This document shows positions 1-64,000 of a stretch of 64,000 bases of DNA, piece by piece. Made by a program: the position numbers and the translations under genes. This DNA comes from Selaginella moellendorffii (lineage: Eukaryota > Plantae > Lycopodiophyta). The stretch's first letter is position 1. Each line of letters opens with the position of its first letter. The notes under the pieces were generated by a model. The model saw only the letters and a list, made by a program, of their open reading frames with translations, was not told the origin of the DNA and ran no database searches. The stretch is from assembly GCF_000143415.4 (NCBI RefSeq), contig NW_003314308.1:1-64000 (forward strand). Direction: 5' to 3'.

Positions 1-69
1 TGAATGAGTTCCCCTTTTTTGACGAGTCTGCAAAATTATAGAAAGGATGAGTCAAATGGAGAGAGAGAG

Positions 70-72
<3 letters not shown>

Positions 73-101
<29 letters not shown>
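73..101. repeat. (AT)n microsatellite
   Basis: Directly visible; shorter allele at ~30008-30026. Confidence 0.9.
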
Positions 102-104
<3 letters not shown>

Positions 105-500
105 TTGATCCAGGTTTCTTGTTTTTTTCATACCTTGAGGAACCAATCGTTCAATTCCACTGATTTCTTTGCATACTTGAATGCAAAGAATAACAAATAA
201 TGAAGCTAGGTGCTTGGTTAGATTGAGGCAAGTTTTCAAATAGCTAGAACAATCTTTAGCTCTTTTAAGTTGTTTAGTGTTTAACCATCATGACATCAAT
301 CTTAAAACATGTCCAGAAGTTGGATTTTGTGCCCTCTAGATTAATGATGTTAATTTTAGACTCTTTGTCAGTGTTAATCCTTGTAATTTATAGGATAATA
401 TAGAGTTTCTCATATATTGTTTTTCAAATTTTACTTGATACTCTTCCAGTTCTAGATATGAGGCAAAATAAAGAACTTCATAGTATTTTATATGAAAACT

Positions 501-3385
501 TTAAAGTTGCAAATCATTATGACCGCCATATTCAGTCTCCTCGCCATTGGCACCAACAGTGTTGACATTCTCATGGCCATCATCTTTGTCATTCGGCATG
601 TCTTCATTGTTGCCTCTTGTAGCTTCTTGGTGGGTTGGTGTATAATTTGGCATCTCTAATTCCCAAGGACAAGCTTGCTTTATTGCCGCTGGAAACTTCA
701 TTGTTGTCGGGTACATGCCTCCATCTCTCACACCATGCTTTAGGAGTCGTGTGCATACCAGTGTTTCGAGAGGAATACCTCTATATTAGAGATACCTATA
801 ATAGAATATAAACAAATTGAGTATAGTTGAGAAATTGTATGTTACCTAAAAGCCGCTCGACGCATGAAGTAAAGTTGGCCAAGTTGTTTATCAAATGGAG
901 TCGTGCTTGTGGCCTTCTTTGGCAGCCAGTCCTCTCCGAGTTTTATAAGCTTAGTGGTGATGAAGTCCTTGAATGGAAATTGCTCAAGATCATCCCCTAT
1001 AAAAGGTGCTAGACACATCTCCCCTTCATATACAGTTAGTGAAATGTAGACGGTCCTCCTCATCACAGTCTCCATTATACTGTCCAAACCTTTTTCTCCT
1101 TCCCTGAGTCTGTTATTNNNNNNNNNNNNNNNNNNNNNNNNNNNNNNNNNNNNNNNNNNNNNNNNNNNNNNNNNNNNNNNNNNNNNNNNNNNNNNNNNNN
1201 NNNNNNNNNNNNNNNNNNNNNNNNNNNNNNNNNNNNNNNNNNNNNNNNNNNNNNNNNNNNNNNNNNNNNNNNNNNNNNNNNNNNNNNNNNNNNNNNNNNN
1301 NNNNNNNNNNNNNNNNNNNNNNNNNNNNNNNNNNNNNNNNNNNNNNNNNNNNNNNNNNNNNNNNNNNNNNNNNNNAACCTTCACCAATGGCTGAAGATAA
1401 CACAAACATTCTATGATAAGAAGTATACTTGGAAAAACATACCTTACTCCACACAGGCTCTTATAAAAGCCATTGGATTCTTGTACCATCTATTAGCATC
1501 TTGACGACCTCGATGATGCCGAATAAGTGATGCTAAATCATCACCATAGTGGCTGCAGACTGCATCCTCGTCGAGATTGGCAAGAAACCGGATTTGCTCA
1601 ATATCATGTACTAGGCTTCGTTTCTGCACTGCAAACTATCCTAACTTGCAAAACACAAATTGTTAAAAGTGATTGAAGAGGGAGTGGTACCTATGCATTA
1701 ATTTTGTGGCAAGCTATCACAAGCCTTGCCACATCTAGAGATCCTCTCGTATGTACATGTCCAGCCAGAACATTGATGTGATAGACAGGATTGTCTCGGA
1801 AGCATTCATTGATGCACTTTATCCACGCACACCAGCGATGATTCCCGTCGATAATGTAGAACATTTTCCCTACAAATTGTTGAGTCTCAAGATGGCTCAT
1901 AAGCATGTTGTCAAATTTGCGGGACTTCATTTTCCAAATGTCATCCCAAACCCTCTCAATTTCTGGTGACACCGAGAGGGTATTTGTCGTTCCTGGCTTG
2001 AAGACCGAAACAAGGAACATACCTATATTTGTCCCAAGGCCATTATGTTTGTACAGACTATAGATGTTCATGTTGATGAAGTGTGGTGAAGCAGACCGAA
2101 TGATGCTTGTCTGAGTGAATCGACATAGTGGGATTTCTCGGATTATGTCTCCCGGGCCTTCCCACTTGAGAAACTCTAGAGTCGTGTGAATGGCCTTTTC
2201 TTTGGTTCTCAAAACTGTCTCTTGTAAGTGCTTGTCTACAATGTGTTTAAGTAACTCCACTTCTCTTTCAGATTCAGCTACACCTCCAGTAGCACCATTA
2301 TCAGATCTAGCCCTCAGCTTGGGCCTAACACCCCCGTCAGGCGCACTTGGGCACTACTTTGTAATGTAGTTAGTTTCTGCCATATTTTGTGAATATGTTA
2401 AGAGTAGTGGCATTTGTGGTTGTGGCTGCAATGGTAGTGACGACAATCGCGCTGCTGGTGGTGATGATGGTGGCGGTAGTGGTGGTAATAATGGCGATGA
2501 TGGCATTGGTGGTAATGGTGGTGATGACGGTGGTGGTAATGGTGGTGATGAAGGTAGAGGTGGCAATGGTGGTGGCAGTGGTAATGGTGGTGGTGGCATC
2601 GATGGTGGTGGTGGCAAAAATGGGGGTGCATGTGGACTAGAGCTATCTGGTTGTGAAGACGGCAGAGTTGTCGCTGTGGAATCTCTATCTGAAGGCCAAC
2701 TTGATTGTCATCCTGGATCTCATCTTCCTCATGTCTTCTATTTGATCCAACATCCTTCTCCTTTTGTAGTTGCTTCCGTTTCTGAAAATAATATAAATTA
2801 AAAATGCATAAGAAGCGAGGACTTTGGGGCAAGGACTTGGCGTAGGAGCTGGTTCGCTGGCGAACTAGCCCTCCTCCCAATGCCAAGTCCAAGTGCCCTA
2901 GCTGGGCATTTGGTGCGGGCCGATTCGCTGGCAAACCGGCCCTCCTCCCAGCGCCAAGTCCAACTGCCTAGGCTGGGCACTTGACGCGGGCCGGCCAAGG
3001 TGCTTGGGGGAGGGCTGGTTCGCCAGCAAACTGGCCCGCCCCCAAGCGCCTTGGCCGGCCTGCCCCCAAGTGCCTTTGCCGGCCCCGCGCAGAGTGCCTG
3101 GCCCGGGCACTTGGCACAGGCACTTGGCACGGGTGCCGGTTCGCTGGTGTACCGATGGCCTGCCCGGGCGGAGTGCCCGGCCAAATGCCCGGCCTGGGCA
3201 CTTGGCAGCGGTGGTGCTGGGCAGCGGTGGCCCTGGGCAGTGGCGGCGCTGGGCGTGGCATGGCGTGGGCGCGGCAGCACTGGGCATGGCGGTGATGGGC
3301 AGCGGCGGCCCTAGGCAGTGGCAGCACTGGACGTGGTGTGGGAGTGGAGGAGTAAAAAACTTACTCTTGGCGGCATTCTGTTCAT
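501..3385 (-). pseudogene. Spliced ParB/sulfiredoxin-like domain gene with Pro-rich N-terminal region, decayed (copy A)
   Basis: Exon 1 MNRMPPR (3385-3365) with GTAAGT donor, intron 3364-2782, then KRKQLQKEKD giving an MPPRKRK NLS-like start. Poly-Pro tract 2354-2617; ORF 1691-2260 with FYIIDGNHRWCAW (~1823-1858); further GT-AG-bounded exons down to a stop at 501. In-frame TAG at 2354 and 1691, plus a frameshift near 2620. Confidence 0.7.
2848..3206. repeat. GC-rich array of two alternating palindromes (copy A)
   Basis: P1 ~GGGCCGGTTCGC-NN-GCGAACCGGCCC at 2848, 2917, 3012 and 3136 (partial); P2 ~AAGTGCCC-N5-GGGCACTT at 2891, 2962, 3092, 3183. Confidence 0.9.
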
Positions 3386-4153
3386 CGCTGATGGATCCCA
3401 CAGTCACTCTCAATCTCCCACTCTCATTACATTCTACAAATATTTGCTAGCAATGTACAATTTCTATTCTATCCTAGATTTGATCACATGACAAAGTCCT
3501 TTTGAGTTGTAANNNNNNNNNNNNNNNNNNNNNNNNNNNNNNNNNNNNNNNNNNNNNNNNNNNNNNNNNNNNNNNNNNNNNNNNNNNNNNNNNNNNNNNN
3601 NNNNNNNNNNNNNNNNNNNNNNNNNNNNNNNNNNNNNNNNNNNNNNNNNNNNNNNNNNNNNNNNNNNNNNNNNNNNNNNNNNNNNNNNNNGCAATGTATA
3701 TAGATAATTTACTATAGGTGATAGATGGTATTACAAAGATGGAATATATTTAAATGAGTTCAGAAGAATATGACGATTTCTGGCTTTAATGAAGTACTGA
3801 AAATATGTACAATATTTAATTTGTTTGGCAACAGTTAGTTGATGGTAGATCCTAGAATAAAATCATTCATATCTTTCATATTATGGCATATGCTTGAGGT
3901 GATATTTCTTTCCGTTCTACCAAAAGTTAGTCCATATAATAAATTTGAGCATGTTTTTGAATTCAATGTATACAGACTTTTAATATTGTACAACATAGTC
4001 CTATATACTTCATATAGAATTTATTATAACAACATTATTCAATGTTAGATCCTAGAATAAAATCGCCCTTTCTTTTCACATAATGGCATAGCGCATGTTT
4101 GAGGTGACATTTCTTTATAAAAGTTTAAAGTTCCAAAACTTAAAGGCAACAAA

Positions 4154-6974
4154 ATGGAGAGTTTCCTTTTGCATTACCAAGATCACCCACCGCTTTTTTT
4201 CTCTCAAAGTCTTATTTCAGAAAGTTTTCTTTGCCGACGTTTTGATCTTTCTCTCAGTTCTATTTCATTGGAGGCTGTGATTCGCAACAACATTTGTGTA
4301 GTTGAACAATCGGAGTTTCTTCTTTTAGGTGTAGGTGAAGGTGGACAACATTGGGATTTACAACATTCCAAGTCAAAGGAGATTCGAGTTTTTGGATCTC
4401 CAATCAAAGTGCGAGGCTGCAATCCTGCCAAAGTGAATGTGAAGCAAGATTCGGTCATCATCATTTCTTCCTATTCTAGTTCTAATGGAGATTTTAGTCT
4501 AGTGCGAGCTAAGAATTTTCCAAACTCGAACTTCACTGATATTCAAAGTTGTTTGCAATGCTTTCCAGTTTTCACACCTCTCTATCGTGTGTTCCTTTCT
4601 GGATAGGCCCGTTAGCAAGCTCCCATCTACATAAAATGGCAATATCTTCTTTGAACTACCACCTTTTGTCAGCTCAAAACAAAAGGGGATCGAGACGAAG
4701 CAGGACTTTCACAACTGGTGCAAGATTAAGACCACACATTTCCAGCATTTCAAAGGCACAGTGTTCATGGTTCATTGTGGTGAGTATTTGGATTGTGTGA
4801 ATAAAGCATGCAATTGAGAGCGTGGTAAAAAACTCCATATTTTTTGAAGGATTTGCAACCAATCCTCTCATCTGTGACACCATTGGTGTTGGATTCAAGT
4901 GTCAGTTTTGCAAAAATGCTCCANNNNNNNNNNNNNNNNNNNNNNNNNNNNNNNNNNNNNNNNNNNNNNNNNNNNNNNNNNNNNNNNNNNNNNNNNNNNN
5001 NNNNNNNNNNNNNNNNNNNNNNNCTACGGGGCCAAGATATACTATTTTCTTCCATGGGATGGAGAGGCTGGTAGAGTTGCAGTACATATTGGCATGCACA
5101 CACATCCAATGCAGGAAGGGATACAAAGGAGTTCAGTCAACCATTTCAAAGATGCAATGCAAATAGAGACTATAAGAAACTCATCTGCAACTCTAAAGCA
5201 TGTTCAAATTACAGTGTTTAAGGATTTTATCACAAGCACTTTACTTGATCCGGACTGCAAGAATACTCAACTGGATGAGACTAGCTTGCGGGAGTTATTA
5301 CGACATGTGCAACTTGCAACTAGCCTCAGGAGGTATGAAAATATTATTACATACTTTTCAATAATATCTCTCTTACATTTTGTTTTATTTAGGATAAAAT
5401 CTTGGATGTGTGAATCTCAAGAGGGGAAACTCCAATAAAAAATCAACTCAATCCTTGAACTAAAATGGATTTATCCCTACGAGTTTATCCACCTTATCAA
5501 GCCAGATTTCCAATTAACATTTAAAGAGTTGTGCAAACAATGGCAGGTTGTACCTTCTGAAGAAGAGCACAAGGCAAAAACAAACAAGATCTGAATGTGG
5601 TGGCATAAAAATAGCCATACTGACGTAAGTTGTCTACCACAACTTGAGTCATGGTTGGGGTGGTGGGAAGTTAGAATGTTCCAATGGGGACATCACTCTT
5701 TTCAGATTGGTTTTTCATTTTTTCCTCTCTTTTTATTGCTTTTTAATATCATCTTTTTATAAGGATCAACTACTTAAAGATCTTGCATACACCCCAACTT
5801 TGAATCTCTCAGAGAGTAAATATTGGAGCTGGCATTCCTCTGAGGCAGGGAAAGGGAAAATGAGTTTATATGAAGCATGTCTATCAAATTTGATACACGT
5901 TGTAGAGCAGCCTTCAAAAGCCTTGGCATTTGAGGAAGGAAGATACATGGGAACAGGACTTTCAGTTGAGATGTTACAAGAAGAAAGTGACTCCACCAGC
6001 ACAAACAGTGGCAACTGCAGTGGAGGAAGTGGTCTGTGGAACATCTATGGAGTACACTCCCCGGGCTTCTATTGGTGATATGAAGACCGTCCGCTCAAAG
6101 CGTCGCTTTTCCTTTGTTGGTGAAGATGTTAGCACAGATCTTGGAGCAAAAAGCTCTCACAAGCTTGATGTTGAGTATCATTCTGCTCCAAGACATCACC
6201 CCCGAACCGAGCCACCTCAAGTGGCTGATGAAGAAAGTGCATCACAGCAAGTTGAAATTGCTTATCGTAGCATAGAGCTGAAGCAATGGGCAATCCATCG
6301 AGTGCCAGCAAAATCAAATGTAAGGTGTGTGGGGATGCTTCCGAGAGGCAAGTGTTGGGCTTGGATCCGTGGTGACAAGTCTGCTTCTATTCCAGCCCCA
6401 TATTTTTATGGGGAACGAAAGCAAGTAGAATTTTCAAGATGGTGTTGGTTATATTGCTACAACATTGATGTCAACCATACAAAGTGGCTTGAAAACANNN
6501 NNNNNNNNNNNNNNNNNNNNNNNNNNNNNNNNNNNNNNNNNNNNNNNNNNNNNNNNNNNNNNNNNNNNNNNNNNNNNNNNNNNNNNNNNNNNNNNNNCTC
6601 GGATGAGATTGAAAACCTTGAGAAATCTGGTTTTAATCTTGAAAGGTAAGGCAGTTAAATTTATTGGTACCATCTCCAAGTAGAAGCAAGGTAAAATAAA
6701 CTTGGCTCAAACACTTGAGTATGAGATTCTCTCCACAAAGTACATCATTGCGTTTGCAAAGGAGTACATAGTCAAAACAGAAGGTGGAGAGTACATAATT
6801 GCCATTCAAGACTTTCCTTCTTGCACATGTCCAAACTTTACGAAATGCGAGGAATATGGGAAGGCATATGCTTCTTGCAAGCATATGTACTACATCTTTA
6901 TCAACATCTTGCACCAGGATCCTAAAGTGGATATTCATATACACCAAACAAGTCTTATTATTGCCGAGTTGTAG
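4154..6974 (+). pseudogene. Mutator-like transposase remnant with GCM/WRKY-type Zn finger and C-terminal SWIM finger (copy A)
   Basis: HCGGYLDCVNKAC and CQFC...CC...HIGMHTHP (gaps filled from copy B); TPTLNLSESKYWSW resembles the MULE N-x-x-E-S catalytic-Glu motif; SWIM CTC-x15-CKH in PSCTCPNFTKCEEYGKAYASCKHMYY; many stops and frameshifts; the DD core was not found. Confidence 0.7.
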
Positions 6975-8619
6975 AAAAATTTTGGAGCTAATTAGATTTT
7001 CCAACACTATTGATGTTTATTCTCTATCAATAATATAAATTAATTATACCTTATATAATTAATAAAAATATTTTATTATTTCACTTTTCATTTCATATAC
7101 TTGCGAGGGTTGTTTTCGCAATACTACCCATAGTATTCGTGAGTCTCCATTTTTTTCTTTATCATCTCAAAAAATATTTCATAGTAATCTTTTGGGTGCG
7201 TGATGTTGCAATGTATTATGAGAGCATATGTACTATCATAGTTGTTTTTTTTTTCCTTTCAAATGGTTATACGTCCTTATATATAATCTTAATTCAAATT
7301 TAATAATTTTAAAATTCTAATGAACCTGACATTTACAAGCTAGAAAGCACAGAGTACAAATTTAAAGAAGTGACAAGAATACTCTTTTTGCAAACATTTT
7401 ATTTTATGTTCTAACAAACGTCTCTATCATTGCATGTAGTAAATATTTAAATTATTAAAACAAGAAGTGTCCTTTAGAACATTTTTATCTATATAATATA
7501 TAAAGAGTTATGAAATTATTAAGTTCACCATAACTTTAAAATTTTAAAGTTTATAATGTTTGTACTAAATTATAATTGAAAATTGAGCTCAACTCGTGAG
7601 CTTAACTGTCCAACTCATGAGCTCAAGTATGGTCTGCGCTCTGGATTGGGAAGTTATTAATTATTTTTTTTTAATTTCTAATCTAGATGTAATATAAAAT
7701 AAATAAGGAAGTATACAGTAACTTAAAAATGAATTTTTCTTACAGCATTATTTATTATATAGCTAGCAATATAATAATAATAATAAATAAATTTGCTCTA
7801 AATTATAAATAAATTATAAGAAAATATGTCTCTGATATANNNNNNNNNNNNNNNNNNNNNNNNNNNNNNNNNNNNNNNNNNNNNNNNNNNNNNNNNNNNN
7901 NNNNNNNNNNNNNNNNNNNNNNNNNNNNNNNNNNNNNNNTTTCAATTATAGTTAATCACTTGGATCCCTTGGAAATGATGAACTTCAAAAGATTACACAA
8001 TGGCTAGTGCAAAATTTGTTTTATAATCTTGTTGTAGAGTAACTAATAGAGCAACAATAGTATGCATAGCATTTTTAGTTTACTTTAGAAAATATAGTGT
8101 AAAGCATATACCTAAAATATTTAATATATAATAAAATATTCCTCATTCTAAGGGTTATAATTTCTTGCTGTTAAACTTTTCTATAATTCATTTTTATCAA
8201 GATTTAATTCTAATATTCTTGGGGGATGGGGAGGGGGGACAGCTTCCTATTAGGTGTGTCTATCTTTATTTTACATTTGGCTTAGGTCTAAGCTTAAGAT
8301 CCATACCATGTTAGCTAGTGGAGTATTTATATCCTTGCGCTAGACCATTAATATGTTGAAATAATGCTTTAGCTTTGTTTTACATGTTTGTTTTAATGTT
8401 GGGATGCTAAAAGTTTTAAGACTATTTTAATGTTGTTTTGTACTCCTGTTTCATTGCTCTTTAGTTGCATATTCAAGAGTTGTTCCATACTTTTATTTTT
8501 TTGTTCATTAGGCATATGCTTAGGAGTTTGATTCTATCATTTTGTTTAGTGGCCTAAAGCCCTAAAACTTAGGTGTTGCCCTTAGCACACATATCTCAAA
8601 AGTTAGGTCTGTTCCATTG

Positions 8620-9120
8620 CTATCCTATAGTAATTAAAAGGTGAAAATCATATATGCTATAGATATAAAGATGATTTTGTCTTAAGTATATGCTAGAAGA
8701 TAAAGAAGATTTTATCTTGAAGCATATGCTAAAAGATAACCATGCAAAGTAGAAGAGGATCCATATCAAAAGGTGGTAATATACCCATACAAACAATAAT
8801 TTGATAGATATAAAGGAATTCAAAGTGCTCAACCATATGTTGTGTGGCATCAGAATTAATAATAAGAGTAAAAAACAACTAATAGTTAATAAAGCACCAG
8901 TAACATGAGTATGATTGTGTTGAAAATCCATAGTTAAAAATAAAATAGGAGAAGATGAGTCATCAATAGTAGCATATGTCTATTGTTGTTATCCATTAGA
9001 ACTAGTAGCAATATAAGCTTCAGAGACTTGCCATGGATGAGGAATAACATGAGAAATTGAATAAGTATTATTTAGATGTTGACAAAAAAATTAGGAAATA
9101 CGGCCAAAACGATTCTAAAT
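8620..9120 (-). mobile_element. Highly degenerate Ty1/copia protease remnant
   Basis: Minus frame INSDATQHMVEHFEFLY (~8819-8860) resembles the copia IDSGATxHM motif; paralogous to 10620-10930. Confidence 0.5.
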
Positions 9121-9537
9121 ATATAGTAGGGATAGTGGGTAAGTTGGGCGTGGTTGACCAACCTGAAACATTATCTAACTTCTTATTAGGTATGTTCATT
9201 TTTGTTTTACGTTTGGCTTAAGTTTAAGCCCAAACTTTGTACTATATTAGCTGGTGGAATATTTTTATGTTAGGCCACTATTATGCTAAAATAGTCTTTT
9301 AACTCCATTTTATGTGATAGTCTTGATATTGGAATGCTAAAAGCTCTATTCCTTATTCTTTATTTGTTCTTATTCCTTTGTTCATTAGCTTTATATATAC
9401 TCAAGAGTTTTATTCATCATTTTATTTATTCACTCTTATTCCTTTGTTCATTGGTTATATATATACTCAAGAGTTTTGTTCATCCCTTTGTTTAGTGGCC
9501 AAGGCCCTAAAACTTAGGTGCCACTCTATTGCCATTA

Positions 9538-9567
9538 GCACACACACACACACACACACACACAGAG

Positions 9568-9598
<31 letters not shown>

Positions 9599-9613
9599 TA
9601 TATATATATATAT
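9538..9613. repeat. (CA)n/(TA)n compound microsatellite
   Basis: Directly visible; different length at ~39361-39400. Confidence 0.9.
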
Positions 9614-10619
9614 AAAATATTTTAAATTTGGATTTCTCATGATGTCATTAAGCCCAATACTATTCAACATTTAAACTTAAGGACACTTAACCCTAAATAT
9701 TTTGAAACCTTTAATTGATTGAAAAAAAGGGGTACACTTTTATTCATCCCTTTATATTTGAAGTCTATAGATCATCTCTCAAGTCATTCCCTTTAGTTAT
9801 TTACAATTTATTACGTTTCTTTATAAGTTCTTTATAGATGCAACTTTCTTGACACTGTACAAGTCAAGCCTAATTGAAATAAATTAGACTTGCTAAATGT
9901 TAATCTCAACATATGGTATAATTCCTCTAGCCAATTGAAAGTCAAACCCAAGATCCCTCTAATATTAAATGTAAGCTCATAAATTTAAACTTTTTGGGAG
10001 GTCATCCAACTTAGGTTATTCAAACGCAAGAATATTTAACCCCAAGTATTCCAAGACCTCTAACTGGTTACACTTTTATTTATGGGCCCTTTCCCCTTAT
10101 ATTTGAATATCATATATCATTTCTCGAGTCATTCCTATTAGTTGTTTACAATATGTTTCAAGAGATATGGTCATTTTATAATAATTAACTATAGGCTATA
10201 AGGTGAAAATCATATGTATTACATATATAAAGATGATTTTGTTGTGAAATATATATATAAAAAGAAGATCATGCAAAGTAAAAGAGTATCCATAACAATC
10301 AAAAGTTGGTAATATACTCATGTTTACAATACAAGCAATAGATAAAATATTAGTGTGAAGGGATGGAATTATAAACTTTTAAATTTAAATTTCTTGGGAA
10401 GTCATCAAACCTATTACTACTCAACTAAAAGATATGTATTAAGTATTCCAAAACCCTTAATTGATTGGAAAATAAAATACACTTTTGTTCATAAGCCTTT
10501 TCCCTTTGTATTTAAATCTTTACATATCATTTCTCAAATTATTCTTTTTGGTTGATTACAGAAATATAAAAAACTCTCTTGAGAAAAAGAGAGTTTTAAA
10601 TTTGTATCCTAAATAACTT

Positions 10620-11330
10620 GGATAATCATAAAGGAATTCAAAGTACTCAACCATATATTATGTGGCATCAGAGTCAACATTAAGAGTAAAAGAAGAACTA
10701 ATAGTCAATAAAACACCAGTAATATAAGCATGATAAGAATCCTTAGTTAAAGACAAAATAGGAGAAGATGATTCATCGATAGTAGTATATACTTGTTGCT
10801 GTTATCCACTAGAACTAGTAGCAATATAAGCTTAAGGGAGTTGCCATGGATGAAGAATAACATGAGAAATTGAACAAGTATTATTTAGGTATTGATAACA
10901 AAATTAAAAAATATGGTTAGAACGATGATAAAACCCAGAAGATTGATGATAAAGGCATGCTTATCAACCATAATTATAACAACTATTGCCCAAACCACCA
11001 TAAGAATGAAATGAATTTTATTAAAAAGAGAACCACTTATTTGAAACATGAGCATTAATAGATGGTGACTGAGAGTAAAGTGTCGGGGGAAGCATATTGA
11101 ACAACAATTCTAATCACAAATTGCAGTAAGAGCAATCTTAAAATTATAATGATCATTCATCATAAGATTAGTAACCACAATAGAATACTTTAAAGGAAGA
11201 GTGTTCAAAAACCAAAGAAAGCAATCCTCAAGGGTAAGAGTCATATCTCAGCTGTAAGTCTAGTTGTATCATATAGCCTTTGTGATATTGCTTGGATCTA
11301 TAATTCTTAAGTGAAAACTTGATGAAGTTC
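10620..11330 (-). mobile_element. Degenerate Ty1/copia gag-protease remnant
   Basis: Minus frames EDCFLWFLNTLPLKYSIVVTNL (copia gag-like) and LNVDSDAT*YMVEYFEFLYDY (VDSDAT at 10661-10678); riddled with stops. Confidence 0.5.
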
Positions 11331-11624
11331 TTTGGTGTAGTTTGGATTGCAATTGCGACTAATTGCGCTAGTCTGCTGTTGTAGTTGCAAAATGACAAAG
11401 GGCTTTTGATGTTATTGATCTTGTGTTGGTACAGTAATTCTCACCCTAGAACAAGCTACCAAACACAGGAATCAATTAAAAACTAACTTGAGATCTTCAA
11501 TGCTCAAGAAGGCTCATGCAAATGGTTGTGAGTAAGGATAGGCTTGATATTACTAGAATACTCCAAGTCGTGAGAAAATGGATATGCATTGGTCATAAGC
11601 TAGAATACAATAGAGAAGTGCTAA

Positions 11625-13575
11625 CTCTCCCCTTTAATTACTCTTACATGGTGGCAACTGCCACTTCTTCATGAGTCATGATTGTCAACTACGAAGCTTT
11701 GCGCTTTTTTTAGCGAGCTAGTCATTGATGCATTGTGTTTTCGCACATACTATCCTCTAGGACATATCTCTAGAGTTAGGATTTTGCTTTTTGCAATGGA
11801 GTGTCAAGTTTGAGTCCTTGTGGTAACTTTCTTGAGTTTTTTCTTTGTTGGTGTGGTAGTGTTGGAGAAGCTTGCTTTATGTTGGTCTTTGGCATGTTTG
11901 TTAATGAGTCTTAAGACATTTGTTAGTATCTAAATCTTGTTTTGGGTCAAAGTTCTTCAAATTATTATTTTTCTTCATGTTGTTTTCTTGAGCTTGATTT
12001 TTCAGAGTTTTTCTTGTGTTGGATTTTTGAATTTGAGCTTTGCTTTTAAGATTGTTGTTGATGATGTTTGAGTCGTATGATTGGTATTTCTTAAGCTTGT
12101 TAAGGTTGACGGTTTGGAGATGTTTGCCATCGAATGTTGCGATTGTTCCCATTCCTGGAGCTTTGAATTTTTTAATGAGGAATGGTCCTTCTCATCTTGA
12201 CTTCACTTTCGAGCTGATTTTCTCAATGTTTTTTAGAAACCAAAGTACTTGATCATTGATCTTGAATTCTTTATTTTTCTTTAATTTTCTCTTTTAGTCA
12301 TGGTTGAATTTTCTTCAAGCTTAAATGGCTTCGAGTGTCTAAATTGCTTATAGTCTTTCTTTATCAAGTTTTTCTAGTGTGACTAGTTTTTTTTTAATTG
12401 ATTCTTCTTGGTTGATCTCGTAGTGTATTGCCATTCACAATGAACGGCGATGTACTTGAGTGGTATTAGGGCTTCTAAGTCATAAACAAGCTTGAATAAT
12501 GTCGAATTTGTTGAAACCTTGTATGTTGTTCAATATACCCATAAGGTATTGTAAATATAATTGTCCCAATCTTTCTAATTTGTTTTTATGATTTTCTTTA
12601 GGATGTTCTTAAGTGTCTTGTTTGTCAACTCTGTTTAACCATTGCCTTGAGGGTAGTATGGTGTTAAAACCTTATGCTTGTTTACCTTGAAGCTTGTTAT
12701 GAGAAGTCAAATCCTTATCGTTAAAATGGTTCCAGTGGTGTTGTTAGATAAAGCTCTTAAATTTGTTTCTTTGATGTGTACTTGGTTTGTTGACAAATGT
12801 TGCATTCTTGACAAAATTTTACTAAGTTATGCCAAAGTGTTAGCCACCAGAGTCCTACTTGCAAAATCTTGTGAGCTGTGATTTCTTCTGTGAAGTGGCC
12901 TCTTGCTTGTCCATAATGGGCTTCTCCAAGTAGATCTTGAGTTCTTCAAGTTGTACACATCTTCGTAGCACATTGTCTCGTCCTTTTTTGTACAATCCTC
13001 CTCCCACGACTGAATACCTCAAGGCAAATTGTTTACGGTGATTAGAGATGGAGTATCGATTTGGAATTATTGTTGTTATTAGGTAGTAGTAGATGTCATT
13101 CGTCCATGTTGATGATGTGTGGATGCAAAGTATGTTGGAGTCAGGAAAGTCGTCCATATTATATTTTAGTTGTTCACTAGTTGTAATGTAGCTAAGGTGG
13201 TTGGTTTATACATGTTGTTTGCCAGGTTTGTGAATAATCTTGAAGTTGTATTCTTGAAGTAATAAGAACCATTAGGCAATTCTACTGGTGAAGATGGTCT
13301 TGTTGAGGAGATGTAAAAGTGCTTTGTAGTTAACAATGATCTTGACTTTGGTGCCGAGTAGGTAGTGTCAAAACTTTTATAGTGCATAGACCATTGCTAA
13401 AACTTCTTTTTTAGTGGTGGTGTAGTTCATCTCAGCTGAGTTGAGTCTTCAGCTCGCATAATAAATTGGTCGGTCTTATTGTTGTTGAGAAAGTATTGCT
13501 CTGATGGCATAATCAAAGGTGTCAATGTGTATTGAAGTCTTTGTCCCAGTTTGGTTGGGCAAGTATTGGAGCCCT
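11625..13575 (-). mobile_element. Old Ty3/gypsy remnant (RNase H-integrase), cut off by the chromovirus LTR (copy A)
   Basis: APILAQPNWDKDF...PIYYAS...LNSAEMNYTTT (RNase H); LYKKGRDNVLRRCV, TPYYPQGN, GPFLI (integrase); purine tract at ~11625-11636. Confidence 0.8.
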
Positions 13576-13974
13576 TGTTAAGGAATTTGTTAGGAACCCC
13601 CCAATTCTTGCCACATTCCTGACTCTCGCCAAATTCCTGACCCACAGACCACATTCCTGACTCTCAAGACACGACCACATTCCTGACTCTTAAGACACTT
13701 CCCTATTCCTGACTCTTTGATTTCCTGTATGATTCCTGATTCTTGGACCACATTGCTGATGATGATGTGGCACCTCCTCGACCTCAGTTATATTTAGACT
13801 GTCCTCGATCCAAGAGTGCTAAAACTTCATCAACCTATAGTATATATAGGTTAGCCTTGTTACATTTCTTCACAATATGAATCAACATTAGTCTAAGGCC
13901 TTTTCTTCATCTCCACTAGCTTTTCTCTTTGTCTTTTGCATTTTCCAGTCCTGATCTTATTAGGGGTCTTGACA
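13576..13974 (+). repeat. 5' LTR of chromovirus (399 bp, copy A)
   Basis: TGTTAAG...CTTGACA termini; starts exactly where the older RNase H is interrupted; TATATATA at 13841; repeated CCACATTCCTGACTCT motifs; directly precedes gag. Confidence 0.8.
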
Positions 13975-13976
13975 GT

Positions 13977-13991
13977 TTGATTCAAATTGTG
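13977..13991 (+). promoter_or_regulatory. Putative self-priming primer-binding site
   Basis: TTGATTCAAATTGTG is 14/15 complementary to CACAATATGAATCAA at 13871-13885, 30 nt after the start of the TATA box; no TGG-type tRNA PBS. Confidence 0.75.
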
Positions 13992-15914
13992 TTTTCTGCT
14001 TTTGTTTTAGCTCATTTTGATTGTTTGATTGCATTTGCCTTTTTCCCCCTTTTCTTTCTTCTTTGCTGATGGAGTCTCTAAGCCATCTTGATTTCTTTGC
14101 CGAAGTCCTTGCAAAAATCCAGTATGAGAATACCGAGCTAAAGGCAACCCTTCTTCACATGCAACAGAAGCTTGCTTCACTTTCGGCTCAAGGATCAAGC
14201 AGAGTTCCTGAACCAAAGATGAGTTTCCCGGCGATGTTCTCAAGCAAGCGTTTGGAGCTTCGCAGATTCCTGAACCAGATGGAGCTGATCTTTGCACTTC
14301 AATATCGGTGGTACCCCACTCTCGAGTCTCAAATCGGCACGATCGGGACATTGGTCAAAGGTGCAGCTTTGTCATGGTTTTCTCCTCTCCTGGAGAAGAG
14401 CATGAAAGGGGTCATGGTTCTGGAGCTGATGGATCTTCAGTTGTTCAAAGAGGATCTTGAAGCATGTTTTGGTGAGATAGATTGGGTTTGGGCTACCACC
14501 ACAAAGATGAGACGTCTCTCTCAGGGGTCTCATCTTGCCTCAATCTATGCTACAGAGTTCCAACTCCTTGCCTTGGATACTCAATGGGATGAGTGGGCCT
14601 TGATTGATCAATTTCGTTTTGGCCTCAACAACAGTGTCAAGGATTTGTTGCTCACCATGGAGGATCCCACAGACTTGTCAGAAGCCATCAACAAAGCTAT
14701 TTGATGCGATAATCATCTCTTTGAACGTTGTTAGGAAAGTCACCACACCACCGTTTTCCCGTCCCAGACTCAGGAATCCCAGCTTGAGTCTTTGGGGCAT
14801 ACTCCTGAACCTACTACTCCAGTCCTAATGGATATTTCTGGTACTCCCCGACTCATCAGAGGGAAGCTAAATCCTGCTGAGAAGCAAAGTCGAGTATCTT
14901 AGAATCTTTGCCTCTACTGTGCCGATCCTAATCACTAAGCAGCTGTGTGTCCTAAGAAGCCTCCTTGATTGCTCGAGTTCACTCTGCCTTAAGGTCCACC
15001 TCTATTGCAGTCAGGAAACGACCTTGTCTAAACAGAGTAGGAGCTGTCTATTTGAACTCCCCGAATAAAAACAACTTTTCTTCTTTATCAAACTCCTCAC
15101 CACCTTTCATCAAAGCCACCACCAATTCCCACAACTTTCGCATCCTATGTCTCCTTTCTTTCACCGAACAATCAAGACTCAAGGCTTTGGCGCTACTGGA
15201 CTTGAGTGTAACTTCTTGCTTCATGGACACGGACTTTGCTGCCCGACATTATGTTCCTCTTTCTCCTACCATACGGGATATGAGGGTTGAAGGCATTGGC
15301 AAGCAATTTGTGTCTCCATCTTTTGGACTTAGGGAAACATTGCCCGTTTGAGTACATATTGGGTCCACCGTCACTGATATCGCCTTCAACATCATCAACA
15401 ACAAGTCTTCCTCTGTGGTGCTCGGCCTTCCTTGGTTCCAACTGCACCAGCCTCAGATCTATTGGAAGGAATTACAGCTTGTTTCTCCCACATCAGCATC
15501 TCCCATGTCTTCCCCTATTGTTCATCAAGTCCAAATCAGGAAAAGTTCCCTAAACTCAAATTGGGGTTTTGTTCCTAACTCTACAAAGTTTTCACCCTCT
15601 TATTTTCCCTCTTTTCCATCTTACATTGAATAGTATCCTTGTCCCATCATTCCATTCAATCATACACCTCCTCCTATTTCCACAATCACTATGAAAGAAC
15701 TCCTTCATAAAAAACCTATTTTCCTTTTTGCTTTGCATGTTTCTTTTGTCAGTCTTTCTGAGAAGTATCATGATTTTGGGAATGTGTTTGACAAGAAAAA
15801 AGCTAGTGTACTATCTATTCATCGACCTTATGACTGTCCTATTGATTTACAGGAAGGAGCATCACCTTCGTGGGGGCCTATCTACAGATTATCCCCGTTC
15901 GAGTTTAAGGCCTT

Positions 15915-16108
15915 TGTAAGCAACCAAAGGGAACGATTCGAGACATAGTCCATGGGGTTCAAATATAGAGGAAAAGAGCCCATGAACAATAGTGCACCCC
16001 CTTCTCGAATCGGTTAAGGGTCTTGGGATATTTTGGGTTAAGCGTCCTTGGGTTTGAATAGTACTGGGTTGGGTGACCTCCCGGGAAGTCGAAACTTAGG
16101 AGTTTACA
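15915..16108. mobile_element. 194-bp solo LTR inserted in the chromovirus RT (copy A)
   Basis: TGTAAG...TTTACA termini with flanking GCCTT/GCCCT; removal restores LSPFEFKALKEYMDEN. Confidence 0.85.
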
Positions 16109-18704
16109 GCCCTCAAAGAGTACATGGACGAGAACCTTGCATCGGGGTACATTCAGCATTCGCAATCCCTGGCTAGAGCACCTATTTTCTTTGTCAAGAA
16201 GAAGCATGGGAGTTTGCGGTTAGTCATCGACTACTGAGGTTTGAACAAGGTGACTGTTCGGAACCATTATCTTTGGAATGCCTCGGTGGTGTGCACTTCT
16301 TCACCAAGATTCACCTTTATGGAGCATACAACCTGATCCAGATCCGGCCTAGCGATGAATGGAAGACTGCATTCTGAACCCGCTATGGCCACTTCGAGTA
16401 CACGGTCATACCCTTTGGCTTGACAAATGCTCCAGCAATTTTCCAACATATGGCGAACGACATCTTTCGGGAGTTTCTTGATGTGATGGTGATCGTCTAC
16501 CTCGACGACATCCTCATCTACTCAAAAACTTAGGAGGAGCACGACGAGCATGTGCACAAGGTGCTAGTGAAGCTATGGGAACATGGCCTATACGCAAAGC
16601 TTGAGAAATGTTCCTTCAATCAGGAGTCTGTGGAGTTCCTTGGGTACATTGTCACTCCTGAGGGTATCACGTTGGATCCTGCCAAAGTCAAGACTATTCT
16701 CGAATGGGAGCCTCCACAATCAATGTTAGACGTTCAGGTTTTTCTTGGCTTCACCAATTTTTACCGCAAATTCATTGATCACTACTCCGACATTGTCCTT
16801 CCTCTCACGCATCTCACTCGCAAGGATATTCCCTTCTCTTGGTTTGCTGCTGCCCAGCAGGCCTTCGACACACTCAAGGTGGCCTTCAGTTCTGCTCCCA
16901 TCTTGATCCACGCTGATCCCTCACAACCTTTCTTCATCAAGGCAGATACCTCCGACTTTGCCATCGGTGCTGTGCTATCTCAACTCGGAGCAGATCAGCT
17001 CCTTGCCATTGTGGATTCCTTTAGAAAGTGGCATCATTTCTTGGAGGGGGCGAGCCATCAAACAATGGTGTAGACGGATCACAAAAATCTGGAGTACTTT
17101 GCCACTTCCCGAGTTTTGAGCTGTCGTCAAGCAAGGTGGGCACAATTCTTGAGTCAGTTTGACTTTGTTATCAAGTACAAACCTAGAAAGCTTTAGGGCC
17201 TTCCTGATGCTCTTTCAAGGCACTCCTATCTCAGTCTCAGGCTTGGTAATCCTGCTTTTGATCAACAGGATCAAGTTATCCTTGGTCCTGATCTTCTTCA
17301 AGTTATGGCAATTTCCCTGGCCCCTCAGGACTCCTCCTTGATGGACACGATCAGAAATGATCTTCAATCTGATGACCTCGCCAGTGACATTTTCCCCCAT
17401 CTTTAGGCTGGACATCCAATGACTCCCGATTGCCGGCGATTTGACAAATTCAAGTTTTTAGATGGTTTGTTGTACCGTGGGGAGCAGATTTACATTGCTG
17501 AAGGTGATGCTCGAAGGTTGGTCCTGATGGCATGCCACAATAGCCCAACTGCTGGTCACTTTGGCATTGCGAAAACCTATGAGCTAGTTGCACGGGACTT
17601 TTGGTGGCCTCACATGGACAATTACATCAAAGCTTTTGTTACTTCTTGTGACACTTGTGCCCGGAATAAGGTACCTTGCCACTTTCCTTTAGGTTTGCTT
17701 CATTCCTTCTTGGTCCCTTCAGGTCCTTGGGAATCCATCTCAATGGATTTCTTGAGTGATCTTCCAAGTTCTGGAGGCTTCAACAACATTTTAGTCATGG
17801 TGGATTGCTTCACAAAGATGGCACACTTCCTGCCGTGTACCAAGGAGCTTTTAGGCGAGGACATGGCAAAACTGGTATTCAAGGAAATTTTCCGACTTCA
17901 TGGGATTCTTGCAGATGTAGTTTCAGATCCAGGACCTCAATTCATTTCTCATTTTTGGCAACAGTTCCTGCAGCTTCTTGGAGTGAAGGCCAACCTCTCT
18001 TCAGCGTATCATCCTCAAACTGATGGACAGTTCGAGCGAACGATTTAGACATTGGAACAATTCCTGAGGTGTTTCATCAACTATCATCATAATGACTGGT
18101 TCAATATCCTTCCCCTTGCTGAGTTCTCCTATAACAACTCCATTCACTCCTCCCTTCAAGTTTCCCCCTTCTTTACAAACTCTGGCTGAAATCCCTGATT
18201 TAATCTCTCACTTCCTTCTCTATCCGAATCCTCTCGTTCAAATCCCCGCTTTGAGGCATTTATCTCTAACCTCTAAGAAATCCATAACTCCATCTCCTTC
18301 CACCTTCATTGTGCTCAAGAATCTCACAAAACACTCACCAATGTCCATCGTCAGGATTGTCCCTTTTACAATATCGGGGATATCCTTAGGTGAAATATCT
18401 CCACCACCAGGCTATGTCCCAAACTCGATTTCAAATGCCTTGGTCCTTTCCTTATCACTGCCATCATTAATCCTGTCATTTATCACCTTGCACTTCCCTC
18501 CTCATATCAAATTCACCCCGTTTTTCACTCCTCTCTCCTTGAGCCTTATATTCCCAGTCCTATTCCAAATCGGGTCATTCCTCCACCTCCCCAGTGCAGC
18601 TTGAAGATGGGTTTGAGTACAAGGTTCAGGACATCCTCACCGAGCCTCATTAGTTGTTATTCTTAGCATTCAAGTATGTTAAGAAATATATTAGAATATA
18701 CATT

Positions 18705-18864
18705 TATGAGTGCTTGGAATATGGAAAGGGAATACAGAAATGTGCATATCAATTAGCCCAAAAACCCTAGCTTATATACAGGAGCAAGTGGTCCAGATTA
18801 AAACCAAAATCCCACTACGCTAATATCAGTATATGGCATCGTAACCGTACACTTTGCCCTCACA
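18705..18864 (-). repeat. 3' LTR (160 bp, 15-bp internal deletion)
   Basis: Direct repeat of 23502-23676; TA(TG)TGAG...CTCACA termini. Confidence 0.95.
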
Positions 18865-21800
18865 TCATCCCATCCTCTCGGGATAATGGAAGACCATCAG
18901 GGTTCTCTTGAAGATGGGCCGGGAGCTGGAGGAACATCAGGAGGAGGCATCGGTGGATCTGTAGGTGGTATTAACTCCTCCTGATCCCTTTGTACGAAGC
19001 GTATCAGCCGCTGCACATGCACAATCTCTGGAGGATCGGCCTGCTGAACATCATGCCGAACCTCATAAACTTGTGGTCCAACTTGCCACAACACCCGATA
19101 TGGTCCTTTCCATTGCGCAAGAAGCCTCTTAGATAAACCATGTACCGTAAGATGGGGAAAACGGACTAACACCAAATCATCCACTTTGTACTCCGCAGGT
19201 GGACGATGATGGAAGTTATAGCGCCGTTGTTGTCCCACTTGTACGCGGCCTAAGTGTTCGGCAGACTCTGCTCGAACAAGTGGAAGAATGCTCGTCAAAT
19301 ACTGATCCCATGATCTAGCATCGGCAGCTCGTGGCAATCGCAAAGGTAAACCCAGCTCCGTTGGTAATATTGGATCATGACCATATAGAAGTTTATATGG
19401 TGAAGCACCAACATAACTCTGCACCCCTGTAACATATGCATACCGAAGAGACGGCAAATAACCATCCCAATCCAAATGCTGAAAGTTCACATACTTCACA
19501 ATCATCCCTTTGAATGTCCGAACAAGCCGTTCCACCAGACTGTCTGATTGTGGATGATAAGCACTCGTAAAAGTGTGGCGTATCCCCAACCGAGATGTCA
19601 AAACATGAAATACCTCAGCCATAAATGCGGGACCATTATCCAAAAGAATCCGCTCTGGACAAGAATGCTGGAACACCACTCGATTGAGGAGGAAGTATCC
19701 AACAGCAGTTGCAGAGGCGCTAGCAAGAGCACCAACTTCCACCCAACAAGTCAAGTAGTCAGAAGCAATAATAACATACTCATTGCCAGCAGTTGACCAT
19801 GGAAAAGGTCCCATAAGATCAAACGCCACTAACTCAAACAGACGGGAAACCACAATTGACTCCAACCATCCTTCTGCAGCACGAGGGGGAGTATTACGAG
19901 ATTGGCACCAAACGTAGCTACGCACATACAGGATAATATCACGTCGCATCTCCGGCCAATAGAAAGACCTGCGCAGCTTCTCGGTGACACGACGGTGTCC
20001 CATATGCCCACCAAGAACAGGAGAATCATGGTAGGCATGGAAAAACCGCGGAATAAACACCGAAGGCACCACCAGCCGTAAATGATCATCAGGATCCGTC
20101 CCCACAAAATAAAGAAGGCCATCTTCAAGGCGATATTGAGAATGTAAATGCCGGAAAGGCAAGTCATCAGCAAGTGATGCAGGATTTTCAAACCCATCTC
20201 GAAGCCTTCGAATCCACGGCTCAATTTTTTGAGCCTCGCGAACCTCATCAAGATAAGGTAGATCTTGCTCTGCGCCCTGTGGACACTGAACGTCAAGGAC
20301 AGCAACCGCCGACGGCACAGAATCCTCATCTAGAAAATCCACAGGTGCTGGAACAACAGGTTCGTCAGAAACATGAGAAGTGAGTGGAGAAGGAAGAGGA
20401 GCTCGAGAAAGGGCATCAGCATCAACCATAGAACTCCCTGGGCGATGAACAACATCAAAATCATATATCTGAAGCTTCAAAGCCCATCAAGCCGTATGAC
20501 CAACCAGGTTCTTCCGCTTCAATAATGAAGTAACAGTAGCATGGTCACCTTCAAGTAACGTCCGAGAACCATGTAGATATGCATGAAGTTTCTCGAAACC
20601 CCAGACTGCTGCTAAACACTCCTTCTCCGTCGTGGAGTAGTTCATCTCCGCTGGTTGTAATGTATAGCTTATATATGCAATGGGATGGTGCTGACCAGAC
20701 ACACTTGAGCTCTCTTGCATCAACACACCTCCAAGACCAATGTCAGAAGCATCCACGTGCAAAATAAAAGGTCAAGTGTAGTCAGGATACGCCAAAACCG
20801 GAGGAGTCGTCAATAGCTCTTTGAGATCCACGAACGCCCGCTCACAATCCGAAGACCAGATGAAAGATGACGTGGATGACTTCAGCAACGCTCGCAATGG
20901 TGTAGTGTGATCGGAAAGATGATCCACAAAACGACCAAGATACTGCACCTTATCCAAAAAGCGTTGCACATCATTCACACACTTCGGAGTAGGGAACTTT
21001 AGAACAGCCACAATTTTGTCAGGATCAACTTGCAAACCCTCACGAGAAATACGGTACCCAAGATAAGTTGTGTCCTTGGACCCAAACACATACTTTGACC
21101 GCTTCAGCTTTAAACCAACGTCGTGTAACTGATCCAACACTTTACAAACATCACGAACGTGCTCCTCCCACGTCCCCTCCGAGTGGATCAAGACATCATC
21201 AATGAAGTCAGCAGTCACCTCTGGCATATCGCAAAGAACCTCGTCCATCATCCATTGGAAAGTTGCTGGAGCATTGTTCAAACCAAACGGCATCACCAAG
21301 AACTCATACAAACCAAATGGTGTACGAAAAGCAATCTTAGGAATATCTTCTTCAGCCATCGGTACTTGCCAATACCCAGAAGGAAGATCTAGCTTGGTGA
21401 ACCAACGACTTTGCCCCAGACGATCCAAAAGATCAGCAGTATGTGGAAGAGGATACACATCTGGGATCGTCACTTCGTTTAACGGACGATAGTCGATAAC
21501 GAAACGAATACTCCCATCAAGCTTCGTCACAAGATGAGGTTCACATGCCCAAGGACTCCGCGACTTCCGAATAACACCCTTCTCCAGCATTTCCTTGACG
21601 TTTGCTCGTAAAATCTTGATCTCCTTAGGTGACCGACAACAAACAGGAACCTTGATTGGACGAGCATCCCCGGTTGGAATCGGATGACATGTGGCAATCT
21701 TGGCCCCAGACGATAGGTCAAATTCAAATAGATCAGAATACTCCTTCATGAGCCGGTCAACTGCTGCAACAAAAGATCGTCGGAGGGATCGGAAAAGGGA

Positions 21801-23480
21801 AAAGCAGAACAAGATGGAAACACAAAAGGAAAGAGTGGGGGAACAAAAGTAATGGAAGCAGAGGTAGAAGTAGAGGGACGAAGAGGTATGGAAGTGAGAG
21901 GAATGGATGAAACATAAGGAAGTATAAGACAAGGGGAGAAGCCTCAAAGTCACACTTGGCATGATTGCGCTGCAACCAATCCATACCAAGAATGAGGTCA
22001 AAAGCTTGATTTGGCACCACCCGCAACGACTGCAACTCAAGCTCAAGATCGCTCACACGCACAATCAGGTCCACCTCATCCCGTGCACATGCATGTGTAC
22101 TTCCGTTGCCATAAAGAATGAACACTGGTTCTGCCGCACGACGCAAGTGTAGACGACAACGTGTGGCAACAGGTCGAGCAATAGAAGATAAACTCGAACC
22201 TGTATCAACCAACATGGAGAGAATAATAGGAGACCTCTTGTTATAAAAATGAACTTGGAAAGTAAACATTGGATGAACTGGTGCCGAGTGAACCCCTTGA
22301 TGATACTCCCGAAAGAAAGATGGAGGGGTCACTGATTTATTCGCGCAAGGTCCCTCTGTTACTCGCGCGACTCCTCGTTTCCCGGATGCATCTCGGTGTC
22401 CAGACCTTCCACTGCAGCAGCACCCATGGGATGTTGCTGACGCCAAGGTCTCCACCTAGGAAATGGAGGTCGCCAATCCGGAAAATGACGGCAACGCCGA
22501 TAAGTATGACCAACTTCATCACACGCCTAGCAGTGAACATCACGGCCACGACCATGTCCTCGCGCTTGTCCTTGCACTCGAGCAGCAGCAGCATCAACCT
22601 CCATTGGAACAGGACCATCACTCATAGGAAGTGGAGCGGAAGGACGTGCAGCGAGAAGTGGAAGAGGCGACGTCTCATAACGTTGTGCCAAGCGAAGTGC
22701 ATCGTCAAGGGTGGCAGGAGCAAGTGCATGCATAAGGCCGACAAGATCTTGACGAAGTGCTAGCCACAACATTCCTAGCTTGATCCGCTCCAACATATTT
22801 GGCTCCGCATGAAGCAAAAGACTTCGGAAACGAACGCCAAATTGCATCACCGACTCAGATGGCCCTTGGCGAAGACAATGCAATTGTTGGAAAGCATCAT
22901 CACAATCATCGGTATGTCCGAAGGCGCGTTTGAAGACGTACGGGAGAACACTCCAATCCCCACGAGTGGCTGCGCTCAAACCATTGTACCACTGCAACAC
23001 CGTCCCTTGGAGACACATGGGAAACTCACGCAACCGTCGAGCATCATCCCAAGAATGATATGTGGCAATCACCGTGAAGTGATCGAACCAATGGTACACA
23101 TCATCCCCAGGATTCCCGAGAAAGAACTCCGGCCGAACGCGAGGATTGGCACCAAGAGCAAGAGGAGTTGTACCACGTGCTGTGAATGCCGCCATCAACT
23201 GAGTTTGGTTGTTCAATTACAAGCGCATAGCATCAAGCAATTGTACCAATTGCTGCTCTAGAGTCAAATGAGGAAATTGCTGATTTGCCATGAAGATGAA
23301 CGAAAAAGAAAGAGCAAAAGAGAGAAATGACAAAAAGCTAGAAGGAAATGGTAGATCTAAATAACGCAAAAAGCTAGATCTAAACCAAAACCCTGAATAG
23401 AAAGAACAAAAGACAGGAAATGGAAAAAACTAGATTTAAACCAAAATCCCAAATCCAAGCACTCCTTAGGGACAATCAAA

Positions 23481-23500
23481 GATGCCCCTTACCTCCACCA
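23481..23500 (-). promoter_or_regulatory. PBS complementary to a tRNA-Ala-type 3' end
   Basis: Minus strand TGGTGGAGGTAAGGGGCATC, 1 nt after the LTR; tRNA-Ala ends in ...CTCCACCA. Confidence 0.75.
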
Positions 23501-23501
23501 A

Positions 23502-23676
23502 TGTGAGTGCTTAGAATATGGAAAGGGAATACAGAAATGTGCATATCAATTAGCCCAAAAACCCTAGCTTATATACTGGAGCAAGTGGTCCAAATTAAAA
23601 CCAATCCGATAGCTACCAAAATCCCACTATGCTAATATTAGTATACGGCATCATAACTGTACACTTGGCCCTCACA
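23502..23676 (-). repeat. 5' LTR (175 bp)
   Basis: TGTGAG...CTCACA, followed by CATT. Confidence 0.95.
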
Positions 23677-23773
23677 CATTGTGATATATTTTAGATAGCA
23701 CAAAAGAAATTTAAAAAGAGGAGTAGTATATTTTAAATAGCACAACAAATTATTTAAAAAGAGGAGTAGTACT

Positions 23774-24255
23774 CAATGGAATTTAACAATTGGTTCCTCA
23801 AGGTATGGAAGAAACTAGAAACCTAGACAGATAAAATTGATGGATCAATTCCTCTCTCTCTCTCTCTCTCTCTCTTCATTTGTTTCTTTCTTTCTATGAT
23901 TTTGCAGAGTTGTCAAAAAAGGTACTTGGCATTGGCTTTGAGGTTCCCATAGGCAAAAAGAAACTCATTCACTCTGTACCACAACAGAACTTGCAGGGGT
24001 GAGCTTTTAAATGTTCTGAAGCTACTCTCTTGTTTTGACTTCCAGGTTCCGTGGATTCGAAAGGCCTGTAGGAAAACGTTTCACAAAGGTGCAGATATTC
24101 TCTCTACAAAAATCAACAATCCCACCATTTTCTTCATCACATCTCCCGAGAATTGGGATAGCTCTCCAGCTTCCACTTGATCTCTGCCCACTTGAGATGA
24201 GATGCATGGATCCTACAAGAAGCCAGCCGTGGACACCACGCTGTTGCATCTCCCG
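23774..24255 (+). repeat. Left arm of long inverted repeat (fragment of unidentified spliced gene X)
   Basis: Reverse complement of 29628-30087; same translations on opposite strands; contains GT/AG sites and a (CT)n tract. Confidence 0.9.
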
Positions 24256-24262
24256 AGCTATT

Positions 24263-24354
24263 TTGTTCAAGATGTGTGGTATACCGACGTGAACTATAAA
24301 TTGCAGTGTTGTTCAAGATGTGTGGTATACCGACGTGAACTATAAATTGCAGTG
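24263..24354 (+). repeat. Perfect 46-bp tandem duplication, unit A only
   Basis: ttgttcaagatgtgtggtataccgacgtgaactataaattgcagtg twice; single copy at ~55378. Confidence 0.9.
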
Positions 24355-24709
24355 CAGGATCACATTCTAACTGATTTAATGCTAGAAGCACTTATGATAT
24401 CTGACACCTCCAAAATGTTGGGCCTTCGTGACTTCCAACGCAAGAAATTAACCAGCTAGGAAACCCAGAGCAGTTATTAAAGAAATACGTTCCATTTCTT
24501 TGTGAGGAGTGTCAGCAATCGCAACTAACACTGATACTCTTGAATTTTTTTTCATCTGTGCATAATTTAGGTTGATTATGTATCTCAGTTCGGTGCTGAC
24601 CAGTATCTACGTCTGGGGAAACTTCTTGTATTGTGTAGGATCATCTCGTTCTTGGACTCCAACATAATAAAATTCCATCGAGAAGAAATACTAATCTTCT
24701 CTATTGCAG

Positions 24710-25538
24710 GTTCGTGATAGTATTTATCTTATTTTCGCAAAACTTTCCGGGAAGTTTACTGTTAATTCTCCTTGGGCATACTCCCGATGCTGTTTCTTTT
24801 CTTTTGGAAAGCTCAGTGTTTTACTTGTCGTCACTAACACTAATACCAGATAGCACTACGCCTGTACAAGTACATAGCCTGAACATCCTAGCATGGTTTA
24901 TTTCTGAAACTTCTATTTCGGACGAGAAGCAGTTACTGTTGGCCGTGGTTGGCTGCATTGTAGCTCTTGCAAGCACTTTGAAGGTAAATCTTGATTTCAT
25001 AATTTAAACCAGTCTTAAATCTTTGTTTGTAGTCTGTGCCATGCGGTGCTTTAAAGAAATCAAGCAGGAAGGTCAAGTCTTGAAGCTTTCTGTGCTTTTG
25101 CGAGCCATACATGACAATTCCAAGAACTTCGTAAACAACAGGAGGTTTTTGTCATCCTTTCTTCATACTAGTCTGCTCATCGAATGAGAGCAAGACAATT
25201 AGAACATGTGGTACGTTTCATTAAGTTGCACCTCCGCCAACAATTTCAATCTTTCTAAGAACTTCAGACATCTCCCACCTTGCTTTGTTGGTTCGATCCA
25301 GCTGAAAATTATTGACTTGCCAGAAGGAAAGAAAGCAGAAAAGAATTCCTTGATTTGTTTCGTTACATGTATACTTCTTTTCTTTCTGGCATGTCACCAG
25401 TTTTCTATGTTGGATCAAATCAATAGAGCAAGGCGGCTGTATGAAAGATTGAGACCCTCTGCATTAGCTATTGCATCAACAACCCACAGATCTATGGCTG
25501 AGGGAGGGATGGAAATGAGTGGGATGACCATAACCTAA
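24710..25538 (+). pseudogene. Unidentified multi-exon gene fragment, helical/HEAT-repeat-like (possibly HEATR1/UTP10-like)
   Basis: GT/AG-bounded segments PVQVHSLNILAWF...CIVALASTLK and CAMRCFKEIKQEG; family call is from memory and weak. Confidence 0.3.
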
Positions 25539-25556
25539 ACGAGACGCAGACAAAGT

Positions 25557-26508
25557 TTAATACCTCACAGTCTCAATGGCTGCTTTGCCATCTAGTTTTG
25601 AAGCGTAGAACGATTGAAGGTAATTTCCATAGACGCTATCTTTGAAGCAAGCAGGCGCTTCGTCAGCGACCAGCTGCGCCAGCAGAGCAATGTGACTATC
25701 TTCTGCTGGCCCATAGAATGAAGCAATGGAGACTCGAGTTCGCTCCGAGTTGACAACTGCTCGGTGCTCCACACTCTTGTACGCATCATTGGAAAGAATC
25801 TGAATAACACACAATCAAAACCTGGAAATCTCATGCATGCACGACTATGACGATCGAAAGAAAGCTTACCTGAAGTTGATCTCCAATGTTGACAACAAAG
25901 GCGCCAGGCAGAGGTTTGATCGGCACCCACGCTCCACAGTGTACAATCTGGAGGCCATCTTTCACCCTGGTGTCCTGCTGGAGTATAGTGAAACCGTTTG
26001 GATCCGCGTGAGCGTCCAGTCCGATTGTAAGCTCCGGCTCCGGACAAGGTGGATAGTAGTTCATCCTCATCGCATGCCTCTCTCCTCCAAAAGCTTCCTC
26101 CAGAGCACCACTTTCCAGTCCCAGTGACTCCGAGAACAATCCAAGCACTCTTTTCGCGGCGACGAACGAGACGTGGGTGGGGCGGACGACTGAATCGCTG
26201 GCGAGGGCGAGGAAGAGATCAATCGCTTGCGCGCTCTGGCCGTTTGCGCAGAGCGTCGAGATCATGATGTTACAGGAGAAGGCGTTCTTGTGGACGAGAT
26301 CGTGGAAGACGGACCATGCGTCCGGGAGGCCGGAGCACTTGCCATACATGAGGATGAGGGGATTGCTGAACAAGGGGTGGTGGCGTAGGTCGAGGGTGGC
26401 GGCCAGGCGGCGGTGCAAGAGCTTCCCTCGCGGGAGGGAGTTGGAATCACCACATTGGCGCAGAAGAGTCGCGATTTGGCGTGGAGATGCCTGCAGGAGG
26501 CACCGCGA
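25557..26508 (-). CDS. Chimeric PPR (PLS-type repeats) / 2-oxoglutarate-Fe(II) dioxygenase C-terminal half (copy A; start codon uncertain)
   Basis: ATLLRQCGDS...LILMYGKCSGLPDAWSVF...VRPTHVSFVAA fused in frame at ~26155 to KRVLGLFSESLGL...MNYYPPCP...HAD...; intron 25869-25800; exon 2 with SVEHRA and RVSIA. Confidence 0.85.
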
Positions 26509-26974
26509 TCACTCCTCTTGCTACTTCGCTGGATGTCATGGCAAAGACACACTCTCTCTCTCCATGATCCTGTGAAGAGCTTCATATGGATCATCACATT
26601 TTTTGTCAATAGCTTCACATAGGCACTAAACAACAGACATAAAGGAACTCAGAAGCAATCAGTCTTCTAAGCATCTTATCCTCCGGCATCAAATGTTGGA
26701 TCAGTGATGTCCTTTTTGAAGTCTCGCTTGTTGTTTGAGGTGGGCACGTGCTCCTATTGGTGTTCATGGGGTGTTGCAAAGCTGTGGGCTCTCAATGTAA
26801 AGGGGATTTCCTTGGCAAAAGAGCTTGAAATTTTGGTGTGCTGTTTTTCTTGTTTTACCATTTTGTTTTACATGAGACATGTAGGAAATCCTGAGCTCAA
26901 AAGTTCACTAAGATTCATTTGCATAAACTACACTTTGGCAGAAAAATTATAACATTTACTACAAAATACAATAA

Positions 26975-27562
26975 TCAGTTAAAAACAACCCATTCATCAT
27001 CGAATGAATCTAGGACGTACAATTTGCCTTGCTTCTCCACACATTGTCCAATATTCCAGCGATGGATAACTTTGGTAAAATCCACACACTTTGACAGCGC
27101 AAGAAGGAACGGGGTTACATCTGCCAAGAAGTGGTCATCCTTTGACCCCTCAAACTTTGGAGCCACCACCACGCTCTCTTGATGACCTTGGTAGAAGTCA
27201 ATAATGTCATCCAGTGCCACCACCCGCTTGAAATCCCGAAACCCTACATGGTCAAGATTCTTGACTTTCGTCCCGTCCTTTAGAACAACGCAATTGCCAC
27301 CATGTAGCCTCCTCGACACAAGCCCCCCAGTAGGATCCAGATGGTCAACCACAAGGTTGACATACTTCTCCTGGGCGGCACTAAACACCACGATATCGTA
27401 CACTTTTGAAACCTTCCCCAGAAATTCATCTACTCCTGGTCTCTTCATGATGTGGAGTGGTGCATCATCGTCGAATTCCATGCTGAAATCTACAGAAGAG
27501 ACGAGATCCTTATGAGCGTATACCAGTGTATTGTCTAGATCGAGAATGAGTGTCTTCTTCAT
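26975..27562 (-). CDS. NIF/FCP1/SCP-type HAD phosphatase, single exon, 195 aa (copy A)
   Basis: KKTLILDLDNTLV (DxDxT), KRPGVDEFL, IVVFSAA, VKNL...RDFKRVVALDD. Confidence 0.93.
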   Translation of the reverse strand: MKKTLILDLDNTLVYAHKDLVSSVDFSMEFDDDAPLHIMKRPGVDEFLGKVSKVYDIVVFSAAQEKYVNLVVDHLDPTGGLVSRRLHGGNCVVLKDGTKVKNLDHVGFRDFKRVVALDDIIDFYQGHQESVVVAPKFEGSKDDHFLADVTPFLLALSKCVDFTKVIHRWNIGQCVEKQGKLYVLDSFDDEWVVFN

Positions 27563-27627
27563 GATACCCTAAAAAATGACTCGTATTCCGTGGAAATGAA
27601 GAAGGGCCACAAAAGGTGACCAAAGGT

Positions 27628-27660
27628 GCCACGTCTGCCCTAAACTCTATCTGACGTGGC
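27628..27660. promoter_or_regulatory. Inverted pair of ACGT-core (ABRE/G-box-like) motifs in the shared upstream region
   Basis: GCCACGTC 27628-27635 and GACGTGGC 27653-27660; both kept in B, one in copy C (~62868). Confidence 0.4.
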
Positions 27661-27987
27661 CTTTTGTATTCTTGTACCCTACTATTGGCAAAGCCCAAGG
27701 GAGCCGGAGGAGCGCGTCGATCCTCAATGCAGCTTAGATTCCAAATCTAGGGCTGCCGTGATCGTCTGGCAAGGGCAGAGGTGAGTGCGCTGCTGGTTTG
27801 CGGCCTACTGTTGGCGAGGCGGAAGGAGGTGAGCATGCAATTGTAGCAAGTTTGTTGTGAATCCATTGACGGACAGCTGATGTGCGCATTCTAGGCTCCA
27901 GCCGTTGGATAAGTGCAGTAACGACTCCTCAATCTCTTTTGTGCTTTCAGCAACGACTCACAATGTTAACACTGACCAGAGTCCACC

Positions 27988-29346
27988 ATGGAGAGGAAGA
28001 GAGCTGCTGGTCCGAAGAAACTACACACTCAGAAGCGATCCGACGTCATGCTCGAAAGGACCCGCCCACTGGATCCGATTAACCGAGCTCGATCAGGTTG
28101 GTCAAAACTTGAAACATCTGCACTTGTCTGACGAAGATCCTCGTTGAAGCAGGAGCAGGAGAAACTGATCATGATGCATCCGCGTTGCAGGCTGCTCCTG
28201 ACGCTGGTACGAAGAATTCCTTTTGTTGGCTGACACGACTCTTTGCTGGTTTGATTCATGACTTGCAGAATATGTTCGGCAATTCCTCGCAATGGCGCAA
28301 CGCTTGGAGAGATTCAAGATGCTCTCGGCGAATGTTGTGAGCGGGATCGTGGAATCGATCCAAAAGGGAGGGGAGACTCCAGTTGCAGCAGCAGGTGGAT
28401 ACAATAATTTCTCTCTTTGGCATCTTTTCGCTTCTGAGTGGCCCCTTGTCTCTCTTGTCCAGGCCGCTTCTGCAGCAGCTACGAAGTGCTCGCTTGTGTT
28501 GGCCAGGGGGCGTCCGGGAAAGTATACAAGTGCCGTAGCAAGGAGGACGAACAAATCTACGCCATCAAAGTCATCAAGGTTCGCACAGCAACGAAGTCCA
28601 GAGACCAGGATGTCGCGCTCGTCTTCAAGGAGGGAGAGATGCTCCAGCGCTGCGAACACCCCAACATAGTCAAATACTTCGACATGTGGAAGGAGGAAGG
28701 CGAGCCGGGCAAGTCGAAAGTGTACATTGTCATGGAGTTTTGTGGCCGCTCGCTCCAGTCGGTGCTCCTCGGCGGTGAGTCACCACCTGCAGATGCGTTT
28801 AGGCAGCTTCTTCAAGCTGTGGCGCATGTGCACGACAACGTGGGTGTTCATCGGGATATAGCACCACACAACATCTTCGTCACAGACGATGGACGCATCA
28901 AGCTGGGAGATTTCGGTCTTGGTAGGCAAATGAAACATCTCTTCCATCTCTCATTTGTTGGCTTACAGCTAAAAATAAGGAGTCCATGCTCGAGACCGAA
29001 AATATCAAGAAGGGGAGAGCAGTTTACTACTCTCCCCAGCGCCGGAGCAACTCAACCTACACTGACATGCTTGCGCTTGGAGTTATACTCTTCGAACTTC
29101 ATTGGAGGTGTCCCCCGGACCAGGTTTGGCTGCAGTTTGTGCAACGTGCTTGCTTAGTTTGGTGAATCTGTGTAGGAAAGGGAGTCGGTATTGATTGACG
29201 TCCGGGATGGCGTTTTACCAGCAGACTGGGCGTACCAACACCCATCAATTGCGCCCAAGGTGTTGGAGCTGGTCGCAGCAAGACGCGACCAGCGTCCATC
29301 CGCGCGCGACATCCTCTGCGATCCTGCCTGGCAATCTGTTTGGTGA
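27988..29346 (+). CDS. Stand-alone GCN2/eIF2-alpha-kinase-like Ser/Thr kinase, 6 exons, ~357 aa (copy A, apparently intact)
   Basis: CCACCATGG start; exons 27988-28096, 28153-28206, 28269-28394, 28463-28921, 28969-29123, 29176-29346 splice in frame (1074 nt). Motifs GQGASG, YAIK, HPNIVKYFDMWKE, YIVMEFC, HRDIAPHN, DFGLAK, DMLALGVILFEL, ERESVLIDVRDGVLP. Confidence 0.85.
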
Positions 29347-29627
29347 GTTTCTTTCATTACTCTGATTCTCTGCTTGGCTTCTAACATGTCTGTTTGCAGC
29401 TGATCGTTGTAGTTGTTTAGATTTACTTGCTCCTTTTTGTCATCTTTGCAGTCTTGGTCTTTTTCAGCATGCTGATTTCGATTCAGAAATATGAATTCGT
29501 TGCCAGTTCATTGCATTTCTGCCAGGCCGAGTTGTTCTCGATCAAGGTTGCTGAACAACTCAAGGGCTTCCGACATTCTTGTAGTCAGGTTCGGTTCAAG
29601 GAACAGGATTGGTAAACAGCACATTGA

Positions 29628-30087
29628 CGGGAGATGCAACAGCGTGGTGTCCACGGCTGGCTTCTTGTAGGGTCCATGCATCTCACCTCAAGTGGGCAGA
29701 GATCGAGTGGAAGCTGGAGAGCTATCCCAATTCTCGGGAGATGCGATGAAGAAAATGGCGGGATTGTTGATTTTTGTAGAGAGAATATTCGCACCTTTGA
29801 CCGGTTGACCTTTTTACAGGGAAACGTTTTCCTACAGGCCTTTCTGAATTGAATCCAAGGAACCTGGAAGTCAAAACAAGAAAGTAGCTTCAGAACACTC
29901 AAAAGCTCACCCCTGCAAGTTCTGTTGTGGTACAGGGTGAATGAGTTCCCCTTTTTTGACGAGTCTGCAAAATTATAGAAAGGATGAGTCAAATGGAGAG
30001 AGAGAAATATATATATATATATATATGAATTGATCCAGGTTTCTTGTTTTTTTCATACCTTGAGGAACCAATCGTTCAATTCTACTG
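29628..30087 (-). repeat. Right arm of long inverted repeat (gene X fragment, convergent with the kinase)
   Basis: Reverse complement of 23774-24255. Confidence 0.9.
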
Positions 30088-30428
30088 ATTTCTTTGCATA
30101 CTTGAATGCAAAGAATAACAAATAATGAAGCTAGGTGCTTGGTTAGATTGAGGCAAGTTTTCAAATAGCTAGAACAATCTTTAGCTCTTTTAAGTTGTTT
30201 AGTGTTTAACCATCATGACATCAATCTTAAAACATGTCCAGAAGTTGGATTTTGTGCCCTCTAGATTAATGATGTTAATTTTAGACTCTTTGTCAGTGTT
30301 AATCCTTGTAATTTATAGGATAATATAGAGTTTCTCAGTTTTATATTGTTTTTCAAATTTTACTTGATACTCTTCCAGTTCTAGATATGAGGCAAAATAA
30401 AGAACTTCATAGTTTTTATATGAAAATT

Positions 30429-33419
30429 TTAAAGTTGCAAATCATTATGACCGCCATCTTCAGTCTCCTCGCCATTGGCACCAACAGTGTTGACATTCTC
30501 ATGGCCATCATCTTTGTCATTCGGCATGTCTTCATTGTTGCCTCTTGTAGCTTCTTGGTGGGTTGGTGTATAATCTGGCATCTCTAATTCCCAAGGACAA
30601 GCTTGCTTTATTGCCACTGGAAACTTCATTGTTGTCGGGTACATGCCTCCATCTCTCACACCATGCCTCAGGAGTCGTGTGCATACCGGTGTTTCGAGAG
30701 GAACACCTCTATATTAGAGATACCTATAATAGAATATAAACAAATTGAGTATAGTTGAGAAATTGTATGTTACCTAAAAGCCGCTCGACGCATGAAGTAA
30801 AGTTGGCCAAGTTGTTTATCAAATGGAGTCGTGCTTGTGGCCTTCTTTGGCAGCCAGTCCTCTCCGAGTTTTATAAGCTTAGTGGTGATGAAGTCCTTGA
30901 ATGGAAATTGCTCAAGATCATCCCCTATAAAAGGTGCTAGACACATCTCCCCTTCATATACAATTTGTGAAATGTAGACGGTCCTCCTCATCACAGTCTT
31001 TATTATACTGTCCAAACCTTTTTCTCCTTCCCTAAGTCTATTTACAACATCTCAAAGTCAAAGCTTACATATGAGGAATAGATACACATTCTCAGCGACC
31101 TTAATAACACTCATCTGGAGTCTTGCCCACTAAGAAATAACTTTTGTGAGTAACCTTCATGTAAACGCAAACAATACTTACTTTCATGACAAAAAATCTT
31201 TATTATAATATCAAACCACTCCTTTGGGCGTCGAGGGTCAGCCACACTAAGTAATTTCTTTACCTTTGTCTTCTTTGTGTTGTTGATTTTCTTGTCAATT
31301 GTAGCTAATGCTCCAATAGTTCTTGATCATTTTCAGCTCGATACGATTGTGCATATGCATCTTGCTTAACCTTCACCAATAGCTGAAGATAACACAAACA
31401 TTCTATGATAAGAAGTATACTTGGAAAAACATACCTTACTCCACACAGCTGTTATAAAAGCTATTGGATTCTTGTACCATCTATTAGCATCTTGACGACC
31501 TTGATGATGCCGAATAAGTGATGCTAAATCATCACCATAGTGGCTGCAGACTGCATCCTCGTCGAGATTGGCAAGAAACCGGATTTGCTCAATATCATGT
31601 ACTAGGCTTCGTTTCTGCACTGCAAACTATCCTAACTTGCAAAACACAAATTGTTAAAAGTGATTGAAGAGGGAGTGGTACCTATGCATTAATTTTGTGG
31701 CAAGCTATCACAAGCCTTGCCACATCTAGAGATCCTCTCGTATGTACATGTCCAGCCAGAACATTGATGTGATAGACAGGATTGTCTCGGAAGCATTCAT
31801 TGATGCACTTTATCCACGCACACCAGCGATGATTCCCGTCGATAATGTAGAACATTTTCCCCACAAATTGTTGAGTCTCAAGATGGCTCATAAGCATGTT
31901 GTCAAATTTGCAGGACTTCATTTTCCAAATGTCATCCCAAACCCTCTCAATTTCTGGTGACACTGAGAGGGTATTTGTTGTTCCTGGCTTGAAGACCGAA
32001 ACAAGGAACATACCTATGTTTGTCCCAAGGCCATTATGTTTGTACAGACTATAGATGTTCATGTTGATGAAGTGTGGTGAAGCAGACCGAATGATGCTTG
32101 TCTGAGTGAATCGACATAGTGGGATTTCTCGGATTATGTCTCCCGAGCCTTCCCACTTGAGAAACTCTAGAGTCGTGTGAATGGCCTTTTCTTTGGTTCT
32201 CAAAACTGTCTCTTGTAAGTGCTTGTCTACAATGTGTTTAAGTAACTCCACTTCTCTTTCAGATTCAGCTACACCTCCAGTAGCACCATTATCAGATCTA
32301 GCCCTCAGCTTGGGCCTAACACCCCCGTCAGGCGCACTTGGGCACTACTTTGTAATGTAGTTAGTTTCTTCCATATTTTATGAATATGTTAAGAGTAGTG
32401 GCATTTGTGGTTGTGGCTGCAATGGTAGTGACGACAATCGCGCTGCTGGTGGTGATGATGGTGGCGGTAGTGGTGGTAATAATGGCGATGATGGCATTGG
32501 TGGTAATGGTGGTGATGANNNNNNNNNNNNNNNNNNNNNNNNNNNNNNNNNNNNNNNNNNNNNNNNNNNNNNNNNNNNNNNNNNNNNNNNNNNNNNNNNN
32601 NNNNNNNNNNNNNNNNNNATGGTGGTGGTGGCAAAAATGGGGGTGCATGTGGACTAGAGCTATCTGGTTGTGAAGACGGCAGAGTTGTCGCTGTGGAAAT
32701 CTCTATCTGAAGGTCAACGTGATTGTCGTCTTGGATCTCATCTTCCTCATGTCTTCTCTTTGATCCAACATCCTTCTCCTTTCGTAGTTGCTTTCATTTC
32801 TGAAAATAATATAAATTAAAAATGCATAAGAAGCGAGGACTTTGGGGCGTGGACTTGGCATAGGAGCCAGTTCGCTGGCGAACTAGCCCTCCTCCCAATG
32901 CCAAGTCCAAGTGCCCTGGCTGGGCATTTGGCGCGGGCCGATTCGCTGGCAAACCGGCCCTCCTCCCAGCACCAAGTCCAACTGCCTAGGTCGGGCACTT
33001 GACGTGGGCCGGCCAAGGTGCTTGGGGGAGGGCTGGTTCGCCAGCGAACTGGCCCGCCCCCAAGCGCCTTGGCCGGCCTGCCCCCAAGTGCCTTTGCCGG
33101 CCCCGCGCAGAGTGCCTGGCCTGGGCACTTGGCACAGGCACTTGGCACGGGTGCCGATTCGCTGGTGTACCGATGGCCTGCCCGGGCGGAGTGCCGGGCC
33201 AAATGCCCGGCCTGGGCACTTGGCAGCGGTGGTGCTGGGCAGCGGTGGCCCTGGGCAGTGGCAGCCCTGGGCAGTGGCGGCGCTGGGCATGGCATGGCGT
33301 GGGCGCGGCAGCACTGGGCATGGCGGTGATGGGCAGTGGCGGCCCTAGGTAGTGGCGGCACTGGACGTGGTGTGGGAGTGGAGGAGTAAAAAACTTACTC
33401 TTGGCGGCATTCTGTTCAT
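30429..33419 (-). pseudogene. ParB/sulfiredoxin-like domain gene (copy B)
   Basis: ORF 31682-32251 with FYIIDGNHRWCAW; same exon layout and shared stops as copy A. Confidence 0.7.
32866..33224. repeat. Alternating palindrome array (copy B)
   Basis: Same P1/P2 units as 2848-3206. Confidence 0.9.
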
Positions 33420-34186
33420 CGCTGATGGATCCCATAGTCACTCCCAATCTCCCACTCTCATTACATTCTGCAAATATTTGCTAGCAATGTACAATTTCTA
33501 TTCTATCCTAGATTTGATCACGTGACAAAGTCCTTTTGAGTTGTAATTTAATAATGGAGGTGTGCTTTAATATGACTATGCTATAATGTGAAATAATGTC
33601 ACAAACGCATGTGTTGAATTGATGATAGTACGAAATTATAAATGAGAATTATGTGTTTCTTGCAAGTAATAGTATCTTGTCAGAAAATATAAGATTATTA
33701 AATTGTAAGGTGTTATTTCCAAAGCAATGTATATAGATAATTTACTATAGGTGATAGATGGTATTACAAAGATGGAATATATTTAAATGAGTTCAGAAGA
33801 ATATGACGATTTCTGGCTTTAATGAAGTACTGAAAATATGTACAATATTTAATTTGTTTGGCAACAGTTAGTTGATGGTAGATCCTAGAATAAAATCATT
33901 CATATCTTTCATATTATGGCATATGCTTGAGGTGATATTTCTTTCCGTTCTACCAAAAGTTAGTCCATATAATAAATTTGAGCATGTTTTTGAATTCAAT
34001 GTATACAGACTTTTAATATTGTACAACATAGTCCTATATACTTCATATAGAATTTATTATAACAACATTATTCAATGTTAGATCCTAGAATAAAATCGCC
34101 CTTTCTTTTCACATAATGGCATAGCACATGTTTGAGGTGACATTTCTTTATAAAAGTTTAAAGTTCCAAAACTTAAAGGCAACAAA

Positions 34187-36884
34187 ATGGAGAGTTTCCT
34201 TTTGCATTACCAAAATCACCCACCGCTTTTTTTCTCTCAAAGTCTTATTTCAGAAAGTTTTCTTTGCCGACATTTTGATCTTTCTTTCAGTTCTATTTCA
34301 TTGGAGGCTGTGATTCGCAACAACATTGGTGTAGTTGAACAATCGGAGTTTCTTCTTTTAGGTGTAGGTGAAGGTGGACAACATTGGGATTTGCAACATT
34401 CCAAGTCAAAGGAGATTCGAGTTTTTGGATCTCCAATTAAAGTGCGAGGCTGCAATCCTGCCAAAGTGAATGTNNNNNNNNNNNNNNNNNNNNNNNNNNN
34501 NNNNNNNNNNNNNNNNNNNNNNNNNNNNNNNNNNNNNNNNNNNNNNNNNNNNNNNNNNNNNNNNNNNNNNNNNNNNNNNNNNNNNNNNNNNNNNNNNNNN
34601 NNNNNNNNNNNNNNNNNNNNNNNNNNNNNNNNNNNNNNNNNNNNNNNNNNNNNNNNNNNNNNNNNNNNNNNNNNNNNNNNNNNNNNNNNNNNNNNNNNNN
34701 NNNNNNNNNNACAAAAGGGGATGGAGACGAAGCAGGACTTTCACAACTGGTGCAAGATTAAGACCACATATTTCCAGCGTTTCAAAGGCACAGTGTCCAT
34801 GGTTCATTGTGGTGGGTATTTGGATTGTGTGAATAAAGCATGCAATTGAGAGCGTGGTAAAAAACTCCATATTTTTTGAAGGATCTGCAACCAATCCTCT
34901 CATCTGTGACACCATTGGTGTTGGATTCAAGTGTCAGTTTTGCAAGAATGCTCCATTGTGTTGTGCCATCTACGGGGCCAAGATGTACTATTTTCTTCCA
35001 TGGGATGGAGAGGCTGGTAGAGTTGCAGTACATATTGGCATGCACACACATCCAATGCAGGAAGGGATACAAAGGAGTTCAGTCAACCGTTTCAAAGATG
35101 CAATGCAAATAGAGACTGTAAGAAACTCATTTGCAACTCTAAAGCATGTTCAAATGACAGTGTTTAAGGATTTTATCACAAGCACTTTACTTGATCCGAA
35201 CTGCAAGAATACTCAACTGGATGAGACTAGCTTGCGGGAGTTACTACGACATGTGCAACTTGCAACTAGCCTCAGGAGGTATGAAAATATTATTACATAC
35301 TTTTCAATAATATCTCTCTTACATTTTGTTTTATTTAGGATAAAATCTTGGATGTGTGAATCTCAAGAGGGGAAACTCCAATAAAAAATCAACTCAATCC
35401 TTGAACTAAAATGGATTTATCCCTACGAGTTTATCCACCTTATCAAGCCAGATTTCCAATTAGCATTTAAAGAGTTGTGCAAACAATGGCAGGTTGTACC
35501 TTCTGAAGAAGAGCACAAGGCAAAAACAAACAAGATCTGAATGTGGTGGCATAAAAATAGCCATACTGACGTAAGTTGTCTACCACAACTTGAGTCATGG
35601 TTGGGGTGGTGGGAAGTTAGAATGTTCCAATGGGGACATCACTCTTTTCAGATTGGTTTTTCATTTTTTCCTCTCTTTTTATTGCTTTTTAATATCATCT
35701 TTTTATAAGGATCAACTACTTAAAGATCTTGCATACACCCCAACTTTGAATCTCTCAGAGAGTAAATATTGGAGCTGGCATTCCTCTGAGGCAGGGAAAG
35801 GGAAAATGAGTTTATATGAAGCATGTCTATCAAATTTGATACACGTTGTAGAGCAGCCTTCAAAAGCCTTGGCATTTGAGGAAGGAAGATACATGGGAAC
35901 AGGACTTTCAGTTGAGATGTTACAAGAAGAAAGTGACTCCACCAGCACAAACAGTGGCAACTGCAGTGGAGGAAGTGGTCTGTGGAACATCTATGGAGTA
36001 CACTCCCCGGGCTTCTATTGGTGATATGAAGACCGTCCGCTCAAAGCGTCGCTTTTCCTTTGTTGGTGAAGATGTTAGCACAGATCTTGGAGCAAAAAGC
36101 TCTCACAAGCTTGATGTTGAGTATCATTCTGCTCCAAGACATCACCCCCGAACCGAGCCATCTCAAGTGGCTGATGAAGAAAGTGCATCACAGCAAGTTG
36201 AAATTGCTTATCGTAGCATAGAGCCGAAGCAATGGGCAATCCATCGAGTGCCAACAAAATCAAATGTAAGGTGTGTGGGGATGCTTCCGAGAGGCAAGTG
36301 TTGGGCTTGGATCCGTGGTGACAAGTCTGCTTCTATTCCAACCCCATATTTCTATGGGGAACGAAAGCAAGTAGAATTTTCAAGATGGTGTTGGTTATAT
36401 TGCTACAACATTGATGTCAACCATACAAAGTGGCTTGAAAACACTATAGAGACTAAACCTGATGCAGTACCTAAAGAATGACCGGTTGCTAATGGGGTTG
36501 CGCTCACCTCGGATGAGATTGAAAACCTTGAGAAATTTGGTTTTAATCTTGAAAGGTAAGGCAGTTAAATTTATTGGTACCATCTCCAAGTAGAAGCAAG
36601 GTAAAATAAACTTGGCTCAAACACTTGAGTATGAGATTCTCTCCACAAAGTACATCATTGCGTTTGCAAAGGAGTACATAGTCAAAACAAAAGGTGGAGA
36701 GTACATAATTGCCATTTAAGACTTTCCTTCTTGCACATGTCCAAACTTTACGAAATGCGAGGAATATGGGAAGGCATATGCTTCTTGCAAGCATATGTAC
36801 TACATCTTTATCAACATCTTGCACCAGGATCCTAAAGTGGATATTCATATACACCAAACAAGTCTTATTATTGCCGAGTTGTAG
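34187..36884 (+). pseudogene. GCM/SWIM Mutator-like transposase remnant (copy B)
   Basis: As copy A, with an extra CAA>TAA just before the SWIM finger. Confidence 0.7.
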
Positions 36885-38433
36885 AAAAATTTTGGAGCTA
36901 ATTAGATTTTCCAACACTATTGATGTTTATTCTCTATCAATAATATAAATTAATTATACCTTATATAATTAATAAAAATATTTTATTATTTCACTTTTCA
37001 TTTCATATACTTGCGAGGGTTGTTTTCGCAATACTACCCATAGTATTCGTGAGTCTCCATTTTTTTCTTTATCATCTCAAAAAATATTTCATAGTAATCT
37101 TTTGGGTGTGTGATGTTGCAATGTATTATGAGAGCATATGTACTATCATAGTTGTGTTTTTTTTCCTTTCAAATGGTTATATGTCCTTATATATAATCTT
37201 AATTCAAATTTAATAATTTTAAAATTCTAATGAACCTAACATTTACTAGCTAGAAAGCACAGAGTACAAATTTAAAGAAGTGACAAGAATACTCTTTTTG
37301 CAAACATTTTATTTTATGTTCTAATAAACGTCTCTATCATTGCATGTAGTAAATATTTAAATTATTAAAACAAGAAGTGTCCTTTAGAACATTTTTATCT
37401 ATATAATATATAAAGAGTTATGAAATTATTAAGTTCACCATAACTTTAAAATTTTAAAGTTTATAATGTTTGTACTAAATTATAATTGAAAATTGAGCTC
37501 AACTCGTGAGCTCAACTGTTCAACTCGTGAGCTCAAGTATGGTCTGTGCTCTGGATCGGGAAGTTATTAATTGTTTTTGTTTTATTTCTAATCTAGATGT
37601 AATATAAAATAAATAAGGAAGTATACAGTAACTTAAAAATGAATTTTGGTTACAGCATTATTTATTATATAGCTAGCAATATAATAATAATAATAAATAA
37701 ATTTGCTCTAAATTATAAATAAATTATAAGAAAATATGTCTCTGATATATTATTTTTCAATTATAGTTAATCACTTGGATCCCTTGGAAATGATGAACTT
37801 GAAAAGATTACACAATGGCTAGTGCAAAATTTGTTTAATAATCTTGTTGTAGAGTAACTAATAGAGCAACAATAGTATGCATAGCATTTTTAGTTTACTT
37901 TAGAAAATATAGTGTAAATCATATACCTAAAATATTTAATATATAATAAAATATTCCTCATTCTAAGGGTTATAATTTCTTGCTGTTAAACTTTTCTATA
38001 ATTCATTTTTATCAAGATTTAATTCTAATATTCTTGGGGGATGGGGAGGGGGGCAGCTTCCTATTAGGTGTGTCTATCTTTATTTTACATTTGGCTTAGG
38101 TCTAAACTTAAGATCCATACCATGTTAGCTAGTGGAGTATTTATATCCTTGCGCTAGACCATTAATATGTTGAAATAATGCTTTAGCTTTGTTTTACATG
38201 TTTGTTTTAATGTTGGGATGCTAAAAGTTTTAAGACTATTTTAATGTTGTTTTGTGCTCCTGCTTCATCGCTCCTTAGTTGCATATTCAAGAGTTGTTCC
38301 ATACTTTTATTTTTTTATTCATTAGGCATATGCTTAGGAGTTTGATTCTATCATTTTGTTTAGTGGCCTAAGGCCCTAAAACTAAGGTGTTGCCCTTAGC
38401 ACACATATCTCAAAAGATAGGTCTGTTCCATTG

Positions 38434-39360
38434 CTATCCTATAGTAATTAAAAGGTGAAAATCATATATGCTATAGATATAAAGATGATTTTGTCTTAAG
38501 TATATGCTAGAAGATAAAGAAGATTTTATCTTGAAGCATATGCTAAAAGATAACCATGCAAAGTAGAAGAGGATCCATATCAAAAGGTGGTAATATACCC
38601 ATACAAACAATAATTTGATAGATATAAAGGAATTTAAAGTGCTCAACCATATGTTGTGTGCCATCAAAATTAATAATAAGAGTAAAAAACAACTAATAGT
38701 TAATAAAGCACCAGTAACATGAGTATGATTGTGTTGAAAATCCATAGTTAAAAATAAAATAGGAGAAGATGAGTCATCAATAGTAGCATATGTCTATTGT
38801 TGTTATCCATTAGAACTAGTAGCAATATAAGCTTCAGAGACTTGCCATGGATGAGGAATAACATGAGAAATTGAATAAGTATTATTTAGATGTTGACAAA
38901 AAAATTAGGAAATACGGCCAAAACGATTCTAAATATATAGTAGGGATAGTGGGTAAGTTGGGCATGGTTGACCAACCTGAAACATTATCTAGCTTCTTAT
39001 TAGGTATGTTCATTTTTGTTTTACGTTTGGCTTAAGTTTAAGCCCAAACTTTGTACTATATTAGCTGGTGGAATATTTTTATGTTAGGCCACTATTATGC
39101 TAAAATAGTCTTTTAGCTCCATTTTATGTGATAGTCTTGATATTGGAATGCTAAAAGCTCTATTCCTTATTCCTTATTTGTTCTTATTCCTTTGTTCATT
39201 AGCTTTATATATACTCAAGAGTTTTATTCATCATTTTATTTATTCACTCTTATTCCTTTGTTCATTGGTTATATATATACTCAAGAGTTTTGTTCATCCC
39301 TTTTTTTAGTGGCCAAGGCCCTAAAACTTAGGTGCCACTCTATTGCCATTAGCGCATACG

Positions 39361-39400
<40 letters not shown>

Positions 39401-41215
39401 AGCTTTTAAATTTGGATTTCTCATGATGTCATTAAGCCCAATACTATTCAACATTTAAACTTAAGGACACTTAACCCTAAATATTTTGAAACCTTTAATT
39501 GATTGAAAAAAAGGGGTTACACTTTTATTCATCCCTTTATATTTGAACTATATAGATCATCTCTCAAGTCATTCCCTTTAGTTATTTACAATTCATTACG
39601 TTTCTTTATAAGTTCTTTATAGATGCAGCTTTCTTGACACTGTACAAGTCAAGCTTAATTGGAATAAATTAGACTTGCTAAATGTTAATCTCAACATATG
39701 NNNNNNNNNNNNNNNNNNNNNNNNNNNNNNNNNNNNNNNNNNNNNNNNNNNNNNNNNNNNNNNNNNNNNNNNNNNNNNNNNNNNNNNNNNNNNNNNNNNN
39801 ATAATTCCTCTAGCCAACTGAAAGTCAAACCCAAGATCCCTCTAATACTAAATGTAAGCTCATAAATTTAAACTTTTTGGGAGGTCATCCAACTTAGGTT
39901 ATTCAAACGCAAGAATATTTAACCCCAAGACCTCTAACTGATTAAAAAATAGGTTACACTTTTATTTATGGGCCCTTTCCCCTTATATTTGAATATCATA
40001 TATCATTTCTCGAGTCATTCCTATTAGTTGTTTACAATATGTTTCAAGAGATATGGTCATTTTATAATAATTAACTATAGGCTATAAGGTGAAAATCATA
40101 TGTATTAAATATATAAAGATGATTTTGTTGTGAAATATATATATAAAAAGATGATCATGCAAAGTAAAAGAGTATCCATAACAATCAAAAGTTGGTAATA
40201 TACTCATGTTTAAAATACAAGCAATAGATAAAATATTATTGTGAAGGGATGGAATTATAAACTTTTAAATTTAAATTTCTTGGGAAGTCATCAAACCTAT
40301 TACTACTCAACTAAAAGATATGTGTTAATTATTCCAAAACCCTTAATTGATTGGAAAATAAAATACACTTTTGTTCATAAGCCTTTTCCCTTTGTACTTA
40401 AATCTTTACATATCATTTCTCAAATTATTCTTTTTGGTTGATTACAGAAATATAAAAAACTCTCTTGAGAAAAAGAGAGTTTTAAATTTGTATCCTAAAT
40501 AACTTGGATAATCATAAAGGAATTCAAAGTACTCAACCATATATTATGTGGCATCAGAGTCAACATTAAGAGTAAAAGAAGAACTAATAGTCAATGAAAC
40601 ACCAGTAATATAAGCATGATAAGAATCCTTAGTTAAAGACAAAATAGGAGAAGATGATTCATCGATAGTAGTATGTACTTGTTGCTGTTATCCACTAGAA
40701 CTAGTAGCAATATAAGCTTAAGGGAGTTGCCATGGATGAAGAATAACATGAGAAATTGAACAAGTATTATTTAGGTATTGATAACAAAATTAAAAAATAT
40801 GGTTAGAACGATGATAAAACCCAGAAGATTGATGATAAAGGCATGCTTATCAACCATAATTATAACAACTATTGCCCAAACCACCATAAGAATGAAATGA
40901 ATTTTATTAAAAAGAGAACCACTTATTTGAAACATGAGCATTAATAGATGGTGACTAAGAGTAAAGTGTCCGGGGAAGCATATTGAACAACAATTCTAAT
41001 CACAAATTGCAGTAAGAGCAATCTTAAAATTATAATGATCATTCATCATAAGATTAGTAACCACAATAGAATACTTTAAAGGAAGAGTGTTCAAAAACCA
41101 AAGAAAGCAATCCTCAAGGGTAAGAGTCATATCTCAGCTGTAAGTCTAGTTGTATCATATAGCCTTTGTGATATTGCTTGGATCTATAATTCTTAAGTGA
41201 AAACTTGATGAAGTT
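38434..41215 (-). mobile_element. AT-rich region with degenerate copia remnants (copy B)
   Basis: Colinear with 8620-11330. Confidence 0.5.
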
Positions 41216-41510
41216 CTTTGGTGTAGTTTGGATTGCAATTGCGACTAATTGCGCTAGTCTGCTGTTGTAGTTGCAAAATGACAAAGGGCTTTTGATGTTA
41301 TTGATCTTGTGTTGGTACAGTAATTCTCGCCCTAGAACAAGCTACCAAACACAGGAATCAATTAAAAACTAACTTGAGATCTTCAATGCTCAAGAAGGCT
41401 CATGCAAATGGTTGTGAGTAAGGATAGGCTTGATATTACTAGAATACTCCAAGTCGTGAGAAAATGGATGTGCATTGGTCATAAGCTGGAATACAATAGA
41501 GAAGTGCTAA

Positions 41511-43596
41511 CTCTCCCCCTTAATTACTTTTACATGGTGGCAACTGCCACTTCTTCATGAGTCATGATTGTCAACTACGAAGCTTTGCGCTTTTTTTAGC
41601 GAGCTGGTCATTGATGCATTGTGTTTCCGCACATACTATCCTCTAGGACATATCTCTAGAGTTAGGATTTTGCTCTCTTGCATGGAGTGTCAAGTTTGAG
41701 TCCTTGTGGTAACTTTCTTGAGTTTTTTCTTTGTTGGTGTGGTAGTGTTGGAGAAGCTTGCTTTATGTTGGTCTTTGGCATGTTTGTTAATGAGTCTTAT
41801 GACATTTGTTAGTATCTAAATCTTGTTTTGGGTCAAAGTTTTTCAAATTATTATTTTTCTTCATGCTGTTTTCTTGAGCTTGATTTTTCAGAGTTTTTCT
41901 TGTGTTGGATTTTTGAATTTGAGCTTTGTGTTTTTTATTGTGTTGAGTTCTTGAGCTTGAACTTTGTAAATCTTAGATGTGTTGAAATTTTGAGTTTGAG
42001 TCTTCATAGTCTTGATCTTTTGATCTTCACGCCTGTAGTTCTTCTTGATATTTCATTCTTAATCTTTAAAATTGAAACCTTCATTTCTTTTAAGATTGTT
42101 GTTGATGATGTTTGAGTCGTATGATTGGTATTTCTTAAGCTTGTTAAAGTTGACGGTTTGGAGATGTTTGCCATCGAATGTTGCGATTGTTCCCATTCTT
42201 GGAGCTTTGAATTTTTGGATCGCAGCATGGTCCATCCTATCTTGACTTCACTTTCGAACCGATTTTCTCAATGTTTTTTAGAAACCAAAGTACTTGATCA
42301 TTGATCTTGAATTCTTTATTTTTCTTTAATTTTCTCTTTTAGTCATGGTTGGATTTTCTTTAAGCTTAAATGGCTTCAAGTGTCTAAATTACTTATAGTC
42401 TTTCTTTATCAAGTTTTTCTAGTGTGATTAGTTTTTTTTTAATTGATTCTTCTTGGTTGATCTCGTAGTGTATTGCCATTCACAATGAAGGACGATGTAC
42501 TTGAGTGGTGTTAGGGCTTCTAAGTCATAAGCAAGCTTGAATAATGTCGAATTTGTTGAAACCTTGTATGTTGTTCAATATACCCATAAGGTATTGTAAA
42601 TATGATTGTTCCAATCTTTCTAATTTGTTTTTATGATTTTCTTGAGGATATTCTTAAGTGTCTTGTTTGTCAACTCTGTTTAACCGTTGCCTTGAGGGTA
42701 GTATGGTGTTAAAGCCTTATGCTTGTTTCTCTTGAAGCTTGTTATGAGTAGTCCAAAGAAGTCAAGTCCCTATCGTTAAAATGGTTCCAGTGGTGTTATT
42801 AGATGAAGCTCTTAAATTTGTTTCTTTGATGTGTACTTGGTTTGTTAACAAATGTTGCATTCTTGACAAAATTTTACTAAGTTATGCCAAAGTGTTAGCC
42901 ACTAGAGTCCTACTTGCAAAATCTTGTGAGCTGTGATTTCTTCTGTGAAGTGGCCTCTTGCTTGTCCATAGTGGGCTTCTCCAAGTAGATCTTGAGTTCT
43001 TCAAGTTGTACACATCTTCGTAGCACATTGTCTCATCCTTTTTTGTACAATCTTCCTCCCACGACTGAATACCTCAAGGCAAATTGTTTACGGTGATTAG
43101 AGATGGAGTATCGATTTGGAATTATTGTTGTTATGAGGTAGTAGTAGATGTCATTCGTCCATGTTGATGATGTGTGGATGCAAAGTATGTTAGAGTCAGA
43201 AAAGTCATCCATATTATATTTTAGCTAAGGTGGTTGGTTTATACATGTTGTTTGCCAGGTTTGTGAATAATCTTGAAGTTGTATTCTTGAAGTAATAAGA
43301 ACCATTAAGTCTTGTTGAGGAGATGTAAAAGTGCTTTGTAGTTAACAATGATCTTGACTTTGGTGCCGAGTAGGTAGTGTCAAAACTTTTATAGTGCATA
43401 GACCATTGCTAAAACTTCTTTTTCAGTGGTGGTGTAATTCATCTCAGTTGAGTTGAGTCTTCAGCTCGCATAGTAAATTGGTCAGTCTTTGAGGTCTTAT
43501 TGTTGTTGAGAAAGTATTGCTCTGATGGCATAATCAAAGGTGTCAATGTGTATTGAAGTCTTTGTCCCAGTTTGGTTGGGCAAGTATTGGAGCCCT
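41511..43596 (-). mobile_element. Old gypsy RNase H-integrase remnant (copy B)
   Basis: Colinear with 11625-13575. Confidence 0.8.
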
Positions 43597-46500
43597 TGTT
43601 AAGGAATTTGTTAGAAACCCCCCAATTCTTGCCACATTCCTGACTCTCGCCAAATTCCTGACCCACAGACCACATTCCTGACTCTCAAGACACGACCACA
43701 TTCCTGACTCTTAAGACACTTCCCTATTTCTGACTCTTTGATTTCCTGTATGATTCCTGATTCTCGGACCACATTGCTGATGATGATGTGGCACCTCCTC
43801 AACCTCAGTTATATTTAGACTATCCTCGATCCAAGAGTGCTGAAGCTTCATTAACCTATAGTATATATAGGTTAGCCTTGTTCCATTTCTTCACAATATG
43901 AATCAACACTAGTCAAAGGCCTTTTCTTCATCTCCACTAGCTTTTCTCTTTGTCTTTTGCATTTTCCAGTCCTGATCTTATTGGGGGTCTTGACAGTTTG
44001 ATTCAAATTGTGCTTTCTGCTTTTGTTTTAGCTCATTTTGATTGTTTGATTGCATTTGCCTTTTTCCCCCTTTTCTTTCTTCTTTGCTAATGGAGTTTCC
44101 AAGCCATTTGATTTCTTTGCCGAAGTCCTTGCAAAAATCCAGTATGAGAATACCGAGCTAAAGGCACATGCAACAGAAGCTTGCTTCACTTTCGGCTCAA
44201 GGATCAAGCAGAGTTCCTGAACCGAAGATGAGTTTCCCGGCGATGTTCTCAAGCAAGCATTTGGAGCTTCGCAGATTCCTAAACCAGATGGAGCTGATCT
44301 TCACACTTCAACATCGGTGGTACCCCACTCTCGAGTCTCAAATCGGCACGATCGGGACATTGGTCAAAGGTGTAGCTTTGTCATGGTTTTCTCCTCTCCT
44401 GGAGAAGAGCATGAAAGGGGTCGTGGTTCTGGAGCTGATGGATCTTCAGTTGTTCAAAGAGGATCTTGAAGCATGTTTTGGTGAGATAGATTGGGTTTGG
44501 GCTGCCACCACAAAGATGAGACGCCTCTCTCAGGGGTCTCATCTTGCCTCAATCTATGCTACGGAGTTCCAACTCCTTGCCTTGGATACTCAATGGGATG
44601 AGCGGGCCTTGATTGATCAATTTCGTTTTGGCCTCAACAACAGTGTCAAGGATTTGTTGCTCACCATGGAGGATCCCACAAACCTGTCGGACACCATCAA
44701 CAAAGCTATTTGATGTGATAATCGTCTCTTTGAACGTTGTTAGGAAAGTCACCACACCACCGTTTTCCCGTCCCAGACTCAGGAATCCCAGCTTGAGTCT
44801 TTGGGGCATACTCCTGAACCTACTACTCCAGTCCTAATGGATATTTCTGGTACTCCCCGACTCATCAGAGGGAAGCTAAGTCCTGCTGAGAAGCAAAGTC
44901 GAATATCTTAGAATCTTTGCCTCTACTGTGCCGATCCTAATCCCTAAGCAGCTGTGTGTCCTAAGAAGCCTCCCTGATTGCTCGAGTTCACTCTACCTTA
45001 AGGTCCACCTCTATTGCAGTCAGGAAACGACCCTGTCCAAACAGAGTAGGAGCTGTCTATTTGAACTCCCCGAATAAAAACAACTTTTCTTCTTTATCAA
45101 ATTCCTCACCACCTTTCATCAAAGCCACCACCAATTCCCGCAACTTTCGCATCCTATGTCTCCTTTCTTTCACCGAACAATCAGGACTCAAGGCTTTGGC
45201 GCTACTGGACTTGAGTGTAACTTCTTGCTTCATAGACACGAACTTTGCTGCCCGACATCATGTTCCTCCTTCTCCTACCATACGGGATATGAGGGTTGAA
45301 GGCATTGGCAGGCAATTTGTGTCTCCATCTTTTTGACTTAGGGAAACATTGCCCGTTCGAGTACATATTGGGTCCACCGTCACTGATATCGCCTTCAACA
45401 TCATCAACAACAAGTCTTCTTCTGTGGTGCTCGGCCTTCCTTGGTTCCAACTGCACCAGCCTCAGATCTATTGGAAGGAATTACAGCTCGTTTCTCCCAC
45501 ATCAGCATCTCCCATGTCTTCCCCTATTGTTCATCAAGTCCAAATCAGGAAAAGTTCCCTAAACTCAAATTGGGGTTTTGTTCCTAACTCTACAAAGTTT
45601 TCACCCTCTTATTTTCCCTCTCTTCCATCTTACATTGAATAGTATCCTTGTCCCATCATTCCATTCAGTCATACGCCTCCTCCTATCTCCACAATCACTA
45701 TGAAAGAACTCCTTCACAAAAAACCTATTTTCCTTTTTGCTTTGCATGTTTCTCTTGTCAGTCTTTCTGAGAAGTATTATGATTTTGGGAATGTGTTTGA
45801 CAAAAAAAAAGCTAGTGTACTATCTGTTCATCGGCCTTATGACTGTCCTATTGATTTACAAGAAGGAGCATCACCTTCGTGGGGGCCTATCTACAGATTA
45901 TCCCCGTCCGAGTTTAAGGCCTTTGTAAGAAACCAAAGGGAACGATTCAAGACATAGTCCATGGGGTTCAAATATAGAGGGAAAGGGCCCATGAACAATA
46001 GTGCACCCCCTTCTCGAATCGGTTAAGGGTCTTGGGATATTTAGGGTTAAGCGTCCTTGGGTTTGAATAGTACTGGGCTGGGTGACCTCCCGGGAAGTCC
46101 AAACTTAGGAGTTTACAACCCTCAAAGAGTACATGGACGAGAACCTTGCATCGGGGTACATTCAGCATTCGCAATCCCTGGCTGGAGCACCTATCTTCTT
46201 TGTCAAGAAGAAGCATGGGAGTTTGCGGTTAGTCATCGACTACTAAGGTTTGAACAAGGTGACTGCTCGGAACCATTATCTTTGGAACACCTCAGTGGTG
46301 TGCACTTCTTCACCAAGATTCACCTTTGTGGAGCATACAACCTGATCCAGATCCGGCCTAGCGATGAATAGAAGACTGCATTCTGAACCCGCTATGGCCA
46401 CTTTGAGTACACGGTCATGCCCTTTGGCTTGACAAATGCTCTAGCAGTTTTCCAACACATGGCGAACGACATCTTTCGGGAGTTTCTTGATATGATGGTG

Positions 46501-48845
46501 ATCGTCTACCTCGACGACATCCTCATCTACTCAAAAACTTAGGAGGAGCATGACGAGCATATGCGCAAGGTGCTAGTGAAGCTGCGGGAACACGGCCTAT
46601 ACGTAAAGCTTGAGAAATGTTCCTTCAATCAGGAGTCTGTGGAGTTCCTTGGGTACATTGTCACTCCTGAGGGTATCACGATAGATCCTGCCAAAGTCAA
46701 GACTATTCTCGAATGGGAGCCTCCACAATCAATGTCAGACGTTCAGGTTTTTCTTGGCTTCGCCAATTTTTACTGCAAATTCATTGATCACTACTCCGAC
46801 ATTGTCCTTCCTCTCACGCATCTCACTCGCAAGGATGTTCCCTTCTCTTGGTTTGCTGCTGCCCAGCAGGCCTTTGACACACTCAAGGTGGCCTTTAGTT
46901 CTGCTCCCGTCTTGATCCACGCTGATCCCTCACAACCTTTCTTCATCAAGGCAGATGCCTCCGACTTTGCCATCGGTGCTGTGCTGTCTCAACTCGGAGC
47001 AGACCAGCTCCTTGCCATTGTGGATTCCTTTAGAAAGTGGCATCATTTCTTGGAGGGGGCGAGCCATCAAACAATGGTGTAGACGGATCACAAAAATCTG
47101 GAGTACTTTGCCACTTCCCGAGTTTTGAGCCATCGTCAGGCAAGGTGGGCACAATTCCTGAGTCAGTTTGACTTTGTTATCAAGTACAAACCTAGAAAGC
47201 TTCAGGGCCTTCCTGATGCTCTTTCAAGGCACTCCTATCTCAGTCTCAGGCCTGGTAATCCTGCTTTCGATCAACAGGATCAAGTTATCCTTGGTCCTGA
47301 TCGGCTTCAAGTTATGGCAATTTCCCTGGCCCCTCAGGACTCCTCCTTGATGGACGCGATCAGAAATGATCTTCAATCTGACGACCTCGCCAGTGACATT
47401 TTCCCCCATCTTTAGGCTGGACATCCAATGACTCCCGATTGCCGGTGATTTGACGAATTCAAGTTTTTAGATGGCTTGTTGTACTGTGGGGAGCAGATTT
47501 ATATTGCTGAAGGTGATGCTCGAAGGTTGGTCCTGATGGCATGCCACGATAGCCCAACTGTTAGTCACTTTGGCATTGCGAAAACCTATGAGCTGGTTGC
47601 ACGGGACTTTTGGTGGCCTCACATGGACAATTACATCAAAGCTTTTGTTACTTCTTGTGACACTTGTGCCTGGAATAAGGTACCTTGCCACTTTCCTTTA
47701 GGTTTGCTTCATTCTTTCCTGGTCCCTTCAGGTCCTTGGGAATCCATCTCAATGGATTTCTTGAGTGATCTTCCAAGTTCTGGAGGCTTCAACAACATTT
47801 TAGTCGTGGTGGATTGCTTCACAAAGATGGCACACTTCCTGCTGTGTACCAAGGAGCTTTCAGGCGAGGACATGGCAAAACTGGTATTCAAGGAAATTTT
47901 CCGACTTCATGGGATTCTTGCAGATGTAGTTTCGGATCTAGGACCTCAATTCATCTCTCATTTTTGGCAACAGTTCCTGCAGCTTCTTGGAGTGAAGGCC
48001 AACCTCTCTTCAGCGTATCATCCTCAAACTGATGGATAGTCCGAGCGAACGATTTAGACATTGGAACAATTCCTGAGATGTTTCATCAACTATCATCATA
48101 ATGACTGGTTCAATATCCTTCCCCTTGCTGAGTTCTCCTATAACAACTCCATTCACTCCTCCCTTCAAGTTTCCCCCTTCTTTACAAACTCTGGCTGAAA
48201 TCCCTAATTTAATCTCTCACTTCCTTCTCTATCCGAATCCTCTCGTTCAAATCCCTACTTTGAGGCATTTATCTTTAAACTCTAGGAAATCCATAACTCC
48301 ATCTCCTTCCACCTTCATCGTGCTCAAGAATCTCACAAAACACTCACCAATGTCCATCGTCAGAATTGTCCCTTTTACAATATCGGGGATATCCTTAGGT
48401 GAAATATCTCCACCACCAGGCTATGTCCCAAACTCAATTTCAAATGCCTTGGTCCTTTCCTTATCACTGCCATCATTAATTCTGTCATTTATCACCTTGC
48501 ACTTCCCTCCTCATATCAAATTCACCCCATTTTTCACTCCTCTCTCCTTGAGCCTTATATTCCCAGTCCTATTCCAAATCGGGTCATTCCTCCACCTCCC
48601 CAGTGCAGCTTGAAGATGGGTCTGAGTACAAGGTTCAGGATATCCTTGATTCCAAAATCTCACGGTCTAAACTCTATTATTTGGTAGATTAGAAGGGTTA
48701 CGAACTTAAGGAATGCACTTGGGAACCTGCAAACCACTTAATTCATTTTCCTGACCTTATTCTTGACTTTCATTGCCGCTATCCTTCTCATTCTAGTCCT
48801 CATTCTTTTCATTCCCCATCTCCTGTCCCTCGACGCCCAAGAAGG
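43597..48845 (+). mobile_element. Chromovirus (copy B): 5' LTR 43597-43995, chromodomain retained, no 3' LTR
   Basis: gag, RT, RNase H, integrase; [11 protein letters not shown]...YYLVD*KGY...TWEP chromodomain at ~48624-48730; self-complementary PBS 43998-44012 vs 43892-43906. Confidence 0.93.
45924..46117. mobile_element. 194-bp solo LTR (copy B)
   Basis: TGTAAG...TTTACA; flanks GCCTT/ACCCT. Confidence 0.85.
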
Positions 48846-49544
48846 ATCGTAGTCCGGTGACTAAAGCACTATTATATGAGTATGGACTATCTTTTTAAGT
48901 TGGAGGCATTAGTGATGTGAGCGGTGCTTGCTTTCCTTAAGGATATCCTAGTACTCCCTCATCTTGGCTGTGCCATAATTCTCTACCTCAAAAGTACACT
49001 TAGCTCAGAAAAGTGAAATCATTTATAAAGAGACTATCTAAACTGCTGCTTAACCTTGTGTTATTGTGAAAGTTCTTGCTTCTTCGTCATGTTATTTACT
49101 TTAATTGGTCTTCAATCTATTCTCGGGCTTTATGATTCCTATATTCTTGTCTTGCTTGCTCACAACATTGTGTTTTTCCTGCAGAGGATTCCAAGTGTTG
49201 GATCTGGTACTATTGGATATGTCTGATCTGATCATGTCCTAGTATGGAAACCGTCTATGTGTAAAAGTTTTTGATATTTTCTTTGGAAAAACAAAAGAGT
49301 TTGAAACTTTTATGTTTTTTGGGATAAAGTTTCATACTTATATTAGAGAGTGTCCCAACAAATATTAAATTCTTCAACTAAAATTATAATATTGAATGCA
49401 TTTCAATACAAAATTAAGCAAGATATTTAATTATTGATCTTTTTCTATAAACAATGCTGGGTATAAACCCATTTCAAATATTTCATAATTTCTTTATATT
49501 GTAGGTTATGCTTGATTTAAAGGAGTTTTTGTAAGTTAATAATT

Positions 49545-49828
49545 TTTTTTCTAATCTAGATGTAATATAATATAAATAAGGAAGTAAACTTAATATTAGA
49601 GTAACTTAAAAATTAATGTTTCTTACATCATTATTCATTATATAGCTGTCTCTTGGTCTAGCTGATGTAGCATTCTAATTTCAGTACTATAAGTTTATGA
49701 TAATAATATTAAATAAATTTTCTCTAAATTATAAGAAAATATGTCTCTGATATATTTTTTTTCAATTATAGTTAATCACTTGGATCCCTTGGAAATGATG
49801 AACTTGAAAAGATTACATAATGGCTAGT
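49545..49828 (+). repeat. AT-rich dispersed repeat
   Basis: Direct homolog of ~37585-37823 and ~7675-8008 (shared cacttggatcccttggaaatgatgaact). Confidence 0.75.
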
Positions 49829-50103
49829 TGTAATATAGAGGGCACAAAATCTAGCTATCTAAGATTGATGGCCTGATAGTTAAACACGAAAGAACTTAAG
49901 AGAGTTAAATATTGTTCTAGCTATTTAAAAACTAGAAACTAGTGGGGACACCATTCCTTGCCATTTGTCCTGGTGTGCAATAGCTAGCAATTAACATTAA
50001 TATTCAATGGTATGCAAATGCTTCAATTTAAACAAATGCCGAGCCTCATTAGTTGTTATTCTTAGCATTCAAGTATGTTAAGAAATATATTAGAATATAC
50101 ATT

Positions 50104-53100
50104 TGTGAGTGCTTGGAATATGGAAAGGGAATACAGAAATGTGCATATCAATTAGCCCAAAAACCCTAGCTTATATACAGGAGCAAGTGGTCCAGATTAA
50201 AACCAATCCGACGGCTACCAAAATCCCACTACGCTAATATTAGTATATGGCATCGTAACTATACACTTGGCCCTCACATCATCCCATCCTCTTGGGATAA
50301 TGGAAGACCATCAGGGTTCTCTTGAAGATGGGCCGGGATCTGGAGGAACGTCAGGAGGAGGCATTGGTGGATCTGTAGGTGGTATTAATTCCTCCTGATC
50401 CCTTTGTACAAAGCATTTCAGCCACTGCACATGCACAATCTCTGGAGGATCGGCCTGCTGAACGTCATGCCGAACCTCATAAACTTGTGGTCCAACTTGC
50501 CGCAACACCCGATACGGTCCTTTCCATTGCGCAAGAAGCCTCTTAGATAAACCATGTACCGTAAGATGGGGAAAACGGACTAACACCAAATCATCCACTT
50601 TGTACTCCGTAGGTGGACGATGATGGGAGTTGTAGCACCGTTGTTGTCCCATTTGTACGCAGCCTAAGTGTTCGGCAGACTCTGCTCGAACAAGTGGAAG
50701 AATGCTCGTCAAATACTGATCCCATGATCTAGCATCGGCAACTCGTGGCAATCGCGAAGGTAAACCCAGCTCCATTGGTAATATTGGATCATGACCATAT
50801 AGAAGTTTATATGGTGAAGCACCAATAGAACTCTGCACCCCTGTAACATATGCATACCAAAGAGACAGCAAATAACCATCCCAATCTGAATGCTGAAAGT
50901 TCACATACTTCGCAATCATCCCTTTGAATGTCCAAACAAGCCGTTCCACCAGACCGTCTGATTGTGGATGATAAGCACTCGTGAAAGTGTGGCATATCCC
51001 CAATCGAGACGTCAAAACATGAAATGCCTCAGCCATAAATGCGGGACCATTATCTGAAAGAATCCGCTCTGGACAAGAATGCTGGAACACCACTCGATTG
51101 AGGAGGAAGTATCCAATAGCAGTTGCAGAGGCGCTAGCAAGAGCACCAACTTCCACCCAATGAGTCAAGTAGTCAGAAGCAATAATAACATACTCATTGC
51201 CAGCAGTCGACCGTGGAAAAGATCCCATAAGATCAAACGCCACTAACTCAAACAGACAGGAAACCGCAATTGACTCCAACCATCCTTCTACAACACGAGG
51301 GGGAGTATTACGAGCTTGGCACCAAACGCAGCTACGCACATACCGGATAATATCACGTCGCATCTCTAGCCAATAGAAAGACCTGTGCAGCTTCTCGGTG
51401 ATACAACGGTGTCCTATATGCCCACCAAGAACAGGAGAATCATGGTAGGCATGGAGAAACCGCAGAATAAACACCGAAGGCACCACCAACCGTAAATGAT
51501 CATTAGGATCTGTCCCCATAAAATAAAGAAGGCCATCTTCAAGGCAATATTGAGAATGTAAATGCCGGAAAGGCAAGTCATCAGCAAGTGATGCAAGATT
51601 TTCAAACCCATCTCGAAGCCTTCGAATCCACGGCTCAATCTTTTGAGCCTCGCAAACCTCATCAAGAGAAGGTAGATCTTGCTCTGCGCCCTGTGGACAC
51701 TGAACGTCAAGGACAGCAACCGCCGACGGCACAGAATCCTCATCTAGAAAATCCACAGATGCTGGAACAACAGGTTCGTCAGAAACATGAGAAGTGAGTG
51801 GAGAAGGAAGAGGAGCTCGAGAAAGGGCATTAGCATCAACCATAGAACTCCCTGGGCGATGAACAACATCAAAATCATATATCTGAAGCTTCAAAGCCCA
51901 TCGAGCCATACAACCAACCAGGTTCTTCCACTTCAATAATGAAGTAACAGCAGTATGGTCACCTTCAAGTAACGTCCAAGAACCATGTAGATATGCATGA
52001 AGTTTCTCGAAACCCCAGACTGCTACTAAACACTCCTTCTCCGTCGTGGAGTAGTTCATCTCCGCTGGTTGTAATGTACGGCTTATGTATGCAATGGGAT
52101 GGCCCTAACCAGGCACACTCGAGCTCTCTTGCATCAACACACCTCCAAGACCAATGTCAGAAGCATCCACGCGCAAAATAAAAGGTCGAGTGTAGTCAAG
52201 ATACGCCAAAACTGGAGGAGTTGTCAATAGCTCTTTGAGATCCACAAACACCCGCTCACAATCTGAAGACCAGATGAAAGATGACGTGGATGACTTCAGC
52301 AACGCTCGCAATGGTGTAGTGCGATCAGAAAGATGATCCACAAAACAACCGAGATACTGCACTTTACCCAAAAAGCGTTGCACATCATTCACAAACTTCG
52401 GAGTAGGGAACTTTAGAACAGCCACAAGTTTGTCAGGATCAACTTGCAAACCCTCACGAGAAATATGGTACCCAAGATAAGTTGTGTCCTTGGACCCAAA
52501 CACGCACTTTGACCGCTTCAGCTTTAAACCAACGTCGTGTAGCCGATCCAACACTTTACAAACATCACGAACGTGCTCCTCCCACGTCCCCTCCGAGTGG
52601 ATCAAGACATCATCAATGAAGTCAGCAGTCACCTTCGGCATATCGCAAAGAACCTCGTCCATTATCCGCTGGAAAGTTGCTAGAGCATTGTTCAAACCAA
52701 ACGGCATCACCAAGAACTCATACAAACCAAATGGTGTACGAAAAGCAATCTTAGGAATATCTTCTTCAGTCATCGGTACTTGCCAATACCCAGAAGGAAG
52801 ATCTAGCTTGGTGAACCAACGACTTCGCCCTAGACGATCCAAGAAATCAGCAGTATGAGGAAGAGGATACACATCTGGGATCGTCACTTCGTTTAACGGA
52901 CGATAGTTGATGCAGAAACGAATACTCCCATCAGGCTTCGTCACAAGATGAGGTTCACATGCCCAAGGACTCCGCGACTTCCGAATAACACCCTTCTCCA
53001 GCATTTCCTTGACGTTTGCTCGTAAAATCTTAATTTCCTTAGGTGACCGATGACAAACAAGACCTTGATTGGACGAGCATCCCCGGTTGGAATCGGATGA

Positions 53101-54777
53101 CGTGTGGCAATCTTGGCCCCAGACGATAGGTCAAATTCAAAAAGATCAGAATACTCCTTCATGAACCGGTCAACTGCTGCAACACAAAGATCGTCGGAGG
53201 GATCGGAAAAGGGAAAAGCAGAACAAGATGGAAACACAAAAGGAAAGAGTGGGGGAACAAAAGTAATGGAAGCAGAGGTAGAAGTAGAGGGACGAAGAGG
53301 TATGGAAGTGAGAGGAATGGATGAAACATAAGGAAGTATAAGACAAGGGGAGAAGCCTCAAAGTCACACTTGGCATGATTGCGCTGCAACCAATCCATAT
53401 CAAGAATGAGGTCAAAAGCTTGATTTGGCACCACCCGCAACGACTGCAACTCAAGCTCAAGATCGCTCACACGCACAACCAGGTCCACCTCATCCCGTGC
53501 ACATGCATGTGTACGGCTGTTGCCATAAAGAATGAAAACTGGTTCCGCCGCACGACGCAAGTGTAGACGACAACGTGTGGCAACAGGTCGAGCAATAGAA
53601 GATAAACTCGAACCTGTATCAACCAACACGGAGAGAATAATAGGAGACCTCTTGTTATAAAAACGAACTTGGAAAGTAAACACTGGATGAACTGGTGCCG
53701 AGTGAACCCCTTGATGATACTCCCGAAAGAAAGATGGATGGGTCACTGATTTATTTGCGCAAGGTCCCTCCGTTACTCGCGCGACTCCTCGTTTCCCGGA
53801 TGCATCTCGGTGTCCAGACCTTCCACTGCAACAGCACCCACGGGATGTTGCTGACGCCAAGGTCTCCACCTAGGAAATGGAGGTCGCCAATCCGGAAAAC
53901 GACGGCAACGCCGATAAGTATGACCAACTTCATCACACGCCCAGCAGCGAACATCACGGCCACGACCATGTCCTCGCACTTGTCCTTGGACTCGAGCAGC
54001 AGCAGCATCAACCTCCATTGGAACAGGACCATCACTCATAGGAAGTGGAGCGGAAGGACGTGCAACGAGAAGTGGAAGAGGCAACGTCTCATAACGTTGT
54101 GCCAAGCGAAGAGCATCGTCAAGGGTGGCAGGAGCAAGTGCATGCATAAGGCCGACAAGATCTTGACGAAGTGCTGGCCACAACATTCCTAGCTTGATCC
54201 GCTCCGACATATTTGGCTCCGCATGAAGCAAAAGACTTCGGAAACGAACGCCAAATTGCATCACTAACTCAGATGGCCTTTGGCGAAGACAATGTAATTG
54301 TTGGAAAGCATCAAGCAATTGTACCAATTGCTGCTCTAGAGTCAAAGGAGGAGATTGCTGATTTGCCATGAAGATGAACGAAAAAGAAAGAGCAAAAGAA
54401 GAGAAATGACAAAAAGCTAGAAGGAAATGGTAGATCTAGATAACGCAAAAAGCTAGATCTAAACCAAAATCCTGAATAGAAAGAACAAAAGACAGGAAAT
54501 GGAAAAAGCTAGATCTAAACGATGCAAAAGCTAGATCTAAACAAAAATCCCAAATCCAAGCACTCCTTAGGAACAATCAAATATGCCCCTCACCTCCACC
54601 AATGTAAGTGCTTAGAATATGGAAAGGAAATACAGAAATGTGCATATCAATTAGCCCAAAAACCCTAGCTTATATACAGGAGTGAGTGGTCCAGATTAAA
54701 ACCAATCCGATGGCTACCAAAATCCCACTATGCTAATATTAGTATATGGCATCGTAACTGTACACTTGGCCCTCACA
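50104..54777 (-). mobile_element. Gypsy element with both LTRs (copy B), gag internally deleted
   Basis: LTRs 50104-50278 and 54603-54777, CATT TSD, PBS 54582-54601, ORFs 50311-52059 and 52105-53004. Confidence 0.97.
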
Positions 54778-54874
54778 CATTGTGATATATTTTAGATAGC
54801 ACAAAAGAAATTTAAAAAGAGGAGTAGTATATTTTAAATAGCACAACAAATTATTTAAAAAGAGGAGTAGTACT

Positions 54875-54949
54875 CAATGGAATTTAACAATTGGTTCCTC
54901 AAGGTATGGAAGAAACTAGAAACCTAGACAGATAAAATTGATGGATCAA

Positions 54950-54989
<40 letters not shown>

Positions 54990-55370
54990 CATTTGTTTCT
55001 TTCTTTCTATGATTTTGCAGAGTCGTCAAAAAAGGTACTTGGCATTGGCTTTGAGGTTCCCATAGGCAAAAAGAAACTCATTCACTCTGTACCACAACAG
55101 AACTTGCAGGGGTGAGCTTTTAAATGTTCTGAAGCTACTCTCTCTTGTTTTGACTTCCAGGTTCCGTGGATTCGAAAGGCCTGTAGGAAAACGTTTCACA
55201 AAGGTGCAGATATTCTCTCTACAAAAATCAACAATCCCGCCATTTTCTTCATCACATCTCCCGAGAATTGGGATAGCTCTCCAGCTTCCACTTGATCTCT
55301 GCCCACTTGAGATGAGATGCATGGATCCTACAAGAAGCCAGCCGTGGACACCACGCTGTTGCATCTCCCG
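54875..55370 (+). repeat. Inverted repeat left arm (copy B; continues at ~49835-50087 on the other side of the gypsy)
   Basis: Reverse complement of ~60748-61260. Confidence 0.85.
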
Positions 55371-56635
55371 AGCTATTTTGTTCAAGATGTGTGGTATACC
55401 GACGTGAACTATAAATTGCAGTGCAGGATCACATTCTAACTGATTTAATGCTAGAAGCAGCTATGATATCTGACAACTCCAAAATGTTGAGCCTTCGTGA
55501 CTTCCAACGCAAGAAATTAACCAGCTAGGAAACCCAGAGCAGTTATTAAAGAAATACGTTCCATTTCTTTGTGAGGAGTGTCAGCAATCGCAACTAACAC
55601 TGATACTCTTGAATTTTTTTTCATCTGTGCATAATTTAGGTTGATTATGTTTCTCAGTTCGGTGCTGACCAGTATCTACGTCTGGGGAAACTTCTTGTAT
55701 TGTGTAGGATCATCTCGTTCTTGGACTCCAACATAATAAAATTCCATCGAGATGAAATACTAATCTTCTCTATTGCAGGTTCGTGATAGTATTTATCTTA
55801 TTTTCGCAAAACTTTCCGGGAAGTTTACTGTTAATTCTCCTTGGGCATACTTCCGATGCTGTTTCTTTTCTTTTGGAAAGCTCAGTGTTTTACTTGTCGT
55901 CACTAACACTAATACCAGATAGCACTACGCCTGTACAAGTACATAGCCTGAACATCCTAGCATGGTTTATTTCTGAAACTTCTATTTCGGACGAGAAGCA
56001 GTTACTGTTGGCCGTGGTTGGCTGCATTGTAGCTCTTGCAAGCACTTTGAAGGTAAATCTTGATCTCATAATTTAAACCAGTCTTAAATCTTTGTTTGTA
56101 GTCTGTGCCATGCAGTGCTTTAAAGAAATCAAGCAGGAAGGTCAAGTCTTGAAGCTTTCTGTGCTTTTGCGAGCCATACATGACAATACCAAGAACTTCG
56201 TAAACAACAGGAGGTTTTTGTCATCCTTTCTTCATACTAGTCTGCTCAGCGAATGAGAGCAAGACAATTAGAACATGTGGTACGTTTCATTAAGTTCCAC
56301 CTCCGCCAACAATTTCAATCTTTCTAAGAACTTCAGACATCTCCCACCTTGCTTTGTTGGTTCGATCTAGCTGAAAATTATTGACTTGCCAGAAGGAAAG
56401 AAAGCAGAAAAGAATTCCTTGATTTGTTTCGTTACATGTAAATTCTTCTATACTTCTTTTCTTTCTGGCATGTCACCAGTTTTCTATGTTGGATCAAATC
56501 AATAGAGCAAGGCGGCTGTATGAAAGATTGAGACCCTCTGCATTAGCTATTGCATCAACAACCCACAGATGTATGGCTAAGGGAGGGATGGAAATGAGTG
56601 GGATGACCATAACCTAAACGAGACGCAGACAAAGT

Positions 56636-57587
56636 TTAATACCTCACAGTCTCAATGGCTGCTTTGCCATCTAGTTTTGAAGCGTAGAACGATTGAAGGT
56701 AATTTCCATAGACGCTATCTTTGAAGCAAGCAGGCGCTTCGTCAGCGACCAGCTGCGCCAGCAGAGCAATGTGACTATCTTCTGCTGGCCCATAGAATGA
56801 AGCAATGGAGACTCGAGTTCGCTCCGAGTTGACAACTGCTCGGTGCTCCACACTCTTGTACGCATCATTGGAAAGAATCTGAATAACACACAATCAAAAC
56901 CTGGAAATCTCATGCATGCACGACTATGACGATCGAAAGAAAGCTTACCTGAAGTTGATCTCCAATGTTGACAACAAAGGCGCCAGGCAGAGGTTTGATC
57001 GGCACCCACGCTCCACAGTGTACAATCTGGAGGCCATCTTTCACCCTGGTGTCCTGCTGGAGTATAGTGAAACCGTTTGGATCCGCGTGAGCGTCCAGTC
57101 AGATTGTAAGCTCCGGCTCCGGACAAGGTGGATAGTAGTTCATCCTCATCGCATGCCTCTCTCCTCCAAAAGCTTCCTCCAGAGCACCACTTTCCAGTCC
57201 CAGTGACTCCGAGAACAATCCAAGCACTCTTTTCGCGGCGACGAACGAGACGTGGGTGGGGCGGACGACTGAATCGCTGGCGAGGGCGAGGAAGAGATGA
57301 ATCGCTTGCGCGCTCTGGCCGTTTGCGCAGAGCGTCGAGATCATGATGTTACAGGAGAAGGCGTTCTTGTGGACGAGATCGTGGAAGACGGACCATGCGT
57401 CCGGGAGGCTGGAGCACTTGCCATACATGAGGATGAGGAGATTGCTGAACAAGGGGTGGTGGCGTAGGTCGAGGGTGGCGGCCAGGCGGCGGTGCAAGAG
57501 CTTCCCTCGCGGGAGGGACTTGGAATCACCACATTGGCGCAGAAGAGTCGCGATTTGGCGTGGAGATGCCTGCAGGAGGCACCGCGA
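56636..57587 (-). pseudogene. PPR/2-ODD chimera (copy B) with premature stop
   Basis: GGA>TGA at 57099-57101, just before LDAHAD. Confidence 0.85.
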
Positions 57588-58048
57588 TCACTCCTCTTGC
57601 TACTTCGCTGGATGTCATGGCAAAGACACACTCTCTCTCTCCATGATCCTGTGAAGAGCTTCATATGGATCATCACATTTTTTGTCAATAGCTTCACATA
57701 GGCACTAAACAACAGACATAAAGGAACTCAGAAGCAATCAGTCTTCTAAGCATCTTATCCTCTGGCATCAAATGTTGGATCAGTGATGTCCTTTTTGAAG
57801 TCTCGCTTGTTGTTTGAGGTGGGCACGTGCTTCTATTGGTGTTCATGGGGTGTTGCAAAGCTGTGGGCTCTCAATGTAAAGGGGATTTCCTTGGCAAAAG
57901 ACCTTGAAATTTTGGTGTGCTGTTTTTCTTGTTTTACCATTTTGTTTTAGACATGTAGGAAATCCTGAGCTCAAAAGTTCACTAAGATTCATTTGCATAA
58001 ACTACACTTTGGCAGAAAAATTATAACATTTACTACAAAATACAATAA

Positions 58049-58636
58049 TCAGTTAAAAACAACCCATTCATCATCGAATGGATCTAGGACGTACAATTTG
58101 CCTTGCTTCTCCACACATTGTCCAATATTCCAGCGATGGGTAACTTTGGTAAAATCCACACACTTTGACAGCGCAAGAAGGAACGGGGTTACATCTGCCA
58201 AGAAGTGGTCATCCTTTGACCCCTCAAACTTTGGAGCCACCACCACGCTCTCTTGATGACCTTGGTAGAAGTCAATAATGTCATCCAGTGCCACCACCCG
58301 CTTGAAATCCCGAAACCCTACATGGTCAAGATTCTTGACTTTCGTCCCGTCCTTTAGAACAACGCAATTGCCACCATGTAGCCTCCTCGACACAAGCCCC
58401 CCAGTAGGATCCAGATGGTCAACCACAAGGTTGACATACTTCTCCTGGGCGGCACTAAACACCACGATATCGTACACTTTTGAAACCTTCCCCAGAAATT
58501 CATCTACGCCTGGTCTCTTCATGATGTGGAGTGGTGCATCATCGTCGAATTCCATGCTGAAACTCACAGAAGAGACGAGATCCTTATGAGCGTATACCAG
58601 TGTATTGTCTAGATCGAGAATGAGTGTCTTCTTCAT
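58049..58636 (-). CDS. NIF/FCP1-type HAD phosphatase (copy B, intact)
   Basis: 195 aa, 3 substitutions relative to A, DLDNT intact. Confidence 0.93.
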   Translation of the reverse strand: MKKTLILDLDNTLVYAHKDLVSSVSFSMEFDDDAPLHIMKRPGVDEFLGKVSKVYDIVVFSAAQEKYVNLVVDHLDPTGGLVSRRLHGGNCVVLKDGTKVKNLDHVGFRDFKRVVALDDIIDFYQGHQESVVVAPKFEGSKDDHFLADVTPFLLALSKCVDFTKVTHRWNIGQCVEKQGKLYVLDPFDDEWVVFN

Positions 58637-59056
58637 GATACCCTAAAAAATGACTCGTATTCCGTGGAGAAGGGCCACAAAAGGTGACCAAAGGTGCCAC
58701 GTCTGCCCTAAACTCTATCCGACGTGGCCTTTTTGTATTCTTGTACCCTACTATTGGCAAAGCCCAAGGGAGCCGGAGGAGCGCGTCGATCCTCAATGCA
58801 GCTTAGATTCCAAATCTAGGGCTGCCGTGATCGTCTGGCAAGGGCAGAGGTGAGTGCGCTGCTGGTTTGCGGCCTACTGTTGGCGAGGCGGAAGGAGGTG
58901 AGCATGCAATTGTAACAAGTTTGTTGTGAATCCATTGACGGACAGCTGATGTGCGCATTCTAGGCTCCAGCCGTTGGATAAGTGCAGTAACGACTCCTCA
59001 ATCTCTTTTGTGCTTTCAGCAACGACTCACAATGTTAACACTGACCAGAGTCCACC

Positions 59057-60473
59057 ATGGAGAGGAAGAGAGCTGCTGGTCCGAAGAAACTACACACTCA
59101 GAAGCGATCCGACGTCATGCTCGAAAGGACCCGCCCACTGGATCCGATTAACCGAGCTCGATCAGGTTGGTCAAAACTTGAAACATCTGCACTTGTCTGA
59201 CGAAGATCCTCGTTGAAGCAGGAGCAGGAGAAACTGATCATGATGCATCCGCGTTGCAGGCTGCTCCTGACGCTGGTACGAAGAATTCCTTTTGTTGGCT
59301 GACACGACTCTTTGCTGGTTTGATTCATGACTTGCAGAATATGTTCGGCAATTCCTCGCAATGGCGCAACGCTTGGAGAGATTCAAGATGCTCTCGGCGA
59401 ATGTTGTGACCGGGATCGTGGAATCGATCCAAAAGGGAGGGGAGACTCCAGTTGCAGCAGCAGGTGGATACAATAATTTCTCTCTTTGGCATCTTTTCGC
59501 TTCTGAGTGGCCCCTTGTCTCTCTTGTCCAGGCCGCTTCTGCAGCAGCTACGAAGTGCTCGCTTGTGTTGGCCAGGGGGCGTCCGGGAAAGTATACAAGT
59601 GCCGTAGCAAGGAGGACGAACAAATCTACGCCATCAAAGTCATCAAGGTTCGCACAGCAACGAAGTCCAGAGACCAGGATGTCGCGCTCGTCTTCAAGGA
59701 GGGAGAGATGTTCCAGCGCTGCGAACACCCCAACATAGTCAAATACTTCGACATGTGGAAGGAGGAAGGCGAGCCGGGCAAGTCGAAAGTGTACATTGTC
59801 ATGGAGTTTTGTGGCCGCTCGCTCCAGTCGGTGCTCCTCGGCGGTGAGTCACCACCTGCAGATGCGTTTAGGCAGCTTCTTCAAGCTGTGGCGCATGTAG
59901 GCAAGGGAGGACTTTCAACGATAAAATCATGTTGGGTTTATGGTATGGCCCATCTCGCACGACAACGTGGGTGTTCATGGGGATATAGCACCACACAACA
60001 TCTTCGTCACGGATGATGGACGCATCAAGCTGGGAGATTTCGGTCTTGGTAGGCTAATGAAACATCTCTTTCATCTCTCATTTGCTGGCTTACAGCTAAA
60101 AATAAGGAGTCCATGCTCACGACCGAAAATATCAAGAAGGGGAGAGCAGTTTACTCCTCTCCCCAGCGCCGGAGCAACTCGACCTACACTGACATGCTTG
60201 CGCTTGGAGTTATACTCTTCGAACTTCATTGGAGGTGTCCCCCGGACCAGGTTTGACTGCAGTTTGTGCAACGTGCTTGCTTAGTTTGGTGAATCTGTGT
60301 AGGAAAGGGAGTCGGTATTGATTGACGTCCGGGATGGCTTTTTACCAGCCGACTGGGCGTACCAACACCCATCAATTGCGCCCAAGGTGTTGGAGCTGGT
60401 CGCAGCAAGACGCGACCAGCGTCCATCCGCGCACGACATCCTCTGCGATCCTGCCTGGCAATCTGTTTGGTGA
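59057..60473 (+). pseudogene. GCN2-like kinase (copy B), disrupted
   Basis: 58-bp insertion 59899-59956 causes a frameshift; HRD>HGD. Confidence 0.85.
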
Positions 60474-60747
60474 GTTTCTTTCGTTACTCTGATTCTCTGC
60501 TTGGCTGCTTTGTTTGCAGCTGATCGTTGTAGTGGTTTAGATTTACTCGCTCCTTTTTGTCATCTTTGTAGTCTTCGTCTTTTTCAGCATGCCAATTTCG
60601 ATTCAGAAATATGAATTCGTTGCCAGTTCATTGCATTTCTGCCAGGCCGAGTTGTTCTCGATCAAGGTTGCTGAGAAACTCAAGGGCTTCCGACATTCTT
60701 GTAGTCAGGGTCGGTTCAAGGAACAGGATTGGTAAACAGCACATTGA

Positions 60748-61403
60748 CGAGAGATGCAACAGCGTGGTGTCCACGGCTGGCTTCTTGTAGGATCCATGCA
60801 TCTCACCTCAAGTGGGCAGAGATCAAGTGGAAGCTGGAGAGCTATCCCGATTCTCGGGAGATGCGATGAAGAAAGTGGCGGGATTGTTGATTTTTGTAGA
60901 GAGAATATTCGCATCTCTGACCTGTTGACCTTTTTTTACAGGGAAACGTTTTCCTACAGGAATGCCGAGTACCTTTTTGACGAGTCTGCAAAATTATAGA
61001 AAGAAAGAGTCAAATGGAGAGAGAGAGAGAGAGATGAATTGATCCAGGTTTCTTGTTTCTTCCAAACCAATTGTTAGATTCCATTGACTTCTTAGCATAC
61101 GTGAATGTGAAGAATAACAAATAATGAAGGTGCTTGCTTAGATTGAGGCATTTGAATAGTATTGAATATTAATGTTAATATGCTAGCCATTGTTTTTGGT
61201 GTATAACCATCAACATCAATCTTAAAACACGTCCAAAAGCTGGATTTTGTGCCCTGTAGATAACGGAAGAGTGTGGAGGGCTTAATGATGTTAATTTTAG
61301 AGTTATTTTTAAGGTCTACATTGGTTTGTCAGAATATAGAGTTTCTCAGCTAGATATGAGGCAAAATAAAAACTTCATAGTTGTTTTTTATGTGAATACT
61401 TTA
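60748..61403 (-). repeat. Gene X fragment / inverted repeat right arm, older paralog of 1-503
   Basis: Gapped similarity to 29628-30430 and 1-503, ending at ...atgtgaatacttta. Confidence 0.8.
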
Positions 61404-61847
61404 CATTAGTAGTGATAAGTAAGAGAATTAACTTTATAAACACTGACTGCAAGTGAGTTGTTGATTAGAGAATATCTTACAATATACTTAGATATTTTAC
61501 GTATAAAGAAAAATATAAAGAAAATCCATATTCACAAAATTTTCTTATTTAAAATTCAAATATAAATCACGATTTAAACATTGTACATTAAAACCGTTTT
61601 GATCGGCTAAAAACCATTATAATCACTCAGGTGACCAGCTTAATTTCAATACCAGCATACCGCAGTTTCTCTGCTGCAAACAAAAACACATGTGAATATA
61701 CTTGTAGGGCAGTGATTCAATCCTAAGATCCTATTGTGAATTTGGGACAATAACATCGTCCTATTCATCTTCATTGTTAACAGCTTTTTGCTTTTTCTTG
61801 GACATTCCGTTCCACTTTGTGCTTTTCTTGCTGAGTATGTGGATCAC

Positions 61848-62049
61848 TATTGGATTTGTATGGCTGGATCGCATCCCAGTATGCAAATGATCTTGTGCGC
61901 CTCACGACACCCAACGCATGATGCACGACTGTCAAGGTGTTTGTGGAGAGTTACTTTGGCTACGACATGACGTTTGGGTGCTGTCGCGGGTGTCTTGGTC
62001 GGCTTCCCAGTCTTCTTCGCCTTCATGTTTGCCTAGTGTATCAAGTACC
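61848..62049 (+). pseudogene. ABCG/PDR transporter C-terminal fragment
   Basis: YGWIASQYAND...TVKVFVESYFGYD / GAVAGVLVGFPVFFAFMFA*CIKY, with stops and frameshift. Confidence 0.75.
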
Positions 62050-62256
62050 ACTGAGGTAGCTCTTTTTTTCCAATCTCTTTCATCACTTTGGGCTCGGTCA
62101 AGCAAAAGTTTGTGAGCTCATTACTAGGATGATACACTTTTGAAGCAAAAGAGCTTACAATTTTGTTTTACACGAAATATGTAGGAAATCCTGAGCTCAA
62201 AAGTTCACTAAGATTCATTTCCATAAACTACACTTTTGGCAGAAAAAATACAATAA

Positions 62257-62810
62257 TCAGTTAAAAACAACCCATTCACCATCGAATGGATCTAGGACAT
62301 ACAATTTGCCTTGCTTCTCCACACATTGTCCAATATTTCAGCAATGGGTAACTTTGGTAAAATCCACACACTTTTGACAGCGCAATACATCTGCCAAGAA
62401 GTGGTCATCCTTTGACCCCTCAAACTTTGGAGCCACCACCACGCTGTCTTGATGACCTTGGTAGAAGTCAATAATGTCATCTAGTGCCACCACCCGCTTG
62501 AAATCCCGAAACCCGACATGGTCAAGATTCTTGACTTTCGTCCCGTCCTTTAGAACAATGCAATTGCCACCATGTAGCCTCCTCGGCACAAGCCTTCCAG
62601 TAGGATCCAGATGGTCAACCATTGACATACTTCTCCTCTGCAGCATTAAACACCACGATATCGTATACTTTTGAAACCTTCCCCAGAAATTCACCTACGC
62701 CTGGTCTCTTCATGATGTGGAGTGTCCAATTCCATGCTGAAATCTACAGAAGAGACCTTATGAGCGTATACCAATGTATTATCTAAATCTAGAATCAGTG
62801 TCTTCTTCAT
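62257..62810 (-). pseudogene. NIF/FCP1-type phosphatase (copy C), frameshifted
   Basis: MKKTLILDLDNTLVYAHK start; multiple small deletions. Confidence 0.9.
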
Positions 62811-62889
62811 GATACCCTTAAAATGACTCGTCCATATATATGATTCCTTAAACCCTAAACTCCATCTGACGTGGCCGTTTTGTCGGGAA

Positions 62890-63675
62890 TGGGATCGTGG
62901 AATCGATCGGAAGACTCCTGCGGATACAATATTTCTTTCTTTGGCCGCTTTGAGCGTCTGAGTTGCCTCTTGTCTCTTGTCCAGGCTGCAGCTACAAAGT
63001 GCTCGCTTGTGTCGGCCACGGCGCGTCCGGCAAAATATACAAGTGCCGTAGGAAGGAGGACGACATGTATGTCATCAAAGTTTGCACGGCAACGAAGTCC
63101 AGGGACCAGCTCGTCTTCGAGGAGGGAGATATGCTCTAGTGCTGTAAACATCCCAACATATACTTTGACATATGGCAGGAGGAAATGGGCAAGTCCAAAG
63201 TCTACATTGTCATGGAGTTTTGGCTTGCTCCAGTTGGTGCTCCTCGGCGGTGAGTCAGATGCGTTTAGGCAGCTTCTTCAAGTTGTGGCATGTACACGAC
63301 AACGTTGGTGATCATCGGGATATATCACACAACGATGACGGACTCATCAAGCTGGGAGGGCTAATGAAAGTTAAAACATCTATTTCATCTTCATTTGTTG
63401 GCTTACTGCTAAAAATAAGGAGAGCACCGGAGCAACTCGACCTACACTGACATGCTCGCGCTTGGCGTTATACTCTTCGAACTTCATTGGAGGTGTCCCC
63501 CGGCAGGTTTGACTGCAGTTTGTGCAACGTCCTTGCTTATTTTGGTGAATCGGTGTGATTGACGTCTTACCAGCCGACTGGGCGTACCAACACGTCCAAG
63601 GTGACAGCAAGACGCGACCAGCGTCCATCCGCGCACGATATCCTCCGCGATCCTGCCTGGCAATCTGTTTGGTGA
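62890..63675 (+). pseudogene. GCN2-like kinase (copy C), heavily deleted
   Basis: Colinear remnants of exons 3-6; 5' exons missing. Confidence 0.9.
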
Positions 63676-64000
63676 GTTTCTTTCGTTACTCTGACTCTCT
63701 GCTTGGCTTCTATGAGAAGCATGAAACTTGGTGACACTAGATCGTTCAACCCAGATGCTTAACGGGTCATCTTTCTAGAGCATTGACTGGAATGGAAGTT
63801 AGTTAGTAAGAATCGGCTGTGATACTTTTGCCTACGGTGAAACCTCGAAGCCATCATAAAAAGGAAACTGCACAAAACAACTGGAAACGCAGAGAGAATT
63901 GATCCAACACTTTTTTCTGTTCACGTTTCTTCCATACCGTGGGCTTGTCAATCACCATGAGACAGTTATCACTAGTAATTGGCTCCTGAAACGTTTGTGT

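What the first reader, a model, noticed from the sequence alone, without database searches (positions are those of the whole stretch)
26975..29346. Head-to-head module: minimal GCN2-like kinase plus HAD phosphatase, repeated three times (candidate toxin-antidote or switch)
Seen: start codons only ~425 bp apart; the pair recurs at 58049-60473 and 62257-63675, and in copy C it sits next to a different left neighbour (PDR fragment), so the pair travels as a unit. Known: the kinase motifs track plant GCN2 as I recall them (HRDxxPxN lacking the usual Lys, YIxMExC, FRQ, DMxxLGxIxFEL, ERxxVLxD), yet there is no RWD or HisRS-like regulatory domain and almost no kinase insert. Deregulated eIF2-alpha kinase domains inhibit translation, and DxDxT NIF enzymes are Ser/Thr protein phosphatases. 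Inference: a co-regulated writer/eraser pair, possibly a selfish or defence toxin-antidote cassette.
Basis: partly seen in the sequence, partly recalled or inferred. Interest (0 to 1): 0.8.

Follow-up and report, generated by a model that had tools for sequence, protein, structure and literature searches.

The report
Old kinase-phosphatase neighbours in a repeat
In the spikemoss Selaginella moellendorffii, an expressed stand-alone eIF2-alpha-kinase-like gene lies head-to-head with a small SCP-type phosphatase gene inside a 30-kb tandem repeat; they are old neighbours, but nothing shows a shared switch or a poison-antidote system.

Summary
The gene pair is real. An intronless 195-aa NIF/SCP phosphatase lies at 26975-27562 (-). 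A multi-exon kinase of 357/358 aa lies at 27988-29403 (+). Their ATGs are 425 bp apart.

Copies A and B are two units of a ~30-kb retrotransposon-rich tandem repeat (95-99% identical) that recurs on at least 8 scaffolds. B's kinase carries a frameshifting 58-bp insertion. Copy C is a decayed relic.

The kinase belongs with the eIF2-alpha (PEK) kinases by sequence, tree and predicted fold, but not with GCN2 in particular. It has no regulatory domain, no catalytic-loop Lys, and lacks two Thr that are critical in PKR.

Its only close relative in 1.84 billion proteins is a Selaginella paralog (39% identity). That paralog also sits next to a NIF phosphatase (38% identity), but on the same strand. 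The adjacency is therefore old; the head-to-head promoter is not conserved.

RNA-seq shows the kinase transcribed and spliced as modelled. The phosphatase has zero depth in 3 of 4 runs. Co-regulation and toxin-antidote readings are unsupported.

This scan found the same pair before on other DNA of this genome (s1-431173, s1-421628), with the same verdict.

The parts
26975..27562 (-). Copy A: intronless NIF/SCP-type phosphatase gene (195 aa plus stop), with DLDNT, S, K and DD catalytic residues intact
   Evidence: ORF. Pfam NIF 126 bits, cut-off 21.8. Alignment to human SCP1. RNA depth 0 in X21, X22 and X3; one 339-nt contig in X1.
27563..27692 (.). Short divergent promoter region between the phosphatase ATG and the 5' ends of the kinase RNA (contigs reach 27661; read ends pile at 27693-27699)
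   Evidence: read laying tables 2, 6 and 8
27693..27987 (+). Kinase 5' UTR in three exons (about 27693-27828, 27895-27917, 27980-27987), with an alternative donor at 27913
   Evidence: GT..AG joints 27826/27893 (+2), 27917/27980 and 27912/27980
27988..29403 (+). Copy A kinase coding region. Exons: 27988-28096; 28153 (major) or 28150 (RefSeq X1) to 28206; 28269-28394; 28463-28921; 28969-29123; 29176-29342; 29400-29403. The product is a stand-alone PEK-like kinase of 357/358 aa.
   Evidence: All six coding introns confirmed by RNA-seq joints. Each exon translation is contained in P0038/P0039. Pkinase 120 bits on the largest exon.
58049..58636 (-). Copy B phosphatase, intact, 3 aa different from copy A
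59057..60473 (+). Copy B kinase, disrupted by a unique 58-bp insertion at 59899-59956. Substitutions are enriched 3' of the insertion.
62155..62831 (-). Copy C phosphatase relic (88% nt identity), matching in three different frames
62922..63712 (+). Copy C kinase relic (73% nt identity). The promoter and 5' exons are deleted, and matches are fragmented across frames.
1..29938 (.). One unit of the ~30-kb tandem repeat that carries the pair. It also holds Ty3/gypsy remnants (14021-18601 +, 18900-23216 -) and a PPR-fragment/2OG-oxygenase mosaic (25560-26418 -).
   Evidence: Self-comparison. The same unit, joined end to start, on GL377769.1, GL377821.1 and GL377730.1. Pfam.

Best explanation
These are two ordinary nuclear genes of Selaginella moellendorffii, and they are old chromosomal neighbours.

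The first gene encodes a lineage-specific, stand-alone member of the eIF2-alpha-kinase (PEK) family. It consists of a kinase domain plus about 95 N-terminal residues that include two predicted helices.

The second gene encodes a small SCP/NIF-type Asp-based phosphatase.

In this window both genes are passengers of a ~30-kb, retrotransposon-rich tandem repeat whose recent amplification produced copies A and B and many more on other scaffolds. Copy C is an older, decayed copy.

The kinase is transcribed from a start about 100-135 bp from the phosphatase ATG and is spliced as in RefSeq. The phosphatase is off, or nearly off, in the sampled tissues. The two genes are therefore regulated separately.

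Inferred, not shown: the kinase is probably an active Ser/Thr kinase of PEK fold. Its substrate may not be eIF2-alpha, because it lacks the equivalents of PKR Thr451 and Thr487 and the catalytic-loop Lys. The phosphatase probably acts only in some condition or tissue, if it acts at all.
For: Organism and annotation.

Repeat structure.

Expression and splicing. Kinase depth is 75-260 in X21 and 15-84 in X22, on one strand. Phosphatase depth is 0 in X21, X22 and X3.

PEK placement:
- With the full kinase as query, four of the five best PDB sequence hits are eIF2-alpha kinases (HRI 107, PERK 101 and 96, GCN2 96 bits), with NEK1 (95) level with GCN2.
- For the paralog, the top 17 PDB hits are all PEK.
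- The C-lobe alone hits only HRI, PERK and PKR.
- The Foldseek top 45 are all PERK/GCN2/PKR.
- In the tree, the two Selaginella kinases form a clade (98/96) inside the clade that holds the PERK- and PKR-labelled rows (97/88), apart from the NEK clade.

Old linkage:
- The best single-domain relative in 1.84e9 representatives is the Selaginella paralog P0058/P0204 (182 bits; the next best among the listed hits is 102 bits).
- Its locus has NIF P0228 (38% identical to ours) 640 bp upstream.
- Apart from a shared gypsy element, nothing else is shared between the two loci.

Deviant residues. Their importance in PKR: PMC11556786.
Against: The adjacency has persisted through about 60% sequence divergence of both genes. 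This could reflect selection for linkage, meaning a functional tie.

One contig run (X1) holds a 339-nt phosphatase contig at about 40% of the kinase's depth, so the phosphatase may be expressed in some samples.

Only four runs were laid, and the tissue types are unknown to me.

Reads cannot be assigned to single copies. 165 of 197 reads carry the non-A variant at 28341.

The phosphatase tree does not resolve whether the two Selaginella NIF clades are sisters.
Confidence: 0.6

Rival explanations
1. The pair is a conditional writer/eraser switch. The kinase and the neighbouring phosphatase act on the same substrate (eIF2-alpha or another protein), and the phosphatase is induced only in certain tissues or stresses to reset the mark.
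For: Two deeply diverged kinase paralogs both keep a NIF neighbour. The phosphatase catalytic residues and ORF are intact in all five unit copies read. Phosphatase codon changes run 5 synonymous to 4 nonsynonymous. There is a possible phosphatase transcript contig in X1.
Against: There is no co-expression in 3 of 4 runs. The gene orientation differs between the two old pairs, so a shared promoter is not conserved. The closest phosphatase paralog, P0004 (54% identity), and P0003 both lack a kinase neighbour. SCP-type enzymes are not known eIF2-alpha phosphatases (my own knowledge).
Confidence: 0.2
2. The pair is a selfish or defensive toxin-antidote cassette. The unregulated PEK kinase domain blocks translation, and the phosphatase is the antidote.
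For: The kinase has a PEK-type domain without regulatory domains. The two genes are tightly linked. The locus is amplified.
Against: The supposed toxin is well expressed while the supposed antidote is silent. The unit of amplification is a 30-kb TE-rich repeat, not the pair. The residues equivalent to PKR Thr451 and Thr487 are Arg and Pro. Copies decay like ordinary duplicates.
Confidence: 0.04
3. The kinase is catalytically impaired and acts as a pseudokinase or scaffold. The neighbourhood with the phosphatase is then neutral inheritance with no biochemical meaning.
For: P0006 has Ala, Arg and Gln at three columns that are at least 90% conserved (Lys231, Thr267, Glu274). The paralog shares the loss of the catalytic-loop Lys and of the APE Glu.
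Against: The Gly-rich loop, the VAIK Lys, the alphaC Glu, the HRD Asp, the Asn and the DFG are all present. A basic or His residue sits at the +4 position used by tyrosine kinases. The gene is expressed and kept intact in most copies.
Confidence: 0.12

Closest known systems
eIF2-alpha kinases (PEK family: GCN2, PERK, HRI, PKR)
   Same: The kinase domain is nearest to these by sequence, by tree and by predicted fold. The C-lobe carries the family's ER...L..VR..G stretch around helix alphaG. RefSeq already names the gene 'eIF2-alpha kinase-like'.
   Different: There is no RWD, pseudokinase, HisRS-like, dsRBD, haem or luminal domain, and no long kinase insert. The catalytic loop reads HRDIAPHN instead of HRDLKPxN. 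The activation-loop GT is GR. SPE is SPQ. The equivalent of PKR Thr487 is Pro. The substrate is untested.
Human SCP1/CTDSP1 and plant SCP1-like small phosphatases (NIF/FCP1-homology HAD phosphatases)
   Same: Same fold family and size. The DxDxT motif and the other catalytic residues align.
   Different: It is only about 30% identical. It falls below NCBIfam's cut-off for the dullard-like domain (113.9 vs 139.15 bits). It belongs to a small group with few relatives outside Selaginella. It is nearly silent in the RNA runs laid.
Selaginella paralog locus on GL377674.1 (P0204/P0058 kinase plus P0228 NIF)
   Same: The same two families are adjacent. The kinase is 39% and the phosphatase 38% identical to ours. 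Both kinases read HRDIAPxN.
   Different: The genes are on the same strand. The kinase is modelled as a fusion with a near-complete Fumble/pantothenate-kinase domain.
Eukaryotic toxin-antidote elements (wtf in fission yeast, peel-1/zeel-1 in C. elegans, Medea in Tribolium; cited from my own knowledge)
   Same: Two tightly linked genes, with copy-number expansion.
   Different: No evidence of toxicity, rescue, co-expression or drive. Amplification is of a 30-kb repeat that holds many other sequences.

Membership tests
PEK / eIF2-alpha kinase family | The kinase domain is closer to PEK members than to other kinase groups | tested here: met
   PDB sequence ranking. The C-lobe hits PEK only. Foldseek top 45 are all PEK. 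Tree placement with the PERK/PKR-labelled rows at 97/88, apart from NEK. Caveat: no labelled GCN2, HRI, WEE1 or MYT1 rows were in the tree.
PEK / eIF2-alpha kinase family | Conserved Thr at the start of helix alphaG (PKR Thr487) and activation-loop Gly-Thr (PKR Gly450-Thr451) | tested here: not met
   The HMMER alignments to HRI and PERK put Pro opposite the alphaG Thr and Arg opposite the activation-loop Thr. These sites are among the few highly constrained ones in PKR (PMC11556786).
PEK / eIF2-alpha kinase family | Phosphorylates eIF2-alpha on Ser51 | not testable with these tools
   This needs a kinase assay or a yeast assay.
GCN2 specifically | RWD, pseudokinase, HisRS-like and C-terminal domains flanking the kinase | tested here: not met
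   Only PF00069/PF07714 are on record for the 358-aa protein. The per-exon Pfam scan gave only kinase hits. GCN2 scores no better than HRI or PERK.
NIF / SCP-FCP HAD phosphatases | NIF domain with DxDxT and the other catalytic residues | tested here: met
   Pfam NIF 1.3e-36, full length 1-159/160. DLDNT, S, K and DD align to SCP1.
Divergent (bidirectional-promoter) co-expressed gene pair | Head-to-head starts less than 1 kb apart | tested here: met
   ATG to ATG is 425 bp. The kinase RNA 5' ends lie about 100-135 bp from the phosphatase ATG.
Divergent (bidirectional-promoter) co-expressed gene pair | Both genes are transcribed together | tested here: not met
   Phosphatase depth is 0 where kinase depth is 75-260 (X21), 15-84 (X22) or about 380 (X3). 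Only X1 has a phosphatase contig. Four runs only.
Toxin-antidote / toxin-antitoxin cassette | The two genes are inherited and moved as one unit | tested here: inconclusive
   Old co-duplication is likely. The copies in the window, however, arise from a 30-kb repeat. Phosphatase paralogs also stand alone.
Toxin-antidote / toxin-antitoxin cassette | Toxicity of one product and neutralisation by the other | not testable with these tools
   This needs expression assays.

The most novel reading that the evidence does not exclude
Selaginella carries a lineage-specific two-gene module that selection has kept linked since before a deep duplication. It pairs a regulatory-domain-less PEK kinase with a tyrosine-kinase-like catalytic loop (HRDIAPxN) and a dedicated SCP-type phosphatase. 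The module would act as a translation or stress switch, or as a poison-antidote pair, in a tissue not sampled here, such as sporangia or spores.
Probability: 0.08. Interest if true: 0.75.

Novelty: new variant of a known kind. Interest (0 to 1): 0.3.

Why it matters
Land plants are usually credited with a single eIF2-alpha kinase, GCN2. A second, expressed, stand-alone PEK-type kinase subfamily confined to a lycophyte would be of some interest for the evolution of translational stress signalling. This is more so because its catalytic loop is altered and it has kept a phosphatase neighbour for a long time.

As it stands, both genes are already auto-annotated. The recurrence is explained by a segmental repeat. 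The attractive switch and poison-antidote readings have no support. The finding is therefore a modest curiosity rather than a new system.

Tried and rejected
1. Complex prediction on the kinase domain (P0006:95-358) with the phosphatase gave 'no answer'. It is not evidence either way.

2. Substitution counts among five unit copies: phosphatase 5 synonymous to 4 nonsynonymous, kinase 5 to 8, with most kinase changes in the broken copy B. These are too few for a selection test.

3. Phosphatase tree: the P0001/P0003/P0004 clade and the P0228/P0229 clade are each fully supported. Their sisterhood is unresolved. The nearest outsiders are Asimina triloba NIFs, whose locus has no PEK kinase.

4. The context of P0229, a third NIF paralog 75% identical to P0228, and of P0203 could not be fetched because neither is on record.

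5. The neighbour of P0004 is a RING-like protein, not a kinase.

6. Paper searches found no description of these genes.

7. The 58-bp insertion of copy B has no second copy in the DNA held. A reading as a new intron was rejected because it has no AG acceptor.

8. Slip: the script joined copy A's exons with an off-by-one error and printed an out-of-frame translation. I then worked exon by exon on whole codons.

Full report
**Where the window comes from.** The phosphatase and kinase translations match RefSeq proteins of Selaginella moellendorffii at 99-100% identity. Copy A's kinase exons are all contained in P0038/P0039, which RefSeq names 'eukaryotic translation initiation factor 2-alpha kinase-like' isoforms X1/X2. 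Both genes are therefore already auto-annotated. No paper in the held library describes them.

**The observation.**
- The minus strand holds a 195-aa intronless ORF at 26975-27562 with a full-length NIF domain (Pfam 1.3e-36).
- The plus strand holds a kinase gene whose ATG at 27988 is 425 bp from the phosphatase ATG.
- Two raw stranded RNA-seq runs and two contig runs confirm every intron with GT..AG joints. The introns are 27829-27894 and 27918-27979 in the 5' UTR, then 28097-28152 (the RefSeq X1 acceptor is 3 nt earlier), 28207-28268, 28395-28462, 28922-28968, 29124-29175 and 29343-29399.
- The last intron produces the C-terminal ...QSVC seen in the database proteins.

**The three copies.**
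- A self-comparison shows that the window is a tandem repeat of a ~30-kb unit (1-29838 against 29938-60960, 95-99% identity). There are N gaps.
- The same unit, joined end to start, lies on GL377769.1, GL377821.1 and GL377730.1 at 96-99.5% identity.
- The 90%-identity kinase cluster has 17 members on at least eight scaffolds.
- The unit also holds two Ty3/gypsy remnants and a PPR-fragment/2OG-oxygenase mosaic.
- Copies A and B are thus one position in two repeat units.
- B's phosphatase is intact. B's kinase carries a 58-bp insertion (59899-59956) just before the HRD loop. The insertion shifts the frame and is unique among the copies held.
- Copy C is 88% (phosphatase) and 73% (kinase) identical. 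It lacks about 720 bp comprising the intergenic region and the 5' kinase exons, and it matches only in pieces on different frames.
- C's left flank matches the junction between a full PDR ABC gene and phosphatase P0003 on GL377684.1. That locus has no kinase, and in P0003 the DxDxT Thr is replaced by Pro.
- The recurrence in the window is therefore segmental duplication and decay, not movement of a two-gene cassette.

**The kinase.**
- With the database protein P0006 (one residue different from copy A), four of the five best PDB sequence hits are eIF2-alpha kinases: HRI 107, PERK 101 and 96, GCN2 96 bits. NEK1 scores 95, PKMYT1 85 and PKR 80.
- The C-terminal lobe alone (residues 262-358) hits only HRI, PERK and PKR in the whole PDB.
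- An AlphaFold2 model was built (mean pLDDT 79, most of the kinase core above 85). Its 45 best Foldseek matches are PERK, GCN2 and PKR structures.
- In a maximum-likelihood tree of 40 kinase domains, the two Selaginella kinases form a clade (98/96). That clade sits inside the clade holding the PERK- and PKR-labelled rows (97/88), apart from the NEK clade (99/95).
- That tree lacks labelled GCN2, HRI, WEE1 and MYT1 rows, so it is a limited test.
- Nothing ties the kinase to GCN2 in particular. No domain other than the kinase domain is on record.

**Deviant residues.**
- In a 36-sequence alignment, P0006 has Ala, Arg and Gln at three columns that are at least 90% Lys (catalytic loop, HRDLK), Thr (activation-loop GT) and Glu (APE).
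- The alignments to HRI and PERK put Pro opposite the Thr at the start of helix alphaG.
- In PKR, Gly450, Thr451 and Thr487 are among the few highly constrained sites, and Thr487 is needed for the change in eIF2-alpha that allows its phosphorylation (PMC11556786).
- The Gly-rich loop, the VAIK Lys, the HRD Asp, the Asn and the DFG are kept.
- The catalytic loop reads HRDIAPHN here and HRDIAPKN in the paralog. It has Ala at the Ser/Thr-kinase Lys position and His or Lys at the position where tyrosine kinases carry Arg. That comparison with tyrosine kinases rests on my own knowledge.
- I infer a probably active kinase whose substrate need not be eIF2-alpha.

**The phosphatase.** It aligns over its full length with human SCP1 and keeps the equivalents of DLDNT, Ser (for Thr152), Lys and DD. 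Relatives are few. They are the near-copies, P0004 (54% identity), P0228/P0229 (about 37%), and then a drop to Asimina and assorted eukaryotes.

**Is the pairing older than the repeat?**
- The exhaustive search of 1.84 billion representatives found one close relative, S. moellendorffii P0058/P0204. It is 39% identical and scores 182 bits on a single domain. The next best single domain among the listed hits scores 102 bits.
- At its locus (GL377674.1) a NIF phosphatase, P0228, lies 640 bp upstream on the same strand. It is 38% identical to ours. A second identical NIF copy lies 12.9 kb further on.
- Apart from a shared gypsy family, only these two genes are shared between that locus and the window.
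- Two paralogous kinases that both have a NIF neighbour, with similar divergence in both families, is best explained by duplication of an ancestral adjacent pair.
- The phosphatase tree neither proves nor excludes sisterhood of the two NIF clades.
- The orientation differs between the two pairs, so a shared divergent promoter is not the conserved feature.
- Phosphatase paralogs P0004 and P0003 have no kinase neighbour. The Asimina relatives have none either.
- This agrees with two earlier follow-ups of this scan on other pieces of the genome (s1-431173 and s1-421628). I re-derived the result here.

**Expression.**
- The kinase is covered at depth 75-260 (X21) and 15-84 (X22), on one strand only.
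- RNA 5' ends lie at 27661-27699, about 100-135 bp from the phosphatase ATG.
- The phosphatase has depth 0 in X21, X22 and X3.
- Only X1 has a 339-nt contig (27224-27562), at about 40% of the kinase's word depth. It carries the copy-B-type base at 27434.
- At 28341, 165 of 197 reads carry C. Most kinase RNA therefore comes from copies of the P0036 type rather than from copy A itself.
- In these samples the supposed toxin is on and the supposed antidote is off.

**Verdict.** The kinase is PEK-like rather than GCN2-like. The linkage is old. The three copies are a by-product of a 30-kb repeat. Co-regulation is contradicted by the RNA data at hand. Nothing supports a toxin-antidote system.

- The complex prediction gave no answer.
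- Database proteins P0006, P0038 and P0058 served instead.
- One script did join exons internally and printed an out-of-frame translation. I then replaced that analysis with a per-exon one.

Noticed in passing
L007 (GL377674.1:521282-543752) 8717-12471 and 21603-22244: The paralog kinase is modelled by RefSeq (P0204, 635 aa, named 'wee1-like protein kinase 2') as a fusion of a near-complete Fumble/type II pantothenate kinase domain (Pfam 2.6e-63) with the PEK-like kinase domain. A NIF phosphatase gene precedes it, and the NIF recurs identically 12.9 kb downstream.
   Followed up: partly
window 28855-28878 (HRDIAPHN) and P0058 residues 269-276: Both Selaginella paralogs lack the Ser/Thr-kinase catalytic-loop Lys. 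They carry His or Lys at the +4 position, where tyrosine kinases have Arg. Substrate specificity is unknown.
   Followed up: partly
window 59899-59956: Copy B has a unique 58-bp insertion in its kinase exon. Together with the preceding GT it begins GTAGGCAA, the same 8 letters as the donor of the next intron (28922-28929). It has no AG acceptor and so shifts the frame. Substitutions are enriched 3' of it.
   Followed up: yes
window 14021-18601 (+) and 18900-23216 (-): Two Ty3/gypsy retrotransposon remnants (gag, RT, RNase H, integrase) make up about a third of the 30-kb repeat unit. A related element lies near the paralog locus (L007 2835-5335).
   Followed up: partly
window 25560-26418 (-): A single ORF joins a PPR-repeat fragment to a 2OG-Fe(II) oxygenase domain. 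It looks like a gene-fragment mosaic just downstream of the phosphatase.
   Followed up: no
window 27826-27980 and 28097-28153: The kinase 5' UTR shows alternative donors (27913/27918), an exon-skipping form and a 5-bp deletion variant at 27826 in about a quarter of reads. A NAGNAG acceptor (28150/28153) gives the 358- and 357-aa isoforms, and the reads favour the shorter one.
   Followed up: partly
L002 (GL377684.1) 8001-9026: Phosphatase copy P0003 (93% identical) is inverted relative to the 2OG/PPR flank. It lies tail-to-tail with a full-length PDR ABC transporter gene, has Pro in place of the DxDxT Thr, and has no kinase beside it.
   Followed up: partly
window 28256-28710: A few reads of opposite orientation (depth 0.3-4 in X21) overlap the kinase exons. 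This is possibly weak antisense transcription.
   Followed up: no
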